Below, piece after piece: positions 1-64,000 of a stretch of DNA of 64,000 bases. Each line of letters begins with the position of its first letter. Position 1 is the stretch's first letter. The stretch is from Escherichia phage ukendt. The stretch lies in the sequence record NC_052661.1. The stretch is one strand, 5' to 3'. Made by a program: the position numbers and the translations under genes. The notes below the pieces were generated by a model. It did no database searches. It saw only the letters and a program-made list of their open reading frames with translations, and was not told the DNA's origin.

Positions 1-183
1 AGCATTTTCATTTTCTTTGTCAACCCATTCTTCATAATTAGGCCATACATGAATCTCTACTCTACTTACAATATCTTCCATTCGCACAGTCCCAATGAAA
101 TACTCTTTGAGACTGCGCATAATGAAAGCTTCTCTCTCACGCCAATAATTTTCTATGACTTGAGAGGCAAGCTCGTCGATCAT
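1..183 (-). CDS. hypothetical protein, partial (runs off window start)
   Basis: Open minus-strand frame from ATG at 183 (MIDELASQVIENYW...) with no stop before position 1. Confidence 0.35.
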   Translation of the reverse strand, partial: MIDELASQVIENYWREREAFIMRSLKEYFIGTVRMEDIVSRVEIHVWPNYEEWVDKENENA

Positions 184-974
184 TTTTTAGCACCTACTTT
201 AACAACCCACTCTCCGAACTCTTCAGATAAGAGTTTGTCATAAAGCTCTGAATCTGTCAAGTCTAAATCTTTAATGCCAATAAAACCAACATTATCATAA
301 GCATTTGCCAGTTCTTTCAGGAAGCCAAACTTCTCATTACCAACGCCAACCATGAACCAATAAATAGGTTTATTCTTATTCTCTTCGATAAGACGACGAA
401 CAGCACTAGGATCACCATTCTCACCATCAGTCTGGAAGAATACAACACCAGGGGTAACGTCAGCACCTGGTTCAGATACAGCTACAACTTTTTCACGCTC
501 TACAGACACTGTTTCAGTTTTACCAAGCAGACGATTAAAGAAGCCTTTCTTTGGAGCCTCCTCTTGTACCACTTGTTTAGTGGTAATATATTTAGTAACA
601 GTGCCGAAATACTCATCGTAGATATCCGCCATTACAGGGGCGTAATTTGTTCCACCTCCGATACGAACATTACGCATACATTTACCAACATAGTCATCGT
701 AAACATCTGCTGTTGCTGGAGTAAGCTCTTGGGAACTCGTATTGAAGGCCCACATATCAATTTGTTGATTATCGTCGAACAGCATACCAAAAGGAAGCAG
801 TTTACCTACAAAATCACTCACTACCCCACTAGAATATAGACCATGCATACTACCAGAAATATCTAGAGCACATGCTACACGAAGAACAATCTTACCTTCG
901 TTCAGGTTCTTATTCTTTTTCAGAGAGAAAGCAAGGTTTTCTTGACGTTTTTTCAGGCTGATTTTCTCGGACAT
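180..974 (-). CDS. vWA-domain protein (TerY-like)
   Basis: 264 aa; MIDAS-like DISGSM motif near N-terminus. Confidence 0.5.
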   Translation of the reverse strand: MSEKISLKKRQENLAFSLKKNKNLNEGKIVLRVACALDISGSMHGLYSSGVVSDFVGKLLPFGMLFDDNQQIDMWAFNTSSQELTPATADVYDDYVGKCMRNVRIGGGTNYAPVMADIYDEYFGTVTKYITTKQVVQEEAPKKGFFNRLLGKTETVSVEREKVVAVSEPGADVTPGVVFFQTDGENGDPSAVRRLIEENKNKPIYWFMVGVGNEKFGFLKELANAYDNVGFIGIKDLDLTDSELYDKLLSEEFGEWVVKVGAKK

Positions 975-975
975 A

Positions 976-1320
976 TTATTTCTCCTTCTTAAGTGTAATA
1001 TTGGTAACTTCTAAATCTACTTCCACCATATTTGTATCTGGTGGGATGCAATGAGTATAGCCTCGTTGTGCTAGTGATCCATTAATACAGATCGCACTGT
1101 TTGTGGAATTTTTAATGAACACCAAGTTACGGTAGGTATCCAACCCTGCGTCTTCATAGGCATCATAATACATGAATGTGGCCCCTACGTCAAGATCTTC
1201 GAAAGCAATAGGTAAATCCTGACTTTTTTCTTCTTGAATATTGAATCTAAACACGCATACCTCCTCTACCAATTTTGAAGCCCAAATCGTAAGCTTCCTT
1301 AGTGATCTTTTGTAACTCAC
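976..1320 (-). CDS. hypothetical protein
   Basis: 114 aa ORF co-oriented in gene-dense minus block. Confidence 0.45.
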   Translation of the reverse strand: MSYKRSLRKLTIWASKLVEEVCVFRFNIQEEKSQDLPIAFEDLDVGATFMYYDAYEDAGLDTYRNLVFIKNSTNSAICINGSLAQRGYTHCIPPDTNMVEVDLEVTNITLKKEK

Positions 1321-1810
1321 TTATAGGAAGTGTTACAAGAGGATCATCTTCTTCAATTTCCATCTTGTCATCTTCTGTTTCAATGAGAGTATTATGCACT
1401 TTGTGATAAGGGTTGTCAACACGTTTAAACTTATTCTTTTCTGTGCTGAAAAAACAATCTGGATCTTCTTCACCATCACCCCAACCTTGATTAGGATCTC
1501 CGTCAGATTGTTCTGTAGGGATTTCACCTGTAAAGTACTCTTCCAGCACCATAGCAATACCGTCTCTTGGATTTGAGGAATGCATTAAATCACAAACCTT
1601 ACCCCAATCCGTAGCCCATTCGAACCGTTCACGAACGCCATTTTCACCCTCTTTTCCAGAGAAAACACAACCATAACTATCATAGTTGCCATACATCTCT
1701 TCAATAACAACACCGTCCTTCAAAAGAAAGAGGTAGCAAGGTGATCCGTCGAAAGAAGTAGAAAGGGCAGCTTTGCCCGATTCTTTGCACAAAAAGCTAA
1801 AACAACCCAT
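1247..1810 (-). CDS. hypothetical acidic protein
   Basis: 187 aa ORF, Asp/Glu-rich C-terminal half; overlaps next gene by 74 nt. Confidence 0.45.
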   Translation of the reverse strand: MGCFSFLCKESGKAALSTSFDGSPCYLFLLKDGVVIEEMYGNYDSYGCVFSGKEGENGVRERFEWATDWGKVCDLMHSSNPRDGIAMVLEEYFTGEIPTEQSDGDPNQGWGDGEEDPDCFFSTEKNKFKRVDNPYHKVHNTLIETEDDKMEIEEDDPLVTLPISELQKITKEAYDLGFKIGRGGMRV

Positions 1811-2013
1811 TACAAACCCTCCTTCAGATTATCAAGAGCTACAGTGGTTTCACAAGAGTCTCCATAAGTTTTATGATGTTCCAGAAAAGCTTCGGGTCCA
1901 CCCCAGTCATTATCTTGTGTATTCCAGCCATCAATAAAAGCATCTTCAATGATTGTGATCAGTTCTTGTCGGGTTAACTGGATAATATTAGGATCGTTAT
2001 CGTAGTTAAACAT
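1810..2013 (-). CDS. hypothetical protein
   Basis: 67 aa ORF, start overlaps upstream stop. Confidence 0.5.
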   Translation of the reverse strand: MFNYDNDPNIIQLTRQELITIIEDAFIDGWNTQDNDWGGPEAFLEHHKTYGDSCETTVALDNLKEGL

Positions 2014-2179
2014 CTTCTTCCTCCTCTAAAATATGGAACCCGTAATTACAATAATCCTGAAAGGTTTCGTGCGCAAGATCTTCTATATCCTCTTGAGACA
2101 TATCATCTTCAATTTCGATATCCACAACCTCATTGCATCCACACCAAGCAGTTTCAATATTCACTCGTAATATTTTCAT
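2006..2179 (-). CDS. hypothetical small protein
   Basis: 57 aa ORF not in track; ATG at 2179 overlaps stop of upstream gene (TAATG), acidic C-terminus. Confidence 0.3.
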   Translation of the reverse strand: MKILRVNIETAWCGCNEVVDIEIEDDMSQEDIEDLAHETFQDYCNYGFHILEEEEDV

Positions 2180-2379
2180 TACTCCTCCTCCTCCTCATTG
2201 AAGTCAATATCTGCAAGGAGTTCGAATTTACGGAAGTTACGACAACCTTCATAAATATAACAATCACGACAAACTGCTAGAACACTTGGGGGATATATAC
2301 CTCCCATCGGTGCGAATCGTTTTTCGTCATCATAACGGACACCAATGTCTTCATCAATTATATAGATACGGATTCTCAT
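2179..2379 (-). CDS. hypothetical protein
   Basis: 66 aa ORF ending in EEEEE. Confidence 0.45.
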   Translation of the reverse strand: MRIRIYIIDEDIGVRYDDEKRFAPMGGIYPPSVLAVCRDCYIYEGCRNFRKFELLADIDFNEEEEE

Positions 2380-3488
2380 TTACCAAGCCCTCGTTTCACA
2401 GCAGCTACCATCCCGTCTTCCAGAGATTGAACTTCATTAATATAATCAACACGAGCAGCACGGGCTTCCGTATTGATGCGGTTAGTTTCTTCCAACATCT
2501 TAACCAAGTTTTCCTGATCGTGACGCAGAGTTTCAATATCCAACACTTGACGGTTAGCCAGTGCTGCTGCTTCGATCTGATTCTGTGTGGCAAGATCGCT
2601 ACCCAGTTTAATTGCCAGGTTAAATTCATCAAGAACGTTATTCTGCGTCTCTGCTGCTTTCATTTGACGTAAGCTCTCGATATACATTGAGAAGTTAGCA
2701 GAGTAAGCAGGAATAACATTATTTACTATGTTACGCGCAGATCGCATTAAGCTTGCAGAAACTTTTTGCATACCTTGTACACGCGGTCCCATTTGGACAC
2801 ACAGTAGGCGCAATGCTTTTAAATCTGCAATACGAATCTCCAGAAGATCCAAAGTATCCCGGATCACTTGTCGCTGTTCTACTGCATCTTCTGGAAGAGC
2901 AGCCAAAGCTTGTTCTTCTTTTTCATAGGTTGCTGTTAGAAGCTGCATATCTCGGTTCAAACTTGCAGCATATTGTCCAATAGCTTGATGTAGCTTTTCA
3001 AGATATACCAAGGAATCTTCTTCTTTGCGAATATCCATTTGAAGGTTCTTTACCAACTCTTCAATACGGTTATTAACATTATCAAACTCCCCGAACAGGT
3101 CTTCTTTCATACCCATAACTTTTTTAATGAGTTTAGTAATACCTTTGCTTTGTTTAATAGAGTTTGGATCAAGTTGTTTTGCCTGTTTAATCAAAGCTGT
3201 GAGTCGTTCACTCATCTGATCGCCTTGATTACTACGTTGATGTTTTAATACCTCGGCATTCAAGGAACGCAAGGTTGTTCCTGCCTCTGCCCCAATCTCT
3301 TCGATCTCTTGTCGGGTCATAGAAGGCAAAACTGGAACTTCTTGCGGTGCTGCTGGTGCGTAAACAGGACTGGCATCTAACACGCTTGGAGCGAATACAG
3401 ATTTACTTGCATCTGTTGTTGCAGCAAATACGCTCATTTCAGGCTTCTTCTGACCACCAGTAGCTGCTTTTAAAAATGGACTTGTCAT
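2376..3488 (-). CDS. TelA-like (toxic anion resistance family) coiled-coil protein
   Basis: 370 aa, long heptad-rich helical regions, Ala/Pro-rich N-terminus; family call from overall resemblance only. Confidence 0.4.
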   Translation of the reverse strand: MTSPFLKAATGGQKKPEMSVFAATTDASKSVFAPSVLDASPVYAPAAPQEVPVLPSMTRQEIEEIGAEAGTTLRSLNAEVLKHQRSNQGDQMSERLTALIKQAKQLDPNSIKQSKGITKLIKKVMGMKEDLFGEFDNVNNRIEELVKNLQMDIRKEEDSLVYLEKLHQAIGQYAASLNRDMQLLTATYEKEEQALAALPEDAVEQRQVIRDTLDLLEIRIADLKALRLLCVQMGPRVQGMQKVSASLMRSARNIVNNVIPAYSANFSMYIESLRQMKAAETQNNVLDEFNLAIKLGSDLATQNQIEAAALANRQVLDIETLRHDQENLVKMLEETNRINTEARAARVDYINEVQSLEDGMVAAVKRGLGK

Positions 3489-4075
3489 TCTTCATTCTCC
3501 TCTTCTGCATCTCTTATATATGGTGAAACACCGTACTCTTTAGCTACTTTAACCCAATCGTCCCATTTATACAACCATAATTTTCCTTCGGTCCCTTCTT
3601 TATCTGATTTCAACCACATATTAGGTTGCTTACCTGGGTACATGCGATTAGGTTTACGATTATAACCTCTAACACATCTTGTCGCAAACCTATCTACCAG
3701 AACAAGAACATATTTATACTCGTGGTTCAACGGCTCTTTGGAAGTGGCTTTAGGATTAGCCCCTAATTCTGCTGCCAGTTTTTGCCAATGAGCACCGTGC
3801 CTACTAAACTTACCCATACAACCATCAATAGCATGAGCAATTTCGTGCTTCATTGTATCCACGATCATATCTCTTGTGGAGTTCTTATGCAAGTGCCAAT
3901 TTACAACAACAATTTTATCTCGGTAGTTGCACCAACCGAAAGAGTTATTCACTTTGTTTCTAACACAAGCTTTATATCCTGCTTCACGTAACATGTTGTA
4001 GTAAACAGGAAAATCTTCTTTTATTTCCTGCATCACTTCCCACCACAAGAGTTGCAAGTCTCTCTCGGTATGCAT
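3485..4075 (-). CDS. SprT-like zinc metallopeptidase
   Basis: 196 aa; HEIAH zinc-binding motif. Confidence 0.55.
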   Translation of the reverse strand: MHTERDLQLLWWEVMQEIKEDFPVYYNMLREAGYKACVRNKVNNSFGWCNYRDKIVVVNWHLHKNSTRDMIVDTMKHEIAHAIDGCMGKFSRHGAHWQKLAAELGANPKATSKEPLNHEYKYVLVLVDRFATRCVRGYNRKPNRMYPGKQPNMWLKSDKEGTEGKLWLYKWDDWVKVAKEYGVSPYIRDAEEENEE

Positions 4076-4078
4076 AAC

Positions 4079-4672
4079 TTACACCTTAAAAGCGAAATGC
4101 GTGGTCGTGGCTTCAAAATCAGGGCCAGATAAACTTGCACTGAAATCTGAAATATTTGTAATTAAAAAGCTTTTATACATACCTAACACAGCCACGCTTT
4201 CAATATCTTCTACTAACATTTCAATCATGTTAGAAACATGGCTGAACGTATAGTTTTGTTTTTTGATGGTGTAGAAAGAAAGACTCCCACCTGCTGTATA
4301 AGATACCTCTTCAAAATCTTTAATCGTATATTGTGTGCCATCAGTAAAGAAAATGGTAGCTTTATTAGTAGCACGTTTCTTGTTTTTTGGTCCTTTTTTA
4401 CGTTTACTGCGAGTAGGCAAACCGTTTGGAAATACTGTAGCTACAAATTCTTCAGGAGAAACCTCCTTACCGAAATCATAACCGTAAGAAACAGCGTCTA
4501 TAAACTCGTCGTCTTCATTTTTAAAATAATGAAAATAGGGCCAATTTGAGAGATTATCGAGCATCTTATGCTCATCCACAGCAGAGAACGTATCCCTCAA
4601 AGCACGTGTGATTTGCAAAGCATTAGGCAAACTTTTAACACCTGTAATGGAAGTACGAATAGAAATTGTCAT
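4079..4672 (-). CDS. hypothetical protein
   Basis: 197 aa ORF with basic patch RSKRKKGPKNKKR. Confidence 0.5.
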   Translation of the reverse strand: MTISIRTSITGVKSLPNALQITRALRDTFSAVDEHKMLDNLSNWPYFHYFKNEDDEFIDAVSYGYDFGKEVSPEEFVATVFPNGLPTRSKRKKGPKNKKRATNKATIFFTDGTQYTIKDFEEVSYTAGGSLSFYTIKKQNYTFSHVSNMIEMLVEDIESVAVLGMYKSFLITNISDFSASLSGPDFEATTTHFAFKV

Positions 4673-4686
4673 TGTTTTTCTCCTTA

Positions 4687-5124
4687 TTAACGTCGCTTGC
4701 TACGAGATGAACTCTTTTTACTTAAAGGGCTATTGTAAGATTTACGAGTTGTATAGCTACTATTTGTTTTAAAAGTTTGTCTCGGATTTTCATAAGTTTT
4801 TATCTCTTGTTTAGGCTTACCATAAAAATTAGTTTTCGGTTTAGGTGTATTATAATGCTTATTAATAATCGTTCTGTTATCGTTATAATCCCCACTGTTA
4901 CGATTACTACCACCACTCATCATATGCCCTAACAACATACCTGTAGCAAACTCACCAACACCGCTACTACTAGAACCGCCACCATTGTTGATAATAGTTG
5001 TATCTCCGTCAGATCCTTGTTGAGCGTATTGTTGAGGAGGTTGTTGGTATTGTGCAGGATTTGTTTCATCCTCGCAAGCTGTTAAAAAGATACAACCAAT
5101 TAAAATCAGGGCTAGTTTTTTCAT
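4687..5124 (-). CDS. lipoprotein, Gly/Ser-rich
   Basis: Start placed at internal Met giving signal peptide MKKLALILIGCIFLTAC with lipobox; RBS GAGGAA upstream. Confidence 0.55.
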   Translation of the reverse strand: MKKLALILIGCIFLTACEDETNPAQYQQPPQQYAQQGSDGDTTIINNGGGSSSSGVGEFATGMLLGHMMSGGSNRNSGDYNDNRTIINKHYNTPKPKTNFYGKPKQEIKTYENPRQTFKTNSSYTTRKSYNSPLSKKSSSRSKRR

Positions 5125-5311
5125 ATTTGCTTTCCTCATTTTGACTATTAATACATCTGTGTTTGAAATCTCCAGAGAAGCAATAAAGTTGCTCTCCATC
5201 TCGGTATAAACTCACTTTACTGCCGTTGATTACGCTTGTCAATACAAAAATTACAACAAACAACCCTATTGCAAAACAAATATTTTCAAACACAATCAAC
5301 AAGTATTTCAT
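5066..5311 (-). CDS. hypothetical membrane protein
   Basis: 81 aa ORF with hydrophobic N-terminus; start overlaps upstream stop. Confidence 0.35.
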   Translation of the reverse strand: MKYLLIVFENICFAIGLFVVIFVLTSVINGSKVSLYRDGEQLYCFSGDFKHRCINSQNEESKYEKTSPDFNWLYLFNSLRG

Positions 5312-5658
5312 TTTAAAAATACCTCATCATCAGTTTCATTATCCCAGAAGAACAAATCCCAACCATTCGGATCATTCCATTTGGCTGCTGGAGAAGTCCA
5401 TATTTGTTCGATATCAATATTCAAAACTTCACCGTTTCGTTTTGAAACAGCTTTAGTTAATTCCCAACGAGATACAGGCTCTACTTCCCCTGAACCACTC
5501 CCACAACAAGCTACCACGTTAGGAGGCAAATTAATTGGATCTTTGGTCACGATCATAACGCTTACCCCAGGGTAAACTTTTGAAAGATAATCTAAAACGT
5601 AATCCACATCACCAGATAAATCCCAAACAAGTTCTTGAATTTCATCAAAATTATTCAT
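5308..5658 (-). CDS. hypothetical protein
   Basis: 116 aa ORF, RBS AGGAGA upstream. Confidence 0.5.
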   Translation of the reverse strand: MNNFDEIQELVWDLSGDVDYVLDYLSKVYPGVSVMIVTKDPINLPPNVVACCGSGSGEVEPVSRWELTKAVSKRNGEVLNIDIEQIWTSPAAKWNDPNGWDLFFWDNETDDEVFLK

Positions 5659-5669
5659 AAGTCTCTCCT

Positions 5670-5696
5670 ATAAAATAGCCTCCCGAAGGAGGCTCA
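5670..5696 (-). terminator. rho-independent terminator after terC
   Basis: AGCCTCC-cgaa-GGAGGCT hairpin followed by a U-rich tract on the minus strand. Confidence 0.5.
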
Positions 5697-5700
5697 TCTA

Positions 5701-6675
5701 TTAAACAGCAGCTTCTTCTTTTTCAGGGAAGATAAAGCTTGCAATAACACCAAGAGCTAATGTGCCTAGAACAATCATCAGACTTACGTTAGGGGAAATA
5801 TCATGCGGGAGGAATGACCACTTGGCATGAAGTGTTTCACCGAACGGGTGATACATAAGTTTAGCACCGACAAATACCAGAACCACAGCAACAGCTTTCT
5901 CTAAGTGAACCAGATATTTCACAGCTACACTTAACACAAAGAAAAGTGCACGTAAACCAAGAACAGCCATCAGCATTGCAGAATAAACTAGCAGAGGTTC
6001 TTGTGTCACACCAATAACAGCCGGAACTGAATCAAAAGAGAACACAATATCTGTAAGCTCAATAACAAACACACAAAGAAGAGCAGGAGTTGCATATTTA
6101 ATACCATTCTTAATGGTAATGAACTTTTCACCATCCAGTGCGTTGTGCACAGGCAGAACTTTACCTACTAAACGAACAGCCCAATGTTTAGAGTAATCAA
6201 TATCTTCTTCTTCGTCACCACCTTTGATAATAGCAACGGCAGACCAAGCTACAATCAGACCGAACAACACTTGGACCGACCAATGCAGGTTAAACAAAGC
6301 TGTCCCTGCTGCAACAAAAACACCTCGGAAGACAATGGCACCTGCAATACCCCAAAGTAAAATCTTATGTTGGAGATGTGTGCTCTTAATTCCAAAGCTT
6401 GCAAAAATTGCCATGAACACCATTAGGTTATCTACAGAAAGACTCTTTTCCAACACATATCCACTTAGGAAAAGTGCGGCAAACTCTTTACCATGCTCTA
6501 CCCAAATGAATGCGTAATATCCTAAAGCTAAAGCAATCCAAAAAACAGACCAAAGCAAAGCAGATTTAATTCCAATTTCTTTATTCTCTTTATGACCAAA
6601 GAAATCGATACCAATAGACAATGCCAAAATACCAACTAAAACAACTACATCAATAATTGGGAAACCGAGTTGCAT
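5701..6675 (-). CDS. terC: TerC-family integral membrane protein
   Basis: 324 aa multi-pass membrane protein with EKSLSVDN and ELTDIVFSFDSVPAV motifs typical of TerC. Confidence 0.7.
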   Translation of the reverse strand: MQLGFPIIDVVVLVGILALSIGIDFFGHKENKEIGIKSALLWSVFWIALALGYYAFIWVEHGKEFAALFLSGYVLEKSLSVDNLMVFMAIFASFGIKSTHLQHKILLWGIAGAIVFRGVFVAAGTALFNLHWSVQVLFGLIVAWSAVAIIKGGDEEEDIDYSKHWAVRLVGKVLPVHNALDGEKFITIKNGIKYATPALLCVFVIELTDIVFSFDSVPAVIGVTQEPLLVYSAMLMAVLGLRALFFVLSVAVKYLVHLEKAVAVVLVFVGAKLMYHPFGETLHAKWSFLPHDISPNVSLMIVLGTLALGVIASFIFPEKEEAAV

Positions 6676-6692
6676 TCTTTTCTCCTCTCTTT

Positions 6693-6751
6693 GCGGGGAA
6701 CTATTCCCCGCTTCATGTGATATATCTTACTCTTTTTAAGAACTATGTCAA
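6693..6751 (-). promoter_or_regulatory. cassette-type promoter + 5' hairpin driving terC
   Basis: On the minus strand: TTGACA, 16 nt, TAAGAT, then ACATGAAGCGGGGAATAGTTCCCCGC hairpin, RBS, ATG at 6675. Confidence 0.55.
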
Positions 6752-6754
6752 CAC

Positions 6755-6976
6755 TTATTTTGTTGAATGAGAGGAAAAGATTCCTCGTAATACCGCCAGA
6801 ATAAACGAAACACAAACCACGGTCCAGAAGGTTACTGGGACAGTGATATCTGCATGACCCATAACTTCAGCAACATAGTTGTAAGCCAGCAACAGTAACC
6901 AAGCTGGAATCAAACTAAGCATAAAAGCAATAACAAAAAAGCTTACCACTGCAACAATACCTGCAAAAACACCCAT
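6755..6976 (-). CDS. small membrane protein
   Basis: 73 aa, two hydrophobic segments. Confidence 0.5.
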   Translation of the reverse strand: MGVFAGIVAVVSFFVIAFMLSLIPAWLLLLAYNYVAEVMGHADITVPVTFWTVVCVSFILAVLRGIFSSHSTK

Positions 6977-6988
6977 ACTAATCTCCTC

Positions 6989-7462
6989 TTAAAGTTTATA
7001 AATAGTCACATCGTGACCTGTTTTTACTAAAGTTTCTTCAATCATCACTTGGATGATAGCCCAATTACCTCCAGCATATCCAGCGCCAATCATAGGTAAG
7101 CCGATCTTACATTTTTGGTCACGGAGAAGCAAATCATTAGCCATAGCTATTAGTGCATCGTAAAGTGCATCATAGTCCAACTGACGACCTTTAGCATTGT
7201 ATCCGTAACGGTATTGTCCGTATAGATTATATACCAAAGGGTCTGATTGTTCGTCTGGCAACCCTAAACTAAAAGAACCTAACTTACTTTGATCACCAGC
7301 CATTGTGTCTAAATCTGCCGCATATGCATAAGGGAATGCTCGTTTAATTTGCGGAGCAATTCCTGCTCCCATATTACACATACAATTGCAACAATGAGCA
7401 ATAACAGTTACTTCTCCTGCTTTAGCGGCATCAATAAGATTACCTGTTTTCATTTTAAGCAT
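6989..7462 (-). CDS. macro-domain protein (ADP-ribose binding/hydrolase)
   Basis: 157 aa; VIAHCCNCMCNMGAGIA and IGLPMIGAGYAGG match the two macro-domain Gly-rich loops. Confidence 0.6.
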   Translation of the reverse strand: MLKMKTGNLIDAAKAGEVTVIAHCCNCMCNMGAGIAPQIKRAFPYAYAADLDTMAGDQSKLGSFSLGLPDEQSDPLVYNLYGQYRYGYNAKGRQLDYDALYDALIAMANDLLLRDQKCKIGLPMIGAGYAGGNWAIIQVMIEETLVKTGHDVTIYKL

Positions 7463-7476
7463 TTTTTAGCTCCTTA

Positions 7477-8304
7477 TTACAGAATATGTTGTTTTGTGTA
7501 ACGATCCAAGAATTCAAAGTTTTCAGCATACTTTGAAATTCGGTTGTAACCTTCTCCCAAACATCCAAAGAAAAGTTGCTCTACATAGTAGTGTGGCAAT
7601 TGGCTAAGAATGATTTTGAAGTCTTCGTGATTTTGGCCCATAAGATACTTAATAGGACGAACAAGGCACTGTGCATCACGTTCTTCATTAATCATTTTAA
7701 CAAACGCTTCTGGTGTATTGATGTAGTTAAAATTCAGTTTAGCTTCAGTATCTGCTTGATTACCTTCATATTTTGCAAAATACAAGAAGTAAACATCATT
7801 TTTAACTTGATTTTCATCAAGAATCTCAATCAGTTTGTCTTCATGAGTTCCGGTGATATTTACATCATCAATGAACACAAGCTTCTTATCACCCCAGAAT
7901 TCTTTGTTGCAGTAGAATGTATCCCCATCAATAAGTTTCTTACGACTAGCTTTATCCAAGAAACCATAATCGTTGATATAGCTAACTTTACGATGAATAA
8001 TATCCAGTTCTGCTGAACGACCTTGATCATATTGTGCTTGCAACATATTAAAGTAATTAATAAAATGATCTGTCATCATTGTTGCAGCATTATGCACATG
8101 GTTATAAGGAGAAGGGATGATAACAAATTGTTCCCCAATATGTTTCATTGCCACTTGAGCAAAAAACTGAAGTGCCAATTCTTTACCCATACGACGCGCA
8201 GCCTGGTTACTACCAAATTTCAATTTTGAATAGTCTTTGATATCAAAAGTAGCAGTTTCCAGGTCATCAAATTTATTTGCAAAAATTTGAGTTTGATTAC
8301 GCAT
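7477..8304 (-). CDS. type I phosphoribosyltransferase-fold protein
   Basis: 275 aa; PRPP-binding loop KLVFIDDVNITGT. Confidence 0.5.
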   Translation of the reverse strand: MRNQTQIFANKFDDLETATFDIKDYSKLKFGSNQAARRMGKELALQFFAQVAMKHIGEQFVIIPSPYNHVHNAATMMTDHFINYFNMLQAQYDQGRSAELDIIHRKVSYINDYGFLDKASRKKLIDGDTFYCNKEFWGDKKLVFIDDVNITGTHEDKLIEILDENQVKNDVYFLYFAKYEGNQADTEAKLNFNYINTPEAFVKMINEERDAQCLVRPIKYLMGQNHEDFKIILSQLPHYYVEQLFFGCLGEGYNRISKYAENFEFLDRYTKQHIL

Positions 8305-8953
8305 TTACAATTTCTCCTCTTTTAAGTTTCTCTAGTAAGTCGTTAGGGTTCTTAATATGACAGAAGTTAAATCCTAAGTCAACACATTTTCCATCATATT
8401 CTTCACTATCGCCTACGTGCAATACTTCGTGCCCTAACAGAGGGACCGGAGAATACGTGAGCGTGCGAGCAAAGAATCGCGGATCTGGTTTACAAAGTAA
8501 AGCTTCATCCGAGAAATGGGTGAACTCAAAACAATTCCAACTATCAAACTTACAAGCACGACGCAGGATATCCCCTGATATGAAGTTGGTATTGCTCTTA
8601 ATACTCAAATCATAACGCCCCGAAAGATACAGCAAGTACATCGGCAGATCCACGGCTACGTGTGGTGGAAACTTAAGGAACCACTGTTCACACTCGAAAC
8701 GAAGCTTTGCAGACTTCCAAGGCGTTATCCCAAGTTCAGAACCAAGTCTTTCCCAAGCGTATGCTGCACACTCGGCTTTGCCTTGAAGTGCTGCATTATC
8801 CAGTTCCTTTTTGATCTTCTTATAAGCTGCTCTTGCTTCCACTTCCGTAATATCTCCATATTTTGCGATAGTCCAGGCTCGCATGTCTGCGTAATTGGAG
8901 TTTGCTGTGATCAGTGTGTTCCATACATCAAAAGAGATATGTTTAATAGTCAT
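8297..8953 (-). CDS. HAD-superfamily hydrolase
   Basis: 218 aa; N-terminal FDVWNTL (DxD-type) and C-terminal HVGDS motifs. Confidence 0.5.
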   Translation of the reverse strand: MTIKHISFDVWNTLITANSNYADMRAWTIAKYGDITEVEARAAYKKIKKELDNAALQGKAECAAYAWERLGSELGITPWKSAKLRFECEQWFLKFPPHVAVDLPMYLLYLSGRYDLSIKSNTNFISGDILRRACKFDSWNCFEFTHFSDEALLCKPDPRFFARTLTYSPVPLLGHEVLHVGDSEEYDGKCVDLGFNFCHIKNPNDLLEKLKRGEIVNA

Positions 8954-8954
8954 A

Positions 8955-9560
8955 TTAAGCCCACCATGCGTCTAAGTTAAGATTACTGTCTACCACAACT
9001 TGTTCTATGTGGTAGCCTTTTATCTGTATCCCACTGTTCAAGAGCATATCATATGCTTCATTGAAACGCAACTTGTCTTCTGCGGAATATAAGCGAGCAT
9101 TATAAAATCGGTAATCAATTTCTTCAGCATTAGAAGAAATACGGAAGAAGTTTGTTTCTACTTCGGGATCACTTGCTGAAGTCTTAATGTGAACTTCTCC
9201 ATAATTTTCTTTGCTTAGATCCATGAAAAGAACACAGGCAACATGTTTAAACATTCGTTCCAGTTTGTAACGAACAACATTGAAACCTGCATTCTCAAGT
9301 TTTTCTACACACTGCAACATTAAAGTAGTGTCGAGATCGCTTTGATACTTTGTTAACATACGATCACGTTGAGACTTTGTATCCCGATGTAAATCAATTG
9401 TTGTGCATTTGGCACCAATAATCTTAGCTGCTTTCATCAACTCTTCAGAACTAACGTTAGATAAAGTAAGATGAAAATGGGCTTTCCACACTTTTTTAGC
9501 AGGGACACCAAAAGATTTATCCCCACTATTCGGCATGTTGACTACTACACTATGTTGCAT
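8955..9560 (-). CDS. hypothetical protein
   Basis: 201 aa ORF. Confidence 0.5.
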   Translation of the reverse strand: MQHSVVVNMPNSGDKSFGVPAKKVWKAHFHLTLSNVSSEELMKAAKIIGAKCTTIDLHRDTKSQRDRMLTKYQSDLDTTLMLQCVEKLENAGFNVVRYKLERMFKHVACVLFMDLSKENYGEVHIKTSASDPEVETNFFRISSNAEEIDYRFYNARLYSAEDKLRFNEAYDMLLNSGIQIKGYHIEQVVVDSNLNLDAWWA

Positions 9561-9575
9561 TACTTATCTCCTCAC

Positions 9576-9800
9576 TTAAAATGGAAGTCTTTGAAGTTCA
9601 TCTCCTCCGATATCAAGTAATTTAGCAACATCTCGATCAGAAAGCAACTCTTTTCTTTGTAAAATATCCACAAGGGTTGCAAGAATGTCCTTAACGTCCC
9701 GATCACTGTTCTTCAAAAGTTCTCCTGCCGTCCCTACCCTATCTCCTACAGCAAAATATGTAACCATAAAACCTCCTACGCTAATCTGATTGCCAACCAC
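9576..9800 (-). CDS. hypothetical protein
   Basis: 74 aa ORF overlapping nrdG 3' end by 20 nt. Confidence 0.3.
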   Translation of the reverse strand: MVGNQISVGGFMVTYFAVGDRVGTAGELLKNSDRDVKDILATLVDILQRKELLSDRDVAKLLDIGGDELQRLPF

Positions 9801-10251
9801 TCGCCGTTTTTGTCCATAATCTTTGATTATCTGACCCTCTGAAAGGTTTTGTGGTTGGATTGTTTATTTCATACTTTCCGTCTACAATAATGTCAACAAG
9901 ATTTTTAATATACAAAGGCACTTCCTCAAAAGTATATCCTGTATACACCATTATATCTTTGCTTGACCCATAAACGTCTCTAACCTTTTCTATAAGGTTT
10001 TTAACATTGTAAATATTCTGCGGATCTAATGGTTCTCCTCCTAAAATTGTTAAACCTTTTACAAACGGTCTTGACAAATCTTTTAAAACTTGCTCTACAT
10101 TTTCGTTAGTGAACGGTTTCCCATAAGAATAAGACCAGGCTTTCTGGTTAAAACAGCCACGACAACCGTGGCTACAACCACTAACCCAGAGGGAGCACCT
10201 AACTCCCTCACCATTAATAAGATCTACAGGTTCATATCCTGCAAAATTCAA
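9781..10251 (-). CDS. nrdG: anaerobic ribonucleotide reductase activating protein (radical SAM)
   Basis: 156 aa; CSHGCRGC cysteine cluster; immediately downstream of nrdD with overlapping stop/start. Confidence 0.75.
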   Translation of the reverse strand: MNFAGYEPVDLINGEGVRCSLWVSGCSHGCRGCFNQKAWSYSYGKPFTNENVEQVLKDLSRPFVKGLTILGGEPLDPQNIYNVKNLIEKVRDVYGSSKDIMVYTGYTFEEVPLYIKNLVDIIVDGKYEINNPTTKPFRGSDNQRLWTKTASGWQSD

Positions 10252-12062
10252 AGATGTTTCTCCCTTTGCAAAACTTCCTGCATTTTACCTTTGTTATAAG
10301 GCCGTGAATTAGGGGCAGAAAGATACCCTGATACACGTCTAACTACAGAAATAGTTTCTTCTTCATGGTTGCCACAATTAGGACACTCAAACCCTTTAGC
10401 CGTTGCCTTAAATTCTCCATGAAAACCACACTTAAAGCATTGATCCACGGGCTGATTAATACCAAAATAGTGAATATGTTCATAAGCGTAGTCTACTAAA
10501 GTCTCCAAAGCTTCTAAGTTATTCTTTAAGTTTGGTGTTTCGACATAACTTATGTTACCACCATTGCTAATCTGTGCAAAACCTGCTTCATAATCCCATT
10601 TTTCAAAAGGATTTGTTACCAACCATACAGGTTGATGAAAAGAATTAGTAAGATAATCTCTTTCTACCAGACCTGGATATTTTTCATTTAAAGCTGTTGC
10701 AAATTTATAGCACAAGGATTCTGCTGGAGTTCCATAAAGACTAAATGCCAACTTAGATCGTTCTTTAAACACAGCACACACATCTTTCATATGTTGCAGA
10801 ATGTTTTTACCTAGTGCCTTTTTATCTTTTTCCTCTGGATAAAGGATTTCCAAAGCTTCGGCAAGACCTACATAACCAATACTAATAGAAGCATAACCAC
10901 CTTCAAACAAAGCACCAATTTCATCGTTGGCATTTAAACGCGCTAAAGCCCCTTCCATGAAAAGAATAGGGTTTTCAGATGCTTTGGTATGTCTGATACG
11001 GTTTACACGTAGCATGTGAGCATCGTAGGCTATCTCCATATGTTTATTAAGAAGATCGGTGAAAGATTCTCCTTTACTTCTCGCTTCCGCAGCAATCAGA
11101 GGCAAGTTGATAGAAACTACTCCAAGGTTGAATCGTCCATCATATTTTTCTCCTTGTTCGGTGGCATAGTACGACAAAAAGGAACGACAACCCATACTCG
11201 TAACAGTACCATCTGCTGATCCCGTAACTTCTTTGTTCAAAGGAACAGAAATAAAGTCTGGATAAATACGATCAGCACAACATGCCAAAGCTTGTTGCTT
11301 AAGGTCATAGTTAGGATCACTAGGTTTCATGTTAACGCCTTCTTGTAAAAAGAAAATAACTTTAGGGAATACAGGCGTTACATGATCTTTGCCTAGACCA
11401 TTACTATGCACTTTAAGATAGTTAGCTGTGATCATTCTGCCAAAAACAGAGGTATCCAGACCCATACTGATTGTAATAAAAGGAGATTGTCCATTTACAC
11501 TCATTAAAGTATTAACCTGATACAAGAGAGTTTGCATAGCATCATATACATCTTGTTCGGTCATTTCCAGGGCTTCTTTCCTTGCATAACAGCCGTAGCG
11601 ACGTTTGGTTATCTCCATGTTTTTAAGGAAACTAGCTTCAACATAAGGACTAAGACCTTTATCAATGTGCGCACACGTTTGACCTCCATACTGACTGGAG
11701 GCAACAGCTTGAATGATTTGAGTTAGCACTGTAGTAGCTACCCCAATAGATTTTGGTTTTTCTATCTGTGCGGCTCCGATCTTAAAACCATTCTCTAACA
11801 TATCTTGATAATTAACAAGACAACAGTTTGTAAGAGGAGAGAGCAGATAATCCAAGTCGTGAATATGCCCAAAACCTTCTGTATGCCATTCTGACAAGTT
11901 TTTTGGCAGTATCTGTGTCATTGCCATATGTTTGCTTAAAATCCCCGCCAAGAGATCCCTATGCGTGTTAACGAGGTGGGAAGGTTTATTTGCATTCTCT
12001 CTAGTGTATGTTTCTGAAGTGCGATCTAAAAAAGAAAAAACATCTTGGTACAAATCTTTCAT
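10248..12062 (-). CDS. nrdD: anaerobic ribonucleoside-triphosphate reductase (class III)
   Basis: 604 aa; C-terminal glycine-radical motif RRVSGYL preceded by CxxC..CxxC zinc ribbon. Confidence 0.85.
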   Translation of the reverse strand: MKDLYQDVFSFLDRTSETYTRENANKPSHLVNTHRDLLAGILSKHMAMTQILPKNLSEWHTEGFGHIHDLDYLLSPLTNCCLVNYQDMLENGFKIGAAQIEKPKSIGVATTVLTQIIQAVASSQYGGQTCAHIDKGLSPYVEASFLKNMEITKRRYGCYARKEALEMTEQDVYDAMQTLLYQVNTLMSVNGQSPFITISMGLDTSVFGRMITANYLKVHSNGLGKDHVTPVFPKVIFFLQEGVNMKPSDPNYDLKQQALACCADRIYPDFISVPLNKEVTGSADGTVTSMGCRSFLSYYATEQGEKYDGRFNLGVVSINLPLIAAEARSKGESFTDLLNKHMEIAYDAHMLRVNRIRHTKASENPILFMEGALARLNANDEIGALFEGGYASISIGYVGLAEALEILYPEEKDKKALGKNILQHMKDVCAVFKERSKLAFSLYGTPAESLCYKFATALNEKYPGLVERDYLTNSFHQPVWLVTNPFEKWDYEAGFAQISNGGNISYVETPNLKNNLEALETLVDYAYEHIHYFGINQPVDQCFKCGFHGEFKATAKGFECPNCGNHEEETISVVRRVSGYLSAPNSRPYNKGKMQEVLQREKHL

Positions 12063-12133
12063 TATTAATCCTTATTTTGTGAGTAGAACTATTATTCTAC
12101 CTCTTCCAACCGAAAAAAGCTTTGAGGAAAATC

Positions 12134-12160
12134 AAAAAAGGCGCAAACTGCGCCTTTAAG
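12134..12160 (-). terminator. rho-independent terminator
   Basis: AAAGGCGC-5 nt-GCGCCTTT hairpin followed by TTTTGATTTT on the minus strand, just past the stop at 12163. Confidence 0.6.
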
Positions 12161-12162
12161 TT

Positions 12163-13524
12163 TTATTGTTTGGAGAGGAATTGTCTTCCCATGATCTTAC
12201 CGTTCTTTACAGCGGTCCCATCATGTCCATTATAATCCCAAGTTCCATCGATATTACGCAAGAAGCTATCACGAACAGTGTAGGCTTTACCGTTCTCTAC
12301 TTTACTTTCTTCAACAATGATTGCCATAACAAGCTTATTTTCAATTTCGGTAGTAACTGATTCTTTAATACCCTTTGTAACTTCACGATCATATTGGATA
12401 TAAACTCGCTCCTCGGTCACTTGCACGTCTACCACATTTTTAAATGTGTATGTCTGCTGTGTAGTGTAAAGGACACGAACGACACTCTTCTTACCTACTG
12501 GCGGCTTCTGACGACGCTTGCGGTAACGTGGTTTAGGGTTGTTAGTTGGAAGCCAACCAACAATATCCCGATCCTGTTCATGATGACCCCAAGTGAAATG
12601 CGTAGCCGATCCACTATCCGTAGTTCCGTCACGGAAGAGAACTTCTACGTGACCACCACAAGGGCGGTGTCCACCATTATGATAGTTGTATTTTGCCGTG
12701 CGCGGGAGAATGAAGTATTCTTTAATCGCCCATTCTTCCAGATCGTGATTATTGTCAACACTCCAGTTGAATACTGTCCCCTTAGCAACCTCTGTTTTAC
12801 CGTTGTTGAAGCGAACCTGCACGAAATCTTCTGAAGGCATAACACCTGTATTAGGAATATAGGTAGGCTCTGTGTCTTCTGGTTCAAAAGTCTCTTTTTG
12901 TTGTTCCACATCTTCCACTTTTCTTACATGTTTAGTATAAAACATATCTTTAAACTCCTGTGCTTCAACCTCAACTGCAAATTCATGTTCTCTGACAGCC
13001 GGAGGCACAAGGCTTCCACACTCAAGATGTAGAGCATCCAGACCTGCCATTTTATCGTAAAAGATAACTTTTCGATACTTCTTACCGTCTTCTGGAATAG
13101 CAGGGTCTACTCGTTTAAGACGGGAAGCATCGCTTTTAGTCCAAAAACTCTTCCCTGTTGTATTATTGAAAGTAGTAATCATTTCTCCAATTTCTTCTTC
13201 AGAAAGGTTACTAGTGTCTGTGTAAACATCTTCAATTTTTAGCATTTTAGTTTTCTTAAAAATTAAATCTAGCATTGCATCTCCTGTAAAACGTAGTTCA
13301 TTATCTCCTACTGTCGGCTCTCCAGAAAATTCATCGGTCCCGACTGTGTGACAGATGTATGGAAAATTTGTGCAACCGTGTAAAAGAGCATATTGTCCTG
13401 TAAGTTTAGGATCTGTCTCTTTAGTCCAACCATATGCAATCTCAATAGCTTTGCAAAGCCTATCGAACAAGCCCCGATTGTTTGCCGCTGTTACCAAATC
13501 TTGCTTATGTGCATATACATTCAT
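12163..13524 (-). CDS. hypothetical protein (weak RNase III-like signature)
   Basis: 453 aa; ELRFTGDAM resembles the RNase III ERLEFLGDA signature, no other support. Confidence 0.5.
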   Translation of the reverse strand: MNVYAHKQDLVTAANNRGLFDRLCKAIEIAYGWTKETDPKLTGQYALLHGCTNFPYICHTVGTDEFSGEPTVGDNELRFTGDAMLDLIFKKTKMLKIEDVYTDTSNLSEEEIGEMITTFNNTTGKSFWTKSDASRLKRVDPAIPEDGKKYRKVIFYDKMAGLDALHLECGSLVPPAVREHEFAVEVEAQEFKDMFYTKHVRKVEDVEQQKETFEPEDTEPTYIPNTGVMPSEDFVQVRFNNGKTEVAKGTVFNWSVDNNHDLEEWAIKEYFILPRTAKYNYHNGGHRPCGGHVEVLFRDGTTDSGSATHFTWGHHEQDRDIVGWLPTNNPKPRYRKRRQKPPVGKKSVVRVLYTTQQTYTFKNVVDVQVTEERVYIQYDREVTKGIKESVTTEIENKLVMAIIVEESKVENGKAYTVRDSFLRNIDGTWDYNGHDGTAVKNGKIMGRQFLSKQ

Positions 13525-14075
13525 AATAACCCTCCTCGTTTTATTGCAATAGATGCCCTAGGCTCTGCGATACCAGTGGCGTATAAATATGGATGACCTT
13601 GTGGAGAAGTTCTCATCCCAAACGAACCTAATTCTAACCCATACATATCTTCCACGTCAAGACCAATATCTGTCTCTATGATTTGAGTTTGAACTTTGTA
13701 ATACGTCCAAAAGAAATAGCGCATAGTTTCGGCATATTCTTTGACGGACGCTCCTGGATAAAACTCAATAATTTCCAACTTTAAGAAAATGTTAAAATGA
13801 GCATCATCCAACTCTTCTTCTGTTCGGTAGCAAGGTGTTAGAGCCATATAAGGATGATCTGTTGAAAATTCAAACCCATCTTTCTCCATCTGGAGGAAAG
13901 ACTGCTCTGCACTGGCTACGTAGAACTTACCATTAGGATGCCCCAAGGGGCGATCCTCTTTACCTTCTGGTAATGTATATGCAAGGATATCCGCATCTAC
14001 AAGATAAGGGACTTCCAACATCTCCGCAAATCGCCCGTAGTAATCAATAGCTTGAGCAATAACAGCTACGTTCAT
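13521..14075 (-). CDS. hypothetical protein
   Basis: 184 aa ORF, stop/start coupled to neighbours. Confidence 0.5.
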   Translation of the reverse strand: MNVAVIAQAIDYYGRFAEMLEVPYLVDADILAYTLPEGKEDRPLGHPNGKFYVASAEQSFLQMEKDGFEFSTDHPYMALTPCYRTEEELDDAHFNIFLKLEIIEFYPGASVKEYAETMRYFFWTYYKVQTQIIETDIGLDVEDMYGLELGSFGMRTSPQGHPYLYATGIAEPRASIAIKRGGLL

Positions 14076-14323
14076 GATCTTCCTCCTGTGCGGAAAGCGC
14101 GTTTAGTAATGCCGGACATAATGATTAAATCTTGTAAAGTCATATCTGGGAACTGTTGTTCTAAAACTCCTTCAACAGCCCCTATAATATCTGATAATTC
14201 AACAAGTTGCATTATTTTGCAATCCTGTTCAACAGCATCAAAAAGTTCTTCTACTTCCTCTTTAATCTTTTCTATGCTGCCATAAGGTTGTTTCTTAATG
14301 TCTGTTATGTGATACCCTGCCAT
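14072..14323 (-). CDS. small all-alpha protein, possibly MazG/HisE-like NTP pyrophosphohydrolase
   Basis: 83 aa; EExxE-rich helical pattern. Confidence 0.35.
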   Translation of the reverse strand: MAGYHITDIKKQPYGSIEKIKEEVEELFDAVEQDCKIMQLVELSDIIGAVEGVLEQQFPDMTLQDLIIMSGITKRAFRTGGRS

Positions 14324-15916
14324 TTAACGATCCTCTCTGATTTGATTAATCTTACGAGCAAGGGCAGCTATAAGTTTATCTTCTTCGGATATAGGAGCCG
14401 TGCTCTTACCTAAACGATGCATGTCTAGAATCTCTTGAACAGTCCGGTTCCATTGTAGACATTTAATACAACGTGTATGTGCAACATACAGAAGATTTCG
14501 TTCTGATTCTTCAAGACCTACCCACTCACCCTTCTTATCATAATTAGAAGGAAAGTCATTTGCAACAATAACCTGATCCCACTCCAAACCTTTTGATTTA
14601 TGGGCCGTAGTTAAAGTAACTTTAGCCGTTGGAGAGTTACGGTGCATACGTAAAGTGTATGCAATATTATTAGCTTTACCAGAAACAACAATGTTTAAAA
14701 GTCGTTTTGCATCAGGATCTGATTCTGCACACTCTACAAATTCTTCCCAAGAAGTGTAAGGTAGAACTGTCTCATGCTTAACTTTGTCCAAATCACCTCT
14801 ACGTAAAGCATTAACACTATCAACCATAGAAATGAAATCTTTGGTATCTACGTTAATAATAATCTCTTCTCCGTTAGCGATTCGATCCATAGCTTCGAGC
14901 AACAGGGTCAAATTCTTACGGAAAATAATGGTGTAAGGTTTACTATAATCTACCACATCAGAATGAAAACTTCCAGTGACAGTATCATAACCTTTCCCTA
15001 CCAGCGGATGCTTCAGAGGTGAGCGATCAGAAAGGATCGCATTAGCAATGTCCGCAACTTTAGGACCAAAGCGAAAACAAGCTGTCAGAGGCAACTCAAC
15101 CCCATATGTAGCCGTTTGCTTCATCATGTTCTGGCTTCCACGGAACTGATAAATACTCTGAAATTCATCACCCACAACAACAATACGTTTAGCCGATTTA
15201 GCATTGCGAAGGATAGACAGGAATGCAGGGTTAACATCCTGGAATTCATCTCCAAAAATAATATCGTATCCTAAATCTTCTTTACTCAATTCAAAGAGTT
15301 TCACATAGGTGTCATGAGTCATAATGGTTTCTGATTTAGGATCAATACGCTCACGCCAAAGTTGCTTCGCATATTTAACAACTTCGTTAATAAGTTTTTG
15401 TTCGTTGATGTTCTTACGTTTAAGATCTGACATATGCACTTTAGGAAAATGTTTATGTCCAATATGTTCATCGTCAGAAAACTCATATTTAGCTAAAGTT
15501 TGTTTTACCATTAACCCGATCATTGCACGAGTCAGTAGCACTTTACCATTCTTATCAATCAAGTTCTGAATCTTGAATTTTTTGGCAATCTCACTACCAG
15601 TTCCAGCTACGTTAACATATTGGCCTTCTGGACGAGACAATTTGTGTCGAAGGTTTTGTGGAAGACGCTGGTAACAGATTGAATGTAGCGTTCGGCACAT
15701 AACATTAGGCGGCATTTTACGTCGAGCTTCCTCTGCCATACTTTTGTTAAACGCCAAGTATAGAATACTATCATTTGTGCCATTAGCCAACATATACAGT
15801 GTTGACGTTTTACCTGATCCAGATTTAGCTTGAATTGTAACGAAACGATTTTCTTGATACCCACTTTCAATAGCGTATTGTTCATCGGTAGGTGTAAAAC
15901 TCAATTGTGTAGACAC
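14324..15916 (-). CDS. SF1 DNA helicase (UvrD/Dda-like)
   Basis: 530 aa; Walker A AKSGSGKTS near N-terminus, DEFQ-type Walker B. Confidence 0.6.
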   Translation of the reverse strand: MSTQLSFTPTDEQYAIESGYQENRFVTIQAKSGSGKTSTLYMLANGTNDSILYLAFNKSMAEEARRKMPPNVMCRTLHSICYQRLPQNLRHKLSRPEGQYVNVAGTGSEIAKKFKIQNLIDKNGKVLLTRAMIGLMVKQTLAKYEFSDDEHIGHKHFPKVHMSDLKRKNINEQKLINEVVKYAKQLWRERIDPKSETIMTHDTYVKLFELSKEDLGYDIIFGDEFQDVNPAFLSILRNAKSAKRIVVVGDEFQSIYQFRGSQNMMKQTATYGVELPLTACFRFGPKVADIANAILSDRSPLKHPLVGKGYDTVTGSFHSDVVDYSKPYTIIFRKNLTLLLEAMDRIANGEEIIINVDTKDFISMVDSVNALRRGDLDKVKHETVLPYTSWEEFVECAESDPDAKRLLNIVVSGKANNIAYTLRMHRNSPTAKVTLTTAHKSKGLEWDQVIVANDFPSNYDKKGEWVGLEESERNLLYVAHTRCIKCLQWNRTVQEILDMHRLGKSTAPISEEDKLIAALARKINQIREDR

Positions 15917-15930
15917 GTATTTCTCCTCTC

Positions 15931-16446
15931 TTAATAAAAACTCTTGACAATCCTCATCATTTCCTTAGCTCTGCTGGCGTAAGGTTCTTTTAGATTAGGT
16001 GGCAAATGTGCATTAATGTATCCCATTTGTTTTTCCCATGTCCACTTATCTTTAAATCTTGGCATGGTGTCTCCTGCTAAACTGTTTTCTTTTCGTGTTT
16101 GAATAATCCAATTACATGGAAAATGCACACCACCTTTACGGAAGGGAATATAATGTCCCAATGTGAATGCCTTATTGTTCTTTAAACGTCCAGCTAAATT
16201 AAGATTAACAATAAGACTACGAAACACGTAGTATTGATAAAGATTGTCAACAGTATATACAGAGTAGTATGCTCTAAGTGCATTATCTCGACTAAGATTA
16301 CCAACATCCAAACTGCACCAGTTTAAATTACTTGGATCGTAGTTGTGATTATCAATCCATTCTTCTCTTTCCTCAAATTCTGCATTAACAGCAGACTGCC
16401 CTGTTGTAGATACAAAAAGAGAATTTGCATCAAAGAACATACTCAC
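15931..16446 (-). CDS. hypothetical protein
   Basis: 171 aa ORF. Confidence 0.5.
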   Translation of the reverse strand: MSMFFDANSLFVSTTGQSAVNAEFEEREEWIDNHNYDPSNLNWCSLDVGNLSRDNALRAYYSVYTVDNLYQYYVFRSLIVNLNLAGRLKNNKAFTLGHYIPFRKGGVHFPCNWIIQTRKENSLAGDTMPRFKDKWTWEKQMGYINAHLPPNLKEPYASRAKEMMRIVKSFY

Positions 16447-16454
16447 TCCCCCCT

Positions 16455-16808
16455 CTAGTTTACATCGTTTAGAGCATTACCAATCTTTAAGATAATAACA
16501 TCATTAAGAGCTTCTTCTCCATTAAGGCCAGAGAAAGCAGGAGTAACGAAAGTTACCATATAATAATGGTCTTCTTGTAGAATTGCGATAACGCCGTCTA
16601 GTTTAACATCTCCTGTGAAACGAAAAACTTTCAACTTTTGTTCTAAAGGAAGATCTCCTTCAACATTTAAAACCATATCTCCGACACCAAACTTTTCTGC
16701 CCCGATGTAGATGTAAGCTTGGTCCTCTTTTTTATGATAATACAATGTTGCTTGTTTGTCTTGTAGTGTTGTGATACCAAACACATCTACATCAATAATA
16801 TTTTTCAA
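16455..16808 (-). CDS. hypothetical protein
   Basis: 117 aa ORF. Confidence 0.5.
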   Translation of the reverse strand: MKNIIDVDVFGITTLQDKQATLYYHKKEDQAYIYIGAEKFGVGDMVLNVEGDLPLEQKLKVFRFTGDVKLDGVIAILQEDHYYMVTFVTPAFSGLNGEEALNDVIILKIGNALNDVN

Positions 16809-16820
16809 AAAATTCTCCTC

Positions 16821-17364
16821 TTATTTTGTGTTGACCTTATTTCGCATTAACCTGTGGGATACAGAGTTGCGAGATCTGTTTAGAACCTTACCAATCCCTG
16901 CATGACTATACCCTTCACTATTTAACTTTTCAAGAATCTGGTCTTCTTCCTCTGTCCAGTAGCGGCGTTTAGCTTGTCTATCATCCACACCATACATGAT
17001 AGGTTGCTTTACATCCATCACTTTTAGCAATCTGACAGCCTCTTCCGCTTTCTCTTTTTTTGAAACGGAGATAAGGGATTAAATTCTCAAGCAATCTTAT
17101 CACACTTTCTCTGCTGCTAACATTGATATTATACATCAAATTATCATATTTTTCAGCCCAAGCTACGCGCGATGTGAAAGAGACAGTATATCCATAACTT
17201 TCCAACTCTTTAGCCAAATCGGTCATTTCTTCTGCCGATCTCTCGTGTTGTGTAAGGTTTACTGTGTAGGAGTCTGAAGTCTCCCTGTTTCTGCTTATAA
17301 TAGACCCATCACAATCTATGCAACCTGCGTAGTAAGCATAAAACAGTTGTTCTTTTATGTCCAC
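16821..17364 (-). pseudogene. LAGLIDADG homing endonuclease, split by a frameshift at an A7 run
   Basis: Upstream ORF carries YYAGCIDCDGSI (LAGLIDADG-like); the downstream frame opens at the A7 run 17055-17061 and encodes an HTH-like tail. Confidence 0.45.
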
Positions 17365-17368
17365 AATA

Positions 17369-17731
17369 TTAACCTAAACACATACGTGCGATCAGACCCT
17401 GGATGAGTTTATCTGCTTCTTCACGATCATAGTCGGTATCTTCTATACCACCATCTTCGTCACGATAAACTTTACCTTCCAGGTACCCAGCATCGATCAA
17501 ACCAATAATCAAATCAAACTGCCAGCAAGAGTTACCGAAAGGGCGTTTTCCACTGAAACTGTCTTCTTCTTCCCAAAGTGTAGAGAGCAGTCGTCTGAAA
17601 TATTCACGCACAGTAACAGTTCCAAGATCATCGTCTTCAAAAACAACATCTAAAGCGTCTGGTTCAGCTTTCTCTACAACAGGCACATAACGTTGACCAT
17701 TAATAACAACATCTACAATCGTTTCTCTCAT
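17369..17731 (-). CDS. hypothetical protein
   Basis: 120 aa ORF. Confidence 0.5.
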   Translation of the reverse strand: MRETIVDVVINGQRYVPVVEKAEPDALDVVFEDDDLGTVTVREYFRRLLSTLWEEEDSFSGKRPFGNSCWQFDLIIGLIDAGYLEGKVYRDEDGGIEDTDYDREEADKLIQGLIARMCLG

Positions 17732-18090
17732 TTTTCCTCCTTCTTGTATTCTAAGAACATGTCAACTTCATAAGCTGTCCGTTCATTAAATTTACTAGGA
17801 TCTACTAAAATAAAAAGTTGTTTATTTATATCTTGAAACTCTTTTACTACAATGTAAAGGTGTTTCTTACAAGAGAAGCCTGTTGCTTGATAAGCATCGC
17901 CCCAATCATCCACACCTTTTAATGTTTCTACATACTTACATTTTATTTTATCTTTACCGTCTTGGTAAAGTGCTTCACCTCCGAACCATGTGAAGAATTT
18001 AGTGCGATCTGCCCCAACCTTAAAGCCGTCACGAGCAAAAACACCAGCAGAGGCTAATAACAGCAAGGCAAACAGCACTTTTCTCATCAC
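17728..18090 (-). CDS. secreted protein
   Basis: 120 aa; signal peptide MMRKVLFALLLLASAGVFA. Confidence 0.5.
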   Translation of the reverse strand: MMRKVLFALLLLASAGVFARDGFKVGADRTKFFTWFGGEALYQDGKDKIKCKYVETLKGVDDWGDAYQATGFSCKKHLYIVVKEFQDINKQLFILVDPSKFNERTAYEVDMFLEYKKEEK

Positions 18091-18395
18091 ATCTCCTCGT
18101 CGGACTTCAAGGCTTTAGAGAATACTACATTAAACATTTCACCGCAACCATTATTAACATAATACATGATGTAATTATCATCTTCGTCTACAGGCGCACG
18201 ATACTCCAATTCATAACTATACAGATTAGAATTACTTGTGCAACCTTGTGGATACCAAAAGTAAAGTTCACCACAAGATTCTACCCATTTAAGACCAGTC
18301 CGATCTTCAAACACCAATGTAGAAGGGTTTTCTGAATCTTTCACAGCTTCTTCATACTGTTGATGTACCATAACTGCTAATGATAATGTACTCAT
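18087..18395 (-). CDS. hypothetical protein
   Basis: ORF 18087..18398 in track; ATG at 18395 with GGAGG RBS preferred. Confidence 0.5.
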   Translation of the reverse strand: MSTLSLAVMVHQQYEEAVKDSENPSTLVFEDRTGLKWVESCGELYFWYPQGCTSNSNLYSYELEYRAPVDEDDNYIMYYVNNGCGEMFNVVFSKALKSDEEM

Positions 18396-18568
18396 CACGC
18401 CTCCAAATAGTGTTTACAAATGACAAAACGCCATGTTTGTTTATAATAGTCTCTTTTTTCAAGAGCCTCTTTGTAAGAGGGTATACGTTGCGACAGAAGC
18501 ATCCATTCACAATCTGCACCCATTCTTCCATAAAGCGCGTAACGGATGTTACTTTGTTTATCTCCCAT
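18395..18568 (-). CDS. hypothetical small protein
   Basis: 57 aa ORF not in track; RBS AAGGAGG; stop overlaps next start (ATGA). Confidence 0.3.
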   Translation of the reverse strand: MGDKQSNIRYALYGRMGADCEWMLLSQRIPSYKEALEKRDYYKQTWRFVICKHYLEA

Positions 18569-18611
18569 AAATGCCTCCTTAATCTTGTTTACAAGTATAC
18601 CCTCTAATTAG

Positions 18612-18809
18612 TTACACTTTTTCCCAAGTACCAAAAGCACAGGAAGGGTAGATTCCAACTTGAGGGTTTCCGTTATCATCTTTGAAAGTAAAACTGTTGT
18701 TGTCTTTATCAAGAACTGTAGAATAAATCTTACCAACAGTAACGCAGTTGGAAGCTTGACCCAGTTCAGTGAGAGTAAGACATTTCATTTTCTGTTTCTT
18801 TGTAGCCAT
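18612..18809 (-). CDS. hypothetical protein
   Basis: 65 aa ORF with sigma70-like promoter upstream. Confidence 0.5.
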   Translation of the reverse strand: MATKKQKMKCLTLTELGQASNCVTVGKIYSTVLDKDNNSFTFKDDNGNPQVGIYPSCAFGTWEKV

Positions 18810-18839
18810 TTATAAAATCTCCTTAGTAAGTGAATCTTT

Positions 18840-18869
18840 ATTCTACACAAAGAGCTTTGCACATGTCAA
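18840..18869 (-). promoter_or_regulatory. sigma70-like promoter
   Basis: On the minus strand: TTGACA, 18 nt, TAGAAT, upstream of the gene starting at 18809. Confidence 0.45.
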
Positions 18870-18891
18870 GTAACTCTTTGTCAGATTAGTC

Positions 18892-19161
18892 TTAATGATT
18901 AGTGATGTTGATGACAATCTTAGTTTCAACCTTAGCCCAACAGTAGTCTGCTTCATTAAAACGACTAGTCACAATGTATTCTCCTGCACGAGAACCTGTT
19001 AAGCACACTGCACCTGTATCTGTAGCTAAGTAGTAGTCCCGTTCTTGTTCACTTACTTCTGAATCGTAGTAGTAGAAAACAGACATAGGTTCAATTTCAT
19101 CTAAACGATATAATTTTGGAACAGGGGATTTCTCGATAAACTCGATAGAAGTCTTACTCAT
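18892..19161 (-). CDS. hypothetical protein
   Basis: 89 aa ORF. Confidence 0.5.
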   Translation of the reverse strand: MSKTSIEFIEKSPVPKLYRLDEIEPMSVFYYYDSEVSEQERDYYLATDTGAVCLTGSRAGEYIVTSRFNEADYCWAKVETKIVINITNH

Positions 19162-19394
19162 TTGTTTTCTCCTAGATCTAAACTAATTAAGAAGTCACGA
19201 AGGATGATCATTTGTTCTGTAGATAATGATAATACACCTTCTCCATAAATATCACCAGACCATTCAGCAGTTAGATCTAGTGTACCAGTACCAGGAAACC
19301 AATCAATAGTGATCTGATTACCATTAGAGTCAGGTAGTATTTCACTAACTAACATAACACACTCTCCTATTATTGTTCTTGATCTTACGATCAT
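19158..19394 (-). CDS. hypothetical protein
   Basis: 78 aa ORF. Confidence 0.5.
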   Translation of the reverse strand: MIVRSRTIIGECVMLVSEILPDSNGNQITIDWFPGTGTLDLTAEWSGDIYGEGVLSLSTEQMIILRDFLISLDLGENK

Positions 19395-19464
19395 CTACCG
19401 ATAAGAACAAGTACTTAAATCTCTGTTCTTCGAACATCTAACGATAGAGATTAATCTATTACAT

Positions 19465-19528
19465 AATCTATACTCGCTATCGCTCGACCCTTCGGGGTTA
19501 GGGTAGCATATTTTTTGAAAAAAGTCAA
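19465..19528. repeat. conserved 65-bp intergenic element, copy 1
   Basis: AATCTATACTCGCTATCGCTCG, hairpin ACCCTTCGGGGT, then TTAGGGTAGCATATTTTTTGAAAAAAGTCAA. Confidence 0.55.
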
Positions 19529-19881
19529 CACTTATTTTTGGTAAGTAGAGAAATCAATTGTTCACCTGCTTCTGGTGCATATAGTGCTTTAGTATCGAAG
19601 TCAAAGAAGTGAGTGACCCCTGTTACTTTGGATGCCTGAATAGATAATCGTGCAAGCTTAAGCAGATTATCCATTTCCGCAATCTTTGCACGAAACACTG
19701 CACGTGTAGCGTCAAAAGCTGTATGTGGCATGTATTTACGATTTAGACTACTACGTTTAAATTTACGATAATCTGCAATGATTCTGTTACGTTCTTTGTT
19801 CAAGTGTTTTACCAGTGCAGTGTATACATGTGGTTCTTTGTTAGCCATTGTTAATCTCCTCTTCATATGTTGGTAGTGCAT
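19525..19881 (-). CDS. hypothetical protein
   Basis: 118 aa ORF. Confidence 0.5.
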   Translation of the reverse strand: MHYQHMKRRLTMANKEPHVYTALVKHLNKERNRIIADYRKFKRSSLNRKYMPHTAFDATRAVFRAKIAEMDNLLKLARLSIQASKVTGVTHFFDFDTKALYAPEAGEQLISLLTKNKC

Positions 19882-20053
19882 GGTATGCGATCACAGGTGC
19901 CAAGTCAAAATAAAAATGACCATTGATAACAGCTATCGTGCCATTGCGTGTTTTGTTAACTTCACAGAATCCCTTCTTGCCGTTTGCCATGATTACAAGC
20001 CACTCTCCGATAGGAACATCCTCGGTACCAGATACTTTAATCCATCCACTCAC
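19841..20053 (-). CDS. hypothetical protein
   Basis: 70 aa ORF. Confidence 0.45.
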   Translation of the reverse strand: MSGWIKVSGTEDVPIGEWLVIMANGKKGFCEVNKTRNGTIAVINGHFYFDLAPVIAYHALPTYEEEINNG

Positions 20054-20307
20054 TTTACTCCCCCTTTGTAATCGGACACTATACCAGGTCTTACTTTTGC
20101 CTTAAGATGTTTCAACTCTACCATAGGAGTTGCCACTTGTATAGGGCTAACTTCAACCTTGTAGATAGTATATTCATAAGTCGCATATTTACCGATGGAA
20201 TGCAAATACTTAATTGCGTGTTCAGGGGAATCTGCTTCAACATACCCTAAATCTTTCGTAGTACGACCTTCGGTATCGCCTTCAGTGGTTACGTGATAAA
20301 GTGTCAT
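20050..20307 (-). CDS. hypothetical protein
   Basis: 85 aa ORF. Confidence 0.5.
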   Translation of the reverse strand: MTLYHVTTEGDTEGRTTKDLGYVEADSPEHAIKYLHSIGKYATYEYTIYKVEVSPIQVATPMVELKHLKAKVRPGIVSDYKGGVK

Positions 20308-20627
20308 AAAACCTCCTTCTGGTTGGCTGCTTCAATCATAACGTTAAGAGTCTCCATACCGCTTTCAACTGCTTGAGCAATCTCTTGGAACACTGTTTTC
20401 TTAAAGATGTATAAAGATCCTGCCTGTAAGCGTTGCACACAGCATAAGAGGGTTTGGTGATCCATAACAAAGTCTCCATAAGCACAATCAATTTTCCCTG
20501 TGATTGGGTTGTCTCGTGAGCGAGGATCGTATTCTAATGTGATATGCGTTACACCAGGTAAAGTAACAAACTGACAACGGATGTTGACACGTGGTGCAAT
20601 TGACACGCTAAACAAACTGTTTGACAT
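20304..20627 (-). CDS. hypothetical protein
   Basis: 107 aa ORF, RBS GAGGAGG. Confidence 0.5.
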   Translation of the reverse strand: MSNSLFSVSIAPRVNIRCQFVTLPGVTHITLEYDPRSRDNPITGKIDCAYGDFVMDHQTLLCCVQRLQAGSLYIFKKTVFQEIAQAVESGMETLNVMIEAANQKEVL

Positions 20628-20774
20628 TTAAACCTCCTCGTAGTAAGGCAAAGCTTTGATCAGCTGTTCTGAAGTGCCATTCTCTGTCCATGTAACCCCG
20701 TTGTCAAGAGAAACATACCCTTTCTTATCGATAAATTTACGGAGACAACCAGTGAACTTGTTTTTGTAGATCAT
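20628..20774 (-). CDS. hypothetical small protein
   Basis: 48 aa ORF not in track; start overlaps upstream stop (ATGA). Confidence 0.3.
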   Translation of the reverse strand: MIYKNKFTGCLRKFIDKKGYVSLDNGVTWTENGTSEQLIKALPYYEEV

Positions 20775-21214
20775 TTCTTCTTTCCTTTCTTTAATTTGTT
20801 GTGACCTTTACCCTTATAAAGCTTGTGATTACGAGCAGATGGGTTATTTTGGTTCTCCAGTCGGCTAACAGGTGTATTCCAAAGATTTCCTGCTACAAAA
20901 GATGCTGCCACAAGTTCTTCCAGGTATACAAAATCCAAAGCAGGTATCTTTGTTTCCCTCATCTTGCGTTCTACATTAGACAACACGCCTTCTTCCTTAC
21001 TGTCTTCTTTTTCAATTACAGACCAACCCTCTTCCTGCCAAGCTTCCCCTCTGAACCAAGTTTCCATGTTATAACCTTGTTCGTCGAGAATAACACCATC
21101 TCGCATCTCAAACCATTCGCCACCACAAAAATGGCGGTGCTCAACACGTCTACCTTCCTTCATTGCTTCTTTAGCTTCGGGCCAAGTCAGTTTGATGTTT
21201 TGGATGTTTTGCAT
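20771..21214 (-). CDS. hypothetical protein
   Basis: 147 aa ORF, first gene of minus block. Confidence 0.5.
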   Translation of the reverse strand: MQNIQNIKLTWPEAKEAMKEGRRVEHRHFCGGEWFEMRDGVILDEQGYNMETWFRGEAWQEEGWSVIEKEDSKEEGVLSNVERKMRETKIPALDFVYLEELVAASFVAGNLWNTPVSRLENQNNPSARNHKLYKGKGHNKLKKGKKK

Positions 21215-21328
21215 TTGTTTTCTCCTTTTGTTTGGTAGGAGTTGATCTTAACAAGATTAAAAAGTATGTCAATACTTGATCTGAAATTATTTTCAGGTAT
21301 CATGTATGAACATTAACAAGAGAGGTAG

Positions 21329-21622
21329 ATGATGAACATTACTTTAGCAACTAAGAATATTTCTGAAACAATTAACGGTTTTGGTGTGATTGTAGCCTTG
21401 CACGGTAACAATGAGAAATGGTTGGCTTCTTTTGAAGAGGATCGCCAACACAACATTATTTTAGATGCCCCTATAAAAGTTATGCATATCGTTGGTGAAA
21501 GCAAAGTGCTCACTTCCTCCCGTTCAAAAGAACAAATTACAAATGAATTAGTAAAACTGCTTGACAATGTTCTTAACATGTTTGATAATGCACCCATCGA
21601 TACAAAACGTGTCTTAATGTGA
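21329..21622 (+). CDS. hypothetical protein
   Basis: 97 aa, first gene of plus block, RBS AGAGAGG. Confidence 0.5.
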   Translation: MMNITLATKNISETINGFGVIVALHGNNEKWLASFEEDRQHNIILDAPIKVMHIVGESKVLTSSRSKEQITNELVKLLDNVLNMFDNAPIDTKRVLM

Positions 21623-21634
21623 GAGGAGAACAAA

Positions 21635-21922
21635 ATGTACTATTCACAAGACGAAGCAGCAAACATTAAACTGGCAGTGGGCGATCTTATTGTGTCACCT
21701 AACTACCATTGGGATAACACAGACTTGGTTGAAGTAGTAACCCATGTTGGAGTTGAAGGTATTGTGCTCTACACACTAGGTGGAGGTGTTGTTGGGGAAA
21801 TGGAACGTTATACAACGACCAAGAAACTGGTAAGCTCTTATCGCATGTTTTTACACCAAGGTTCTGAAGAGTATACAGCTTTCTTGTCGAAATTAGATGC
21901 AGATCGGGAGAATGCACGATGA
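21635..21922 (+). CDS. hypothetical protein
   Basis: 95 aa ORF, RBS GAGGAGA. Confidence 0.5.
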   Translation: MYYSQDEAANIKLAVGDLIVSPNYHWDNTDLVEVVTHVGVEGIVLYTLGGGVVGEMERYTTTKKLVSSYRMFLHQGSEEYTAFLSKLDADRENAR

Positions 21923-22275
21923 AAATTGTACACGATGAAATTCAAATAGAAGAAAGTGACCTGATGGATTTGGATGCAGCTTTGGGGAAGGTAATCTATG
22001 CAGGAATTAAAGCCTTCCGTGAGAAGGCAAACAATAGCACGTTTGTCATGATCCCCACTAAACTGATGCGTGTTTTGTATCCAAATAGAAGTGCGCCGTA
22101 TACAGATGAAGAAGAGGAGACAGGTAGAAGAGAGTGGTTAAATATTTTAGAAAAGATGGAGAATGCTTTTATTGATAGTGGTAATCCAGAAATCGTGTAT
22201 GCTGAAGATCAAAGGAAGGCACGGTTAGAGGGCCGTCTTTTATTCGCTAGTTATTTTGATAATCTTTGGAGCTAA
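21919..22275 (+). CDS. hypothetical protein
   Basis: 118 aa ORF. Confidence 0.5.
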   Translation: MKIVHDEIQIEESDLMDLDAALGKVIYAGIKAFREKANNSTFVMIPTKLMRVLYPNRSAPYTDEEEETGRREWLNILEKMENAFIDSGNPEIVYAEDQRKARLEGRLLFASYFDNLWS

Positions 22276-22277
22276 AT

Positions 22278-22454
22278 ATGTCTGAATTCTTCACAATGGC
22301 TTTCTTAGGGATCTATCTGATTATTAGTGCTGTTGGCTTAATCATGTCTCTAATAGAGGAAATGGGAATTAAGTGGAATTGTGCATTCGGTATAGCTCTT
22401 ATGCTCACTCCAGTTTGGATTTACATTTGCAAATCGGTTGAACTAATTGGTTAA
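22278..22454 (+). CDS. small membrane protein
   Basis: Start refined to ATG at 22278; two hydrophobic segments. Confidence 0.45.
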   Translation: MSEFFTMAFLGIYLIISAVGLIMSLIEEMGIKWNCAFGIALMLTPVWIYICKSVELIG

Positions 22455-22464
22455 TGGAGGTAAT

Positions 22465-22803
22465 ATGTTTAGTAAAGAAATGAGAGAGGTGATCGCTACT
22501 CTGGTAGTTGATCATGGTGTTGAAGTTGAGCGTCACGTTTGGAAAGATGAGCCTCCTTTCTTTGATTTGGCATCACGGGCTAAAAGTCACATGTATCTCC
22601 TTGAAGATGATAAGGATTTTATTCTGCGTATGCGTTATGATCGAGAGTTTAGAATTCCTCTTGACACAGATCCTGATGATGTAGTATTGTGGTTGGCAGA
22701 GCATTTCGCATTTAACGCTCTACATGGAAGAAGTTTTGGTAATGAACGTTGGGATACCATTTGTCGTAAACATAATATTGAACCAGAATACGGGAGTATG
22801 TAA
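22465..22803 (+). CDS. hypothetical protein
   Basis: Start refined to ATG 22465 after GGAGG. Confidence 0.5.
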   Translation: MFSKEMREVIATLVVDHGVEVERHVWKDEPPFFDLASRAKSHMYLLEDDKDFILRMRYDREFRIPLDTDPDDVVLWLAEHFAFNALHGRSFGNERWDTICRKHNIEPEYGSM

Positions 22804-23054
22804 TGTTAAGCGTTAAGCCTAAGATGATCAGTGAAGACCAGAAAGATTTCATTTACAAGTGTGGACGAATCTGGAGAGAGTATACCAAGGGTAACGAGGT
22901 CGTGGTGGTTACTGAACACCAGATTGAAATCTCTGATCTTTTCGGTGATTATTTGCAAGTGATCAAATTAGGCATTGACAGAGGTTTGGTGCAGGTGTTA
23001 ACATTATCCCAAGTTGAAGCAGAACACTTAGACAAAATCATTGTCGAGTTCTAA
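22803..23054 (+). CDS. hypothetical protein
   Basis: 83 aa ORF. Confidence 0.5.
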   Translation: MLSVKPKMISEDQKDFIYKCGRIWREYTKGNEVVVVTEHQIEISDLFGDYLQVIKLGIDRGLVQVLTLSQVEAEHLDKIIVEF

Positions 23055-23067
23055 GAGGAGAAAGAAT

Positions 23068-23232
23068 ATGATCTCTTTAGAATCAATAGCTTTTAAGAAA
23101 GGGTATACCGCAGGGTTCAAGTTTGGTATGTTTAATAAAGTAAATCCATATTGTCCAATGACACACAAAAAGGAATTCGAAGAATGGGAAGATGGATTTT
23201 CTAAAGGCTATCAGGCAAAGGGTTGGTTGTAA
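23068..23232 (+). CDS. hypothetical protein
   Basis: Start refined to ATG 23068 after AAGAGGAG. Confidence 0.45.
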   Translation: MISLESIAFKKGYTAGFKFGMFNKVNPYCPMTHKKEFEEWEDGFSKGYQAKGWL

Positions 23233-23241
23233 GGAGAGAAT

Positions 23242-23406
23242 ATGATTTTAAACTTCATCATCAACTTGTGTTTGACATTGGGACTACTTTGTGCAATAGT
23301 ATCCCCTTTGGTTGGTGAATATTGTTCTGAATTGGCGATGTTTATAGTTCTTGGTGCGGCTATTGCTAATATGTTTGTCGCTGCGATTTGTATGTTGTGG
23401 GAATAG
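23242..23406 (+). CDS. small hydrophobic membrane peptide
   Basis: 54 aa ORF not in track; RBS AAGGAGAG. Confidence 0.35.
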   Translation: MILNFIINLCLTLGLLCAIVSPLVGEYCSELAMFIVLGAAIANMFVAAICMLWE

Positions 23407-23417
23407 GAGGGAAGTTT

Positions 23418-23774
23418 ATGAAAAAATTAATCTTAGCCACATTGCTGGCTACCGTAAGCTTCACCACTTACGCTCAAAAATTTGTAGCAGTTAAAACGGA
23501 TATTGGTAAAGATGTTGTGATCACAGGCAACAAGTTTTACTATACACCTGGGAATGGTGTTCTAGAAGAGTGCAAAGATGTTGAGGCATATACAGGAAAA
23601 GAAGATAACACGGAACGTCCTTTTTATTCGATTATAGCTACTTGCAAAAATGAAATAGTAGCTATTAAACAATACAAAGATGCCCCTGGAGGAGAATACT
23701 TATTAATCAAGAATATTAAGAGTGAAAAAACTGCAAAGTTTACAGTAATTATTTTAAAAGGAGAAACGTTCTAA
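23418..23774 (+). CDS. secreted protein
   Basis: Start at ATG 23418 gives signal peptide MKKLILATLLATVSFTTYA. Confidence 0.5.
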   Translation: MKKLILATLLATVSFTTYAQKFVAVKTDIGKDVVITGNKFYYTPGNGVLEECKDVEAYTGKEDNTERPFYSIIATCKNEIVAIKQYKDAPGGEYLLIKNIKSEKTAKFTVIILKGETF

Positions 23775-24913
23775 TGAAATACACTATTTTTGGAGATGTG
23801 GCTGTTGTAAATAAGGAATATGGTGTTGAAGCTAATAAACTTCCTGCTGGAGTTTGGGTTGTCAACTGCGATCCGCACGGTAACTACTCTTTAGTGCGTG
23901 GCGAAAGTTTCTCTCTTCCGAACACTCTTTATGGGGAAACTAAAGACCGCGCCGCACATGTTATTAAAACATTTGCTCGTCGTAGTAAAGAAGGTAAAAA
24001 TACTGGGGTGTTACTGACAGGGACAAAGGGCAGTGGTAAGACGATGTTAGCTAAACTGATTAGCATGTCCCTAATGTCCACAGAAGGTTTAGGTATTCCA
24101 ACCATTTTGGTGACACAGCCTTACACAGATGCTGGATTCTTAGAATTTATGAGTAAAATTACAGATCGCGCTGTTGTTTTATTTGACGAGTTTGATAAAG
24201 TGTACGCTAAGAAAGAAGATCAGGAAGCACTGTTGACCTTGTTAGATGGAACAGGAAGTGGAAATAAACTTTACATCCTCACTAAAAATAGTGGCTATAT
24301 CTCGGAATATTTTGTAAACCGTCCTAGTCGTATCTATTACAGTTTCAATTACGATAAACTGTCTAGTGAAACTATGTTAGATTACTTGGATAAGAACTTG
24401 GTAAATAAAAAACACGTAGATAACTTCCAACGTTTATGGGATGTTAGCACAGAGTTGTCTTTCGATGTTATTCAAGGCATTGTAGAAGAATTGAATTTCT
24501 ATCCAAAAATGACTTTTAAAGAATGTCTTGAAATGATGGGTATTTCTTTAGGGAACGATGCTAAATGGAATGTGGCTTCTATCGTAGCTAATGGCAAAAC
24601 CTTGAAGGTGAATTGGATCAATAACTGGCACGACTTCACCCCTACTAAGTTTTTGTCGGGTGCTTGTTCCCTGAACATCTATCTACAAAGTTTGAAAGAT
24701 GGTGAAGTGGAAGCAATGGAAACCAACAGTTATGTTATCCTGGATGAAGATGGTGATCCACATATTGATCTATGTGCAACGGCTGATGGTCTAACTTGTG
24801 ATCTGATTGAAGGTGGTAAGATTCTGGTTATGAGCACTACACCAGGAAACACTCTGCGAGTGGTGCTGGAGCCTGTAACACAACGTTCCACCACACTGGG
24901 TAGCGTGTTCTAA
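23774..24913 (+). CDS. AAA-family ATPase
   Basis: 379 aa; Walker A GTKGSGKT and Walker B VVLFDEFD. Confidence 0.55.
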   Translation: MKYTIFGDVAVVNKEYGVEANKLPAGVWVVNCDPHGNYSLVRGESFSLPNTLYGETKDRAAHVIKTFARRSKEGKNTGVLLTGTKGSGKTMLAKLISMSLMSTEGLGIPTILVTQPYTDAGFLEFMSKITDRAVVLFDEFDKVYAKKEDQEALLTLLDGTGSGNKLYILTKNSGYISEYFVNRPSRIYYSFNYDKLSSETMLDYLDKNLVNKKHVDNFQRLWDVSTELSFDVIQGIVEELNFYPKMTFKECLEMMGISLGNDAKWNVASIVANGKTLKVNWINNWHDFTPTKFLSGACSLNIYLQSLKDGEVEAMETNSYVILDEDGDPHIDLCATADGLTCDLIEGGKILVMSTTPGNTLRVVLEPVTQRSTTLGSVF

Positions 24914-24918
24914 TAAAG

Positions 24919-24940
24919 ATGCCCCGCAAGGGGCATTTCT
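24919..24940 (+). terminator. rho-independent terminator
   Basis: ATGCCCC-GCAA-GGGGCAT hairpin then TTCTT, after the AAA ATPase gene. Confidence 0.5.
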
Positions 24941-24954
24941 TATAGGATGAAATC

Positions 24955-26163
24955 ATGAGTAAAGCTAAAAGTTGGGAAGAATATAAAGCAGAATGCGAGA
25001 TCATAGCTCTCTCTAAAGGATATAAAATTTTAGGCCATAAAGAATGGAAAGGGTGTGAGACTAAACTCCTGATAGAATGTCCTGTGCACGGTGTATGGGA
25101 TACTTGTAAAATATCTAACTTTAAAAGTGGGAAGTCTTGCCCTTCTTGTGGTGAATTAACAAAAAGGGAGAAGAGAACGAAGAGCAGAGAGGACCAAGAG
25201 AAAGAGTGTGAAGAAGAAGCGTTAAAAAGAGGTTGGCGCTTCTTGGGTATCTACGGAGAATGGCTGAAAGCTAAAAAGACACGAGTAATCTTACGTTGTG
25301 ATAGGGGTCACGAGTTTAACACATCTACCATAGACAACTTTAAGAATAATAAACAAGGTTGTCCAGTTTGTCGTTTAGAGGATATAGGTAAACACAATAA
25401 GCTTTCAGACGATCAGCACATACAAGATTTCATGAGTACGGGTGTGTTTCCCGAAGGCACTACCTTCACTAATACAGGGGAAAAAGCTGGGAGGAGCGAA
25501 ATACTTTGGAGTGTATTTTGCCCTATCTGTGCTATAGACGAGTTTTCCAAAGCTGGGGTAGGAACGGGATATTTTATCGGTAGAGGTAGTTCATTAAAAC
25601 AGGGTATGCGCCCTTGTCGTTGTTCTGCCAGTTACAAATATTCTGAAGAAGAGATGACATTTAGAGCAAAAAGTGACGTAGAACGTAGAGGGTACGTGTG
25701 GTTGGGGTGGATCGGGAAAGCTTCTATACTTGGGGATTTTGAATATGGTTGCAAGGATCATGGGAAACATGTGTGTAGTGCTAACAATTGGTTAAATAAG
25801 GGGTGTGGTTGCCCTGGTTGTGCAGGTATGAATCAACAACAAGCCTACATTAATTATATTTACGATGAGCAAGATATTATCTGTGCACTGAAGTTTGGTA
25901 TTGCTAATAATAGTAATCGCCGTATCAAAGAACAAAATAGTCGTAATGTGTTTACTATGAAACAGAGCCAAGTGTGGCACTTCCCTACTGTGAAGCAATG
26001 CAAAGATGCAGAAAAGCGTTGTAAGCGTGTCCTTCACACGGAAGCAGTGAGCAAATATTCTATGCCAGATGGCTACACAGAGACAGTGGAGTTATCTTGC
26101 ATGGCATCAATACAAAATATTTATAAACTTTATGGTGGAACATTACAGGAGGAAACATGTTAG
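24955..26163 (+). CDS. Cys-rich repeat protein with four zinc-ribbon-like modules
   Basis: 402 aa; four repeats of G(Y/W)xxLG...CxxGHxF...GCPxC pattern. Confidence 0.5.
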   Translation: MSKAKSWEEYKAECEIIALSKGYKILGHKEWKGCETKLLIECPVHGVWDTCKISNFKSGKSCPSCGELTKREKRTKSREDQEKECEEEALKRGWRFLGIYGEWLKAKKTRVILRCDRGHEFNTSTIDNFKNNKQGCPVCRLEDIGKHNKLSDDQHIQDFMSTGVFPEGTTFTNTGEKAGRSEILWSVFCPICAIDEFSKAGVGTGYFIGRGSSLKQGMRPCRCSASYKYSEEEMTFRAKSDVERRGYVWLGWIGKASILGDFEYGCKDHGKHVCSANNWLNKGCGCPGCAGMNQQQAYINYIYDEQDIICALKFGIANNSNRRIKEQNSRNVFTMKQSQVWHFPTVKQCKDAEKRCKRVLHTEAVSKYSMPDGYTETVELSCMASIQNIYKLYGGTLQEETC

Positions 26164-26522
26164 TTGACGTTCAAATTATGCGCAACGAAAGAATGGACTT
26201 CTTTGAAGCAGTAGAGAAACATCTGATCCGATGGGACTATGAATTTGTTCCTGCTGGATGTGGACCAGTAGAGCATTTAGCGGAAGACGACGATGTATAC
26301 ATGATCATTCGTCAAGTGTACCAGACAGACCAGTGTGAAGAAACTCCCGAACTGATTTTGTTTGAGTGTAAAGATCTTGCAAAATATTTTGACTATGGCG
26401 GAAAAGAGGGTCATAATCTCTCCAGATACAATAAACGTCTACTTATCTTAGACTACATGCGGAACAACAAACACAAACTCATCGACGCAGAAGCAGTTTA
26501 TGGCTACTGGTGGATGGACTAA
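26157..26522 (+). CDS. hypothetical protein
   Basis: 121 aa ORF. Confidence 0.5.
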   Translation: MLVDVQIMRNERMDFFEAVEKHLIRWDYEFVPAGCGPVEHLAEDDDVYMIIRQVYQTDQCEETPELILFECKDLAKYFDYGGKEGHNLSRYNKRLLILDYMRNNKHKLIDAEAVYGYWWMD

Positions 26523-26535
26523 CAAAGGAGAAACT

Positions 26536-26715
26536 ATGGCACGTTTAGCAGATCATGAAATCTTTAAACCTATTCTGAACCACTATGATGAACTTAAAGC
26601 AGTGTTGGATTGTTATAGAGAGGATGAAGAACGTTTGGAAGTCAATCTTAAGATAGTTCTGATGAAAGCTTTTCAAGACGGGCAAGCTAAAGTTTTAGAA
26701 GGCATGAAAAAATGA
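26536..26715 (+). CDS. hypothetical protein
   Basis: Start refined to ATG 26536 after AAAGGAG. Confidence 0.45.
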   Translation: MARLADHEIFKPILNHYDELKAVLDCYREDEERLEVNLKIVLMKAFQDGQAKVLEGMKK

Positions 26716-27254
26716 GAATAACTGATGAATATGTATTCTTCTTTTCACATAAAGATGTGTTTAGTAATTGGTATATTGCACCCTTTACAGAAACTGAACC
26801 AGGTTACAATGAGACTTTCTGTTGTGTTGAGCAATATATGATGTGGCGTAAGGCTTTGCTGTTCAAGGATCATGCGATTGCAGCAGCTATCCTTGATCAC
26901 TCAACTATACGTGACAACGAGAGGAAACAAGCATACTACAAACGTATGGGTCGAGCGGTATCTGGTTTTAATAATGATATGTGGGAAGAGAACCGTGAGC
27001 GTATTGTTATGCGAGGCTTATGCTTGAAATATGTACAGAATCCAGATTTGTATGCAGACTTACACCTTTACCAATACAAAACGTTTGTTGAAGCAAGCCC
27101 CTACGATAAGGTTTACGGAATTGGAATGGGGATGTATGAACCAGGGGTGCTAAACCCTGCTACCTGGAAAGGGCAGAATCTTTTAGGCAAATATCATAAT
27201 AAACTGATCGAAATACTCTTCCAAGACAAAATACCGCAAAGACGATATTTGTGA
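26712..27254 (+). CDS. NADAR (YbiA-like) domain protein
   Basis: 180 aa; FFFSHKDVFSNWY...CCVEQYMMWRKA matches the NADAR signature. Confidence 0.6.
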   Translation: MRITDEYVFFFSHKDVFSNWYIAPFTETEPGYNETFCCVEQYMMWRKALLFKDHAIAAAILDHSTIRDNERKQAYYKRMGRAVSGFNNDMWEENRERIVMRGLCLKYVQNPDLYADLHLYQYKTFVEASPYDKVYGIGMGMYEPGVLNPATWKGQNLLGKYHNKLIEILFQDKIPQRRYL

Positions 27255-27310
27255 TATTTTAACTTTTTTCATTTTTAGAACAAAGGTGTCACTTTGTAGC
27301 ACAGAAATAA

Positions 27311-27345
27311 GGCTCCTACAGCACCGTAGAGAGCCTGTTATTTTA
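27311..27345 (+). terminator. rho-independent terminator after the NADAR gene
   Basis: GGCTCCTAC...GTAGAGAGCC hairpin followed by TGTTATTTTA. Confidence 0.45.
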
Positions 27346-27496
27346 TCCTATACAAACCCTTGTCTTTTTCAGTTTGCATCACTAGGATTCGATCTGAGTG
27401 GGTTCCTGAAGGTCTGCCAATAAGATTAAAGGTTATCTCAAATTCCCACTACCTATTATCTCAAAAATCCCTCAAATTATTTAAACTTTTTAAGAA

Positions 27497-27536
27497 TTTA
27501 CAAAAGTGAAAGTTGAAAACCAAAATTTAAAGTTTA
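27497..27536. repeat. direct repeat, copy 1 (TTTAAAGTTTA-containing unit)
   Basis: TTTACAAAAGTGAAAGTTGAAAACCAAAATTTAAAGTTTAG, imperfectly repeated at 27636. Confidence 0.5.
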
Positions 27537-27635
27537 GGAAAATTATCTTAAAATGTTAGATACAAAACAAAACTCAAAAGTCAAGGAAAATTTTAAAAAT
27601 TTTGCGCGCCCACAGTATTTAAAGTTTTTTTGCTT

Positions 27636-27675
27636 TTACAAAAATGAAAGTACAAAAGCAAAATTTAAAGTTTAC
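27636..27675. repeat. direct repeat, copy 2
   Basis: TTTACAAAAATGAAAGTACAAAAGCAAAATTTAAAGTTTAC. Confidence 0.5.
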
Positions 27676-27722
27676 AAAAATTTTTATGCAGGTGAAAATG
27701 AGAAGAGTTCTCATATGGAAAT

Positions 27723-27745
27723 GCAAATGATAATGATTCGCATTT
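27723..27745. promoter_or_regulatory. Fur-box-like operator (site A)
   Basis: GCAAATGATAATGATTCGCATTT, about 14 of 19 to the Fur consensus, 60 bp upstream of site B. Confidence 0.4.
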
Positions 27746-27761
27746 AAGTTTATAAATGAGA

Positions 27762-27803
27762 TTGATTCTTATTTAATAAGGTAAATGATAATCATTCTCA
27801 TTT
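27762..27803 (+). promoter_or_regulatory. promoter with Fur-box-like operator across the -10 (site B)
   Basis: TTGATT, 18 nt, TGATAAT; palindrome AAATGATAATCATTCTCATTT matches the Fur consensus GATAATGATAATCATTATC at 16 of 19 positions. Confidence 0.5.
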
Positions 27804-28021
27804 AGAGAATGACGCGCAGGGGCGGTGTTTGTCTCGCGCTCCCGTGTCCCCTCGCCATGTAATAAGAATAACAGATCCAGCCAGGAAAGCAAGAGATTAT
27901 TTTATCTTTACATTTCTTTACAAATATATAGCGCCCAGCCTACCGGCGATCAACCTTCCAACCAGTGCCTCTGGTATGTTAGCCCCGCCTTTACGCCGTG
28001 GGGTGGCGCTTCCTCTTCTGT

Positions 28022-28056
28022 ATGTAAAACAGTATAAGCCCGATCCCTGGGCTTGT
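28022..28056 (-). promoter_or_regulatory. sigma70-like promoter reading leftward into non-coding DNA
   Basis: On the minus strand: TTGACA, 17 nt (AGCCCAGGGATCGGGCT, itself a hairpin), TATACT. Confidence 0.4.
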
Positions 28057-28061
28057 CAAGA

Positions 28062-28328
28062 TTATTTTTTGTTTTCTTGCCAGGATAGGACACCTAACCA
28101 AAAATACATATCGCCCCGCGCCCCTGGTGGTATCTTGCTTTCCCCGCCGCCACTGCAAGCCCATAGATAACCATTTGCGAACGTATCAAAATGATCTATC
28201 TCTTCCACCTTATGATCGCCCAGGTTGAGAACGGTTTCAACCTTTAAGCCCGTTGCGCTTGCTACCTGGTGCACCGTGCCGCCTTGCCAGCCCAATGAGT
28301 GCATAAGGTGTAATGTAGTATTTGTCAT
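28062..28328 (-). CDS. hypothetical protein (divergent gene at left edge of cassette array)
   Basis: 88 aa ORF in GC-richer DNA; GC hairpin about 30 nt upstream of its ATG. Confidence 0.4.
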   Translation of the reverse strand: MTNTTLHLMHSLGWQGGTVHQVASATGLKVETVLNLGDHKVEEIDHFDTFANGYLWACSGGGESKIPPGARGDMYFWLGVLSWQENKK

Positions 28329-28437
28329 GGTATCGCCCTTTCTTTGATGTGCGCCCTGGTTGGCGCGGTAGAAAGATGATAGCCCTTTCTTTTATATATA
28401 GCAAGCAAAAAGAAAATAAAAAAGATTGAAAAAGTGA

Positions 28438-28496
28438 TTGACGTTCGCCAGGTGGCGGCATAATATTTACCACGTAGGGCGGCAATGGTGCCGCTC
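28438..28496 (+). promoter_or_regulatory. cassette promoter + 5' hairpin module
   Basis: TTGACG, 17 nt, TAATAT, then ACGTAGGGCGGCAATGGTGCCGCTCA hairpin. Confidence 0.55.
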
Positions 28497-28515
28497 ATTA
28501 TTTGGAGTTAAAATC

Positions 28516-28713
28516 ATGGCAACATTGCACATTGTGGCGAAAGCTGGACAAATAAACGTGGTAGTAAACGGTTTTACTGAGTTCAGTCATCCCCAGGATG
28601 ATCATGAAACGGTTTTATCTTTCATTGATTCACTGTTAGAAATGGGAGTAATTACAGAAGACCAGCACGCTACAAAATGCAAACGCGTTAATCAGATTGC
28701 AGGAATAGAATAA
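28516..28713 (+). CDS. cassette small protein
   Basis: 65 aa; own promoter-hairpin module; GGAG RBS. Confidence 0.5.
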   Translation: MATLHIVAKAGQINVVVNGFTEFSHPQDDHETVLSFIDSLLEMGVITEDQHATKCKRVNQIAGIE

Positions 28714-28720
28714 AAAGTAT

Positions 28721-28783
28721 TGACAACAACCAACAACCTGATAAGATGTATCACATAGGGCGGCGGAATGGTCCAGCCGCTCA
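28721..28783 (+). promoter_or_regulatory. cassette promoter + 5' hairpin module
   Basis: TTGACA, 16 nt, TAAGAT, then ACATAGGGCGGCGGAATGGTCCAGCCGC hairpin. Confidence 0.55.
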
Positions 28784-28805
28784 CAACAGAAGAGAGATTA
28801 TAATC

Positions 28806-29078
28806 ATGGCATCATATAGCGCAACAATGATCGTAGCTGGCACCACTGGTAAACCTATGAGCGGTGGCGGATCTTTCGCAAATATCAACATTGACGGGCG
28901 TTTATCCCTGGACGCAGCGATCACCGTGGCGCGGGAAACATTTAAGAAAGAATGTAAATTCAATAAACAAGATTATCTCGGTTTTGCTATTGAAAAAACC
29001 GCGCGTTTTGTTGATTATAAAAGCCCAAAAATGGTTGATACTACACTAAAAGCGCAAGATGTAGCGTTTTTGCTTTAA
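28806..29078 (+). CDS. cassette small protein
   Basis: 90 aa; promoter-hairpin module; start refined to 28806. Confidence 0.5.
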   Translation: MASYSATMIVAGTTGKPMSGGGSFANINIDGRLSLDAAITVARETFKKECKFNKQDYLGFAIEKTARFVDYKSPKMVDTTLKAQDVAFLL

Positions 29079-29082
29079 GGTT

Positions 29083-29136
29083 TGACATTAACGAATAATT
29101 TGTTAATATGTTACATAAAGCGGGAATAGTTCCCGC
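29083..29136 (+). promoter_or_regulatory. cassette promoter + 5' hairpin module
   Basis: TTGACA, 16 nt, TAATAT, then GCGGGAATAGTTCCCGC hairpin. Confidence 0.55.
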
Positions 29137-29154
29137 TATTTGTAAGGTGGTAGA

Positions 29155-29412
29155 ATGTTTTACATCAAATTAAAAGGTCACGTGATCGCGTTCAAGGATA
29201 ACGCTTTTTACAGATTAGCAAAGTATGCGTTAATACATCCCCATTATGTTTATATAAGGGGGCGTGATGAAATAAATATTTTTGATCAAACAACATGCGA
29301 GAACATCGAGATCCGCAAGGTTGGCGTACGTGACTATCGTACATCTTTCTACCCTTGCAAGGATTCAGCAAGTCTTTTTAAAGTATGCCGATTGTTGAAA
29401 AAAGGTGGTTAA
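29155..29412 (+). CDS. cassette small protein
   Basis: 85 aa; promoter-hairpin module. Confidence 0.5.
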   Translation: MFYIKLKGHVIAFKDNAFYRLAKYALIHPHYVYIRGRDEINIFDQTTCENIEIRKVGVRDYRTSFYPCKDSASLFKVCRLLKKGG

Positions 29413-29413
29413 T

Positions 29414-29971
29414 ATGGGCCGCGAATATGTGATCCAGTCTTGGGTAAAACATGAAGCAGATGATCCGCGCATCATTCCTGATTATCTTGTCGATGAATCC
29501 ACGGGCTATAGCGGGGAGCAAATAGGTAACAGATTAGCACGTAGTAACGGCAACGTAAAAGCGCGTTATGTGCGCCCTGGTTGGCTGGCAAATGGTAACG
29601 CTGATTTATCCAGTGCGGAAGATGCGAGCGACGGCGCGAAAGATAATCCCTTGTACAAAGTTGATCCGGCTTTTCGTGTCCTGGATGAATACCCCAACAA
29701 GATAGCGGCGCTTGATGAAGCACTAGAAAGTAAGCGCATCACCTGGACCGCTTACAACATGGCAAAAAACGTACTTGATGGTAAACTGATTCAAGCGGAG
29801 AGAAAATTAGCCAAAATTGCAGCCATAGCCCAGGAGGAAGACGAGGAGACAACGGAAGAGGAAGAGTACGAAGAGATCCCGCCGTTGTTGTGTGTTGATG
29901 CTTTTCCTGATTATCAGCCGACAGAGGAAGAAAAAAGGATCGCCCTAGAAAACTTTGAAAATAGTCTTTGA
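29414..29971 (+). CDS. cassette protein with highly acidic C-terminus
   Basis: 186 aa; EEDEETTEEEEYEE tail; co-transcribed with preceding gene. Confidence 0.5.
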   Translation: MGREYVIQSWVKHEADDPRIIPDYLVDESTGYSGEQIGNRLARSNGNVKARYVRPGWLANGNADLSSAEDASDGAKDNPLYKVDPAFRVLDEYPNKIAALDEALESKRITWTAYNMAKNVLDGKLIQAERKLAKIAAIAQEEDEETTEEEEYEEIPPLLCVDAFPDYQPTEEEKRIALENFENSL

Positions 29972-30026
29972 CATATCGCCGCCACTAGCATAATATTTAC
30001 CACGTAGGGCGGCAATGGTGCCGCTC
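29968..30026 (+). promoter_or_regulatory. cassette promoter + 5' hairpin module
   Basis: TTGACA, 17 nt, TAATAT, then GCGGCAATGGTGCCGC hairpin. Confidence 0.55.
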
Positions 30027-30053
30027 ATAGTGAAATTATACAAGAGGCTTACA

Positions 30054-30149
30054 ATGATTAATAAAGAAAATAGCTTGACGGTTGGAACGATTAACGGTAT
30101 CATTCTAGCCGTTCCATTTTGGATTGTAGTAGCGGTTATTATTTTCTAA
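30054..30149 (+). CDS. cassette hydrophobic peptide
   Basis: 31 aa; own promoter-hairpin module. Confidence 0.35.
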   Translation: MINKENSLTVGTINGIILAVPFWIVVAVIIF

Positions 30150-30157
30150 AAATATTC

Positions 30158-30218
30158 TTGACAACGTTTTTTAATCTGATAAGATGTATCACATAGGGCG
30201 GCGGAATACTTCCCCGCC
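30158..30218 (+). promoter_or_regulatory. cassette promoter + 5' hairpin module
   Basis: TTGACA, 16 nt, TAAGAT, then GGGCGGCGGAATACTTCCCCGCC hairpin. Confidence 0.55.
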
Positions 30219-30239
30219 AAAACAAAAAAGGGTAACACA

Positions 30240-30602
30240 ATGAGCAAGCAAATCAATACTATCATGTTTAATCTGGTATCTTTCCGCGATGATATGAAAA
30301 ATTTACCACGTGAAACGGTTGATATTCATGTTTCAGCTTATCGCGCCCTTATTGACATGTTACCGCTAAAACGTGATCAACATGCCGCTAATATGATGCT
30401 TAATGCTATGCTTAAAAAGATGATTCAAACGGATCTTACTCTGGCATATGAGTATCAAGGGCGCTTATATGCAACTTACAACAAGGCGGTACCTGGTCTG
30501 GGAAGTACCGAAGAGTTGCACGGCTTAAACCTGGATCAAAACACTTGGGATAGTATGCGCCGCGTTATGGTATGGGCCGAAAGCGGTAAAATTTACGAAT
30601 AA
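30240..30602 (+). CDS. cassette small protein
   Basis: 120 aa; promoter-hairpin module. Confidence 0.5.
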   Translation: MSKQINTIMFNLVSFRDDMKNLPRETVDIHVSAYRALIDMLPLKRDQHAANMMLNAMLKKMIQTDLTLAYEYQGRLYATYNKAVPGLGSTEELHGLNLDQNTWDSMRRVMVWAESGKIYE

Positions 30603-30608
30603 AAACGG

Positions 30609-30668
30609 TTGACACTGTTTAAACTTCTGGTATAGTTTACCACATAGGGCGGGAAGTGGTTTCCCGCC
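30609..30668 (+). promoter_or_regulatory. cassette promoter + 5' hairpin module
   Basis: TTGACA, about 17 nt, TATAGT, then GGCGGGAAGTGGTTTCCCGCC hairpin. Confidence 0.55.
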
Positions 30669-30690
30669 AACAATTAAAAAGGTTATCATC

Positions 30691-31056
30691 ATGGCTATTA
30701 ATATTAATGTTTCCTCTTATGCTACCCTGGCTGACACGGCTAAAATTGAATTATCCAGCATTGAGGCGGTGCATATTAGCGCCCGTCGCTGGTTTCAACA
30801 GTCCTACGGTAACACATATTTTTCTTTAATGGTTGACGTTGAGATCGGCGGTAAACTGATCGAGGTGGTTAACGTTCCGTTTCAATATGGTTATGGTGAT
30901 CATTTTGATACCGTCGCCCTGGAAGAATTTAGCAAGGTCGTTAATATGGAAGGTAAAGAGTTTTCACGCGGCGCGTATCTTTCCCGTTTTTGCCGTGACA
31001 ATGGGATCACTGTATACAGTCATGCAAGCGATGTTAAACGTAAAAAAGATCTATAA
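30691..31056 (+). CDS. cassette small protein
   Basis: 121 aa; promoter-hairpin module. Confidence 0.5.
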   Translation: MAININVSSYATLADTAKIELSSIEAVHISARRWFQQSYGNTYFSLMVDVEIGGKLIEVVNVPFQYGYGDHFDTVALEEFSKVVNMEGKEFSRGAYLSRFCRDNGITVYSHASDVKRKKDL

Positions 31057-31063
31057 AAAGCAT

Positions 31064-31121
31064 TGACAGCACGAATAAAAAGAGTAAACTGTATTACATA
31101 GAGAGCGGGAACACTTCCCGC
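31064..31121 (+). promoter_or_regulatory. cassette promoter + 5' hairpin module
   Basis: TTGACA, 16 nt, TAAACT, then GCGGGAACACTTCCCGC hairpin. Confidence 0.55.
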
Positions 31122-31145
31122 CTCACTGAAAAAGAGAGAAAAATC

Positions 31146-31385
31146 ATGGCTAAATCTAAAATGTACAACGGTCACAAAAACAAAACTCATTGGAATGTAA
31201 GCCTTTGGATTAATAACGATGAATCATTGTATCGGTTTGCATTGGGATTGATCAATGAGTGCGGTAATAAAGATCAGGCGGCTGATTTAATGTGCTACCG
31301 TTTGAAACAGGATGGAATCACTACAACGCCAGACGGCTTTAAGTATAGTAAAACTGCAATCCGCGCCGCTATGGTTGGAATGTAA
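31146..31385 (+). CDS. cassette small protein
   Basis: 79 aa; promoter-hairpin module. Confidence 0.5.
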   Translation: MAKSKMYNGHKNKTHWNVSLWINNDESLYRFALGLINECGNKDQAADLMCYRLKQDGITTTPDGFKYSKTAIRAAMVGM

Positions 31386-31394
31386 TAAAAACAG

Positions 31395-31454
31395 TTGACA
31401 ACGTTTAAAATTAGTGTAAGATGTATCACATAGGGCGGGAAGTGGTTTCCCGCC
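31395..31454 (+). promoter_or_regulatory. cassette promoter + 5' hairpin module
   Basis: TTGACA, 16 nt, TAAGAT, then GGCGGGAAGTGGTTTCCCGCC hairpin. Confidence 0.55.
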
Positions 31455-31476
31455 AACAACAGAGAGATTAAAGATT

Positions 31477-31704
31477 ATGGCTATCAATATTGTTCGTGTA
31501 TCCGGCACCGTTGGCAGTTCCCAGGTTGTAGCAGTTATCACAGAGAAGAAAGGGGATGATCTTCACTCTTCCTTGAATAGCTGGGCGGTCGCTAACTTCG
31601 GGCAATGGTCGAGCGTTGAGTACATCGAATCCTACCAGGTGCCGACGATTAGCCTAACCGATCTCAACGTTGATCGCTTGTTGTGCCTGGATGAATTAAT
31701 CTGA
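31477..31704 (+). CDS. cassette small protein
   Basis: 75 aa; promoter-hairpin module. Confidence 0.5.
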   Translation: MAINIVRVSGTVGSSQVVAVITEKKGDDLHSSLNSWAVANFGQWSSVEYIESYQVPTISLTDLNVDRLLCLDELI

Positions 31705-31714
31705 AAAAAGATTG

Positions 31715-31772
31715 TTGACACCGGAAAGAAAAAGAGTAGAATATATTACATAGGGCGGCAATGGTGCCGCTC
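31715..31772 (+). promoter_or_regulatory. cassette promoter + 5' hairpin module
   Basis: TTGACA, 16 nt, TAGAAT, then GCGGCAATGGTGCCGC hairpin. Confidence 0.55.
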
Positions 31773-31795
31773 ACAACAGAAGAGAGATTATCACG

Positions 31796-32011
31796 ATGGC
31801 TAATATCCGCACTTTACTGAAAAATGCAAGTCAAGTTTTATTTTCAGATGACGAGTATTTCAATAAAGACATTACAGGCGTGAAAAATTTAAAAGACGTG
31901 AAGGATGTTATCGGTATTCGTGGATCTTTACGTAAAGGTGATTACTATGGTAACAAGGTGCAATATAAACTGTCAAAGGATTACAATTTTACTTTGACAA
32001 TTATTTCATAA
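31796..32011 (+). CDS. cassette small protein
   Basis: 71 aa; promoter-hairpin module. Confidence 0.5.
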   Translation: MANIRTLLKNASQVLFSDDEYFNKDITGVKNLKDVKDVIGIRGSLRKGDYYGNKVQYKLSKDYNFTLTIIS

Positions 32012-32017
32012 AACCGC

Positions 32018-32077
32018 TTGCAATACTGCAAAAATAAAGTAAACTATATTCATCAAGGCGGGGAATGGTCCGCCGCC
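32018..32077 (+). promoter_or_regulatory. cassette promoter + 5' hairpin module
   Basis: TTGCAA, 16 nt, TAAACT, then GGCGGGGAATGGTCCGCCGCC hairpin. Confidence 0.5.
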
Positions 32078-32101
32078 TAACAAAGAGAAGAGGAAAACAT
32101 C

Positions 32102-32275
32102 ATGATCACTTTCGCTACCCGTGAAGCCGCTCGCAACGTTGCACGTAAAGTTAACGCCGCCAACCTGGGCGCTACACTTAAAGCCCCGGTGAAAGATGAA
32201 TCAGGCAAATGGATCTTCCCTGGTCTGCGTCATGCTGACAAGTTAGGTACTTTAAGCCTTAAAAATAATCGTTGA
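32102..32275 (+). CDS. cassette small protein
   Basis: 57 aa ORF not in track; promoter-hairpin module. Confidence 0.4.
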   Translation: MITFATREAARNVARKVNAANLGATLKAPVKDESGKWIFPGLRHADKLGTLSLKNNR

Positions 32276-32309
32276 CTTTTCGTTATAGCGCCTTACAATG
32301 GGCGCTATA
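32272..32309 (+). promoter_or_regulatory. variant cassette promoter with palindrome across the -10
   Basis: TTGACT, 16 nt, TACAAT, embedded in TATAGCGCC...GGCGCTATA inverted repeat. Confidence 0.45.
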
Positions 32310-32342
32310 GAGAAGAGAAACCACTATTAACAAGGAAACATC

Positions 32343-32564
32343 ATGATTACTTTTGCTATTGTCGCCGTTGTTGCTGGTCAGGTTTACGTAAATGATACAT
32401 TCACCACAGAAGACAAGGCAGCAGGAGACATCACCGCCGCTTATAATGAGTGCAAGGCAGTAGAAAGGATGTTAGCGCCTTGTATGCTAATGAGTGAACG
32501 CCAGGACGGAATAACAGTATTTACTAACATTGAAACAGGGTACCAAATGGTAGTAACAAAATAA
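32343..32564 (+). CDS. cassette small protein
   Basis: 73 aa; variant promoter with palindrome. Confidence 0.5.
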   Translation: MITFAIVAVVAGQVYVNDTFTTEDKAAGDITAAYNECKAVERMLAPCMLMSERQDGITVFTNIETGYQMVVTK

Positions 32565-32567
32565 AGC

Positions 32568-32624
32568 TTGACACCGATTTAATTTTTAGTAAACTGTTAC
32601 ACGTAGGGCGGGAATAGTTCCCGC
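32568..32624 (+). promoter_or_regulatory. cassette promoter + 5' hairpin module
   Basis: TTGACA, 16 nt, TAAACT, then GCGGGAATAGTTCCCGC hairpin. Confidence 0.55.
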
Positions 32625-32643
32625 TCAAAAAGAGAGAAAGACC

Positions 32644-32997
32644 ATGAAAGCACAAAATGCAATTAAAGAGTACATCCTTGCCGCTATCGATTTTAATGAT
32701 TACGGTATTACAACCGAAAAAGAGAAGATCGCGGAATTGATGCGCCGTTTTAATTCCGAGTACTGGTACCCTGATAACCAATCACGTTTTAATTATAGTA
32801 TTGTTAAAGCACTTGCATCATGGTTACAAGGCTTGCCATCAGATATCAATATCGCTTTCGAATATTGGGAAATTGATCGCCTGTTAACATCCTGGGGATA
32901 CATTAAAGAGAATAGCAGCGATGATAAAATCCAACGAGAAAGGGAAAATTATTGGCTTTATATTGCAGGCGTGATCCTTGCTTGCTCTTATGAATGA
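32644..32997 (+). CDS. cassette small protein
   Basis: 117 aa; promoter-hairpin module. Confidence 0.5.
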   Translation: MKAQNAIKEYILAAIDFNDYGITTEKEKIAELMRRFNSEYWYPDNQSRFNYSIVKALASWLQGLPSDINIAFEYWEIDRLLTSWGYIKENSSDDKIQRERENYWLYIAGVILACSYE

Positions 32998-33003
32998 TAA
33001 ACC

Positions 33004-33058
33004 TTGACAATTTTACAAAACAGTTTAAATTAACAATATAGCGGCAATGGTGCCGCTC
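33004..33058 (+). promoter_or_regulatory. cassette promoter + 5' hairpin module
   Basis: TTGACA, A/T-rich -10 region, then GCGGCAATGGTGCCGC hairpin. Confidence 0.5.
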
Positions 33059-33076
33059 ATATGAAGAGGAAACAAA

Positions 33077-33223
33077 ATGAATACATCTAATCGCGCAGAA
33101 AAAATTCAATCTTCCAAGATCCGCAAGGCCTGGAACGAGGAAGTGATCCGCAAAGGCGACAAGCGCAATAAAACAAAGCGCGGGAAGAGTGACAAATATA
33201 ATTGGATGGATTTAGAGGATTAA
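33077..33223 (+). CDS. cassette small basic protein
   Basis: 48 aa Lys/Arg-rich; promoter-hairpin module; followed by terminator. Confidence 0.4.
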   Translation: MNTSNRAEKIQSSKIRKAWNEEVIRKGDKRNKTKRGKSDKYNWMDLED

Positions 33224-33230
33224 CATAACA

Positions 33231-33257
33231 AGGGCGCATCAAGCGCCCTTTCTTTTT
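33231..33257 (+). terminator. rho-independent terminator inside the cassette array
   Basis: AGGGCGC-ATCAA-GCGCCCT followed by TTCTTTTT. Confidence 0.6.
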
Positions 33258-33278
33258 ACATGTAGAGGATAAACAAAA

Positions 33279-33464
33279 ATGATTTTAAACGAGCTTAAAA
33301 CAGCCTACAACGCAACATTAAAAATAGCCGTGCGTTACCGTGATGCGTACGGTTTTATCGCGCAGGGCGTGATCCTGGGCTTTTCTGACGATGGTTTGAT
33401 CTATGTTGATGCACATCACAACAAGGTTAAACCGGAAAACGTTATCAATATAAAATATCTTTAA
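33279..33464 (+). CDS. cassette small protein
   Basis: 61 aa; RBS GAGGA. Confidence 0.45.
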   Translation: MILNELKTAYNATLKIAVRYRDAYGFIAQGVILGFSDDGLIYVDAHHNKVKPENVINIKYL

Positions 33465-33470
33465 AAGTGG

Positions 33471-33527
33471 TTGACACCATAACCGGACCTGTTAAACTGT
33501 ATTACATCAGGCGGGGAATAGTTCCCC
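33471..33527 (+). promoter_or_regulatory. cassette promoter + 5' hairpin module
   Basis: TTGACA, 16 nt, TAAACT, then GGGGAATAGTTCCCC hairpin. Confidence 0.55.
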
Positions 33528-33550
33528 CACCATACAAAAAGGTAAATATT

Positions 33551-33757
33551 ATGATCACCGCAAAACAAGAAAAAATCATTATCGACGTTGCAGCCGTTGC
33601 CGCTATTGCTATTATTGGATCTTATTATGATACCCGTTTCCCGTCGGCTATGCATGAGATCGCCGCCGTTGCATCAGTCGGCGTGCTGTTTTACGTTGGT
33701 AAACGCTATTTATCACCAATGATTAACAAGCTGACACCGTGGAAAAATAAAGGTTGA
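33551..33757 (+). CDS. cassette small membrane protein
   Basis: 68 aa; promoter-hairpin module; start refined to 33551. Confidence 0.5.
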   Translation: MITAKQEKIIIDVAAVAAIAIIGSYYDTRFPSAMHEIAAVASVGVLFYVGKRYLSPMINKLTPWKNKG

Positions 33758-33810
33758 TCCTGTTTTATATTGTGTTATAGTTATCGTGTAGGGCGGCAAT
33801 GGTGCCGCGC
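33754..33810 (+). promoter_or_regulatory. cassette promoter + 5' hairpin module
   Basis: TTGATC, 16 nt, TATAGT, then GCGGCAATGGTGCCGC hairpin. Confidence 0.5.
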
Positions 33811-33829
33811 CCCCTTTGAGGATGAAATC

Positions 33830-34114
33830 ATGAGTAAAGCTAACACCGTGCTAATGTTTTCCCTGATTAATGATCCCGCTTACTTGTCCAACATGACGCA
33901 GGAGGGTAACACATTAACGGCAACATTCACCAATAAGCTTGACCGAGTGATCATCATCTCACTGAAAACAGTTAGTAAAGGCTTTTACTCGTTAGCTTAT
34001 CATTGGATCACCGATACCGATGAGACAAGCCAGGACTATAGCGCCCCTTTCCCTGAATCAATGGCACGGGAGATCATCGCCGCCGTTGTAAATGATGGTT
34101 TGTTTACTGCATAA
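33830..34114 (+). CDS. cassette small protein
   Basis: 94 aa; shares 25-nt initiation region with gene at 24955. Confidence 0.5.
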   Translation: MSKANTVLMFSLINDPAYLSNMTQEGNTLTATFTNKLDRVIIISLKTVSKGFYSLAYHWITDTDETSQDYSAPFPESMAREIIAAVVNDGLFTA

Positions 34115-34131
34115 ATAATTTAGAAAAAGGC

Positions 34132-34188
34132 TTGCAATCATTTTGAGATAGTGTATATTTAATTCATAGGGCGGCGGGAATAGTTCCC
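34132..34188 (+). promoter_or_regulatory. cassette promoter + 5' hairpin module
   Basis: TTGCAA, 16 nt, TATATT, then GGGAATAGTTCCC hairpin. Confidence 0.5.
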
Positions 34189-34211
34189 AAAGCAAACGAG
34201 AGGATTACACG

Positions 34212-34330
34212 ATGAGCAAGTACACAGTAGAATACACGGTAGAAAATCCGGCAGTATCCGAAGGTAAAAAGATGACATTTGCCATCAGTATAATCGCTTT
34301 CGTTGTCACTATCTTATCAATCATCTTATA
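34212..34330 (+). CDS. cassette hydrophobic peptide
   Basis: 39 aa with C-terminal TM segment; promoter-hairpin module. Confidence 0.35.
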
Positions 34331-34341
34331 AGGTGCACACC

Positions 34342-34503
34342 ATGAAAACAACAGATATTATCAAAGAGATCGCCCTTGCCGCTGGCGTTGAGATCGAGGA
34401 AGTGATCGCGCTCAATCTTACAGAAAACGATCTGCGCAACTATGAAGCGGAAAGCGTGAAAGCAAGCGGTGCGATCCTGGCATATAATCCGGCTAACAAG
34501 TAA
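34342..34503 (+). CDS. cassette small protein
   Basis: 53 aa ORF. Confidence 0.35.
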   Translation: MKTTDIIKEIALAAGVEIEEVIALNLTENDLRNYEAESVKASGAILAYNPANK

Positions 34504-34512
34504 GGGGATAAC

Positions 34513-34623
34513 ATGAATCCGAAAGATATGCAAGCATGGAAAGGGTACGACGATCTGAGCGCCTTGCGTAATAAGTCCAGCCGTAACCTTAGACGATTGC
34601 AAGCAAAGAAAAAGAAAAAATAG
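34513..34623 (+). CDS. cassette small basic protein
   Basis: 36 aa ending KKKKK. Confidence 0.3.
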   Translation: MNPKDMQAWKGYDDLSALRNKSSRNLRRLQAKKKKK

Positions 34624-34624
34624 T

Positions 34625-34682
34625 TTGACAAGTCCGCTTAATCTGATAATATGTATCTTGTAGGGCGGCAATGGTGCCGCTC
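34625..34682 (+). promoter_or_regulatory. cassette promoter + 5' hairpin module
   Basis: TTGACA, 16 nt, TAATAT, then GCGGCAATGGTGCCGC hairpin. Confidence 0.55.
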
Positions 34683-34701
34683 ACAAGAAGAGAGAAAAAT
34701 C

Positions 34702-34986
34702 ATGAAAATCACAAAAAGCCTAACTAATTATGCAGCACGTCGCGGATTATGTTTAACCGTTGAAAACTTAGGGAAAGAAGACTTTTTGTGTTTTTGGGAG
34801 CTTGAAAACGATTGCGAGTGGATGTTTTCCTATTCTATCTGCGAAGATCAAAACGGTTGTTTGTTAACCTGGCGCGGTAATATTTATTTACCGGAAGAAA
34901 TTAAAGAGGAATTACCAGGTACGATCATGACAGAGAGACAGCTTAAGGAAATGATTAATTTTGTAGGGCAAAACATTAAAAAATAA
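34702..34986 (+). CDS. cassette small protein
   Basis: 94 aa; promoter-hairpin module. Confidence 0.5.
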   Translation: MKITKSLTNYAARRGLCLTVENLGKEDFLCFWELENDCEWMFSYSICEDQNGCLLTWRGNIYLPEEIKEELPGTIMTERQLKEMINFVGQNIKK

Positions 34987-34987
34987 T

Positions 34988-35050
34988 TTGACAGCACGCA
35001 AACAACGTAGTAAAGTTTACCACATAGGGCGGCGGAATGGTCCACCGCTC
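34988..35050 (+). promoter_or_regulatory. cassette promoter + 5' hairpin module
   Basis: TTGACA, 17 nt, TAAAGT, then GGGCGGCGGAATGGTCCACCGC hairpin. Confidence 0.55.
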
Positions 35051-35071
35051 ACAACAGAAGAGAAACAAATC

Positions 35072-35242
35072 ATGATCCCGACTATGTTTTATGTATCGCG
35101 CAAAGGTCACAATATTTTTTGGTCTGAAGATTTAAATGAAGCCATGACGTTTGCCCGTGATCGTGTTGCTATCGGTGGCGTTAACATCACCGTAACCGAT
35201 GAAAATGGCATTGAATACTATAACGGCGACGATGAAGAGTAA
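35072..35242 (+). CDS. cassette small protein
   Basis: 56 aa; promoter-hairpin module. Confidence 0.45.
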   Translation: MIPTMFYVSRKGHNIFWSEDLNEAMTFARDRVAIGGVNITVTDENGIEYYNGDDEE

Positions 35243-35249
35243 TTAATGA

Positions 35250-35267
35250 GGCGGGGAGTACCCCGCC
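35250..35267 (+). promoter_or_regulatory. cassette-type GC hairpin without recognisable -35/-10
   Basis: GGCGGGGAGTACCCCGCC, 20 nt upstream of the ATG at 35287. Confidence 0.4.
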
Positions 35268-35286
35268 GTCAATAAAGAGGTAAATC

Positions 35287-35556
35287 ATGAAAATATCATT
35301 GGACGTTGCAATCAAGGCCATCGAATCCGGTTACATCCTGGTAAAAGATGATAAGGCTAAAATAGTGCATCATGTTAACAAGGAAACAGGCGAGAGCATG
35401 ATCACATATAAAGCCGCCTACTTTCTCCAATCAGTAGCAGATCCGCGCGTACAACGCCAGGTTACAGCGGCTATTGCTAAAAAATTATGTGCTTTACAGG
35501 GTGCAAGTTTTAACGAGATTGCCCCGTGTTTTGAGTGGTCAAGCTTGAAAAAATAA
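35287..35556 (+). CDS. cassette small protein
   Basis: 89 aa; preceded by GC hairpin only. Confidence 0.5.
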   Translation: MKISLDVAIKAIESGYILVKDDKAKIVHHVNKETGESMITYKAAYFLQSVADPRVQRQVTAAIAKKLCALQGASFNEIAPCFEWSSLKK

Positions 35557-35557
35557 T

Positions 35558-35619
35558 TTGACAACAATTATAAATCGGGTAGAATGTATTTCGTAGGGCG
35601 GGGCAATAAGGCAACGCCC
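35558..35619 (+). promoter_or_regulatory. cassette promoter + 5' hairpin module
   Basis: TTGACA, 16 nt, TAGAAT, then GGGCG...CGCCC hairpin. Confidence 0.5.
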
Positions 35620-35634
35620 ATTAATGAGGGTAGA

Positions 35635-35742
35635 ATGATGTTAGAGAAAATTTTCACGGTTGTAATAGTGGGCCTGGCGTTATCGGTTGGAGTGGTTGCA
35701 ACTATGGCTAACATGATCCTATCTTCCCACGGTATCGGCTAA
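35635..35742 (+). CDS. cassette hydrophobic peptide
   Basis: 35 aa single TM; promoter-hairpin module. Confidence 0.35.
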   Translation: MMLEKIFTVVIVGLALSVGVVATMANMILSSHGIG

Positions 35743-35752
35743 GGTGAAACAA

Positions 35753-35968
35753 ATGATCACGAATAAGACAGGTAAAACGGAATTTTTACGCGGCTTGCAA
35801 GTTGGTAAACCTGAGATCTGGCATTGTACTAAATCCGCGCATAATGAAATGAAAGATTTTACCGCTACTTTACAACGTGTTAAAATATCTATCACACAGA
35901 AAAAAGCCTTGTTAGTAGTAGAAAACGAGATCCCGCAAACTATTATTATTGTCGAGCGTACAGCATGA
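35753..35968 (+). CDS. cassette small protein
   Basis: Start refined to ATG 35753. Confidence 0.45.
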   Translation: MITNKTGKTEFLRGLQVGKPEIWHCTKSAHNEMKDFTATLQRVKISITQKKALLVVENEIPQTIIIVERTA

Positions 35969-36351
35969 AAACAGAAATCATTATTGAAATCATCAACGGT
36001 TATAAAGAAGCCTTTATTTTTGCTGAATCAGCAAGGGATCATGAAGGTAATTTTATTGAAAACTTAGACGATTATGATTTTTCTCCTAGCGCGGACGAAC
36101 GGATCGCCCAGGATGTAACAGCCTTTATTAATGCTAATCTTGCCGCTATCTCTGAGGCAATGAGCGACGGCGCAACAGCCAACCAGATCGGGAATGATTT
36201 ACATTTTACCCGTAACGGTCACGGCGTAGGCTTTTGGGATCGCCCTGAAATATACACCACTAACACGGCGAACCGCCTAACCAATGCAGCTAAGTTTATG
36301 CCGAACGTGTCGGCTTACATTGGTGAAGATAATTTGATTTATATTGAATAA
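35965..36351 (+). CDS. cassette small protein
   Basis: 128 aa; translationally coupled. Confidence 0.5.
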   Translation: MKTEIIIEIINGYKEAFIFAESARDHEGNFIENLDDYDFSPSADERIAQDVTAFINANLAAISEAMSDGATANQIGNDLHFTRNGHGVGFWDRPEIYTTNTANRLTNAAKFMPNVSAYIGEDNLIYIE

Positions 36352-36357
36352 AAAGTA

Positions 36358-36415
36358 TTGACACAGATCGCCAGTGTGCTAATATTTACCACGTAGGGCG
36401 GCAATGGTGCCGCCG
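36358..36415 (+). promoter_or_regulatory. cassette promoter + 5' hairpin module
   Basis: TTGACA, 16 nt, TAATAT, then GGCGGCAATGGTGCCGCC hairpin. Confidence 0.55.
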
Positions 36416-36432
36416 ATAATGAGGAAAGTAAA

Positions 36433-36732
36433 ATGGAAACTATCGCTATTGTTACCGTAGAAAAACTGGTTGTTGGTGATGTATTCGCGTTAATGGTGCC
36501 TAACAGCAGCAAGCTGGGCGCTTATGAAGTAATGGATCATAAAAATGAATCATTTGGCGACGGTTGCACAATGGCGGTAAAATCTTTAAAGGATGGAATT
36601 ATCCGCCAGGCTAACTGGCACAAAGGGAATCAAGTCGGTTTAATATCAGCTAATTTCTTGCCAGAAGAGCAAACGTTAGACCAACTATCAGGCGGTAAGA
36701 CGTTAGCCGAACTACTGGAAACAGCGATCTAA
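36433..36732 (+). CDS. cassette small protein
   Basis: 99 aa; promoter-hairpin module. Confidence 0.5.
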   Translation: METIAIVTVEKLVVGDVFALMVPNSSKLGAYEVMDHKNESFGDGCTMAVKSLKDGIIRQANWHKGNQVGLISANFLPEEQTLDQLSGGKTLAELLETAI

Positions 36733-36739
36733 TCGACAA

Positions 36740-36755
36740 GGGGCGGCAACGCCCC
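36740..36755 (+). promoter_or_regulatory. cassette-type GC hairpin without recognisable promoter
   Basis: GGGGCGGCAACGCCCC between stop at 36732 and ATG at 36786. Confidence 0.35.
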
Positions 36756-36785
36756 CATTAAACGCAATAGGAAGAGGATAGACAC

Positions 36786-37076
36786 ATGAAAAAGATGATC
36801 GCAGTAGTTGCCCTGGTTGTTGGTATTAACGCGCCTGTAATGGCGAAAGAGTTGCCAGAATCCATCACGTTAACCGATATCAACGCAATAAACCGGATCG
36901 GCGTTAATTATCGCCTATGCCTTGCCGCTAAAACTTTCCAGGACGGCACAACAGAGTACTACGGATTCGAGGGTACCCGCTGCGGTGAGCTTGCACGCGA
37001 CCTTAAGGAAGATCCAGACCTTGAGGCCATACCGATGACCGTAAACGGTAAAGCTTACGTAAACCGCCAACAATGA
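36786..37076 (+). CDS. cassette secreted protein
   Basis: 96 aa; signal peptide MKKMIAVVALVVGINAPVMA. Confidence 0.5.
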   Translation: MKKMIAVVALVVGINAPVMAKELPESITLTDINAINRIGVNYRLCLAAKTFQDGTTEYYGFEGTRCGELARDLKEDPDLEAIPMTVNGKAYVNRQQ

Positions 37077-37207
37077 GAAAGGTAATCATCACAATGGGGA
37101 TCGTAGTAGCAACGCTGGCGCTTATCCCCTTCATGGTTGAACATGTGCTGATCAGTGTTGTCCTTGTAGTCAGTGACCTATTGGAAACGGTTGGCACCTG
37201 GTTTTAA
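37073..37207 (+). CDS. cassette hydrophobic peptide
   Basis: 44 aa ORF overlapping upstream stop (ATGA). Confidence 0.35.
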   Translation: MRKVIITMGIVVATLALIPFMVEHVLISVVLVVSDLLETVGTWF

Positions 37208-37381
37208 GATAATAAATAGGGCTTGCAATAGTCCTATTTTTTGTTATACTTATTGAACGGGCGGCACCTGGGAGCAGGGGAAGATAATCACCGGAAGACC
37301 CCGCTATATATTGATAACTAACGCCTATCAAACAACAAAACATCAAAGGAACAAACTATCAAATCTTTACAATTCTACCTA

Positions 37382-37410
37382 TTGACACCGGATCACGCTT
37401 ACATTATTAT
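37382..37410 (+). promoter_or_regulatory. sigma70-like promoter with degenerate hairpin
   Basis: TTGACA, 17 nt, TATTAT, then ACGTAGGGC without the complementary arm. Confidence 0.45.
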
Positions 37411-37456
37411 TTATCACGTAGGGCAAATCATTTTAAACGGTAAACGAGGAATCACC

Positions 37457-37840
37457 ATGAGCAATATCATCAACCTGGCAGCGACTGTAAACGGTAAAGA
37501 CTTTAACGGCGCTGTAGACCGTGATCCTATGTGGTGCTTGTCAGTGTTTAAAGGTGACTTGGTTGAAGTTAGAACAACCGAAGGGTATAGCGATGATTAT
37601 AAATGCGAGATCCATTTACATAACTGGTACACGGGTAAAACTTATGCGCTGAATCATGCGTTTATCGGCAAGGTTGAATATAGAGAAATGATCGACGATG
37701 AAACGGGGCAGGATTTTAGCGAAAACGTTTATATTCGTTCCGAGACATTAGCCGAACGTTTGATCGAGAAAATGAAAGCAAAAAATAAAATTAATTTATC
37801 TCATTGGATTGATATAACAAACGATCCAGCTTATCAGTAA
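37457..37840 (+). CDS. cassette protein
   Basis: 127 aa; promoter without hairpin; followed by terminator. Confidence 0.5.
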   Translation: MSNIINLAATVNGKDFNGAVDRDPMWCLSVFKGDLVEVRTTEGYSDDYKCEIHLHNWYTGKTYALNHAFIGKVEYREMIDDETGQDFSENVYIRSETLAERLIEKMKAKNKINLSHWIDITNDPAYQ

Positions 37841-37855
37841 ATAACATTTCATACC

Positions 37856-37882
37856 AGGGCGCACAAAGCGCCCTTTCTTTTT
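37856..37882 (+). terminator. rho-independent terminator at the right end of the cassette array
   Basis: AGGGCGC-ACAAA-GCGCCCT followed by TTCTTTTT; near-identical to the terminator at 33231. Confidence 0.6.
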
Positions 37883-38019
37883 GCCCGAACAATGTTGATA
37901 GCTTTCGCCTATGAAAAACCGACACAGAACAAAACTGAATAAATCACGGTATCAAGCTAATCGACCATTAAACGAATAACCATACATCCCAGGGCAACAG
38001 GCTGTTAGAGAGCTATTTA

Positions 38020-38360
38020 GAGCGGTTAAAATCGATCAACAACCAACAACAAACCATCAAAAACACCCTTTTACCTCCTTTCTAGTGCAATGATAACCAT
38101 TATCATCTACCCATGATTATCTATGCAATATAAGCGCATAATTATAATGTTGATAATAGTTCGCAACAACTAACCAACAAACAACATAAAACAATAAGCA
38201 AACTAATCATAATCAAAGGAATAATAGCAAGATGATTGATAACGACAAACAATCAAACCATGATGAATACTAAGCAAAACAACGATAACACGACAAAACA
38301 ACCAACTAACGAACAATAACAAACGAAACCATTAAAATAACAACTATTAGCAAAATAGTG
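38020..38360. repeat. A+C-rich low-complexity tract with AAC/CAA repeats
   Basis: Long runs such as CAACAACCAACAACAAACCATCAAAAACACCC with almost no G on the plus strand and no ORF. Confidence 0.55.
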
Positions 38361-38489
38361 CCTAAATGAAATCATTACAAAACGAATCATTCACAGGATC
38401 ATCATTAGCACGCTATGCCGGACACATAGCGAGCTAATAATAAGCCAACTACACCCCAACAATCATAACCATCGGTGACGGTTATTTCT

Positions 38490-38520
38490 TGTTACTGCGT
38501 AGCTTGCAATAATTGCAAGC
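38490..38520. repeat. perfect palindrome CTTGCAATAATTGCAAG
   Basis: 17-bp inverted repeat within the non-coding region. Confidence 0.45.
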
Positions 38521-38843
38521 GTAATGACGCTTACACTTATTGCGCTGGCTTATTATTAGCATTATATGTAATTACCAAGATCATAACATTAGCGCAATAA
38601 CAATAATCATTGTGGTAATTACAAGATGAAATCATTAGCAAGATGAATAATTGCACGTAGCAACATGAGCGAATAGCGACAGGTTGCATAGTGTGCACAT
38701 AGTGTATAAACATACAAGAAAATAAAGGCTAATCTTTTGGGGGCGAATACTATCGCGTAGCGATATGTTGAGCACCTTCTCTTAAACGTAAATAAAATCA
38801 GAAAATTCTTGATTTATTTTAGTTTTTATGTTAATAAACGTTT

Positions 38844-38864
38844 AAATAATAATCATTCTCATAT
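38844..38864. promoter_or_regulatory. Fur-box-like operator (site C)
   Basis: AAATAATAATCATTCTCATAT shares the core AATCATTCTCAT with sites B and D. Confidence 0.4.
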
Positions 38865-39002
38865 AAATAATAGTCTGCTTGTCATGAGCGGGATTAGTTG
38901 ACAATGTTCCGTCATATGATGAAGTTGCCAAACCATTGATAAATAAGTGTTTGTGTGATTTATAATCAAGTGGCCCACCTTGTCGCTATGTTGGCATGAG
39001 CC

Positions 39003-39044
39003 TTGCATAAGTCATTGAATACGAATGATAATTATTCTCATTCG
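39003..39044 (+). promoter_or_regulatory. promoter with Fur-box-like operator across the -10 (site D)
   Basis: TTGCAT, 17 nt, TGATAAT; palindrome CGAATGATAATTATTCTCATTCG. Confidence 0.5.
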
Positions 39045-39374
39045 CATGATATTTGGGAATTGTCGCTGCGTGGACCTGACGGCCCGAAAATTCGCGTTAA
39101 GCACTTCTTACGTATGCGCCATGATTTTTGCCATATGATATTGATTCTATTAGATATTCTTGCCATGAAACAAGGTGTGTCGAAATAATCTCTCCCCGTA
39201 GATATTTTGGGTTACTTTTTATACAAGAGTGGGGTGTCAAAAATAATCGGTATATATGGGATAATTGATAGGAATCCCCTATGGTAATTCGATTGTAATT
39301 CCTTAAGATTGATCGTATGATGTTGGTGATTGATGATTGCCATGAAAGATGGCTAACGATGAGAGGAGATTGTC

Positions 39375-39749
39375 ATGCAAGAGAGTAAAAATATTCCGTT
39401 GAGTAGTGCAACATTGCTTCGCTTCTATAAAGCATGGATTGCCAACTATCCTGCAATGAATCGCACAACGAGTGGCTTATGTGGTTGTCTGGTAGATTAT
39501 GTAGATGATTTTGTTGGTGAGACAACTAGAGAAGAAGATAGAAGATGGCGTGATCATTTGTTGGACCGTTTGAAATATGAAATGAGGAAACAATTTACAT
39601 GTGCAGGGCTGGACTACAATCTTCCGTTCAATGCAGATTGCATGGATTACCTTTCAGAGTGTATAAACTTGGCGTGTCATACCAACACGTTACGTCTTCA
39701 ATGGGTGAAAGATCGGATTGAAGATGCAAATAATGCTTGCATTGAATAA
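39375..39749 (+). CDS. family A paralog (WVKDR motif)
   Basis: 124 aa; GLCxxL...LPF...RLQWVKDRI shared with four other ORFs. Confidence 0.55.
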   Translation: MQESKNIPLSSATLLRFYKAWIANYPAMNRTTSGLCGCLVDYVDDFVGETTREEDRRWRDHLLDRLKYEMRKQFTCAGLDYNLPFNADCMDYLSECINLACHTNTLRLQWVKDRIEDANNACIE

Positions 39750-39798
39750 AGATGTTTGTATAATGGATGACATAACAGATAGCCAATGAGGAGATGAA

Positions 39799-40008
39799 AT
39801 GAAGAATTTGAAAACTGTCACAATGTTCTTGACTGATCCTACACGTGTGCAAGCACTGGCTAAAGCCAGCCGTGTAGCTGTAGAATTCCAAAACTTTAAG
39901 CCGTCCGTTGTGACAGGCAGTGAAACGTGTGTTATCGATTTCATTAACGAATACTTCCGAGGGAATCCGGTTGGTCGTTACTTTATTAAGGGTCTGAAGG
40001 ATGCATAA
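39799..40008 (+). CDS. hypothetical protein
   Basis: 69 aa; RBS GAGGAG. Confidence 0.5.
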   Translation: MKNLKTVTMFLTDPTRVQALAKASRVAVEFQNFKPSVVTGSETCVIDFINEYFRGNPVGRYFIKGLKDA

Positions 40009-40231
40009 CATGAAACGCATGAAAATTCGTATTGAGAATGGTGGTGGTTATAAAGGATTGGCACATGCAAAATTTCCACTTGTGTTGGAAGCTACAGTGG
40101 AATACAGTGGGCTTGCTCATGTGCGATTCTCGAAGATGATGGAAGTGCAGGAATGGTTTTGGGACGAGATAGATGCACGAGAAGGAGAAGATTATGTTTT
40201 CTTTCCTCACGAATATAACATTGTCTATTAA
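40001..40231 (+). CDS. family B paralog (EGxDYVFF motif)
   Basis: 76 aa; WFWDE...EGEDYVFF shared with 44336..44557. Confidence 0.5.
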   Translation: MHNMKRMKIRIENGGGYKGLAHAKFPLVLEATVEYSGLAHVRFSKMMEVQEWFWDEIDAREGEDYVFFPHEYNIVY

Positions 40232-40243
40232 AGGTTGTGTGCA

Positions 40244-40483
40244 ATGATCACACCACAACAGAATGAAGCAGCAATGGATCTTCTTGATAGTTTGTATTTC
40301 GATAATTGGTACTCTGAATGTGAATGGATGAATGTGCAAACTCTGAAAGAGAAGACAGAAGCGTTGATTACCGTAGATCAATTTCTTGCAGAGACGGAAA
40401 GAATGAATTATGATATGGCATCTCGCGCACGACGCGTTTCCATTTTCAATAAAATGTTAGCATTATGGGGAGGTAGAAAATGA
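40244..40483 (+). CDS. hypothetical protein
   Basis: Start refined to ATG 40244. Confidence 0.45.
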   Translation: MITPQQNEAAMDLLDSLYFDNWYSECEWMNVQTLKEKTEALITVDQFLAETERMNYDMASRARRVSIFNKMLALWGGRK

Positions 40484-40941
40484 GACAATTCACTATACTG
40501 GCAGCTTATGTGCAATGTGTTCACGACTATGTTAGTGCTCATACAGGTGTGCTGGAAGTTACCAGTAAAATTGAAGGTAATATGGGTACTGTCTGTGTGC
40601 AACATACTTTATCCAATGTGCCGTTTAAAGTGTTCACTGTTGTAGCTGCCGATTACAATCGTGTAGATGTGCGTTTCTTGGATCATAATTTTCGTAACGC
40701 ACTAGATAATATCGAAGATTATCTTCCCGTGAAACCTTTGTCATTTCCACCGAGTCGTGCAAATAATGTAGTGACAAACCTTAATGAAAGGAATGTGGCT
40801 ATGCACAAAAAAGTTCGTCAATTGAAAATGCTGATGGAAATGCAAGAAGAGATTGAAAAAGAACTGAAAGAAGATTTCGGTATGCTTCCAAAAGACGCTT
40901 TGAAATGGTATGATGAACTAGGAGGAGAAAGTTATGAATAA
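40480..40941 (+). CDS. hypothetical protein
   Basis: 153 aa ORF. Confidence 0.5.
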   Translation: MRQFTILAAYVQCVHDYVSAHTGVLEVTSKIEGNMGTVCVQHTLSNVPFKVFTVVAADYNRVDVRFLDHNFRNALDNIEDYLPVKPLSFPPSRANNVVTNLNERNVAMHKKVRQLKMLMEMQEEIEKELKEDFGMLPKDALKWYDELGGESYE

Positions 40942-41128
40942 AGGAACTACTGTATATTTAGTGACTAAGAACACCCCAGGTTGGAATCAGTGCACAACAA
41001 CTCCATATAAAGTCTGTGCAACACTGGAATTAGCACAACGTGCAGAAGCAGAAGTTGATGCTATGCAATACAGCTACGGTGAAATCATTCCTTTTACTCT
41101 TGAACAAGAAGGAGCACATCATGTTTAA
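40934..41128 (+). CDS. hypothetical protein
   Basis: 64 aa ORF. Confidence 0.45.
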   Translation: MNKGTTVYLVTKNTPGWNQCTTTPYKVCATLELAQRAEAEVDAMQYSYGEIIPFTLEQEGAHHV

Positions 41129-41906
41129 AGTAGGTTTTGTTTATAATTTCAAATCGGAAGATACCAAAAAGAATTTTGGTAAAGCCAGTATTCGTAACGC
41201 TTTCTTTGTAGGTTGCATTCAAGATAGTAAGTTTAAAGTTTTAGATGTTGATTTTCTAGGTTCTGTGTCAAAGGTGAAGGTATTAGACACAAATAAGATC
41301 ATCGAAGGTAGTTCTGGGCTTTTTCCTGAAGGCTATAAGCTTGTAAGTTGTATAGATTATAGTCGTTTTGAAGAACATCCTCCTGAAGATTATGAGGATT
41401 CTCCTACAGGAGGTTGTGTCTTTGTAGAAGGTGGTGTCTATAAGTTTGCAAGTGAACAAGATCGTAAGCTTTTCGCCAATTATATTGACGGCGGACAAAC
41501 GACAAACAATGTAAACCGAAAAATTTCCGATCTTATTGGCGATGATCCTTTCGTGATCACAAAGATGGTTGGACAAGATGTAACAGCAATCCGTAGGCTT
41601 GTATGTAATACAAATCATGTAGCAGGTGAAGGTTGGTTCAAGGAAGCTTGTGCGCTGCTAATCAAAAGTGATAACCCTTATTTTAAAAATATTAAAGATG
41701 TTGTTGAGCCTAAACAAGAGGAACCCGCAGCGAATTTTAAACACTATGCTATTGTTAAAGGTATGAATGTCCAACTGGTGTCACATTCTTACGAAGAGAT
41801 CGCCACAGAAGCAAAAAAGATGAAGGAAGAATACCCAATTTCTACTGTTGAGATCTATGAGCGTATTGGTGTTGTTAGTATTGAGCCTACTGCGGTAATA
41901 AAATAA
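41121..41906 (+). CDS. hypothetical protein (MFKV family)
   Basis: Start refined to ATG 41121; N-terminus MFKVGFVYNFKS paralogous to 41916..42353. Confidence 0.5.
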   Translation: MFKVGFVYNFKSEDTKKNFGKASIRNAFFVGCIQDSKFKVLDVDFLGSVSKVKVLDTNKIIEGSSGLFPEGYKLVSCIDYSRFEEHPPEDYEDSPTGGCVFVEGGVYKFASEQDRKLFANYIDGGQTTNNVNRKISDLIGDDPFVITKMVGQDVTAIRRLVCNTNHVAGEGWFKEACALLIKSDNPYFKNIKDVVEPKQEEPAANFKHYAIVKGMNVQLVSHSYEEIATEAKKMKEEYPISTVEIYERIGVVSIEPTAVIK

Positions 41907-41915
41907 GGAGCTATT

Positions 41916-42353
41916 ATGTTCAAAGTTAATGCTGTTTACTGTTTCAAAAGCAAAGCTGCATGTGAAGCTTTCTCTATGATCTCTGATGAAAATTTCAAAA
42001 TGGCAGCTTTGATTGAAGGGTCTTGTTTCCGCGTCGAAGATGTTAGTGAATCAGGGTCTGTTTGCTCATTGACTTTATTGGACAGCGGAGATATTATTGA
42101 AGCTGGACAGTATCCGTTCAGAAGTTGGGAGATATTGTTAGCTCGCGGAGAGCGTAACTTTTTTATGTGCGTGTCTGCGGGGGAAGTTGTGAAAGAAACT
42201 AAGGATGTTTCTGTTTACAATTCTGAATTTATAAGTTATAGTGAGTATCAACATCTGGAAGGCATTGTTGGTCACTTGTTATCTCTGATTGACATTGAAT
42301 GTGACTTGCCTGAATCATTGAAAGAAGAGTTGAAAGCATTAGATCTGCTGTAA
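41916..42353 (+). CDS. hypothetical protein (MFKV family)
   Basis: 145 aa; N-terminus MFKVNAVYCFKS. Confidence 0.5.
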   Translation: MFKVNAVYCFKSKAACEAFSMISDENFKMAALIEGSCFRVEDVSESGSVCSLTLLDSGDIIEAGQYPFRSWEILLARGERNFFMCVSAGEVVKETKDVSVYNSEFISYSEYQHLEGIVGHLLSLIDIECDLPESLKEELKALDLL

Positions 42354-42380
42354 TGTTCCGCACAACGAAAGGAGAATAAA

Positions 42381-42680
42381 ATGAATCTGACCGAACAGTT
42401 ACGCCGTATTGCAAAAGAAGCTTCCTTCAACTTCCCTGTTGAAGAAGTGATCGAGACATGTTTTGCTGAAGCACGAGCGGGAAACTCTTCAAGAAATTTC
42501 ACGCCATCTGATTTTGGTCTGGATAATTCCCCTACCCACCCAGGGGAGATCTACAATCAGGTGAAGTGGATGGATGAAGCAGTAGCAATTCTTCGTGAGC
42601 GTGGGCTTATTGTTTATAAAGAAATGGATCTGAACGGGGCATACGAGTGGATCACTATTGATTGGTCGGAGGTGAAATAA
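42381..42680 (+). CDS. hypothetical protein
   Basis: 99 aa; RBS AAAGGAG. Confidence 0.5.
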   Translation: MNLTEQLRRIAKEASFNFPVEEVIETCFAEARAGNSSRNFTPSDFGLDNSPTHPGEIYNQVKWMDEAVAILRERGLIVYKEMDLNGAYEWITIDWSEVK

Positions 42681-42889
42681 TGGTTACTATCACATTGACA
42701 GTTACACAAGAGCAAGCAGAAGAATTACGTGATGCAGTGGCATACATGGGACGCTCTTATTATATGCCTTATAAATCACAAGATGTTTTTGCTACAGCCA
42801 TTGAGAAAGCTTTAAACAAATATCGAGAAACTCATGCCGTTCCTAAAGTATCAGCAGAAGAGTTTGGCACTTGGCACGAAGTTAACTAA
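42680..42889 (+). CDS. hypothetical protein
   Basis: Start refined to ATG 42680. Confidence 0.45.
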   Translation: MVTITLTVTQEQAEELRDAVAYMGRSYYMPYKSQDVFATAIEKALNKYRETHAVPKVSAEEFGTWHEVN

Positions 42890-42899
42890 GGAGGTATCG

Positions 42900-43133
42900 A
42901 TGAAAGGTAACAAGATGAAAGTTAATCAGGTACCGAGTGCATACACTTTGTGGCTTGCGCGAGCGTTACACCAGACGATCAAAAATCCTAAGAAGCCAAT
43001 GAAGAGTGGGAAGAAGTTTATGTCTAAGGGCAAAACAACCTTTGGCTTCACTCGTATGTCTGTTAAGATGGAAAGGCTGGGGTACAAGCCAAACTACGCT
43101 CGTTACCCTTCCGAATACAACTGGTTTGACTAA
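42900..43133 (+). CDS. hypothetical basic protein
   Basis: Start refined to ATG 42900 after AAGGAGG. Confidence 0.45.
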   Translation: MKGNKMKVNQVPSAYTLWLARALHQTIKNPKKPMKSGKKFMSKGKTTFGFTRMSVKMERLGYKPNYARYPSEYNWFD

Positions 43134-43148
43134 AGAGGAGAACAAAAC

Positions 43149-43433
43149 ATGAAAACATCTATTCGCGTGAAACATGATCCGAACAGCAGTTACCCATACG
43201 TGTATGTTGAACGTCATGAAGGGGACTATTACACCATAAAACGTAAAGTCCCAACTGACACAGGGTTTAACTTCGATGTTATCGCACTGGATGATCAAGG
43301 TGTTGATAATCTGGTGAATGCATTACTCGCATTGAAGGAAGTACGACATGAAAATCAGACTAAAGGTAAAGTGGCTTTCGATTCTTGTGATCGTTTAGCC
43401 GAAGAGATTGCCGAATGGCGTGATACTCACTAA
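43149..43433 (+). CDS. hypothetical protein
   Basis: 94 aa; RBS AGAGGAG. Confidence 0.5.
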   Translation: MKTSIRVKHDPNSSYPYVYVERHEGDYYTIKRKVPTDTGFNFDVIALDDQGVDNLVNALLALKEVRHENQTKGKVAFDSCDRLAEEIAEWRDTH

Positions 43434-43448
43434 AACAGGAGAAAGATT

Positions 43449-43625
43449 ATGGCTACTTTTCAACAACTCAAAGATGTTTCACGTTTAGTAAGAAAAATCC
43501 GAGAAGCAGACGCTGCTGTGCGGAATGCATTAACGCCAGCAGAGCGTGAAGATCTTGAAGAGGAGGTGAAAACAGCCGAGAATGCTTTTGCTGCGTATCT
43601 TTCAACACTGTACACAGGAGGTTAA
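43449..43625 (+). CDS. hypothetical small protein
   Basis: 58 aa ORF not in track; RBS CAGGAGA. Confidence 0.35.
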   Translation: MATFQQLKDVSRLVRKIREADAAVRNALTPAEREDLEEEVKTAENAFAAYLSTLYTGG

Positions 43626-43940
43626 ATGTCAGAAGAACTTAAAGAATTTTATCAGGCATATCATAACTGGCTGTTAGCTGGTGCTCCAGATAATAATCCT
43701 TTCTGGCACGATAAAGGGTTATGTAGTTGCCTCTACCTTTGGACTGGTGGTTACGATGATCTAAATTATGAAATGCAAATGCAATTTCGAGAAGCAGGGT
43801 TGTCTGAAGAATACCCGTTTGATGACGGGGACAGGTTTAAATATGATTTTGCACAAAGAAACGGGCTGCTACATTTGAATGCTGCCCGTATAAAATGGGT
43901 AAAAGATCATGCTACACAGGAGGATGTGCAATGCCTATAG
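43626..43940 (+). CDS. family A paralog (WVKDR motif)
   Basis: 104 aa; WLLAGAPDNNPF...GLCSCL...RIKWVKDH. Confidence 0.55.
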   Translation: MSEELKEFYQAYHNWLLAGAPDNNPFWHDKGLCSCLYLWTGGYDDLNYEMQMQFREAGLSEEYPFDDGDRFKYDFAQRNGLLHLNAARIKWVKDHATQEDVQCL

Positions 43941-44131
43941 TGTTTGTTTTCTTGGCGATTGTTATTGTAGTTCTTTTCGCTGCATGGCTTTGGGATTTTG
44001 ACCCAGGAGCCGCGCAGCAAAGAGCTACAGACTTGAAAGAACAATGTATTGTGCTCAAACATGAACGAAATGCGGAGAAATTTCTTGACCTGGAGTGTGA
44101 TCGCCTTGTAAGATACAAGCAAGATAAATAA
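43931..44131 (+). CDS. small membrane protein
   Basis: Start refined to ATG 43931 (MPIVFVFLAIVIVVLF). Confidence 0.45.
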   Translation: MPIVFVFLAIVIVVLFAAWLWDFDPGAAQQRATDLKEQCIVLKHERNAEKFLDLECDRLVRYKQDK

Positions 44132-44145
44132 CCTTGAGGTGCAAA

Positions 44146-44334
44146 ATGGTAATTGAGATTAAACTTGAATATGCTGGGGCTGTTGCCTTGATCGCACAAA
44201 TGCTTGGAGCAAAGATTGAAGAAGTGTATATCAATGCCTGGAGCGTAGAGATTGATGTTCCTATGGATAACATTGCTAATCGCTTGCTGGTAGCAGAGTG
44301 TGAACGCACCAACATAATCTACAAAGGAGCATAA
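44146..44334 (+). CDS. hypothetical protein
   Basis: Start refined to ATG 44146. Confidence 0.45.
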   Translation: MVIEIKLEYAGAVALIAQMLGAKIEEVYINAWSVEIDVPMDNIANRLLVAECERTNIIYKGA

Positions 44335-44335
44335 T

Positions 44336-44557
44336 ATGAAAATTAGAGTTTGTGATGTATTGGGTTATGTTGGTTTTGAGAATGTTCAGATTCCTTTTGT
44401 TGTTGAAGCACATCTTGTTAGCGATGATATGACAACATTCTTTGTTACGATAGAAGAAATGTCTAAAGTTGAGGGATGGGAGTGGTTTGAAGAAGATGTT
44501 TGGGAAGGTTGTGATTACGTATTTTTCTCTGACGAAGTGAATGTTCTTTCGGAGTAG
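44336..44557 (+). CDS. family B paralog (EGxDYVFF motif)
   Basis: 73 aa; WEWFEEDVWEGCDYVFF. Confidence 0.5.
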   Translation: MKIRVCDVLGYVGFENVQIPFVVEAHLVSDDMTTFFVTIEEMSKVEGWEWFEEDVWEGCDYVFFSDEVNVLSE

Positions 44558-44559
44558 GT

Positions 44560-44766
44560 ATGTCTTGTTTTACAAAAGCAGTGTCCATATGTAAGAAACA
44601 GTATGAAAGTGATTACGGAATATTTAATCTTCCAGTGGATCATACGGAGTATTGTTCATGTGGTGGCAGGATGAAGAAAACAGTGATTTATGCGGATAAT
44701 GGAGATGAACTTGTTCCGGTTATGGTTTGCAAAGCTTGTCATTCTGTTAAAACATTAAAAGCGTAA
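44560..44766 (+). CDS. zinc-ribbon small protein
   Basis: 68 aa; CSCGG...CKAC. Confidence 0.45.
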   Translation: MSCFTKAVSICKKQYESDYGIFNLPVDHTEYCSCGGRMKKTVIYADNGDELVPVMVCKACHSVKTLKA

Positions 44767-44861
44767 GGAGTCGGGACACCCGACGATTGGAGCTAAAAAT
44801 TTTGCGTACAACCCTTTCCGCCCAACAGGGGCGCGTCGGGTAAATAAAGAGGAGAGTTTAT

Positions 44862-45260
44862 ATGAAAAAGATCATCGTAGGTTTCTTGTTACTCATTGCA
44901 TCACTTGGAACAGCAAGTGCGTCTCAAGTTTATGAGTGTGTGTCAGATGTGGTTGTTAAAAATCTGAAAGGTGAAGTGATTTCTGGTCCTAAGAAAATGG
45001 CTTCTGTTATCATTAATAAAGATAACTCCTTTATCCTTAAAAATTCGGGTGGTGCTTTGATGAGTGGCATTCTGCAATACACAGGAGAAAAAAGTAAAGA
45101 TGGTAGTGCTATGTACGGTTCACAACAGTTTATTGGCACTACTGAAGTTGTGATGATGCGCACAGAGTATCGAGACACTTTGGCTTGGTTTGCATTTCTA
45201 AAAAATGATAAAACAATAACGAATGTTCTTACTCTAGAAGCTGATTGCACGCAACGATAA
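44862..45260 (+). CDS. secreted protein
   Basis: 132 aa; signal peptide MKKIIVGFLLLIASLGTASA. Confidence 0.5.
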   Translation: MKKIIVGFLLLIASLGTASASQVYECVSDVVVKNLKGEVISGPKKMASVIINKDNSFILKNSGGALMSGILQYTGEKSKDGSAMYGSQQFIGTTEVVMMRTEYRDTLAWFAFLKNDKTITNVLTLEADCTQR

Positions 45261-45269
45261 GGGGTATTT

Positions 45270-45716
45270 ATGACTAAAATGAGACATTATGCTGTAAACT
45301 GTAACGATGTTTGGCGTTTGTGTCCTGATGATCCGACAGAAGGCACATTTGTAAGATATGAGGATTATAAAGAGTTATCAGATGCTGTGATCGCATTGTT
45401 AACTGATATCCGTTCACGTTATCCAGGACAAGATTTCACTTGCCCTCACATCAAACTTCTTGCTTGTCTGGTAGAAGGTGAGAAAGAAGTGGAAGATGGC
45501 TTCAAGCGTGTAGAGTATCAAGGTGAAACTTTAGAGGTTCCTGAATTTGTTAATTATATTGCAACAGATTCGAGTGGCGAGCGTTATGGCTACAGCCATA
45601 AGCCAGAGATTCCTGATTGGATTCCCGCTTGGAGATATTCCGTTAGTACCGGAGACTATATCTTCCTTGGTGTAGGTAGTAGTAAGGATTGGCGTTTCTC
45701 TTTGACAGAGGTTTAA
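45270..45716 (+). CDS. hypothetical protein
   Basis: 148 aa ORF. Confidence 0.5.
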   Translation: MTKMRHYAVNCNDVWRLCPDDPTEGTFVRYEDYKELSDAVIALLTDIRSRYPGQDFTCPHIKLLACLVEGEKEVEDGFKRVEYQGETLEVPEFVNYIATDSSGERYGYSHKPEIPDWIPAWRYSVSTGDYIFLGVGSSKDWRFSLTEV

Positions 45717-45720
45717 TAAT

Positions 45721-45984
45721 ATGAAAGAGACATTGCCAGCAGCATACCGTTTGAATGATGAACGTATTTGGGAGTGGACCGACGTTTCTTGTTTTTACCC
45801 TGAAATAGTTCAATATTGGCGAGCGAAAGGGTGTGTTGTAGTTATCAACCCTTGTGGACCAGTAGATGAAGATTGCTTGTATCTCGATGGAAAGTGGCAC
45901 AGTTATTGTCGCTGGCCTTTTGAGTGGATGTGTAAAGAAGATCTCCCAGAGGGTTGGGAGTATCCAAAAGCAAATAGGAGATAA
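45721..45984 (+). CDS. hypothetical protein
   Basis: 87 aa ORF. Confidence 0.5.
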   Translation: MKETLPAAYRLNDERIWEWTDVSCFYPEIVQYWRAKGCVVVINPCGPVDEDCLYLDGKWHSYCRWPFEWMCKEDLPEGWEYPKANRR

Positions 45985-45985
45985 T

Positions 45986-46348
45986 ATGTCTAAAGATTTT
46001 GTTGAAGTGTTTGTCAAAGACGAAGAAACTGGTTTAGGCACAGGTTTCATTTGTGAAGAAACCTTTAAGCGTGAACAAGAAAAAGCTATTCTTATGCGAA
46101 ACTATGATCACGCATTAGAACAATGGAAAAATGCAGAACAAAAATGCAAAAACCTTTATGCAGAAAATAGAAAACTACAAGATCAAATGGAGTTGTTAGC
46201 TATCAGTTTACGATCTCTCATTTTGGCTGTAGAAGATGGTTTTAAAAATCCAGATGGTTTTCCTGTGAGCGATATTGAACATGATTTGTATCTTGCTCGT
46301 GGTGCTTACTTTTATGTTAAACAGAAGTCTGTAGAAGGAGAGAAGTGA
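45986..46348 (+). CDS. hypothetical coiled-coil protein
   Basis: Start refined to ATG 45986 after AGGAGA. Confidence 0.45.
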   Translation: MSKDFVEVFVKDEETGLGTGFICEETFKREQEKAILMRNYDHALEQWKNAEQKCKNLYAENRKLQDQMELLAISLRSLILAVEDGFKNPDGFPVSDIEHDLYLARGAYFYVKQKSVEGEK

Positions 46349-46545
46349 TGGAAGAAAAACTGGAACGTATTATCGAGTTAGCCATGTCTATTGGCTACGA
46401 CGATTGTTTTATCCAAACTATTGGAGAAACACAGAACGATTACGACTCTTGGGTGAAAGAGTTGGAAGAACTCAAAACTTCCTTGATTGCTGACTTTGCT
46501 GAAGCAGAGGATAAAGCAGATCGTTACAACTATCTGTGTCGATAA
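46345..46545 (+). CDS. hypothetical protein
   Basis: 66 aa ORF. Confidence 0.45.
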   Translation: MMEEKLERIIELAMSIGYDDCFIQTIGETQNDYDSWVKELEELKTSLIADFAEAEDKADRYNYLCR

Positions 46546-46607
46546 ACCTTGACATTTATTTTATGTATGGTATACATACATTATCAACGTGAGCAAGGTG
46601 GTGTAAT

Positions 46608-46880
46608 ATGAATAAAGATCGGTTTCTTTCTTTAGTCGCGGAAGCGCCTTTTGATGTTCTTGGGGTGAGATTATGGAAAGACAGAAACTATGGGTTAGAT
46701 GTTCAAACATATTCTCTTTGGTTGGTTGGGGAGCACAGCTTAGATGAAAGCTTGTGCATGGGTAGGGATTCTCGTTCCCTTTGTTTAAAGTTCAGAAGCT
46801 TAGAACGCGCAAACAAAGAGCAAGAAAAACTAACGAGGTGGCTAAATGAAAACAAGCACAGGGTTGATGGAGTTTTATAA
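46608..46880 (+). CDS. hypothetical protein
   Basis: 90 aa ORF. Confidence 0.5.
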   Translation: MNKDRFLSLVAEAPFDVLGVRLWKDRNYGLDVQTYSLWLVGEHSLDESLCMGRDSRSLCLKFRSLERANKEQEKLTRWLNENKHRVDGVL

Positions 46881-47172
46881 AATTTATCTAGCATGGATTG
46901 ATGTTGGTGCTCCTGATGGTAAACCTTTTCGGCGGGATTGTGGTTTGTGTGCCAACTTGTTCGATTATGTGCACAGAGGTAATTACAACCCCATTATAAC
47001 AACCTTGTCAGATGAAATGCACGCACAGTTTTACCATAAAGGGTTGAATCAAGGACTCCCTTTCAATGAGAACTACGATGCATATGTCTTAGAGTCAGAT
47101 GCAGATGCCTGTCACCTGAACGTGGACAGAATTAATTGGGTAAGAGATCGTATTGCAGAGGAGGATGAATAA
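46846..47172 (+). CDS. family A paralog (WVKDR motif)
   Basis: 108 aa; WIDVGAPDGKPF...GLCANL...RINWVRDRI. Confidence 0.55.
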   Translation: MKTSTGLMEFYKIYLAWIDVGAPDGKPFRRDCGLCANLFDYVHRGNYNPIITTLSDEMHAQFYHKGLNQGLPFNENYDAYVLESDADACHLNVDRINWVRDRIAEEDE

Positions 47173-47399
47173 TGTCGGATTATAACTGGTATGAACTTGA
47201 AGCTGTTTGTCAGTTTTATGATTCAATAGTTCTACGTGATCCAATCTGTCAAGAATTGAGTCGCCGTGCAAGTGCATTGGCAATCCGTGTTAAAATAAAT
47301 GGTTGGAACCCAGACTTGGAAAAAGAGTTGGAATTTCTCTTAGAAACAACACGTGTCTTCCACAAAGTGTTCCCTGAATGGTTCGAGATGGAAGAATGA
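47172..47399 (+). CDS. hypothetical protein
   Basis: 75 aa ORF. Confidence 0.5.
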   Translation: MSDYNWYELEAVCQFYDSIVLRDPICQELSRRASALAIRVKINGWNPDLEKELEFLLETTRVFHKVFPEWFEMEE

Positions 47400-47401
47400 T
47401 C

Positions 47402-47617
47402 ATGTGGATTGTACGTCTTAAATATGATGGCCCTGATCCTTGGGTGCATAACGTTTGCGGTTGTGATTCCGAAGAAGCAGCACATAAAGCAGGAAGAGCA
47501 GTAAGTGCCTTCTATAATGACAAACCTTTTTGTTTAGAAATGGCAGGTGTGGTTTGTATGAGCATGTTCGAATACTACTCTTATGAAATCAAAGAACACC
47601 AAGGGGAATGGAAATAA
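47402..47617 (+). CDS. hypothetical protein
   Basis: Start refined to ATG 47402. Confidence 0.45.
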   Translation: MWIVRLKYDGPDPWVHNVCGCDSEEAAHKAGRAVSAFYNDKPFCLEMAGVVCMSMFEYYSYEIKEHQGEWK

Positions 47618-47679
47618 ATCGTTGACAGAAGGATCTGTCTTTGTCATAATCATCTCATCGAAACAAAGAGGAGAAAATC

Positions 47680-48093
47680 ATGAAAAAGTTTATTTGCACC
47701 CGTTCCACTAACAGTGATATCCTTGTAGGTAAGGTTATCAAAGGAGAACTCTTCCATGCAAATGGTAAGAAATATATTCTGCTGAAAGATTCTTTCAACG
47801 GGGAATATCCGCGCTGCACTTTCTTCAATTACAACACTCCATTTGCTTTAGAAGGAGATGCTTGGGAATGGGCTGAACTCAATCCTTGTTATGAGGAAGA
47901 AGAATCTATGTTCTTAGGTTTAAACGTTTACCGTGTAGATTACACCATGTGCGGAGCGGAACATTCTGTTCGCGTAGAAGCCGAATCCAAACTACAAGCA
48001 CCTTTCAAGGCAGGATTGACTTTGGGTCATTGTTTGGCAAACATTGAAGATGTTGTGATCCAAAGAGTTGTTTTAGAGAAAGAGGCTATTTGA
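47680..48093 (+). CDS. hypothetical protein
   Basis: 137 aa; RBS GAGGAG. Confidence 0.5.
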   Translation: MKKFICTRSTNSDILVGKVIKGELFHANGKKYILLKDSFNGEYPRCTFFNYNTPFALEGDAWEWAELNPCYEEEESMFLGLNVYRVDYTMCGAEHSVRVEAESKLQAPFKAGLTLGHCLANIEDVVIQRVVLEKEAI

Positions 48094-48147
48094 CAGAAGA
48101 CGGTACAATATTTAAAATATAAAGATTAACCACAAAAGGAGAGAAAC

Positions 48148-48447
48148 ATGCAAGTTGAAGACCTGATCAAGATTCTGAATAAAGCCAAAGAGAAGGGTGC
48201 TATCAAAGACTGGAAACGTGAAACAAGTGAAGATTTATCTCATTGTTGTCGAGAATTTTACATTGAAGGTATTGCTAACGATCATTATACTATTGAATGG
48301 TATATTAACTTAATGACTCTTAAACACGGTTCATTTGAGGTTTGGTTTGATGACATTGATGTAAATGGTTTTCATCCTGGCTATAAAATCGCTATGCAGT
48401 TATCTTATCGTAGAGAAGTTGTAGCACATTTGGGTTTACATAACTAA
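48148..48447 (+). CDS. hypothetical protein
   Basis: 99 aa; RBS AAGGAGAG. Confidence 0.5.
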   Translation: MQVEDLIKILNKAKEKGAIKDWKRETSEDLSHCCREFYIEGIANDHYTIEWYINLMTLKHGSFEVWFDDIDVNGFHPGYKIAMQLSYRREVVAHLGLHN

Positions 48448-48457
48448 GGAGAAAAGA

Positions 48458-48781
48458 ATGCAAGCAGTTGTTAACGAAGCTATTATGAACTTATCCTTCT
48501 TGTTAGCTGGTTTAGGAGGTGTTCTCATAGGTTTGGCTCTTATCTGGTGTATTCGTCGATTAATCGGGTACCGACAAAAAGGTGTTTCATGTTTTGTATC
48601 TTACAATTTTACAACTGCTTACAGCAATGAGGTTGGATCTGGTAATGCTCAAGCATTTTTACCAACATATCCTCCTACGGTGGAAGATATTCGAAACTTG
48701 GAAGTAGAACTTATGGGACTAAGTGATAACTATACATCTCTCGTTATTCAAAATATTTTTCGACTAAAACAGGAGGCGTGA
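48458..48781 (+). CDS. membrane protein
   Basis: 107 aa; N-terminal TM segment. Confidence 0.5.
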   Translation: MQAVVNEAIMNLSFLLAGLGGVLIGLALIWCIRRLIGYRQKGVSCFVSYNFTTAYSNEVGSGNAQAFLPTYPPTVEDIRNLEVELMGLSDNYTSLVIQNIFRLKQEA

Positions 48782-48994
48782 ATGAAGGCACATTACCCTC
48801 ATCCCTTTGATCCTAAAAACAAAGCCGTAATTCTTCGTCAGTGGCAACGGGTTTGTCGTACTAAATGTCCAATTAATAGCCAACACAATGTGGACAAGGA
48901 TTATCTTGGGACATTTGTTGAATACACTTACATAGACAAAAACAAGCGTAAACAACATGTCGAGGAATACTGCTTAAAAGTAGAATGGCTGTAA
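48782..48994 (+). CDS. hypothetical protein
   Basis: 70 aa ORF. Confidence 0.45.
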   Translation: MKAHYPHPFDPKNKAVILRQWQRVCRTKCPINSQHNVDKDYLGTFVEYTYIDKNKRKQHVEEYCLKVEWL

Positions 48995-49064
48995 ATAATA
49001 AATACCTTGACAAGTGTTTATTCGTTTTGTAAAGTGAGAATACAGCAATGGTTTAGGAGTGGTT

Positions 49065-49736
49065 ATGAAAAAGTTTGTTGTTTACAGTCGTCTTTCTAAA
49101 CAGAAAAAAGGTGAGGCACAATATGGTATGGAGAGCCAAGAGAACGATATCCGTTACTTCTTAGACTCTGTGCCTGACGCTGAAGTTATTGGTCAATTTT
49201 CTGAATACTATTCGGGTAAGGGCGATTGGAAGCAACGTAAGGAACTGGTTAAAGCGGTTGAAATGTGTAAAGCTACCGGAGCAACTTTATTGGTAGCTAA
49301 AGTTGACCGCTTGGGTCGTAACAACGCCTCCGTAGCAACTCTCCTAGAAATGATCGATGTTAAGATAGCCATCATGCCAGACGCAGATAAAATGGTTATA
49401 CAGCTTCTGTCTGTTTTGGCTGAACAAGAAGTTAGAGGTATTGCTGATCGTATTAAAAAGGGTCTTGCTGTAGCAAAAAGCAAAGGTGTTTTATTAGGCA
49501 GTGCTAATCCTAAAACTGCCGCTGCACGTAGAAAAGGAAAAATGGAATACAACTCTGTTAAAGCAGACGCTTTTGCAGAGACATTCCGTGAACGCTTGGA
49601 GATCCTTAGAGATTTAAATACACCTTACAAAACTATTGCTGAAAAATTTAATAGTAAGAAAATAGCAACAGCACGTGGTGGTAAATGGGATGCTAAGACT
49701 GTTTCTCGTTTGTGTGCCAGACTGAACATTAAATAG
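49065..49736 (+). CDS. serine recombinase (resolvase/invertase family)
   Basis: Catalytic-region motifs VVYSRLS and VAKVDRLGRN; C-terminal HTH-like segment; start refined to ATG 49065. Confidence 0.6.
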   Translation: MKKFVVYSRLSKQKKGEAQYGMESQENDIRYFLDSVPDAEVIGQFSEYYSGKGDWKQRKELVKAVEMCKATGATLLVAKVDRLGRNNASVATLLEMIDVKIAIMPDADKMVIQLLSVLAEQEVRGIADRIKKGLAVAKSKGVLLGSANPKTAAARRKGKMEYNSVKADAFAETFRERLEILRDLNTPYKTIAEKFNSKKIATARGGKWDAKTVSRLCARLNIK

Positions 49737-49744
49737 GAGAGGAT

Positions 49745-50167
49745 ATGAAACAAGAAAATGAATCTGTAGATCACTTAATCATGCTGTCAGCCCTTTTTGC
49801 AGGATGGGACGTATTTTTTGAAAATTTGTTCAATTCTGCTACAGATGGTTCCGATTTTATGCGCCAGTTTAAACGACGAACTGTTGAGGACTATGCTTTC
49901 TATTCAGGTCGGATTGAAAAAGGTTACGAAGATACAAATACAACACTCACCATTAAAGTTTTAGATGTGATGTTTAGTGTTATAGATGCTATCGACGAAA
50001 GTCTTCCGATCCTAGACAATTGTAATACGAAAGCCTATGTTTACAAAATAGCTCGTGCTTATGTGTCTGCAAACAGTTGCCTTCTTTCCACCCAGATTGC
50101 CGTGAACAATCTTGCCAACTTGTTCGATGAAGGAGAAACTTTTTATGACAATCGATTTGAAGTGTAA
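49745..50167 (+). CDS. hypothetical protein
   Basis: 140 aa ORF. Confidence 0.5.
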   Translation: MKQENESVDHLIMLSALFAGWDVFFENLFNSATDGSDFMRQFKRRTVEDYAFYSGRIEKGYEDTNTTLTIKVLDVMFSVIDAIDESLPILDNCNTKAYVYKIARAYVSANSCLLSTQIAVNNLANLFDEGETFYDNRFEV

Positions 50168-50510
50168 GAGGATTCTTTTAGATTTCTATAATAATTGGTT
50201 AGAACACCTCCGTCTCTTTCCAAGAGAAAGTGGTTACGCTGATGTTGGCTTATGCCGAGGTCTACGTATGTATATAAGTGATGAATTTCGGGCCGAGCAT
50301 TCTTTAGCATATTCTGTTTATGGTATGCAATTAGCCAGTTTTGAAAACGCTGGCTTAGATACAACTTTCCCATTTAACACAGCAAAATCTTTTGAGCAAG
50401 AGTGTAAGGAAAAACGTTGCATGTTTAATGAAAAACGTGTACAGTGGGTTAAGGATCGAGTTAAACAACTGGAACAAGAGTTGGATTTCTTCTATGATGA
50501 GGCAGAATAA
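50145..50510 (+). CDS. family A paralog (WVKDR motif)
   Basis: Start refined to ATG 50145; GLCRGL...FPF...RVQWVKDRV. Confidence 0.5.
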   Translation: MTIDLKCKRILLDFYNNWLEHLRLFPRESGYADVGLCRGLRMYISDEFRAEHSLAYSVYGMQLASFENAGLDTTFPFNTAKSFEQECKEKRCMFNEKRVQWVKDRVKQLEQELDFFYDEAE

Positions 50511-50782
50511 TGGATAGACAAACCTTAAAAACAATGGCAGATGCCACTAATTCCCCGTACTTTGAAAAAGTAAGTAAATTGGTAGCTCAAGCCGCAGAGG
50601 AAGGATATTATAACATAAACATCCACAACCCAAGTCTTATACTAGAAATGCCAAGTGATAAGAAGATACAAGAGAGTATCTGTGAAGGTATTGTTAGTTA
50701 CTGGCGCGAGCGTGGGTGTGGTGCAAACATGGCTTTAGACAGTGCAAACATTGTAAGATATATAAATATTTCTTGGGGGTGA
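50510..50782 (+). CDS. hypothetical protein
   Basis: 90 aa ORF. Confidence 0.5.
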   Translation: MDRQTLKTMADATNSPYFEKVSKLVAQAAEEGYYNINIHNPSLILEMPSDKKIQESICEGIVSYWRERGCGANMALDSANIVRYINISWG

Positions 50783-50786
50783 TTTT

Positions 50787-51398
50787 ATGATTCAATGCAC
50801 TCATATCCAAATTACTTGGAGAGATGAACTTTACCATTTGGGACAATTTACTGTAGGGGAAACATACCCTATCATTAAACATAATCCTAACATCGCAAAC
50901 TTTGACAGGATGGTTCTTGTTGAGGACGATCTAGGTCAAACTTATTCTTTAGATCTAAAATATCCGTTTTCTTACGGCTACGATTGGATCGTTACTTTTG
51001 AAGACGTGGAGGAAAATAAAACAATGAACGAAAAAAATTCTTGGTATTATCGTTGTGAACTGCCACCAGTAGGTGAAAAGGTTATCTTTGTCCCTGATTT
51101 GGAAAGATATTCTTGGGACAGTTCTTATTCTGTTCCTAAAGAAGGCACCGAAGTTGAAGTTATTGCACATCGCACAACTTCGCATGGTAACGATGTAGCA
51201 GTTGTTTTCTGGGATGATGAAGGCGCTGCTTGTGCAGGTGGCTTTGTTGCAGGTAATTTTGAACCCCTGCCAGATCCTTTGAAGGAGGCAATTTTAGGCG
51301 TAGCTTCTTTTGGACTCTCTTACACATCTGCACAAGAGATCGTAGAAGGTATTTTAAACGGTACCGTTCCAAACGAAATTTTTAAACAGATTAAATAA
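50787..51398 (+). CDS. hypothetical protein
   Basis: 203 aa; followed by terminator. Confidence 0.5.
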   Translation: MIQCTHIQITWRDELYHLGQFTVGETYPIIKHNPNIANFDRMVLVEDDLGQTYSLDLKYPFSYGYDWIVTFEDVEENKTMNEKNSWYYRCELPPVGEKVIFVPDLERYSWDSSYSVPKEGTEVEVIAHRTTSHGNDVAVVFWDDEGAACAGGFVAGNFEPLPDPLKEAILGVASFGLSYTSAQEIVEGILNGTVPNEIFKQIK

Positions 51399-51404
51399 TA
51401 GTTG

Positions 51405-51430
51405 CACCCCGTTCTGCGGGGTGTTATTGT
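51405..51430 (+). terminator. rho-independent terminator
   Basis: CACCCCG-TTCTG-CGGGGTG followed by a T-rich tract. Confidence 0.5.
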
Positions 51431-51449
51431 ATATGTAAAGGAGGCGCTA

Positions 51450-51788
51450 ATGTATTACACTGAAGACTACATATTGTATAACTTTTTTAAAGGTTGGTTG
51501 AAATGGGCGGAACAAGCTCCTGTCGGAGATTGTGTTTTTCCTTGGGATTCTCGTCAAGGCTTGTGTCGTTGTTTGGAAGATTGGCTTATAACCACAAACT
51601 ACAATTCAGAAACTAAGAAATCTACATCAAACAGATTAAAAATGTTATTTGAAGAAGATGGTTTAGATCCAATTTATCCTTTCGGTGCTGAAAGCTTCCA
51701 CAATAGTCTTTTTCTTGGCACTCAACATTATGACAAAGATCGCGTAGATTGGGTAAAAGAAAAGGTAGCACAGTATGAATGGGGCTAA
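51450..51788 (+). CDS. family A paralog (WVKDR-like motif)
   Basis: Start refined to ATG 51450 after AAAGGAGG; GLCRCL...YPF...RVDWVKEKV. Confidence 0.5.
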   Translation: MYYTEDYILYNFFKGWLKWAEQAPVGDCVFPWDSRQGLCRCLEDWLITTNYNSETKKSTSNRLKMLFEEDGLDPIYPFGAESFHNSLFLGTQHYDKDRVDWVKEKVAQYEWG

Positions 51789-51978
51789 GACTTATCATCG
51801 TTGGTTAGAAAGTTATATTAAGAAATGTGAACTTGGTGTTCCAGGTTATACTTACGACACGGACGAGATTCTTGATGAGATGGAAGTTTGGTTTAAAGAG
51901 CCTCGTGAACTATTGTCAAATATTCTAATGGCTTGGGATGGTACAGCACAAAGCATCGGAGGAGGTAGAAATGAGTAA
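51775..51978 (+). CDS. hypothetical protein
   Basis: 67 aa ORF. Confidence 0.45.
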   Translation: MNGAKTYHRWLESYIKKCELGVPGYTYDTDEILDEMEVWFKEPRELLSNILMAWDGTAQSIGGGRNE

Positions 51979-52105
51979 GAAATTGTTTAATATTCGTGAG
52001 AACCGTGATGGATCGTTCTCTGTAGTTAATGAGTTTAACGTTTCGGTTGGGACTTTTATTACTAAACGTCAAGCAGAACAAGTAAGAGATACTTTAAACA
52101 AGTAA
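51971..52105 (+). CDS. hypothetical small protein
   Basis: 44 aa ORF not in track; RBS GGAGGAGG. Confidence 0.3.
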   Translation: MSKKLFNIRENRDGSFSVVNEFNVSVGTFITKRQAEQVRDTLNK

Positions 52106-52122
52106 GTTTTTAAGGGGGACTT

Positions 52123-52542
52123 ATGTTAGGTAAGATCAAAGCTTTTTTCAAACGTATTATTGAAGGAAGTCCAACAGAAGGTGCATTAGGAAGATCTCTA
52201 ACAGGAGAACCACTTTCCATAATTTCTATCAGTCGGTATGGTGGATATTCAATTCGACAAACACCTTTAGGTATAGAAGGTAGTATGCTTTCTTGGACAA
52301 TATCTCAAGTTGGTGATAACAGACTTGCAGCTATAGCGTTACTTCGTGGGGAGTATGACTACTGTTTATCAGCATCTTGTAAAAAGCACCTCATAGAGCA
52401 CATTAGAGACAGAGTAGAAAGAGAAGGCGGATACTTCTTCGAAACTAAGAGAAACGAACAAGGAACTCTTGACTTCACTAAGGTTTACTGGGACAATCAT
52501 ACTCGTCAAACTGTTGAACAACTTCTGGAGGAAAGATGTTAA
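52123..52542 (+). CDS. hypothetical protein
   Basis: 139 aa ORF. Confidence 0.5.
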   Translation: MLGKIKAFFKRIIEGSPTEGALGRSLTGEPLSIISISRYGGYSIRQTPLGIEGSMLSWTISQVGDNRLAAIALLRGEYDYCLSASCKKHLIEHIRDRVEREGGYFFETKRNEQGTLDFTKVYWDNHTRQTVEQLLEERC

Positions 52543-52745
52543 AAGCTTTTGCTATATACTCTACTGTAGGATTCTTTTATTGGATTATAGTTATTGTTGG
52601 ATGTTGGTTAGGTTCTTCTGTTGTGATGGGAGAATGGTTAACATACAATGTATTTGAATGGGATGTATTTTGTAGATCATTACTTGTTATATGGACTGTT
52701 ATTGTTTGTTGGATAACTGTTAGTCTAACATTAGATCTATACTGA
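52536..52745 (+). CDS. small membrane protein
   Basis: 69 aa; two TM segments. Confidence 0.45.
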   Translation: MLKAFAIYSTVGFFYWIIVIVGCWLGSSVVMGEWLTYNVFEWDVFCRSLLVIWTVIVCWITVSLTLDLY

Positions 52746-52839
52746 TTAATAGATGGTAGATAGATGATTATAGTTTATCTACCTTCACTTACGTTTCATA
52801 CCTCACTATCGTGAGTAACATGAAACATTATTATATAGA

Positions 52840-52904
52840 AATCTACTACTCGCTATCGCTCGTAAACATATGTTTAGGGTACCATATTTTTTTGAAAAAG
52901 TCAA
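52840..52904. repeat. conserved 65-bp intergenic element, copy 2
   Basis: AATCTACTACTCGCTATCGCTCG, hairpin AAACATATGTTT, then TTAGGGTACCATATTTTTTTGAAAAAGTCAA. Confidence 0.55.
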
Positions 52905-53105
52905 TGCTGGTTCACCTATCAATTATGTGTTTAAGATAAGTCTTACCTATCAATCCAATTCTTACTTTATATTACACCCATAGTAAGACTATTCTTATGG
53001 TTATTAATCACCTTCTTCTGTAGAATGTAATTAGATCCTTGACAAACTCACAAAGCTTGTGTTACATTATGTCTCACAGGTGAATAATACCGAACAGGAG
53101 GAAGA

Positions 53106-53321
53106 ATGAGTTCCAATTTTCTATACAAAGCAAAAGATTCACGAGATGGAGAGAACCATTGGTGGTTGATCACAGAAGATGGTGTTATCATCCTACCGTG
53201 GGACGGAGAGACGAAAGTTCAAATACTAGAGAAAGTAAAAGGCGTTAGTTTTAATGTTAGTCATGACATAACAACTTTCAAAGCTTTTGCTATGAATCCT
53301 AGTCTTATTGCTGAATGGTAA
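53106..53321 (+). CDS. hypothetical protein (C-terminal LIAEW)
   Basis: 71 aa; RBS CAGGAGG. Confidence 0.5.
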   Translation: MSSNFLYKAKDSRDGENHWWLITEDGVIILPWDGETKVQILEKVKGVSFNVSHDITTFKAFAMNPSLIAEW

Positions 53322-53334
53322 TCCAGGAGAAAAT

Positions 53335-53553
53335 ATGACTAAAATGTATGCAGCCGTTGATAAGCTGGATGGGTCTGATTCTGTTTTTATTTTGAATAAA
53401 ATGGGTGTCTTAGTTTATGCCCGAACTTCTCAAAACATAGAGCACCAAGTGGAAGCAGCACAAATTTTAGAGCAAATAACCCCTCCATACCTATACTCAA
53501 ATGTTGAGCGTTTTAACGATGCACTTGGTTTGACGTTAATAGCGGAATGGTAA
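53335..53553 (+). CDS. hypothetical protein (C-terminal LIAEW)
   Basis: Start refined to ATG 53335. Confidence 0.5.
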   Translation: MTKMYAAVDKLDGSDSVFILNKMGVLVYARTSQNIEHQVEAAQILEQITPPYLYSNVERFNDALGLTLIAEW

Positions 53554-53555
53554 TA

Positions 53556-53753
53556 ATGGCGAAAATGTTGGAAATTGATAATGTCGTAACAATCACTACG
53601 TCCATACCTTGTCCTCCTATACCTTGCCCCTATTGTGGTGGTGCAGGATATGTTATGGCAGATGTAGGTCAAATTTACGAGTGTAACCCGTGCAAAACCA
53701 CAGGCTATATCGAAATAGAATCAGAGGAGAAACACTATGAGCCAAAACGCTAA
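53556..53753 (+). CDS. DnaJ-type CxxCxGxG zinc-finger small protein
   Basis: CPYCGGAGY and CNPCKTTGY repeats. Confidence 0.45.
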   Translation: MAKMLEIDNVVTITTSIPCPPIPCPYCGGAGYVMADVGQIYECNPCKTTGYIEIESEEKHYEPKR

Positions 53754-54186
53754 AGAAAAAGAAGTAATCACGGCAATCCGTCAGATGGAAGGTGCCGAAA
53801 ACAATGCTTTTGTTACTAAGATTCTTCTTAATATCTTTGAAGATATTATTTTAAACAATCCTGGTCATAAAGATTATCAGTATGATGTTATGATGGGTGC
53901 TTTGCTTGAGATTAACAAAAACACTTTTGCTGAATATGAGCAACACATGCTTTTACCAGAGGAAGATCAGGATTATTTGTTATCTGGTGCTTTAAGTGCA
54001 CAAGAAAATTTCTACCACGTTCTTAATATGGCTTATGCAGATGAACTGGCTGTATCCCTTGAAGAGCGGATTCAAATGGTCCGTGATGTAATGAATGAAC
54101 AGATCCAAGAAGTTGAAGATTTGGTAGCAGAACCTTTAGCAGAAGTTCGTGCAGCTATTGAAAAACAAAAAGGAACTCAATCATGA
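53737..54186 (+). CDS. hypothetical protein
   Basis: 149 aa ORF. Confidence 0.5.
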   Translation: MSQNAKEKEVITAIRQMEGAENNAFVTKILLNIFEDIILNNPGHKDYQYDVMMGALLEINKNTFAEYEQHMLLPEEDQDYLLSGALSAQENFYHVLNMAYADELAVSLEERIQMVRDVMNEQIQEVEDLVAEPLAEVRAAIEKQKGTQS

Positions 54187-54350
54187 TGCAAGTAGGTGAT
54201 GTGGTTTGTCTTAAAGGTGCAAACAAACAAATGACAGTAATAGAAAGTTATGGCGAATCTTGTAAAGTAACGTGGTTCGATGAAAACGGAGAGTTGCAAC
54301 ACGCTATATTCGATCAAAAAGCTTTGCGGAAGGTTGAAGAAAAAGAATGA
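54183..54350 (+). CDS. hypothetical small protein
   Basis: 55 aa ORF not in track. Confidence 0.3.
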   Translation: MMQVGDVVCLKGANKQMTVIESYGESCKVTWFDENGELQHAIFDQKALRKVEEKE

Positions 54351-54610
54351 GCTATCCGTCAATATTCTTCTGTTTTGTAGATCTTGAAAACGAATCTTTA
54401 ATCGTTGATAGTGATGGTTACTTCACTTATTGGGAATCCGAGCACGAAACTATAAGTGTAGTGAAAGAAATTATGCAAACTAATCCAAACCTACCAGCAC
54501 ATAAGTACGGTATTGCAAAAGTGTTTGTTACTAAAACAGAGTACACAAAAGAGCGAAGCACTTTGTATCATAATATTGAAGTGATTCACTATTTCAAAGA
54601 TGTTATTTAG
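54347..54610 (+). CDS. hypothetical protein
   Basis: 87 aa ORF. Confidence 0.5.
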   Translation: MSYPSIFFCFVDLENESLIVDSDGYFTYWESEHETISVVKEIMQTNPNLPAHKYGIAKVFVTKTEYTKERSTLYHNIEVIHYFKDVI

Positions 54611-54618
54611 GAGGTTAT

Positions 54619-55227
54619 ATGGAAGAGAAGATTTGGGATGGTAAAGATCCTTTAGAAGTGGGACATGTAGCACGTGTCAAAAAATCTACTACAGGCCCTG
54701 GTTTTTCTGGTTTGTATCATATACCAGAAGAGGGTCAGCACGTTACAATTTTGGCTCGTGACAAACAAAACGGATCAACACCTGTGTGGATTGTTCGTTG
54801 GTATGACAAAGATCTTAACATTTGCTTGTCACCTATTATGGCTCATTTGCTGGAAGCCCCTTGCTCTGAAGAAGCTCTCATTTTTGTTTCGGCTTTTCAG
54901 AAAGCCACAGGTTTAACATTAGATGCAAAAGATGTGCAAAAAGCATTTGACATTATTCAGGAAGACAACGATACTACATCTAACGACGAACTGGTTGAAG
55001 TTACAATCTTATCTTCAGCAGATATTCGAGAGATTGATAATTGTGATTTTCCAATCACATTTAAAATGTCACAGAAAGACGTGCAGTCATCTGGAAGTTG
55101 TTTTGGTATACCTCGTTGGTTTTTTGATTCTATCAAAAATTCTACTACAGAGGGATCAGATTATGATCAAGATGACATGCTTTGGTTCTTAAAAAACCGA
55201 GAGATTGTTCTCTCACCACTTAAGTAA
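54619..55227 (+). CDS. hypothetical protein
   Basis: 202 aa; RBS AGGAGG. Confidence 0.5.
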   Translation: MEEKIWDGKDPLEVGHVARVKKSTTGPGFSGLYHIPEEGQHVTILARDKQNGSTPVWIVRWYDKDLNICLSPIMAHLLEAPCSEEALIFVSAFQKATGLTLDAKDVQKAFDIIQEDNDTTSNDELVEVTILSSADIREIDNCDFPITFKMSQKDVQSSGSCFGIPRWFFDSIKNSTTEGSDYDQDDMLWFLKNREIVLSPLK

Positions 55228-55236
55228 GGAGAAATA

Positions 55237-55338
55237 ATGGTTTCATTTATCGTAGGTGTAGTTGTAGGCTATCTTATTAACAAATATCAAGACGTTATCA
55301 CGGCAAAAGTAAAAGACATTTTAGACTCATCTAAATAA
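55237..55338 (+). CDS. small hydrophobic peptide
   Basis: 33 aa ORF not in track; RBS AAGGAGA. Confidence 0.3.
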   Translation: MVSFIVGVVVGYLINKYQDVITAKVKDILDSSK

Positions 55339-55390
55339 TCTATCAAAGCTGCATCTTCAATAGGTGCAGCCTTTTAAAAGGAGATACGGC

Positions 55391-55564
55391 ATGACTAAAC
55401 GCACTGATTTTAAATGTATGCATTGTGGGAAATCTTTTGGGGATCATCAAGCTCGCACATTCAATTGTCCACGTAAAGGTCGCGGAAATTTTAAAGGTTT
55501 TAATCCCGCACATGTTTATTCTCCAGATTACGATAAACCAGAAGAAGAAAAATTTGTTATTTAA
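55391..55564 (+). CDS. zinc-finger small protein
   Basis: Start refined to ATG 55391; CMHCG...NCPRKG. Confidence 0.45.
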   Translation: MTKRTDFKCMHCGKSFGDHQARTFNCPRKGRGNFKGFNPAHVYSPDYDKPEEEKFVI

Positions 55565-55576
55565 TAAGGAGGTAAT

Positions 55577-55858
55577 ATGGAACTCGTTCAAGAACTGTAT
55601 AATGCTTTAGGAGCAAAAGGAAAAGATTGGCCCGAACATGCGCTTATTGCTATAAGAGACTCCGATGGTGAGATTAAGTTTTCAAGCGTAAGTAAAGAGC
55701 ACATTGTACAAACAAAACTGGGTATTTATATGCGTGGAACTTATTGCTTATTCAACACCAGAATGGTAGAAGCCCCTGTTATCGAGGATGGAACAAAAGG
55801 TTGCCCCACAATCGTAACAAAAGCTGAATATGAGAAGTTTTTCTACGCTAAGGCTTGA
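55577..55858 (+). CDS. hypothetical protein
   Basis: 93 aa; followed by terminator. Confidence 0.5.
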   Translation: MELVQELYNALGAKGKDWPEHALIAIRDSDGEIKFSSVSKEHIVQTKLGIYMRGTYCLFNTRMVEAPVIEDGTKGCPTIVTKAEYEKFFYAKA

Positions 55859-55902
55859 CACAGAAACAATACTATAGGATAGTGATTCTATCGTAGCAAT
55901 AG

Positions 55903-55925
55903 AACCCGCTTCGGCGGGTTTTTTC
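55903..55925 (+). terminator. rho-independent terminator
   Basis: AACCCGC-TTCG-GCGGGTT followed by TTTTC. Confidence 0.6.
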
Positions 55926-55949
55926 ATATCTGTAGCAATAGGAGGTCGT

Positions 55950-56180
55950 GTGTTAAATAAAATCGAAGAAGGTTGTATGGCATTTTTGGTAGATAACCCG
56001 TTTCCGTTTATGGTTAAGATCCATGTAGGAGAGTATTTAGGTAATGACGAATGGGATTGTAGTATCAATAGCGAAATGCACTACTACCAACCAACAATAC
56101 TTAAGACGGATCAAATGGCGCGTATTACAGTAGAGGATGAATTGATCATTGAGTTATACGAGAGAGCACTGCACAAATAA
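55950..56180 (+). CDS. hypothetical protein
   Basis: 76 aa; last gene of plus block. Confidence 0.45.
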   Translation: MLNKIEEGCMAFLVDNPFPFMVKIHVGEYLGNDEWDCSINSEMHYYQPTILKTDQMARITVEDELIIELYERALHK

Positions 56181-56221
56181 GCTAGAACCCACCTAAATCG
56201 AACAGAGACGCTCTAAAATAG

Positions 56222-56250
56222 AAAAGGCACCCACTTGGGTGCCTTTGTTT
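56222..56250. terminator. bidirectional rho-independent terminator at the convergent junction
   Basis: AGGCACCCA...TGGGTGCCT hairpin flanked by an A-run upstream and a T-run downstream. Confidence 0.6.
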
Positions 56251-56522
56251 TATTCTTCGTTAGATTGCGTTTCAGATGCGTTAAATTCGGTTTCAGTACA
56301 ACTTGCTAGGTAACTTATATTTTGCATCACTACAACTACAGGTGTTTGAAGTTTATCTTCTAGCCCCGCAGCTACTTGAGCCAAGGCATTATCAATATTT
56401 GATTTCCTAACACCTGTTCCATGTCCTGTTGCCAAGTAAAGATTACCTTCCCCTTTTTGTGTAGCATTAGCAAAGTAGTAAACGTAATGTGCAAGGTAGT
56501 AATCACGGATTTCTTCAGTCAT
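56250..56522 (-). CDS. hypothetical protein
   Basis: 90 aa ORF between two terminators. Confidence 0.45.
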   Translation of the reverse strand: MTEEIRDYYLAHYVYYFANATQKGEGNLYLATGHGTGVRKSNIDNALAQVAAGLEDKLQTPVVVVMQNISYLASCTETEFNASETQSNEE

Positions 56523-56539
56523 TTTATTCTCCTAATAAG

Positions 56540-56562
56540 AAAGGGGCCGAAGCCCCTTGAGT
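56540..56562 (-). terminator. rho-independent terminator after the Sir2 gene
   Basis: AAGGGGC-CGAA-GCCCCTT hairpin. Confidence 0.45.
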
Positions 56563-56565
56563 GGT

Positions 56566-57366
56566 TTATTTGTTTAAATGGTCTTCAACCATTTTGATAA
56601 AGCCTTCATCACTGAAGACTGTTCCTGCTTTCTCTCGGTAGACAAGCACTCCACGTTCTTCGTAGAGAGTTTGTTCTACAAAATTCAAACCTGGGTTAAC
56701 TACAACCATCTTAACCCCAATATTCAGGGCAGGGAAGAGTTCCCAGTTGAAGTTGATTACTTGGTTAGAGCAGCCTACAACGATAACCATATCTTGTGAT
56801 GTTAGTTGATCCAGTTTGTGATACATGTCTGTGTAGAGCGGTGCATTCTCACCAAAAAACACCACATTAGGCTTCACATATTTGTAATCGTCTACATCAA
56901 TAGCTGCGTAACCCACATCTTTGATAATTTTGTTATCAACAACAACTTCTGGCAAGAAACCATGAACGTGCAATATTTCTTCTCTATCGATTCCAGCGCG
57001 TTCTAATAGATCGTCAACGTTAGTAGTGATGTTAATAATCCTTTCTGCACCGTATTTTTCGAACCATTCTCCAATCTGAAGATGTGCTGGATTCGGGTCA
57101 ACTTTCTCTAATTCCACGCGACGTTTATTGTAGAAGTCGTGAGTTTTACGGTAGAGGTTATATCCTTCCACATCTAAGCCACCCATAGCATCAGGAATAC
57201 CCTGTTCTTGCTGATAACCGTCACGGAAGTTGAAAATGTCACAGACTTCTGTCAAATCGTATTCATCCCATAATGCCTTTCCAGAATCTGTTTCTGTGCG
57301 AAATGTTTGGATTCCGCTGTCAGCACTTAGTCCCGCACCACTAATAAAATATACACGTCTTGGCAT
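56566..57366 (-). CDS. Sir2-family (sirtuin-like) NAD-dependent protein
   Basis: 266 aa; FISGAGLSADSGIQTFR, HG, NVVFFGEN and VVGCSN motifs; no obvious zinc-ribbon Cys4. Confidence 0.6.
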   Translation of the reverse strand: MPRRVYFISGAGLSADSGIQTFRTETDSGKALWDEYDLTEVCDIFNFRDGYQQEQGIPDAMGGLDVEGYNLYRKTHDFYNKRRVELEKVDPNPAHLQIGEWFEKYGAERIINITTNVDDLLERAGIDREEILHVHGFLPEVVVDNKIIKDVGYAAIDVDDYKYVKPNVVFFGENAPLYTDMYHKLDQLTSQDMVIVVGCSNQVINFNWELFPALNIGVKMVVVNPGLNFVEQTLYEERGVLVYREKAGTVFSDEGFIKMVEDHLNK

Positions 57367-57839
57367 TATTCGTCCTCCTCAAATGGATCATAAGAATCAT
57401 ATTCGTAAGTATCATCTTCTGAAAATTCTACTTCAAAATAAATATCAAACTCTGCAAATAGACAGAGGATGTTAGACATGCTATAATAATTATCGTAGGC
57501 AGATTCAGCTTCATAATAAACATAAAGCAAATGGTTAGCCTTATCATCTTCCAAATATTTCCCGTCTGCATAAGCATAATCCGCATATGCTTTACCTGCA
57601 TCTTCTACAAAGGAACGATCAAGCAGAGTAGGAAAGGGTTTCTCTTTTTCTTTTAGTTTGCTCACCAACCAATGTGCAATCTCACTCCAGTCTGCATCCA
57701 TTCCACTGAAACAACTGGCACCTTCACCAAATTCTGCTTCTCCTAAGTCCCCTTTAATAGTAACTACAGTAGAGCTATTGTAACCGCAATCTTCACAGTC
57801 TGAATAACTATTGTGGACATTAATTTCTACTTGAAACAT
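57366..57839 (-). CDS. highly acidic protein
   Basis: 157 aa Asp/Glu/Tyr-rich; stop overlaps Sir2 start. Confidence 0.5.
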   Translation of the reverse strand: MFQVEINVHNSYSDCEDCGYNSSTVVTIKGDLGEAEFGEGASCFSGMDADWSEIAHWLVSKLKEKEKPFPTLLDRSFVEDAGKAYADYAYADGKYLEDDKANHLLYVYYEAESAYDNYYSMSNILCLFAEFDIYFEVEFSEDDTYEYDSYDPFEEDE

Positions 57840-57854
57840 ATTCCCTCCTATAAA

Positions 57855-57880
57855 GAAAAGCCCCCTGAAACAGGAGGCTT
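57855..57880 (-). terminator. rho-independent terminator
   Basis: AGCCTCCTG-ttt-CAGGGGGCT hairpin with one mismatch, then TTTTCTTTAT on the minus strand. Confidence 0.45.
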
Positions 57881-57896
57881 TGTTCAGATGTTGGCA

Positions 57897-58550
57897 CTAT
57901 ACCAGACTTTGTAGGTATTTGTCAAGGGCTTCTTGATCACCTTGGCAAACATAGCAACGGAAGTCTTGAGACGAAGGTTGTTTATTTTCATCCCAATCCC
58001 AATAAACATTACCTTTATAACGTGAGCCAGGAAACTCAAAAGAGGCTGTATGTGTAATGTATCCTGGGCCACCAGTGAAATCACAGAATGAGAATTGAGG
58101 GTATGCCGCCTTTACTGCCTCAATAAACCAAGCTTTACGATCTAATGCTTCATTGATGCTATATGCATGTCTCTCCATTTCTTCCCAAGTTTTCCAGACA
58201 CTTCTCTCATCAGGAGAAAAGACAAGCCATTCTGGAAGGTAGAGAGTGTCATAGTAATCATCATATTCGATCTCGGAGGCGCACGAAGCTGACTCCTCCA
58301 GTTTTGAGTAATCAAAAGCCGAATATACCCACCAACCATCTTCCAGTAAGGCTTTGATAGGGACGAAGCCTTTATCAACATATTGATCGAATTGTTTGAC
58401 ACGGTGGCTTGTGCAGTCTTCAAACTCACATTCTAAACGATAGGCACCTTTTCGACGAGCCTCAAGACCGTGTGTACTGAAAATAACAACACTTCCTTCA
58501 CCATCGTTACGATCTACTTGATAAGCAACTACTGGTTTTGAATTTGACAT
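57897..58550 (-). CDS. hypothetical protein
   Basis: 217 aa ORF. Confidence 0.5.
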   Translation of the reverse strand: MSNSKPVVAYQVDRNDGEGSVVIFSTHGLEARRKGAYRLECEFEDCTSHRVKQFDQYVDKGFVPIKALLEDGWWVYSAFDYSKLEESASCASEIEYDDYYDTLYLPEWLVFSPDERSVWKTWEEMERHAYSINEALDRKAWFIEAVKAAYPQFSFCDFTGGPGYITHTASFEFPGSRYKGNVYWDWDENKQPSSQDFRCYVCQGDQEALDKYLQSLV

Positions 58551-59275
58551 TATTTCTCCTTATCTAGAAGATTGTTAGACAAAAACACGGCACGAGCAAA
58601 ACCACGTGCGGTTAGGGATCTAAGTTGTTTTGTTTTTGCACTAGCTCCACCTAAGCTTTTCCAACCCCAGAAGCAGCCTATATGATCTACTGGTTTCTTC
58701 ACTGGTTGAACAAAACCATTGCCGTGCCAAATACAAGTTTTCTTTGTATACCCATCACGGGTAGGCATTTTAGGATGAAAGCTCCCTTCCTCTTCAAACA
58801 AATACCCACCATACTCATAAGGATCAAAGTAAAAATCGGGTTTACGCCATAAGGTTGAAAGTTTACCTACTGGGTTCTCAATCATCCAAGGAACATTATA
58901 TTTGTTACCCAAAGCTTCCACTACACGAATATTAGCTAAAGCTTCATCCAATTCCTCTGTGCTACGTTCGTGTTTGCTACCACTACCTGCTAACATAGTG
59001 CAAGGTGGAAATCCAAAAATAATATCGGGTTTAGGTATCCCATGATCTTCAGGGTTGAATGTAGAATCTATCCAAGCATTCACATAGGTTATGTTTGGGT
59101 GCTCCATCCTAACCTCGTATTTACCGTGATCCCCTTCATCAGCGTTTACACAAAAACACTTGTGACCTGCTTCGGCATAACGTAACACCATGATCCCAGA
59201 TCCGTCAAACATAGACAAAACTGTTTTACTCATTACCCCTCCATTCAAGACAAGCCATAACTTTACGCCAATCAC
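58550..59275 (-). CDS. C5-cytosine methyltransferase-like protein
   Basis: LSMFDGSGI (motif I-like), FGFPPCT (PC motif-like), IENPVG (ENV-like); short, no clear target-recognition domain. Confidence 0.4.
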   Translation of the reverse strand: MIGVKLWLVLNGGVMSKTVLSMFDGSGIMVLRYAEAGHKCFCVNADEGDHGKYEVRMEHPNITYVNAWIDSTFNPEDHGIPKPDIIFGFPPCTMLAGSGSKHERSTEELDEALANIRVVEALGNKYNVPWMIENPVGKLSTLWRKPDFYFDPYEYGGYLFEEEGSFHPKMPTRDGYTKKTCIWHGNGFVQPVKKPVDHIGCFWGWKSLGGASAKTKQLRSLTARGFARAVFLSNNLLDKEK

Positions 59276-59639
59276 TTTCTGTAAGAAAAATCTCGTTTGC
59301 TTTCTTCCACAAATCTAAATCGTGAAGGGTTGGAATACGATATGTTAGTTCACAGAATCTATGCTCTTCTTCTGTAATATAACCAAAATGCAGAGCCACA
59401 TCGTGAAACCAACACCAACCATGCATCTCTCGAACAACATGGTCATGCTGAGACATTGTTTTATGCCGTAAACCTAACCAACAAGGAACAGATACTTTAG
59501 TAGTCTTTAATCTGTGATCAACAATATTAGAGTATTCAATAATAGCTGTCAGTTTCAATCGTGCTTTTTCTAAATCCTCGTGGGTCACTTTGAAATAACT
59601 TTCTGAAAGATATCCACACATATTAATAACCTCCTTCAA
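59226..59639 (-). CDS. hypothetical protein
   Basis: 137 aa ORF. Confidence 0.45.
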   Translation of the reverse strand: MKEVINMCGYLSESYFKVTHEDLEKARLKLTAIIEYSNIVDHRLKTTKVSVPCWLGLRHKTMSQHDHVVREMHGWCWFHDVALHFGYITEEEHRFCELTYRIPTLHDLDLWKKANEIFLTESDWRKVMACLEWRGNE

Positions 59640-60564
59640 AAGGCTTAACTACATGTTGATTAGCTTTAAAACGTTCAACATAGTCGTTTTCACCCATGTT
59701 TTCATATAGCTTAGTAACAACATAAAAGTTTTCCCAAGCATATTCCCTAAACCAACCACTAGTGATGGATGTGCAGACTTTAGATAAAGCCATTATAAAA
59801 CTTTGCTTAGGGGTTGGACCTCCGATCTCTCCACCGAAAGGAATTTGTGAACGTTCCAAAGCCAAAACACACGCTTCTTCATAAACACCTAACAGGCGCA
59901 CATGTTTTGGTTGAGCAAAAAACTTTTCTTTGCTGGTCATAACTTCACTTCCATCCTTCATATAAGATTTATATGCTGGAGCATCCATTACTGCGATTGC
60001 TTCATGAATAGAGTCATGATCATAAACATACGGAACCTCATCACCTTTAAAGAAGTCTTTACTTCTCACGTTTAAGTTTGGATGAGAGTAAGTGTATGTT
60101 TCTTTCTCACGCAACTCATAAATACTCTTAAGATTTTCTGGGATCTTTGCGCCTAGTGATCGCATGAAATGAATATCTTTCATAGTTTTAAAGAAGTGAG
60201 GACTATCCTTTTTAAAACGATGACTCATTTTAAGAAGGTAGAGCACATCTAAAGGAGCAACAACGTGTCCAGCGTAAGTTCGACGAATATCATCAGAGTC
60301 TTCACAATAACTAATCAAAGCTTCTGTGCTATCTCCTTGAGAAGCAATATCGTATTCCAAGTGTGCACCAGCTATCATTTTGACATGGCCCTTGTTCCCT
60401 TTACGCTCTACAAGTTCAACAAACTCATCTTGAGAGAACATTTTTGATAATTCTTCCCACTCTTGTTCTGTACAGAGATAATCTAAATCTACACAAGGGC
60501 GATACAAGTCTTTTCCCATGTCCATAGCATGAATTTGTAATGCACGGCTACCAATTAACACCAT
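59623..60564 (-). CDS. hypothetical protein (possible nucleotidyltransferase fold)
   Basis: 313 aa; N-terminal GS...DLD pattern; sigma70-like promoter upstream. Confidence 0.45.
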   Translation of the reverse strand: MVLIGSRALQIHAMDMGKDLYRPCVDLDYLCTEQEWEELSKMFSQDEFVELVERKGNKGHVKMIAGAHLEYDIASQGDSTEALISYCEDSDDIRRTYAGHVVAPLDVLYLLKMSHRFKKDSPHFFKTMKDIHFMRSLGAKIPENLKSIYELREKETYTYSHPNLNVRSKDFFKGDEVPYVYDHDSIHEAIAVMDAPAYKSYMKDGSEVMTSKEKFFAQPKHVRLLGVYEEACVLALERSQIPFGGEIGGPTPKQSFIMALSKVCTSITSGWFREYAWENFYVVTKLYENMGENDYVERFKANQHVVKPFEGGY

Positions 60565-60589
60565 AATATTTCTCCTCTATTGGTTGATA

Positions 60590-60618
60590 GGTTAAGTTTA
60601 TCAAGCTTCCAGATTTCT
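60590..60618 (-). promoter_or_regulatory. sigma70-like promoter
   Basis: On the minus strand: TTGACA, 17 nt, TAAACT, upstream of the gene starting at 60564. Confidence 0.45.
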
Positions 60619-60622
60619 GTCA

Positions 60623-60650
60623 ATAAAAAACCCGCCGAAGCGGGTTATTA
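60623..60650 (-). terminator. rho-independent terminator
   Basis: AACCCGC-TTCG-GCGGGTT followed by TTTTTTATTG on the minus strand. Confidence 0.6.
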
Positions 60651-60654
60651 TTTA

Positions 60655-60927
60655 CTAACACATTGAGGAAGAAGAGATCCAAACACCTCTTGTGGTTAAA
60701 CCATTTTCATCCAACTCTACACCATAATCTTCACAAATGAAATCAATATAGTGATCTGCGGCTGGCGTTCCTGTAGGGTAATAAGTTTCTCCGTTACCGT
60801 AGTCACCTATCCAAGCTTGTTCCTGAAACTGTTCACAAAGTTCTTCAATCTCCTTACGAAACTTTCTTTGTGCTTGTTCCATCTCTTTAACTTTCTTTTT
60901 TATCAGCAGTTCGCCTTCAGACTCCAC
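60655..60927 (-). CDS. small protein, C-terminal W-x-SSS-C family
   Basis: 90 aa; ends GVWISSSSMC. Confidence 0.5.
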   Translation of the reverse strand: MESEGELLIKKKVKEMEQAQRKFRKEIEELCEQFQEQAWIGDYGNGETYYPTGTPAADHYIDFICEDYGVELDENGLTTRGVWISSSSMC

Positions 60928-60936
60928 AATCTCTCC

Positions 60937-61197
60937 TTAACAGCTACTACTGTGCCAAACGCCTTGAGAATTAACGACGAAACCATCATCACCTTCACCA
61001 TAACAAGAAGAGGATTGCCAATCTTCAAAACAGATTGCGTCATTTTCTAAACTAAGACCAAAACCAGCATCTTCAGCTTCTTTTGTAAGTTCGTCCACTA
61101 AAGCCATAATAGCTTGGGCTTTTTCAGTTAATTCTTCAACATTACGATCACTCATTAGTATTTCTCCTCTGGTTGGAAAACTGAACGACAAGCCCAC
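60937..61197 (-). CDS. small protein, C-terminal W-x-SSS-C family
   Basis: 86 aa; ends GVWHSSSC. Confidence 0.5.
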   Translation of the reverse strand: MGLSFSFPTRGEILMSDRNVEELTEKAQAIMALVDELTKEAEDAGFGLSLENDAICFEDWQSSSCYGEGDDGFVVNSQGVWHSSSC

Positions 61198-61469
61198 ATA
61201 CTAGCTTCTTTTAAATGTTTAATAGCACAACGGATTTGATCAATACGTTCGTATGCAAGATCTAATTCTTTTTCTGTGCCGTCAAAAGACCCATGATATG
61301 CTTCACAATACTCTTCCTCTAAAGCTTTGAAGATTAAACCTAAACGCTCTTCTGCATCTTTAATAGCGTTAACCTTGCCAATCTTATCGTCAGTATGCGC
61401 CTTATAACCTTTGATATCTTCGATTCCCACTTTACCTCCTATTAACAACTTAAAGAAGATGGGTGCCAA
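61155..61469 (-). CDS. hypothetical protein
   Basis: 104 aa ORF. Confidence 0.45.
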   Translation of the reverse strand: MAPIFFKLLIGGKVGIEDIKGYKAHTDDKIGKVNAIKDAEERLGLIFKALEEEYCEAYHGSFDGTEKELDLAYERIDQIRCAIKHLKEASMWACRSVFQPEEKY

Positions 61470-61639
61470 TTTGTTCCAGTATTCTCATTTTCATCTTCTG
61501 GATCATAATAGCCACCCATCCCATATTCAGGGGAGAAACGGAAACCTTTACCAGTCTCATCTGCTAACTGCTCTGCTTCCGCTAAAGCCTCATAAGCTGC
61601 TTTTACGGCTTCTTCTACTGTTTTAAACTTGGTCGTCAT
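61442..61639 (-). CDS. small protein, C-terminal W-x-SS-x-SC family
   Basis: 65 aa; ends NWHPSSLSC. Confidence 0.45.
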   Translation of the reverse strand: MTTKFKTVEEAVKAAYEALAEAEQLADETGKGFRFSPEYGMGGYYDPEDENENTGTNWHPSSLSC

Positions 61640-61913
61640 AAAATTTCTCCTCTCCTAAAGACATGTTGACATGAAATGCACGATATGTAAATTCGTTGTC
61701 CGTTGTGTTTGAATAAAACTCAAATTGAACAACACCGTCTTGAGAAGACAGATACATGCCAATTTGAACTGTTCCTTCTGGTACCAGGTAAGCATACTCT
61801 GGACGTAGTGTTACATTGTAAAAATAAAGTTCCCCAACACCCATTTCATCCCAAGCTTCCCAAGCGGTAACGAAGTTACTTTCAAAACTTGTTACTGATC
61901 TGAACTCTGCCAT
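61623..61913 (-). CDS. hypothetical protein
   Basis: 96 aa ORF. Confidence 0.5.
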   Translation of the reverse strand: MAEFRSVTSFESNFVTAWEAWDEMGVGELYFYNVTLRPEYAYLVPEGTVQIGMYLSSQDGVVQFEFYSNTTDNEFTYRAFHVNMSLGEEKFYDDQV

Positions 61914-62404
61914 AAAACCTCCTCAATCTTGTAGTTTGACTCCATCTCCAACACATTTCCACGAACGTCTCTCCGAAGAAAGGCATAAGCTTTATTAGGT
62001 ATTGTAGACTCATATTTAACCATATCTGGCACAGCAAAAGATACTACTACTCCTGCTGGGCTTCTGTCAAGAGCCTTATTAATATTTCTAAGGATATCGT
62101 TAGCCAAGATTTCTGCCAATTCTCCAAGAACGGTTTCGGTTATATCTTTATATCCCATTAAGTATTTGTTGATATCTTTCATCTCTGTATTGTTCAGAGT
62201 ATAATCCAAAGGATAGAAATTCAAAGCGGAGTCACTTTTATGTGTCCACATGAAATGCACCCGATCCGAGCAGAATCGTAACCCTCTTTGAAGAATATCT
62301 TCTACAACAGGCAGAATTTCTTTTGTCACATCATTAACCATGTTGTAATCTAAGATTTCTGCCAAGTTTGTTCTTTGTTCACCACGTTTACGTTTAGGAA
62401 TCAC
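61892..62404 (-). CDS. hypothetical protein
   Basis: 170 aa ORF. Confidence 0.5.
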   Translation of the reverse strand: MIPKRKRGEQRTNLAEILDYNMVNDVTKEILPVVEDILQRGLRFCSDRVHFMWTHKSDSALNFYPLDYTLNNTEMKDINKYLMGYKDITETVLGELAEILANDILRNINKALDRSPAGVVVSFAVPDMVKYESTIPNKAYAFLRRDVRGNVLEMESNYKIEEVLWQSSDQ

Positions 62405-62999
62405 TTGTTATTGCCCTCATTACCAAAGGTCGTAGAAAATCGTAAATCTCTTGTTTTGTTTTCCCACGAATGTTTAAACAAGGAACATTATTGGCTTTAG
62501 CTATCTTCCAAGCCGTAGCTGTTCCGCCTTTTGCATCCCCATGTTTATCAGTATTAGCACAAGCCAACAAGAAACACGATGGAGCAGGATTCTCCAAATC
62601 TCTGCCTAACACCTGATGCACATTACGTTGGTGCAATTTTCTAGCACCCTGCTTAAGCTTTTCATAAGCTGGGTGAACATCTTTGATCCATTGCACAGAG
62701 ATAGCATAGTTCATTGTATCTGGTTTTGCAAGAACAATAACATCACCTGGAATCTGATTACCTTTGAAATTTTCCCAAGGAACATAAATCTCCTTGTTAG
62801 TAGGATTTTCAGACTCTTGGACACCTGTTTCAAAAGCAGAATCACTACCCTCTGCCTTCCCAGACCTTAATTTAAACCCAAGGTTTGAAAGCCATTTCCC
62901 TATGCCTACCATCAAAGCCCACTCTTCTTCAGATATATCTCTACTTCCAACTCCCGTATAGAACAGTTCTGCCATAATCACCTCAACAAGTAATTTCAA
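62394..62999 (-). CDS. DprA/Smf-like Rossmann (SLOG superfamily) protein
   Basis: 201 aa; GVGSRDIS, LRSGKAEGSDSAFETG and GGTATAWKIAKANNVP resemble DprA nucleotide-binding loops. Confidence 0.4.
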   Translation of the reverse strand: MKLLVEVIMAELFYTGVGSRDISEEEWALMVGIGKWLSNLGFKLRSGKAEGSDSAFETGVQESENPTNKEIYVPWENFKGNQIPGDVIVLAKPDTMNYAISVQWIKDVHPAYEKLKQGARKLHQRNVHQVLGRDLENPAPSCFLLACANTDKHGDAKGGTATAWKIAKANNVPCLNIRGKTKQEIYDFLRPLVMRAITSDS

Positions 63000-63291
63000 A
63001 AGGTGTATAGGGTTCCGTATTTCTCATGATCCAAGGACTGCTAGGATTGCTCGGATCATAAGGACCAAAAGGTTTTATGGTAGGTTGTGTTTCTTTCTTC
63101 TGAATCTCTTCAAAAATACGACGAAGTTCAGAATATTCTTGATCCACCATAAGATTCGGTGCATCCGATTCTACAGTTTGCAGGTTATCTTCCTTAAAAA
63201 CAATCTCACGAACAAGATTAACATCTTCTGTTTCTAAGATAACTTCTTTACGGATATTACCTACACTTTGAATAATTGTAATCTTATACAT
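62983..63291 (-). CDS. hypothetical protein
   Basis: 102 aa ORF. Confidence 0.5.
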   Translation of the reverse strand: MYKITIIQSVGNIRKEVILETEDVNLVREIVFKEDNLQTVESDAPNLMVDQEYSELRRIFEEIQKKETQPTIKPFGPYDPSNPSSPWIMRNTEPYTPFEITC

Positions 63292-64000
63292 TAATCCTCC
63301 TCAAGAGTTGAATAAAATTGAAGACCACCGTCCATATCGAAATAAGCAAATGTTAAGTTATTATTGAACACAGATCCAGTATCCATATAAACACGATTCG
63401 CATTGATAATAGGTGTTTTTACATAAGAGTGTCCATGGAACACATAGTCCACACCCATCACAACAGGAAGTTTCATTCCCTCTTTAGCACAGTCCACCAT
63501 ATCTCTGTCCCACATAAGTGCTTCAGCAAAACGGTTTTCCTGTGTTTTTGTCATCTTCAAAGTGTATTCTGGAATATCTGTTACAGGGAGATATTCCAAA
63601 GAAGATGGATACCCACCATGAATAAACGCAAGTTTCATGCCTCTGTAGTTAACAATGAGAACAACAGGTAAATCTTCTGTCATCATTGCTAAGGCTGTAG
63701 CTCCTTCTTCACCACATTCTTCAAGGACTGTATATCCTCCATTTTGATACCAACACTCGAAGTAGCTACGATCTCCTTCCAGCATACCTTTAATCATCAT
63801 GTCTTCATGATTTCCACGAATAGCGTAGCGATTGTGTTTACGAGTAAATTCTAAAACACAACGAAAGTTTTGCTTTCCACGGTCAGTAAGATCTCCTAAA
63901 GATACAACTACATCTGTATCTCGGATACCTAACTTTGCCTTTCCTTTTTCATACAAATTATAACAACCGTGTAGATCTCCAATTATAAAAAGATCTTGAT
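63291..64000 (-). CDS. Ser/Thr protein phosphatase (calcineurin-like metallophosphoesterase), partial
   Basis: GDLTDRG and GNHE motifs; frame stays open past 63956 and encodes GDLHG near the window end, so the true start lies beyond 64000. Confidence 0.6.
   Translation of the reverse strand, partial: QDLFIIGDLHGCYNLYEKGKAKLGIRDTDVVVSLGDLTDRGKQNFRCVLEFTRKHNRYAIRGNHEDMMIKGMLEGDRSYFECWYQNGGYTVLEECGEEGATALAMMTEDLPVVLIVNYRGMKLAFIHGGYPSSLEYLPVTDIPEYTLKMTKTQENRFAEALMWDRDMVDCAKEGMKLPVVMGVDYVFHGHSYVKTPIINANRVYMDTGSVFNNNLTFAYFDMDGGLQFYSTLEED

Follow-up and report, generated by a model that had tools for sequence, protein, structure and literature searches.

Two copies of a 25-nucleotide start region

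The window analyzed here, a 64,000-nt stretch of Escherichia phage ukendt (NC_052661.1), comes from a Phapecoctavirus of the subfamily Stephanstirmvirinae. Gene A (24955-26163, + strand) is a 402-amino-acid endonuclease open reading frame that lies between an AAA ATPase gene (23774-24913, +) and a gene for a 121-amino-acid protein (phrog_24465; 26157-26522, +). Gene B (33830-34114, +; 94 amino acids, phrog_10737) is a small early gene. The 25-mer AGGATGAAATCATGAGTAAAGCTAA occurs in the window as two exact plus-strand copies, copy A at 24944-24968 and copy B at 33819-33843. The first-pass annotation had located copy B at these coordinates, while its position for copy A (24945-24969) needs to be moved one base earlier.

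Both copies share a common layout, consisting of an SD sequence (AGGA), a 7-nt spacer (TGAAATC), the ATG, and AGT AAA GCT AA. In copy A, the SD occupies 24944-24947 and the 7-nt spacer leads to the ATG at 24955, codons 2-4, and two further nucleotides of the endonuclease gene; copy B likewise covers the SD, the spacer, the ATG at 33830, codons 2-4, and two nucleotides of gene B. The encoded proteins accordingly start with MSKAK (gene A) and MSKAN (gene B), and both translations confirmed the earlier observation that they share an MSKA start and are otherwise unrelated. Identity between the two loci stops sharply at both ends of the 25-mer; the largest extension is 28/30 over CTTAT/CTTTG plus the 25-mer, in which the CTT two bases further 5' matches.

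A GC-rich hairpin lies 5-7 nt 5' of each copy, at 24917-24938 (dG -15.3) and at 33791-33811 (dG -13.1). The two copies had been described as both following a GC hairpin, and a hairpin is indeed present in each case, but it is not a shared one, as the two differ in sequence and in role (see below). RNA structure that would sequester the SD was absent at either copy, with the 25-mer unpaired in the centroid structures, and the 81-nt context of the gene B start gave a folding z of +0.8. Rfam returned 0 matches across the whole window, and we found no structure or other motif associated with the 25-mer.

The sequence is not one that recurs by chance. A search of the whole window returned exactly two copies, with no third even at 3 mismatches, and 0/100 dinucleotide shuffles matched it. 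We compared the -11 to +14 segments of all 117 predicted gene starts in the window pairwise. The A/B pair matched at 25/25 positions, and the next best pair, at 21/25, consisted of tandem paralogs (starts at 32102 and 32343); below it, a single pair reached 20 and four pairs reached 19. Under a position-specific model of this genome's start regions, ~4e-7 identical start pairs are expected, and the best match within each of 300 simulated gene sets was typically 19/25 and in no case above 23/25. Identity of A and B by chance or simple convergence is excluded. The string AAATCATG is a common combination of spacer and start in this genome, a preference that the start-site model already covers.

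Among 50,697 phage records searched with a 30-nt query, the motif was found only at gene B and at the start of one class of endonuclease allele, here termed ESCO5-type, and all of the genomes concerned were Phapecoctavirus. Only four of these records carry it at two places. IMG/VR contained 0 matches to the exact 25-mer and also 0 when M was allowed at position 7, and a 24-mer search of metagenomes gave 2 matches, both at ordinary gene-B loci. Around locus A the window is 99.6% identical to ESCO5, and around locus B it is closest to phAPEC8_ev052. ESCO5 has copy A and lacks gene B entirely, so the two copies need not co-occur; in most phages with copy A, copy B differs at position 7.

The endonuclease cassette at locus A

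The gene at locus A had been annotated as encoding a Cys-rich protein. It belongs to phrog_681 ("endonuclease"), and its product has four CapR-type CxxC zinc-finger repeats and a C-terminal GIY-YIG/T5orf172-like domain. The repeats are zinc-finger DNA-binding domains of the CapR/DUF723 type: CapR (PF21817) scored 80.6 bits over 4 stretches, and among homologs CapR was present in 30/30 and DUF723 in 11/30. The C-terminal domain is of the GIY-YIG type (T5orf172), with a score against Pfam T5orf172 of 16.6 bits, below the 20-bit cut-off. An exhaustive family search (2,895 representatives) yielded proteins that start with MPKAKTWEEYKAECE, MTKGKTWEQYK, and MAKTKSWEEH. From these starts, the M-x-K-A-K start of gene A appears to be native to the endonuclease family, in which the N-terminus follows the pattern M-x-K-A-K-S/T-W.

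The flanking AAA ATPase and 121-amino-acid genes are kept in all sampled relatives, and the sequence between them varies. In phiWec188/190 the site is empty, with no endonuclease between the two genes: downstream of the ATPase stop come the same hairpin, CTCATATAC, and then GGAGGAAAATT-ATG of the 121-amino-acid gene, which thus comes directly after the hairpin. The window and phiWec188 have the hairpin and CTxATA in common, after which phiWec188 enters the SD of the downstream gene. Relative to this empty site, the endonuclease cassette is an insertion spanning about 24944-26147 (+). The insertion and the 25-mer begin at one and the same base, the 25-mer making up the first 25 nt of the insertion; on the right, the insertion ends directly ahead of GGAGGAAAC, which serves the downstream gene as its SD. 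For its stop and the four codons preceding it, gene A relies on resident sequence, which here overlaps the downstream gene's SD and ATG.

Where the site is occupied, it holds different alleles. The ESCO5-type allele (402 amino acids) is found in this window, ESCO5, anhysbys, ECO340P2, and iGC_PHA_EC001, and an ESCO13-type allele (486 amino acids) is found in roughly 25 phages; further alleles occur in phiWec179 (337 amino acids), nepoznato (394 amino acids), and KKP 3954 (a split version). The gene is therefore a free-standing intergenic insertion that is present in some phages and absent from others, with alleles of 337-486 amino acids at one site. Breakpoint analysis placed the end of the homology between the ESCO13-type allele and the window exactly at 24943/24944. 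An N-terminal zinc-finger segment at 24969-~25402 (+), which comprises the first two repeats, is confined to the ESCO5-type allele, and its next closest relative is 44% identical in amino acid sequence. Copy A is limited to this allele class, the other endonuclease alleles having different start regions, and the 25-mer is invariant across the five ESCO5-type genomes. We also considered whether the long 5' leader of ESCO13 is left over from the start region of the gene downstream, an idea that we rejected because 79/500 shuffles scored as well.

The allele of phiWec179 offers a recognizable homolog of copy A. Its junction at locus A contains TAGGGGGGATGATGAGGGCTAAAAG, and in the comparison with the window, identity was 28/30 over the hairpin and its tail, 16/25 over the 25-mer (with 4 gap columns), and ~20/25 over the next 25 nt; over the central 17 nt of the 25-mer it was 8/17. 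This local dip in identity is statistically weak (9/25 differences, where the flanks predict 2-6). The right end of the 25-mer, AAAGCTAA (residues K-A-K), together with AGG and ATGAG, was probably already present in the endonuclease gene.

The hairpin upstream of copy A, GAUGCCCCGCAAGGGGCAUU with a U-rich tail (24917-24938, +; z -4.4), is of the terminator type and lies 3' of the ATPase gene. The annotations of ASO2A and Schickermooser call it a terminator, and it is resident sequence, being present also in the endonuclease-free phiWec188. We found no promoter-like site between 24913 and 24955. The endonuclease, having no promoter of its own, would be reached by read-through of this upstream terminator hairpin.

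Free-standing T5orf172/GIY-YIG homing endonucleases with repeated CapR/DUF723 zinc fingers have been described (Barth, Dunham & Seed 2023; PMC10448857), as has CapR itself (Netter et al. 2021; PMC8096241). Gene A resembles them in its four CapR repeats, its C-terminal GIY-YIG fold, and its intergenic, free-standing position, and also in its presence/absence pattern, allele mosaicism, variable repeat number, and location at a boundary of exchange between phages. Judged from these sequence features, gene A is a homing-endonuclease-like gene, free-standing, mobile, and mosaic, and the junction at locus A is thereby better explained than by a cysteine-rich protein gene as such. Genes of this kind are recombination-prone and located at exchange boundaries (PMC10448857). 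In the published cases, domains are swapped and repeats recombine within the endonuclease genes themselves (PMC10448857), whereas at gene A the exchange concerns a translation-initiation region and involves an unrelated gene of the same genome that does not encode an endonuclease.

Gene B and its promoter/stem-loop array

Gene B is preceded by a regulatory module (33754-33818, +) that consists of a promoter, the GTAGGGCGGCAATGGTGCCGCGCC stem-loop, and a CCCTTTG linker. The promoter is sigma-70-like (TTGATC-16-TATAGT, with an extended TG; 33754-33781), and the promoters of sibling modules score 10-11/12. The stem-loop (33788-33811; the hairpin proper at 33791-33811) has the form GGGCGGCAATGGTGCCGC(G)CC, a motif that recurs in 14 modules. 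Together these modules make up an array at 28474-36420 (+), in which 14 units of promoter, stem-loop, and SD each stand before small ORFs. They follow a common plan: a TTGACA-16/17-TAAGAT-like promoter, a stem-loop (A/G)TAGGGCGG...CCGC, a purine-rich SD, and an ATG. The 20-mer of the gene B stem-loop is annotated in the phAPEC8 record as a PHIRE "promoter". The gene B stem-loop runs into CCCTTTG with no U-tract, and the sole sibling that passed a terminator scan is the one at 28477-28496. The stem-loop sits right after the -10 box, a position suggestive of a hairpin at the 5' end of the mRNA more than of a terminator.

Records of more than 60 related phages contain the gene B junction. Most phages have AGGATGCAATC... 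(24/25 identical to the 25-mer), their variant being GGATGCAATC, and the version with A at position 7 (25/25) is found in the window, B15, and vB_Ec-G1. Other variants are ATGCGT in SF1-1 and, in the outgroups, GGATCAAATCATGGTT in phiWec179 and GGATCAAACTATGGTT in phiWec188. These are ordinary substitutions that track the divergence of the flanks (92% and 87%). Variable sites number 6/25 in the 25-mer and 18/50 downstream, and the 25-mer did not stand out at locus B for its conservation. An indel in a C-run 5' of gene B shifts the frame of an upstream ATG, which identifies 33830 as the real start of gene B. Copy B is therefore the native copy: more than 60 relatives conserve the junction, and its divergence keeps pace with that of the flanking sequence. 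Conversion of gene B by copy A within this genome was considered as the source of the A, in place of C, at position 7 and rejected, since B15, vB_Ec-G1, and SF1-1 have this A without an ESCO5-type endonuclease and the outgroups carry it too.

Related phages differ from the window by rearrangements within this array. In ESCO5, window positions 31794-35547 (about ten small genes, gene B included) are replaced by one different small gene. Both breakpoints of this 3.75-kb replacement, 31793 and 35548, lie in modules, one directly after a module's stem-loop/SD and the other at the promoter of the next module. SF1-1 has a 558-bp deletion (33249-33806) joined at the 6-nt sequence GCGCCC, which is common to the arm of a terminator hairpin and the arm of a module stem-loop. 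Module-bounded shuffling thus occurs inside the array, and very short homologies demonstrably suffice for recombination of these phages in this region. The first-pass annotation had taken the shared 25-mer as support for cassette shuffling between the array and the rest of the genome. The breakpoints in ESCO5 and SF1-1 support module-bounded shuffling within the array, but not between the array and locus A, where only 25 nt are held in common and the promoter and stem-loop of gene B are absent.

Modules of a similar design are known from other phages: promoter-early stem-loops (PeSLs) are mobile regulatory cassettes of T4-type phages (Arbiol et al. 2010, PMC2839356; Comeau et al. 2014, PMC4122927). 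The gene B module and its 13 siblings are like PeSLs in combining a strong sigma-70-like promoter, a GC-rich stem-loop, and a 3' SD and start, and the array resembles them in its dense repeats before small ORFs (14 modules within 8 kb) and in the indel breakpoints found there. Unlike PeSLs, the array belongs to Stephanstirmvirinae and not to T4-type phages, which places it outside the described PeSL set, and its stem-loop lies uniformly just 3' of the -10 box and mostly lacks a U-tract. By analogy, the region upstream of gene B would work like a PeSL outside the T4-type family. The region upstream of copy A does not have a PeSL-type promoter with the array stem-loop, and the A/B identity is unlike a PeSL transfer in that it comprises the last 25 nt of one module and not a module.

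Origin of the shared start region

Short-patch ectopic gene conversion and microhomology-mediated template switching between dispersed sequences belong to general recombination biology, and the 25-mer has the features of such a patch: a perfect short tract with sharp edges and unrelated flanks, with AGG, ATGAG, and GCTAA at its edges. It stands at the short end of the documented range of tracts, and no donor or recipient intermediates were observed. That a recombination footprint joins two unrelated genes, as the first-pass annotation had proposed, is borne out by an identity that is beyond chance and coincides with the 5' boundary of a cassette that is both mobile and mosaic. We lean, with some reserve, towards ectopic recombination in which a short patch passed recently from B to A, a step eased by microhomology in the start of the endonuclease gene. 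The translation-initiation region of gene B would have been copied onto the 5' edge of the endonuclease cassette, 8.9 kb upstream, as a gene-conversion patch or through template switching in the course of break repair or of recombination-dependent replication.

Before the transfer, the endonuclease start was probably already B-like (AGG ... ATGAG ... GCTAA), and these pre-existing microhomologies AGG, ATGAG, and GCTAA would have offered crossover points. An ancestral form like that of phiWec179, ...TAGG-GGGGATG-ATGAGG-GCTAAAAGTTGG, would have become ...TAGG-ATGAAATC-ATGAGTAAA-GCTAAAAGTTGG, with ~17 nt between AGG and GCTAA in effect overwritten. As the K-A-K end is probably native to the endonuclease, the transferred patch may itself be only ~17 nt. 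The endonuclease would now begin with the SD, the spacing, and the first four codons of gene B. A patch of 17-25 nt with just 3-8-nt flanking homologies is nonetheless an unusual product. Selection for a good start region could have aided in fixing or keeping the identity.

The direction from B to A is suggested by the B junction being old, genus-wide, and evolving in place, with copy A confined to one allele class, and by the local dip in identity at the phiWec179 endonuclease start, the homolog of copy A. Copy A is exactly the main-clade B allele (the A variant of the window, B15, and vB_Ec-G1), and not an outgroup B allele. The transfer would be recent, since an old common origin would require both copies to have stayed unchanged while the phiWec lineages gained 3 and 9 differences. 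Searches for a pre-transfer allele, that is, an ESCO5-type N-terminus behind another junction, did not find one: a word-indexed protein search with the N-terminal 153 amino acids of the endonuclease gave nothing, a degenerate WEEYKAEC pattern matched 9 proteins, all unrelated, and the pattern KSWEEYKAEC had 0 matches in metagenomes. The direction consequently rests on parsimony, and the junction of phiWec179 could be the derived state.

The shared material might instead have moved between the array and locus A by PeSL-like, module-mediated shuffling of a hairpin together with a start region. Gene B does lie in a true array of promoter, stem-loop, and SD modules, indels between related phages do have their breakpoints in those modules, a hairpin precedes both copies at a similar distance, and published PeSLs carry the SD and start codon on their 3' side (PMC2839356). 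We nevertheless consider this unlikely, as only 25 nt are in common, the promoter and stem-loop of gene B are missing at A, and the hairpin at A, which the empty-site allele has as resident sequence, is different in sequence. Neither the array of the window nor the last 48.6 kb of ABPW7 contains an endonuclease copy, and no array gene came along with the 25-mer to locus A.

An opposite direction or an old common origin, with the 25-mer native to the endonuclease and acquired by gene B (for example, from an endonuclease remnant before B), we hold to be less likely again. It would fit the family-native M-x-K-A-K start, and since the phiWec179 start is homologous to copy A, an A-like 5' end has some antiquity. 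The B junction, however, occurs in more than 60 phages, most of them without the ESCO5-type allele, as well as in the outgroup phiWec phages, where its divergence matches that of the flanks without indels. Copy A, moreover, equals the derived main-clade B allele, and an old origin would need both copies to have stayed unchanged while the phiWec lineages diverged, as noted above.

Selection might also have kept the 25-mer identical, either as the site of a translational regulator or as an operator or secondary target of the zinc-finger endonuclease, a possibility that we regard as doubtful and place below the two preceding ones. I-TevI, a GIY-YIG homing endonuclease, binds an operator before its own gene that resembles its homing site. 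Gene A is like I-TevI in being a modular GIY-YIG endonuclease with the sequence before its own gene duplicated elsewhere in the genome; unlike in I-TevI, the second copy is away from the insertion site, and the element overlaps the start region and not a promoter. Autorepression by I-TevI is mentioned in the Discussion of PMC10448857. The identity does coincide exactly with the start region, all five ESCO5-type genomes have the 25-mer unchanged, and the endonuclease has four CapR-type DNA-binding repeats, CapR being a domesticated repressor (PMC8096241). At locus B, on the other hand, the 25-mer is conserved no more than its surroundings (the 6/25 and 18/50 variable sites given above), position 7 differs in copy B of most copy-A phages, ESCO5 has A without B, other endonuclease alleles have unrelated start regions, and no structure or other motif accompanies the 25-mer. 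The more specific idea, by analogy, of a portable control element recognized at both genes by the endonuclease or a phage translational regulator seems to us a remote one. If it held, endonuclease expression would be coupled or auto-limited, following an I-TevI-like operator logic; alternatively, the gene B start would be a secondary cleavage or recombination hotspot that seeds array rearrangements.

Coincidence, in which two strong start regions of an A-rich phage with common N-terminal codons became identical by luck, is scarcely credible: AAATCATG is frequent, AGGA, AAA, and GCT are common choices, and K-A-K is native to the endonuclease family, but only ~4e-7 identical pairs are expected, the simulated maxima were typically 19/25 and never above 23/25, the next real pair (21/25) is paralogous, and there is no third occurrence in 50,697 phage genomes.

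A short patch copied from gene B to the endonuclease cassette would be an instance of known phenomena, namely, mosaic endonuclease junctions and very-short-homology recombination in lytic phages. We found no description in the literature of an endonuclease and an unrelated resident gene exchanging a translation-initiation region in these phages. Current understanding is not overturned, and the 25-mer is a neat but unremarkable vestige of recombination in phages. It provides a base-pair-resolved case of a selfish endonuclease cassette that appears to have picked up the ribosome-binding site and first codons of a resident gene. It also indicates that recombination in therapeutic-candidate coliphages (Phapecoctavirus) works on a few to a few dozen bases of homology. 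As 25-nt direct repeats 8,875 bp apart, the two copies are a potential substrate for deletion or mini-circle formation. Differences between closely related phages are located at the endonuclease site and in the promoter/stem-loop array.

Modular architecture of the early-gene array

The array comprises 14 near-identical regulatory modules on the plus strand (window 28474-36420), each upstream of small ORFs. In every module, a strong sigma-70-like promoter is followed by an (A/G)TAGGGCGG…CCGC stem-loop and then by a purine-rich Shine-Dalgarno sequence (SD). The stem-loop begins ~7 nt past the -10 box and probably lies at the extreme 5' terminus of every early mRNA; in this position, it could serve as an mRNA stabilizer or a protein-binding site. 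A 20-mer of this stem-loop is labeled as a PHIRE "promoter" in the phAPEC8 record, and an Rfam search of the whole window returned no match for it. The 25-mer shared by the starts of the endonuclease gene and the 94-aa early gene (gene B) contains a 3-codon mini-ORF, ATG AAA TCA TGA (24947-24958 and 33822-33833), whose stop overlaps the main start codon (ATGA). This mini-ORF lacks a dedicated SD and is unlikely to be relevant.

Two further sets of repeats were found in the window. A palindromic AT-rich motif, TAAATGATAATCATTCTCATTTA, is present in three copies (27782-27810, 38843-38871, and 39022-39050) and resembles the Escherichia coli Fur-box consensus (GATAATGATAATCATTATC), which could point to host-iron-regulated phage promoters. 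The second set is a pair of AT-rich direct repeats, each 72 nt long, that share 82% identity and lie 138 bp apart (27473-27544 and 27611-27682) in an ORF-poor stretch with the GTP cyclohydrolase II gene on one side and the array on the other.

Array rearrangements in related phages

Compared with the window, Shigella phage SF1-1 (L017) carries a 558-bp deletion (window 33249-33806) that removes two small genes along with the promoter of gene B. The join falls within a 6-nt sequence, GCGCCC, that is common to an arm of a terminator hairpin (33230-33250) and an arm of the module stem-loop, and the deletion thus places gene B directly behind a terminator hairpin. In ESCO5, ~3.75 kb (window 31794-35547) is exchanged for one different 64-aa ORF (L001 19792-19978), and some ten small genes are lost, gene B among them. 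As the breakpoints lie just past the stem-loop/SD of one module and at the promoter of the next, this exchange represents a module-bounded cassette replacement.

Three Phapecoctavirus records, "Campylobacter phage B15" (MG065650.1), "Acinetobacter phage ABPW7" (OP562383.1), and "Pseudomonas phage PsgM04F" (OR584014.1), are nearly identical to coliphages, and their host labels look doubtful.

The endonuclease cassette and its alleles

Compared with both the ESCO5-type and ESCO13-type alleles, the phiWec179 endonuclease (L003 3055-4068) has an ESCO5-like 5' end (MRAKSWEEY) and an ESCO13-like body, which meet at the conserved K-S/T-W-E-E/Q-Y opening of a zinc-finger repeat. This allele looks like a chimera, and its structure is consistent with recombination between repeats.

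The ends of the endonuclease cassette are defined by phiWec188 and phiWec190, which carry natural endonuclease-free "empty-site" alleles (phiWec188 L034 201-300 versus window 24914-26160). The last four codons and stop of the endonuclease gene, GAG GAA ACA TGT TAG, derive from resident sequence (window 26148-26163) that doubles as the start region of the 121-aa gene downstream, supplying both its SD (GGAGGAAAC) and its ATG. Because the 3' end of the endonuclease is encoded by its neighbor's SD and ATG, the start region of the 121-aa gene is preserved by the insertion.

Follow-up and report, generated by a model that had tools for sequence, protein, structure and literature searches.

All four NADAR families have members that hydrolyse guanine-ADPr in vitro (PMC11125620, PMC12945103), and the NADARs tested, three phage proteins among them, act on guanine-ADPr but counter neither thymine-ADPr nor DarT2 (PMC11125620, PMC11825919). 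The described protein closest to the gene considered here is AdfN-Bas60. It counteracts the toxicity of DarT1 in E. coli, and in its presence RB69, T5 and Bas25 plate again on hosts carrying DarTG1 (Johannesman 2025, PMC11825919). In the same paper, AdfN-Bas60 is without effect on DarTG2 hosts, the evidence comes from ectopic expression only and the published tree places the protein among the non-YbiA, non-DarG1 NADARs (PMC11825919).

AdfN-T4 (gp30.3) frees DNA of guanine-ADPr and overcomes DarTG1 (PMC11825919; 10.1101/2025.11.20.689424); it represents an independent acquisition (PMC11825919), requires a T-even-specific factor and, alone, does not rescue from DarT1 (PMC11125620, PMC11825919), and it is unable to remove cytidine-ADPr (PMC12945103). 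YbiA is a housekeeping riboflavin-intermediate N-glycosidase encoded in a LexA-controlled operon and gives no in vivo protection against DarT1 (PMC11125620). YbiA and T4 gp30.3 both hydrolyse guanine-ADPr, yet neither rescues from DarT1 outside the right context, so activity in vitro is no guarantee of protection in vivo (PMC11125620). In our literature search NADAR was not found together with Phapecoctavirus or phAPEC8, and neither Phapecoctavirus nor DarTG occurs in the second BASEL paper.

Identification and fold of the NADAR-domain protein

The window, a stretch of 64,000 nucleotides, comes from a phAPEC8-like coliphage of the genus Phapecoctavirus. A sequence-only reading of it had proposed a NADAR (YbiA-like) gene at positions 26712–27254, and the gene stands: an open reading frame of 180 aa with an ATG start occupies these positions on the + strand, and the two motifs quoted for it, FFFSHKDVFSNWY and CCVEQYMMWRKA, are residues 9–21 and 37–48 of its translation. 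Pfam NADAR (PF08719) matches the protein with E=3.4e-35 and 122.1 bits (gathering score 35.1), in a near full-length alignment of protein residues 11–161 to model positions 3–154 of 163; this family match exceeds chance by a wide margin. PHROG 1017, labelled 'unknown function', also matches (E=2e-51).

Structural evidence agrees with the domain assignment. An AF2 model, run on an alignment without the Bas60 row, reached a pLDDT of 94.8 and a pTM of 0.88, and in a Foldseek search of the PDB its only significant matches were 8BAU, the P. nicotianae NADAR with ADP-ribose (TM 0.79, rmsd 2.6 Å), and YbiA 2B3W (TM 0.69–0.74), placing the modelled protein in the NADAR alpha+beta fold. A sequence search of the PDB likewise returned 8BAU (E=1e-12). 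With a 73-sequence profile 8BAU scored 1e-34 as against 4e-16 for YbiA 2B3W, and YbiA falls outside the clade of the window protein, which consequently does not group with it. The protein nevertheless passes NCBIfam TIGR02464 (114.9 bits, cut-off 73.7), a model that evidently takes in the wider NADAR domain, though named for the YbiA function. The description 'YbiA-like' is thus apt at superfamily level, whereas stand-alone bacterial NADARs and the P. nicotianae protein are closer to it.

Public annotation of the gene is uneven. In GenBank the gene of related phages is named 'hypothetical protein', 'riboflavin biosynthesis intermediates N-glycosidase' or 'GTP cyclohydrolase II'. The last label is wrong for the phAPEC8-like gene; it is established that the name derives from plant RibA-NADAR fusions and not from cyclohydrolase homology (PMC9503650). 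Within the genus the gene has a dN/dS of 0.04–0.15 and is under purifying selection.

Catalytic and ADP-ribose-binding residues

Alignment to 8BAU places the Glu/Lys pair of an EQYxxxxK motif at E40 (26829–26831) and K47 (26850–26852), that is, within 26829–26852 on the + strand. The equivalents are E43/K50 in the P. nicotianae protein (PnNADAR), E88/K95 in E. coli C7 DarG1 and E36/K43 in T4 AdfN, and both residues are invariant in a nine-sequence alignment with characterised NADARs as well as in 72–73 homologues. Mutational evidence for the role of Glu and Lys in this E-x6-K motif is given in PMC11543638 and PMC11825919.

The contacts to the ADP-ribose phosphates and adenine align to K77, R81, W91 and R95, whose codons lie within 26940–26996 (+ strand). 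K77 corresponds to PnNADAR K75 and to K115 of E. coli C7, a residue required in vivo to counter DarT1 (residue roles in PMC11543638). Among the 72 homologues G80 and W91 never vary, and K77 and R81 each occur in at least 90%. In the third segment, V126-E127-A128-S129-P130-Y131-D132 (27087–27107, + strand), E127, A128, S129, P130 and D132 are invariant across the homologues. The third of the catalytic acidic residues, E125 in PnNADAR, is E127 here and has the glutamate form, and D132 equals PnNADAR D130; histidine at the third catalytic position is a known variant, found in T4 AdfN (PMC11543638).

All of the residues important in characterised NADARs (E40, K47, K77, R81, W91, E127 and D132) are therefore kept. 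Loss of conserved catalytic residues on alignment had been named beforehand as what would count against the NADAR assignment, and every one of them is present; the protein is predicted to be an intact enzyme with the full catalytic set.

Orthology to AdfN-Bas60 and predicted function

Beyond the genus Phapecoctavirus the nearest relative of the window protein is bas60_0111, which is 57% identical to it along the entire length (E=9e-68). Its source is Escherichia phage PaulScherrer, a member of the sister genus Justusliebigvirus; this genome was identified as Bas60 through BASEL naming and locus tags. We infer that bas60_0111 is the published AdfN-Bas60, as it is the only NADAR match within that genome. 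Both genera share the gene order AAA ATPase, CapR/T5orf172 endonuclease, NADAR, gap and small-gene cassettes, and in a neighbour-joining tree the window protein and AdfN-Bas60 form one clade, with the P. nicotianae NADAR, YbiA and T4 AdfN outside it.

On this basis the gene probably encodes a free-standing NADAR of the AdfN kind that removes guanine ADP-ribose from phage DNA and thereby defeats DarTG1, a reading to which we assign a probability of about 0.65 and which is the most likely one because a 57%-identical gene of the sister genus has been shown to do so. In a DarTG1 host, DarT1 would ADP-ribosylate guanine N2 in the phage DNA and block its replication. The NADAR protein, made from an early-type block of + strand genes and so presumably expressed early, would bind the ADP-ribose moiety through K47, K77, R81, W91 and R95, while E40 and E127 would cleave the N-glycosidic ribose–guanine bond; the DNA would return to its unmodified state and replication could proceed. 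No ADP-ribosyltransferase (ART) domain was detected in the NADAR operon, which comprises the AAA ATPase, the CapR/MUG113 endonuclease and small ORFs, and the NADAR gene is accordingly an orphan. Its product would in effect provide a type IV antitoxin activity in orphan form, without a linked toxin.

The proposal that the phage carries an ADP-ribose glycohydrolase as counter-defence against ADP-ribosylating immunity is thus supported by the intact catalytic set and by the anti-DarTG1 orthologue AdfN-Bas60. The plaque assay first suggested for it, on DarT2-expressing hosts, addresses the wrong system: the NADARs tested act on guanine-ADPr, and DarT1 fits. The present analysis provides the fold and the catalytic set, the signal of purifying selection, the orthologous and syntenic relation to AdfN-Bas60 and the lack of a neighbouring ADP-ribosyltransferase. 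Guanine-ADPr hydrolysis and DarTG1 rescue are carried over from the literature on homologues, and the window NADAR would presumably play the same role in natural infection; at 57% identity its specificity may nonetheless have shifted.

Transcription unit and downstream region

A small ORF directly upstream of the NADAR gene (26536–26715, + strand; 59 aa as annotated in the relatives UP17, ESCO5 and tuntematon) has no Pfam match. The stop codon of this ORF (TGA) and the start codon of NADAR overlap in an ATGA, which suggests translational coupling. The nearest promoter match upstream of NADAR in a consensus scan, the sole basis of this assignment, is a putative sigma70-like element at 26389–26417 (+ strand; TTGACT-N17-CATAAT, 10 of 12 positions), and further putative sigma70-like matches (21561, 22661, 22975 and 23272) are found where the early-type + strand block begins. 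Downstream, an intrinsic terminator at 27311–27346 (+ strand) consists of the hairpin AGGCUCCUAC...GUAGAGAGCCU with a U-rich tract behind it (RNA fold z = -2.6), and the homologous site in phage ASO2A is annotated as a rho-independent terminator. NADAR is the final gene of its + strand transcription unit.

An array of promoter/stem-loop/small-gene cassettes begins at ~28438; its interpretation as a tRNA array was ruled out, as ARAGORN found no tRNA genes. The NADAR gene had been described as the last one before this array, which holds in that it ends its transcription unit; between that unit and the array, however, there are 1.26 kb that contain a conserved element without coding capacity as well as a single small gene at 28062–28328 on the - strand. 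The element itself (~27783–28060) is deeply conserved and unannotated, and we note it as a candidate ncRNA. Tandem palindromes occupy 27723–27805 and are candidate Fur-binding sites. Rfam returned no match to it at E≤1 except a chance miRNA match, no match was found in E. coli genomes and nothing in a literature search; its RNAalifold energies are nearly equal on both strands and favour neither.

Macro-domain and Sir2-family proteins

Two other proteins with ADP-ribose- or NAD-related domains are encoded in the window. A macro-domain protein of the DarG/TARG1 class (6989–7462, - strand; 157 aa) is matched by Pfam Macro with 23.2 bits (gathering score 22), by NCBIfam antitoxin_DarG (E=1.6e-8) and by PADLOC DarG (E=1.9e-9); its PDB matches are 5E3B, TARG1 and DarG 5M31, and it shares 37% identity with T4 Tk.4 (AdfM; E=2e-21). 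A Sir2-family protein of 266 aa (56566–57366, - strand; Pfam SIR2 E=1.4e-20) also matches NCBIfam deacylase models, in every case below the cut-off. The ORF next to Sir2 (57366–57839, - strand) was considered as the macro gene and rejected, since it has no Pfam match. The macro gene lies ~19 kb and the Sir2 gene ~29 kb from NADAR, both on the opposite strand, which places them outside the NADAR operon. Of the suggested set of three distinct ADP-ribose/NAD-handling domains, the existence of the macro and Sir2 members is confirmed by Pfam; they are dispersed, with no sign of joint action.

T4 pairs AdfN against DarTG1 with AdfM against DarTG2 (preprint 10.1101/2025.11.20.689424), and the presence of NADAR and a DarG/AdfM-like macro protein in one phage mirrors this pairing. 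By analogy, the macro protein is a candidate for countering DarT2, and the DarT2/thymine experiment originally put forward for NADAR would suit the macro protein instead.

A mosaic tract within the NADAR gene

Comparison with ESCO5 delimits a mosaic tract at codons 50–92 (26859–26987, + strand), which takes in helix alpha2, a clade-specific ~7-residue insertion loop and the first part of the helix carrying K77 and R81. These codons account for 14 of the 19 amino-acid changes relative to ESCO5, synonymous sites are saturated within the tract as against a dS of 0.08–0.48 in the flanking codons, and the genes neighbouring NADAR are 99–100% identical to those of ESCO5. Two deeply divergent versions of the tract are present in the genus. 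Codons 50–92 are the most variable part of the protein and adjoin the K77/R81 substrate-binding helix; a recombinant, highly divergent patch in this position is a small new observation.

It is conceivable, if rather doubtful, that the protein is a broad-spectrum nucleic-acid de-ADP-ribosylase acting on guanine- and cytidine-ADPr in both DNA and RNA, and that the surface tract records a continuing arms race with diverse host ADP-ribosyltransferases or host inhibitors. If true, NADAR together with the AdfM-like macro protein would confer general immunity to base-ADP-ribosylating defences, including undiscovered ones, in phages of broad host range.

Alternative functions

A related possibility, which we regard as unlikely, is that the enzyme acts more broadly than or differently from AdfN-Bas60, removing ADP-ribose from cytidine and/or RNA guanosine as well; its natural target would then not be DarT1 but, for example, a pierisin/ScARP-like or an RNA-targeting transferase. 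A glutamate at the third catalytic position (E127) and the proximity to the general 'NADAR' family, with 8BAU as best match, are compatible with such a range, and Johannesman et al. suggest counter-defences against undiscovered ADP-ribosylating defences (PMC11825919). The phenotype reported there for the orthologue is, however, anti-DarTG1 (PMC11825919), and no E. coli anti-phage defence is known to target cytidine or RNA guanosine; a broader specificity would moreover extend guanine-ADPr removal against DarTG1 more than exclude it.

Improbable, in our estimate, is a role as a non-catalytic binder, or a small-molecule hydrolase, of ADP-ribose that counters NAD-consuming defences (retron-Eco1-type, Thoeris, Sir2 NADases) with no DNA repair. 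Iyer et al. argued, on the basis of gene neighbourhoods, that the NADAR and macro domains of phages mostly target soluble ADP-ribose derivatives (PMC9503650), Johannesman et al. mention a phage NADAR without need for enzymatic activity, citing the Retron-Eco1 study (PMC11825919), and the ADP-ribose-binding residues of the window protein are intact. The full catalytic set is nevertheless invariant across 72 homologues, which argues for catalysis, and the orthologue acts enzymatically against a DNA modification (PMC11825919). T5-like phages do not occur among the tblastn matches listed or in their organism summary (E≤1e-5), so that any T5-like NADAR would be only distantly related. For the further suggestion that NADAR bears on NAD-depleting immunity, nothing was found here.

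Still less credible is a housekeeping 'damage control' role, in which a YbiA-type metabolic N-glycosidase would hydrolyse reactive intermediates of the riboflavin pathway. The TIGR02464 match, the rank of YbiA 2B3W as second-best structural match and the gene names in several GenBank records would fit it; set against these are the ~30% identity to YbiA, the position of the protein outside the YbiA branch and the lack of riboflavin genes among the window ORFs scanned, and YbiA itself also hydrolyses guanine-ADPr (PMC11125620, PMC12945103). Finally, an antidote or regulator that limits self-damage by the phage's own ADP-ribosyltransferase, in a YarT-YbiA-like or Alt-like pairing, has a precedent in ART-NADAR toxin-antitoxin pairs (PMC11125620) and in T4-like phages, whose NADAR genes are reportedly expressed early alongside ARTs (PMC9503650), but neither the operon nor the larger ORFs scanned, over 64 kb of the ~150 kb genome, contain an ART domain, and we give this pairing hardly any credence.

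Comparison with characterised NADARs

Relative to DarG1 (E. coli C7; G. lovleyi 8BAT), the window protein shares the superfamily, the glutamate, the lysine and the lysine essential in vivo (K115, equivalent to K77), and presumably the chemistry, the hydrolysis of guanine-N2-ADP-ribose. It departs from DarG1 on three counts: DarG1 is adjacent to darT1, a neighbour with no counterpart in the window operon; DarG1 has an N-terminal extension, whereas the window domain begins at about residue 5; and the third catalytic position is Asp in DarG1 (D171 in E. coli C7) and Glu127 here. Neither the sequence profile (E≤0.01) nor Foldseek (E≤0.001) retrieved 8BAT, and the relation to DarG1 consequently rests on the literature. 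With YbiA (2B3W) the protein has in common the NADAR fold, a glutamate-type active site and the TIGR02464 match, and it differs by its ~30% identity and by the placement of YbiA outside its clade. The P. nicotianae NADAR (8BAU), of the general 'NADAR' family, is the best match among solved structures and its ADP-ribose-contacting residues all align, whereas it is eukaryotic, ~28–31% identical and without the clade-specific insertion loop.

AdfN-T4 resembles the window protein as an orphan NADAR of a lytic coliphage in which the E/K catalytic pair is kept. The identity between the two is ~18%, and AdfN-T4 has His at the third catalytic position where the window protein has Glu (E127), which sets the latter apart from the T4-type 'phage NADAR'. 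The closest correspondence is with AdfN-Bas60: both are stand-alone proteins of ~180 aa with the same catalytic residues, including glutamate at the third position, both carry the clade-specific insertion ahead of the K77/R81 helix, and both occupy the same genomic slot in phages of the subfamily Stephanstirmvirinae. They differ in 43% of residues, the Bas60 protein carries an insertion of 7 residues behind position 33 and ends in a different C-terminal tail, and in Phapecoctavirus two additional small ORFs separate the NADAR gene from the endonuclease.

Phages related to phAPEC8 are popular therapy candidates against avian-pathogenic and multidrug-resistant E. coli. A gene publicly labelled 'hypothetical protein' or 'GTP cyclohydrolase II' in these phages now has a specific predicted function, and the predicted consequence, resistance to DarTG1, together with the DarTG2 resistance suggested by the AdfM-like macro protein, bears on forecasts of host range. 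The mechanism is not new; the AdfN concept extends from Justusliebigvirus to its sister genus Phapecoctavirus, with the window protein as an AdfN-Bas60 orthologue and predicted DNA guanine-ADP-ribose glycohydrolase.

Identity, fold and active site of the NADAR protein

The ORF at 26712..27254 (+) starts with ATG and encodes 180 aa, and both motifs quoted for it by the sequence-only reading, which had proposed a NADAR protein, occur in its translation. That family assignment was confirmed by Pfam NADAR (E=3.4e-35, 122 bits against a gathering score of 35); the protein also scores over the NCBIfam TIGR02464 cut-off and matches PHROG 1017, labelled 'unknown function', and PADLOC PDC-M42C, a candidate-system component. 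Escherichia phage vB_EcoM_UP17 matches the window at 99.6% identity, and phAPEC8, ESCO5 and other Phapecoctavirus (Stephanstirmvirinae) match it at 95–99%. Several near-identical genomes carry Campylobacter, Acinetobacter or Serratia phage labels, and their hosts may be mislabelled. Public records list the gene as a 'hypothetical protein' or misname it 'GTP cyclohydrolase II' and, once, 'DNA methyltransferase' (ESCO5 NC_047776 gp149, ABPW7, TSP7_1, AV123, KMB37, Eryne). A literature search retrieved no study of NADAR in Phapecoctavirus or phAPEC8.

Sequence comparison with the PDB gave just two solved relatives, the Phytophthora nicotianae NADAR in complex with ADP-ribose (PnNADAR, 8BAU), found at E=1e-12 with the single sequence and 1e-34 with a 73-sequence profile, and E. 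coli YbiA (2B3W), found at 4e-16 with the profile. The fold was established with an AlphaFold2 model built from 72 homologues (mean pLDDT 94.8), for which Foldseek against the PDB returned 8BAU (TM 0.79) and 2B3W (TM 0.69–0.74) and no other significant structure. Purifying selection on the gene is evident from dN/dS values of 0.04–0.15 within Phapecoctavirus.

Schuller et al. 2023 (PMC11543638) established which PnNADAR residues bind ADP-ribose and which residues of DarG1, the NADAR antitoxin of E. coli C7, are required for guanine-ADPr hydrolysis and DarT1 rescue. Pairwise alignment to 8BAU showed that the window protein carries all of them: E40 (PnNADAR E43, E. coli C7 E88), K47 (K50, E. coli C7 K95), K77 (K75, E. 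coli C7 K115), R81, W91 and R95 (R79, W89 and R93), and E127 and D132 (E125 and D130), with F86 and Y135 as conservative substitutions for PnNADAR Y84 and W133. E40, K47, G80, W91, E127-A-S-P and D132 are invariant in 72/72 homologues; at K77 and R81 conservation is 90% or higher. Loss of catalytic residues, named beforehand as grounds for rejecting a hydrolase, is thus not seen. In the alignment with characterized NADARs, T4 AdfN has its known His variant in the E127 column.

Relationship to AdfN-Bas60 and allelic variation

Homologues were retrieved by tblastn in 717 phage records, with identities of at least 80% in Phapecoctavirus, followed by ~57% in Justusliebigvirus (phi92-like), ~42–44% in other Vequintavirinae-like phages and ~35–40% in Staphylococcus, Listeria, Bacillus and Enterococcus myoviruses. 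Bas60–62 are phi92-like phages (PMC8594841), and bas60_0111 is the sole NADAR gene of Bas60 (PaulScherrer); we infer that it encodes the protein published as AdfN-Bas60. Its product is 57% identical to the window protein over the full length (E=9e-68), and a neighbour-joining tree places the two in one phage clade among stand-alone bacterial NADARs, with PnNADAR, then YbiA, then T4 AdfN increasingly distant. Orthology is accompanied by synteny, both loci following the order AAA ATPase, CapR/T5orf172-type endonuclease, NADAR, a poorly annotated gap of 1.3–1.5 kb and an array of small genes. The product of 24955-26163 (+), two ORFs 5' of the NADAR gene, is a 402-aa Cys-rich protein with three CapR-homology repeats and a weak C-terminal MUG113/T5orf172 (GIY-YIG-like) match; it is annotated 'endonuclease' and is possibly a nuclease with a mobile or regulatory role.

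Within Phapecoctavirus, codons 50–92 (26859-26987), which run from helix alpha2 through a clade-specific insertion loop into the first part of the K77/R81 helix, hold 14 of the 19 amino-acid differences from the ESCO5-type allele. In comparisons with ESCO5, tuntematon and ASO2A, synonymous changes in this tract have reached saturation, whereas flanking NADAR codons have dS of 0.08–0.48 and neighbouring genes are 99–100% identical. Recombination has thus left a mosaic here, and Phapecoctavirus contains two versions of the tract that are deeply divergent; consistent with two circulating versions, tblastn identities fall into bands of roughly 27 records at ≥95% and 42 at 80–95%. On the protein surface, the two allele classes differ in a patch that adjoins the substrate-binding helix.

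The region downstream of NADAR

The NADAR gene and the cassette array are separated by 1.26 kb, in which an ORF and a non-coding element lie. Phapecoctavirus and Justusliebigvirus share ~97% nucleotide identity over ~27795-28430, whereas the adjacent NADAR proteins share just 57%. This interval includes an ORF at 28062..28328 (-), unannotated in many records, with a ribosome-binding site and a terminator-like hairpin; its 88-aa product is 94% identical to bas60_0113 of Justusliebigvirus, far above the neighbouring NADAR, and matched no Pfam family.

Adjoining it is an unannotated GC-rich non-coding element (27783-28060, core ~27905-28028), which matches 233 phage records from Stephanstirmvirinae and several Vequintavirinae genera, its core retaining 71–82% nucleotide identity in Mydovirus, Certrevirus, Seunavirus and related Vequintavirinae phages. 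It is a candidate structured RNA, since its indels are non-3n, one hairpin varies in length and a CCCCGC/GUGGGG stem shows two compensatory changes. Searches yielded no Rfam match at E≤1 beyond one chance miRNA and no match in E. coli genomes. A minus-strand sigma70-like promoter (TTGACA-N17-TATACT, 28059 to 28031), kept in 11/11 phages examined, points toward the element and holds a covarying GC hairpin in its spacer. The strand signals of the element differ, G·U pairs favouring the plus strand and fold energies being alike on both.

Directly upstream, a 21-nt palindrome (AAATGAnAnTnATTCnnATTT) is repeated three times in tandem at 27723-27805. The copies look like Fur boxes: the best (27781-27799) matches 16/19 of the E. 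coli Fur consensus, where chance alone would give 0.04 matches of this quality. On the minus strand, the last copy doubles as a terminator-like hairpin. The copies are more numerous in Bas60, and further palindromes of this type occur at 38843-38871 and 39022-39050.

The cassette array (~28438-36420, +) comprises at least nine small genes, each cassette consisting of a sigma70-like promoter (TTGACA-N16/17-TAAGAT-like), a conserved 5' stem-loop (GGGCGGCAATGGTGCCGC or GGCGG-GAATGG-TCC variants), a ribosome-binding site and the gene. Beyond it, 37382-37840 (+) encodes a homologue of T4 gp30.8 (Pfam Phage_30_8, E=8e-28), whose T4 gene lies in one cluster with 30.3/adfN, and 49059-49736 (+) a serine recombinase (Resolvase N-terminal domain, E=5e-18), in a phage regarded as strictly lytic.

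Macro-domain and Sir2-like proteins

The sequence-only reading had grouped NADAR with two further ADP-ribose/NAD-handling proteins, and both exist. The macro protein, at 6989..7462 (-), lies slightly over the Pfam Macro threshold; its best family match is the DarG macrodomain (NCBIfam and PADLOC), in the PDB it is related to SCO6735, TARG1 and DarG, and its family extends to 2,935 records across phages. Annotated 'phosphatase' in relatives, its gene adjoins ComF-like PRTase and HAD hydrolase genes within a tellurite-resistance-like and nucleotide-metabolism cluster at 180-8953 (-) (TerF-like vWA, SprT-like, TerC, ComF-like PRTase, HAD hydrolase). The Sir2-like protein, at 56566..57366 (-), is recognized by Pfam at E=1.4e-20, while its similarity to CobB-type deacylases stays under the NCBIfam cut-offs; no family was matched by the neighbouring ORF 57366..57839. 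The three genes are present but, being 19–29 kb apart and not co-oriented, are not linked at the operon level. The assay proposed for NADAR on hosts expressing DarT2, which modifies thymine, suits the macro protein instead.

Proposed function and comparison with known systems

We propose, with a probability of about two in three, that the window NADAR is an orphan-antitoxin-like DNA ADP-ribosylglycohydrolase acting against DarT1 during infection: DarT1 would place ADP-ribose on guanine in phage DNA, and the NADAR protein would remove it, allowing replication to proceed. The enzyme class is a much more secure claim than the physiological role. NADAR activity in vitro is not always matched by protection in cells (PMC11125620), and at least one phage NADAR, cited in PMC11825919, is reported to act without catalysis. 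The gene is probably expressed early, since it is the final cistron of a plus-strand block with sigma70-like promoter matches at its head (consensus scan), its ATG overlaps the preceding stop codon and an intrinsic terminator lies 3' of it.

Broader specificity, extending to cytidine-ADPr and RNA, is plausible, such activity being known in Glu-type NADARs and YbiA family members, but DarG1 and T4 AdfN lack it (PMC12945103). Before the biochemistry was available, gene context had also led to the proposal that phage NADARs counter soluble ADP-ribose signals or NADase defences (PMC9503650). The protein is an orphan, without the DarG1-type N-terminal extension and with no ART domain found among its operon genes; an antidote to the phage's own ART likewise lacks a partner in the inspected 64 kb. 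A YbiA-type riboflavin role, suggested by database names, is not supported by phylogeny or gene context. Action against DarT1 is the preferred reading, and the core of the earlier counter-defence interpretation is supported.

The closest precedents come from Johannesman et al. 2025 (PMC11825919), who showed T4 gp30.3 to be AdfN, an orphan NADAR that strips ADP-ribose from phage DNA and overcomes DarTG1, and who described AdfN-Bas60 as a distinct NADAR of BASEL phages Bas60–62. In their experiments, ectopic AdfN-Bas60 neutralizes the toxicity of DarT1 and lets RB69, T5 and Bas25 plate again on hosts carrying DarTG1, but does not restore T5 plating on DarTG2. With T4 Tk.4, named AdfM, the T4 anti-DarTG2 factor, in a 2025 preprint (10.1101/2025.11.20.689424), the macro protein shares 37% identity (E=2e-21), and the window phage therefore shares with T4 a NADAR-plus-macro pairing. 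AdfN-type phage NADARs are a recently established kind, to which the Phapecoctavirus protein is a new, predicted addition.

Follow-up and report, generated by a model that had tools for sequence, protein, structure and literature searches.

A conserved direct-repeat array in the non-coding control region of phAPEC8-like phages, probably a protein-binding or DNA-unwinding site

What is the function of the long direct repeats that lie in an AT-rich intergenic gap of Escherichia phage ukendt (NC_052661.1)? The rV5-like, phi92-like and phAPEC8-like phages, which are widely used in therapy cocktails, still lack a defined replication origin, entry signal or early control region, and the repeat array, previously undescribed, provides a single, conserved and experimentally tractable candidate site. 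An origin at this place would aid phage engineering and rebooting, while a T5-like boundary element would extend to other phages a mechanism so far regarded as specific to T5. We analysed the repeats within a stretch of 64,000 nucleotides (referred to here as the window) and compared them with their counterparts in related phages. The array is probably a protein-binding or DNA-unwinding site, for example a replication origin.

The window is part of a Phapecoctavirus (phAPEC8-like) genome of the Stephanstirmvirinae: the 601 bases around the repeats share 99.8% identity with Escherichia phage vB_EcoM_UP17 and 98% with phAPEC8, both members of this genus and subfamily. The repeats are located in a gap of about 1.26 kb (27255-28515) which is unannotated in most records. 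The plus-strand block to its left is made up of largely uncharacterised genes (AAA+ ATPase, endonuclease, NADAR-domain protein), and to its right is a run of small plus-strand early genes, each with a sigma-70 promoter and a 5′ hairpin ahead of it. As judged from comparison with relatives, the gap is a conserved non-coding control region between the plus-strand block and the small early genes. Its left border is defined by two features:

26712-27254, plus strand: NADAR-domain gene, the last gene of the plus-strand block
27310-27336, plus strand: intrinsic terminator, which bounds the non-coding region on the left and has a terminator annotation in phAPEC8

Two mechanically called plus-strand ORFs overlap the array (27360-27509 and 27553-27747). 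Alignment with phiWec179 and inny introduces gaps of 7, 11 and 18 nt across them and, because such indels break the frames, no ORF at the array survives comparison with relatives; 27553-27747 was rejected as coding on this ground. The initial annotation had described the region as ORF-free and had placed it between the terminator of the plus-strand block and Fur-like sites (27696-27804). The placement is correct and the absence of ORFs essentially so, most records annotating nothing here. A scan of the window for tRNA and tmRNA genes gave none.

The two sides of the gap carry further small repeated elements. At the stop codon of the upstream gene (CGATATTTGTGATATTT, 27243-27259) there are repeated copies of a short GATATTT motif, which is multiplied four to five times at the equivalent place in the Vequintavirinae loci L011, L012, L015, L017 and L018 (about -800 to -700 of the anchor). 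In the leaders of the early genes, a sigma-70 promoter close to consensus precedes a GC-rich 5′ hairpin (GGGCGGCAATGGTGCCGCTC-like). These leaders are found at 28438-28500, 28720-28780 and similar sites downstream, and are sufficiently alike to give multiple BLAST places per genome.

The repeat pair itself is composed of two units of 72 nt (27473-27544 and 27611-27682) which are identical at 59 of 72 positions (82%) and whose starts are 138 bp apart. In 300 dinucleotide-preserving shuffles, whether of the complete 1.26-kb gap or just of its AT-rich part, the best-scoring 72-mer pair never exceeded 43 of 72 (mean 37) and none of the 300 reached 59. The two repeats of about 40 bp, about 140 bp apart, that had been noticed initially are real, but their true length is 72 nt and they start 24 nt further upstream than had been proposed. 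The sequence TTTAAASTTT has five matches on the two strands of the window, compared to 1.78 expected for the whole of it, and four of the five lie inside the two units (27480, 27526, 27618 and 27664), the 10-nt cores being spaced by 46, 92 and 46 bp. Core copies which had been assigned to the interval between the repeats belong to the repeats themselves, TTTAAACTTT being the head of unit 1 and TTTAAAGTTTTTTT that of unit 2.

The composition of the array is also distinctive. The initial description as AT-rich is fully justified: 27488-27687, with 78.5% A+T, is the richest 200 bp of the window, and the array region is also its richest 300-bp stretch. Nearest-neighbour stacking energies place the array among the least stable stretches of the window (the least stable 200-bp segments are 27612-27811 and 27403-27602), and it forms the most AT-rich and most easily melted 220 bp or so of the 1.26-kb control region. 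AA/TT helical periodicity (10-11.5 bp) is absent at the array, where it falls below the window median, and there is no helical phasing of A-tracts; intrinsic curvature was rejected accordingly. Host mimicry was also rejected, the array having no E. coli match at E ≤ 0.1.

Alignment of the units reveals a common plan. Each begins with a head, box A (TATTTAAA-S-TTTTT), followed about 22 nt further on by box B (AAAA-R-TGAAAG) and then by a distal core (AAATTTAAAGTTTA) which copies box A in part. In the seven units aligned from three phages, box A does not vary. As a genome-wide promoter motif it was rejected, TATTTAAAGTTTTT occurring with up to two mismatches only at 27255, 27478 and 27616. The features of the array are as follows:

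27433..27465, plus strand: exact TTATCTCAAA motif, present twice at a distance of 23 bp, immediately upstream of unit 1
27473..27544, plus strand: direct-repeat unit 1, 72 nt (shuffle test and unit alignment)
27478-27491, plus strand: box A of unit 1, TATTTAAACTTTTT (unit alignment)
about 27500-27511, plus strand: box B of unit 1, AAAAGTGAAAGT (unit alignment)
27526-27535, plus strand: distal core of unit 1, TTTAAAGTTT (unit alignment)
27545..27610, plus strand: putative decayed middle unit, which keeps the TTATCTTAAA motif, a 34-nt remnant (27561-27594) and a GCGCGC island
27611..27682, plus strand: direct-repeat unit 2, 72 nt, 82% identical to phiWec179
27616-27629, plus strand: box A of unit 2, TATTTAAAGTTTTT (unit alignment)
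27628-27637 and 27654-27663, plus strand: 10-bp inverted repeat internal to unit 2, TTTTGCTTTT/AAAAGCAAAA (repeat search)
within 27611-27682, plus strand: box B of unit 2, AAAAATGAAAGT (unit alignment)
27664-27673, plus strand: distal core of unit 2, TTTAAAGTTT (unit alignment)

The TTATCTCAAA motif has a third copy, with one mismatch, at 27543-27552. It is kept in phiWec179 and is present in three copies in the Klebsiella-type locus L011; over the whole window it shows no enrichment.

The 34-nt remnant between the two units is 74% identical to the 3′ parts of both and represents a degenerate third copy. In inny, units 1, 2 and 3 align respectively to unit 1, the inter-unit stretch and unit 2 of the window. 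Because the intact second unit of inny aligns to the inter-unit stretch, we read the Phapecoctavirus array as three ancestral units with a period of about 69 bp, of which the outer two are intact and the middle one has decayed. The decay of the middle unit would explain the 138-bp spacing, which is twice 69 bp, periods elsewhere being 65-75 bp.

Could such units be tandem RNA-polymerase sites, each of about 70 bp and serving as a weak or modified-specificity promoter, or as an UP-element-like site, which recruits or stores the host enzyme? The unit period would match the footprint of RNA polymerase and promoter-like matches are locally enriched (11 versus 4.4 ± 2.4), with TTTACA-18-CAAAAT in both units and TTTACA-17-GAAAAT at 27671; some Vequintavirinae units may be readable as TCGACT-17-TATTTT. 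All these matches, however, are 9/12 and lie in AT-rich DNA, no conserved -35/-10 pair with a spacing of 16-18 nt is found in the units, the hexamers being conserved neither in inny nor across units, and the invariant box A fits neither hexamer. We regard polymerase sites of this kind as very unlikely.

Most of the Phapecoctavirus records listed have the array at a single place in the genome, and a few at two, with 96-100% identity. In the divergent phiWec179, units 1 and 2 retain 81-82% identity, whereas identity is 46% for spacer A, 61% for the middle stretch and 15% for the linker. Both units of the window carry TTTAAAG where both phiWec179 units carry TTCTAAAG, a concerted change. Features specific to one unit are also common to the two genomes (box A of unit 1 has a C, and unit 2 has TTTTTGCTTTT), and the duplication is therefore old and has been kept.

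In phi92-like phages the array is present as three units. Three-unit arrays at the same position and with clade-specific sequence also occur in four IMG/VR clades, and the Vequintavirinae have an equivalent three-unit array in the same place but with a different sequence (e.g. GGGTCTCGATCG...TTTTCATTTTC...ATCGTATTCTC). The periods are 67 and 75 bp in inny, 75 and 67 bp in PVP-SE1 and 65 and 74 bp in the rV5-like PDX. Indeed, a single layout is observed across the Stephanstirmvirinae and Vequintavirinae: a three-unit array with a 65-75-bp period is followed by Fur-box-like palindromes, and these by a GC hairpin and leftward sigma-70 promoters. The array always adjoins the palindromes and is downstream of the conserved promoters. 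In the inny record (MN850601), an automatic 'repeat_region' at 126161-126286 corresponds to the orthologous three-unit array; it consists of coordinates without description, and no paper discussing it was found in the literature searched.

The initial annotation had staked its proposal on the conservation of the repeats in related phages, and they are indeed kept in Phapecoctavirus, in the phiWec179 group and in phi92-like phages. A fixed position, number and period together with a diverged sequence is the pattern expected of a cis-element read by a co-evolving factor, and the comparison well supports the view that the array acts in cis and is under selection. The protein-binding array suggested initially is something we infer from the clade-specific sequence at a conserved position. 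A functionless neutral duplication is contradicted both by the contrast in identity between units and spacers and by the retention of the three-unit array across two subfamilies.

To the right of unit 2 and on the far side of the early genes, the following features were identified:

27696..27804, no strand assigned: four Fur-box-like 21-bp palindromes with a 29-bp spacing, adjoining unit 2
27850-27805, minus strand: GC-rich hairpin leader of promoter P2, running into the palindromes (P2 and leader, 27805..27893)
27892-27887 and 27870-27865, minus strand: putative promoter P2, -35 TTGCTT and -10 TATTCT with a 16-nt spacer, a reading of the alignment
28024 to 27926, minus strand: RNA-like element of about 100 nt, almost invariant, following promoter P1 (P1 and element, 27926..28059)
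28059 to 28031, minus strand: putative promoter P1, TTGACA-17-TATACT, 11/12 consensus matches
38089-38107, 38845-38863 and 39024-39042: further Fur-box-like palindromes in a second non-coding region

The best palindrome matches the E. coli Fur consensus (GATAATGATAATCATTATC) at 16 of 19 positions, a sequence match which designates a putative site. There are seven such palindromes in the window, the four at 27696-27804 and three in the second non-coding region across the early block, and they are restricted to these two regions flanking the early genes. The same palindromes occur in rV5-like, PVP-SE1-like, Klebsiella and Cronobacter phages, in a T5-like terminal repeat (L023, 1858-2030) and within the 342-bp terminal repeat of phage BME3. 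The literature searched held nothing relevant linking Fur to these phages or describing Fur sites in lytic phages. The fixed tie of the palindromes to the array and their recurrence in the T5 terminal-repeat region may point to an unrecognised use of the host iron regulator by several virulent enterobacterial phage families.

Both P1 and P2 point at the palindromes and the repeats. The segment carrying them is 86-100% identical between genera whose flanks are 40-60% identical. P2 is weak in the phage studied here (TTGCTT-16-TATTCT) and was not listed by the promoter scan of the window; its hexamers are kept across ten divergent loci with a spacer that varies (TTGCAA-17-TATATT in the Vequintavirinae), and a tandem TGTAAAGA-N3-TGTAAAGA motif ahead of it is kept in all ten loci compared. 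The RNA-like element downstream of P1 is almost invariant across the Stephanstirmvirinae and Vequintavirinae, can be folded plausibly, with one covarying pair, and is possibly a phage small RNA not described before; an Rfam scan of 25000-31000 at E ≤ 1 gave no match. In the rV5-like PDX (L008), the promoter-hairpin-palindrome module is present as two tandem copies. In L021 (IMGVR_UViG_2974574029_000001), about 800 nt upstream of the anchor match at 7083, the RNA-like element is split by an insertion of about 700 nt that looks coding on the minus strand, which suggests a mobile element (homing endonuclease or intron) targeting the RNA-like element.

One reading of this arrangement is an operator or landing pad, in which a clade-specific protein of the early or middle class, bound by the units, would control the leftward P1/P2 transcripts or read-through from the plus-strand block, so that the array would act as a switch and not as an origin. 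The clade-specific sequence at a conserved position, the concerted change within a genome and the location of the array directly downstream of conserved promoters, between convergent transcription units, are all consistent with this, and the many uncharacterised early proteins encoded nearby could include the binder. However, the window ORF list holds no minus-strand ORF downstream of P1/P2 that could be controlled, units of 65-75 bp are long for operators, and the one adjacent conserved protein has no HTH-like structural match. A switch of this type appears to us possible but unlikely.

Tentatively, we prefer to read the array as a transcription-activated origin or unwinding site. Transcription-activated origins, such as the primary origin of T7 and oriF/oriG of T4, include one or more promoters directed into an AT-rich, meltable non-coding stretch and need no adjacent dedicated initiator gene. 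Like these, the locus has promoters aimed at the AT-rich, meltable stretch of a non-coding gap, the promoters being consensus matches (P1 at 11/12, P2 kept in ten loci). In contrast to these origins, which have neither, it also includes long direct-repeat units and host-factor palindromes, and the likeness is one of analogy. In the mechanism we propose, the array would be a cis-acting, sequence-specific protein-binding and unwinding module in which box A and box B of each unit are read by a clade-specific factor while the adjoining Fur-box-like palindromes are bound by a host factor. P1 and P2 would transcribe leftward into the palindromes and repeats, the P2 leader being G-rich and having a stable GC hairpin. 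The most likely role of such a module would be that of an origin of the T7-primary or T4 oriF/oriG type equipped with iteron-like specificity elements. We infer transcription through the array, unwinding and origin function, as well as protein binding, from sequence and its comparison.

A considerable body of evidence weighs against an origin. Iteron origins (lambda ori and oriV of F, P1 and R6K) provide a second point of comparison. The array shares with them same-strand repeats beside AT-rich DNA (27488-27687 here), a lineage-specific sequence and concerted change. Iterons, however, are tandem, helically phased repeats of about 17-22 bp present in at least four copies, which lie within or next to the initiator gene and are accompanied by DnaA or IHF sites, whereas the array has units of 65-75 bp, three in number with one decayed, and no rep gene beside it. 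Consensus searches of 27255-28515 found no DnaA boxes (TTWTNCACA) and no IHF site (WATCAANNNNTTR). No initiator gene was recognised among the neighbours (NADAR-domain protein, 88-aa protein and AAA+ ATPase): the 88-aa protein gives a confident structure model but no recognisable DNA-binding or HTH-like fold match, and the AAA+ ATPase, 2.3 kb upstream, was rejected as an initiator, having generic AAA matches only. The term iteron-like, as used in the initial annotation, is therefore not supported in its strict sense, with two intact units of 72 nt in place of repeats of about 20 bp.

The cumulative GC-skew minimum is located at the strand switch at about 21.7 kb, away from the repeats, and is uninformative on the origin because skew follows the direction of transcription. 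For rV5, transcription-linked skew changes only were described and no origin was defined (PMC3606486). A search of the literature for a described origin or a transcriptome of these phages returned nothing relevant.

Another comparison is with Repeat Region 3 of T5, a 1.2-kb untranslated region proposed by Davison as a candidate injection-stop signal and which is not where the T5 origins were mapped (10.1101/866236). Like it, the gap is a large untranslated region of about 1.2 kb that borders a block of small early genes on the inner side and contains direct repeats and then Fur-box-like palindromes. The inner end of the T5-like LTR has the same order, with direct repeats (TGTCGGATTYGCACA, at least six copies), Fur-like palindromes, and a palindrome followed by a GC hairpin, and the palindrome cluster of the window is 81-87% identical to it over 55-60 nt. 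The position of the genome ends is of importance here. The record of BME3, a phi92-like phage, has an identical 342 bp at both ends, which its authors report as a DTR from PhageTerm (PMC12210895). This end maps to about 38.8-39.1 kb of the window, which would place the repeats about 11 kb (7-8% of the genome) from the putative end and would fit the 8% or so from the first-entering end seen in T5, the termini being uncertain.

The region might be a boundary element of the Repeat Region 3 type. The gap would then form a nucleoprotein checkpoint where a terminal block of early genes, about 11 kb long, has its inner border. The repeats would bind a phage or host protein and, with the Fur-like palindromes, would hold up DNA entry or keep early transcription apart from that of later genes. 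The restriction of the palindromes to the two non-coding regions flanking the early block is in keeping with this, as is the presence of only small early genes between the repeats and the putative BME3-derived end. On the other hand, paired DnaA boxes are absent from 27255-28515, there is no protein of A1 size and no A1- or A2-like gene, the ten largest early ORFs being without a named function, and no long terminal repeat is known for these phages, that reported for BME3 being 342 bp and not 10 kb. The sources on termini also conflict, since the ends of the phiWec179 record map away from the region though its authors also report terminal repeats. Moreover, T5 and BF23 are the only phages for which two-step injection has been reported, and the likeness to T5 could reflect just shared host-factor sites. 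We consider a boundary element, in either its checkpoint or its insulating form, doubtful, though it is the chief rival of the origin reading.

The T5 parallel is looser than the layout common to the Stephanstirmvirinae and Vequintavirinae, and for the array it is suggestive but weak. In its strongest form, the whole 1.26-kb region would be the counterpart of the T5 injection stop, with the array as its specificity element and with a checkpoint that uses Fur and borders a first-entering early block of about 11 kb; this seems to us quite improbable. If true, the rV5-like and phi92-like myoviruses would share a T5-like staged delivery or an iron-sensing early programme, by means of a module that has passed from one phage family to another, unrelated one.

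Direct repeats in arrays are a frequent form of terminase recognition site, and the array could in principle be bound by the terminase small subunit as a packaging recognition site. T5-like direct repeats do adjoin a terminal-repeat boundary, but the only terminus reported for the subfamily maps about 11 kb away. A packaging site, or the functionless duplication considered above, is highly unlikely to account for the array.

Two other sources bear on the genome ends. The oversized WPEC records were set aside as uninformative about a long terminal repeat, because multiple places per record are common and arise from the repeated early-promoter leaders. The start of the ETEC-TG record (27426 of the window) was rejected as a terminus and is an assembly break, the record being declared circular with an end overlap of about 110 nt. 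The BME3 terminal repeat, mapping as it does to about 38.8-39.1 kb, suggests that the physical ends may lie in the second large non-coding region of the window (37880-39375). This region also contains a 430-nt A+C-rich, strand-asymmetric tract at 38040-38470 (A 201, C 101, G 42, T 87).
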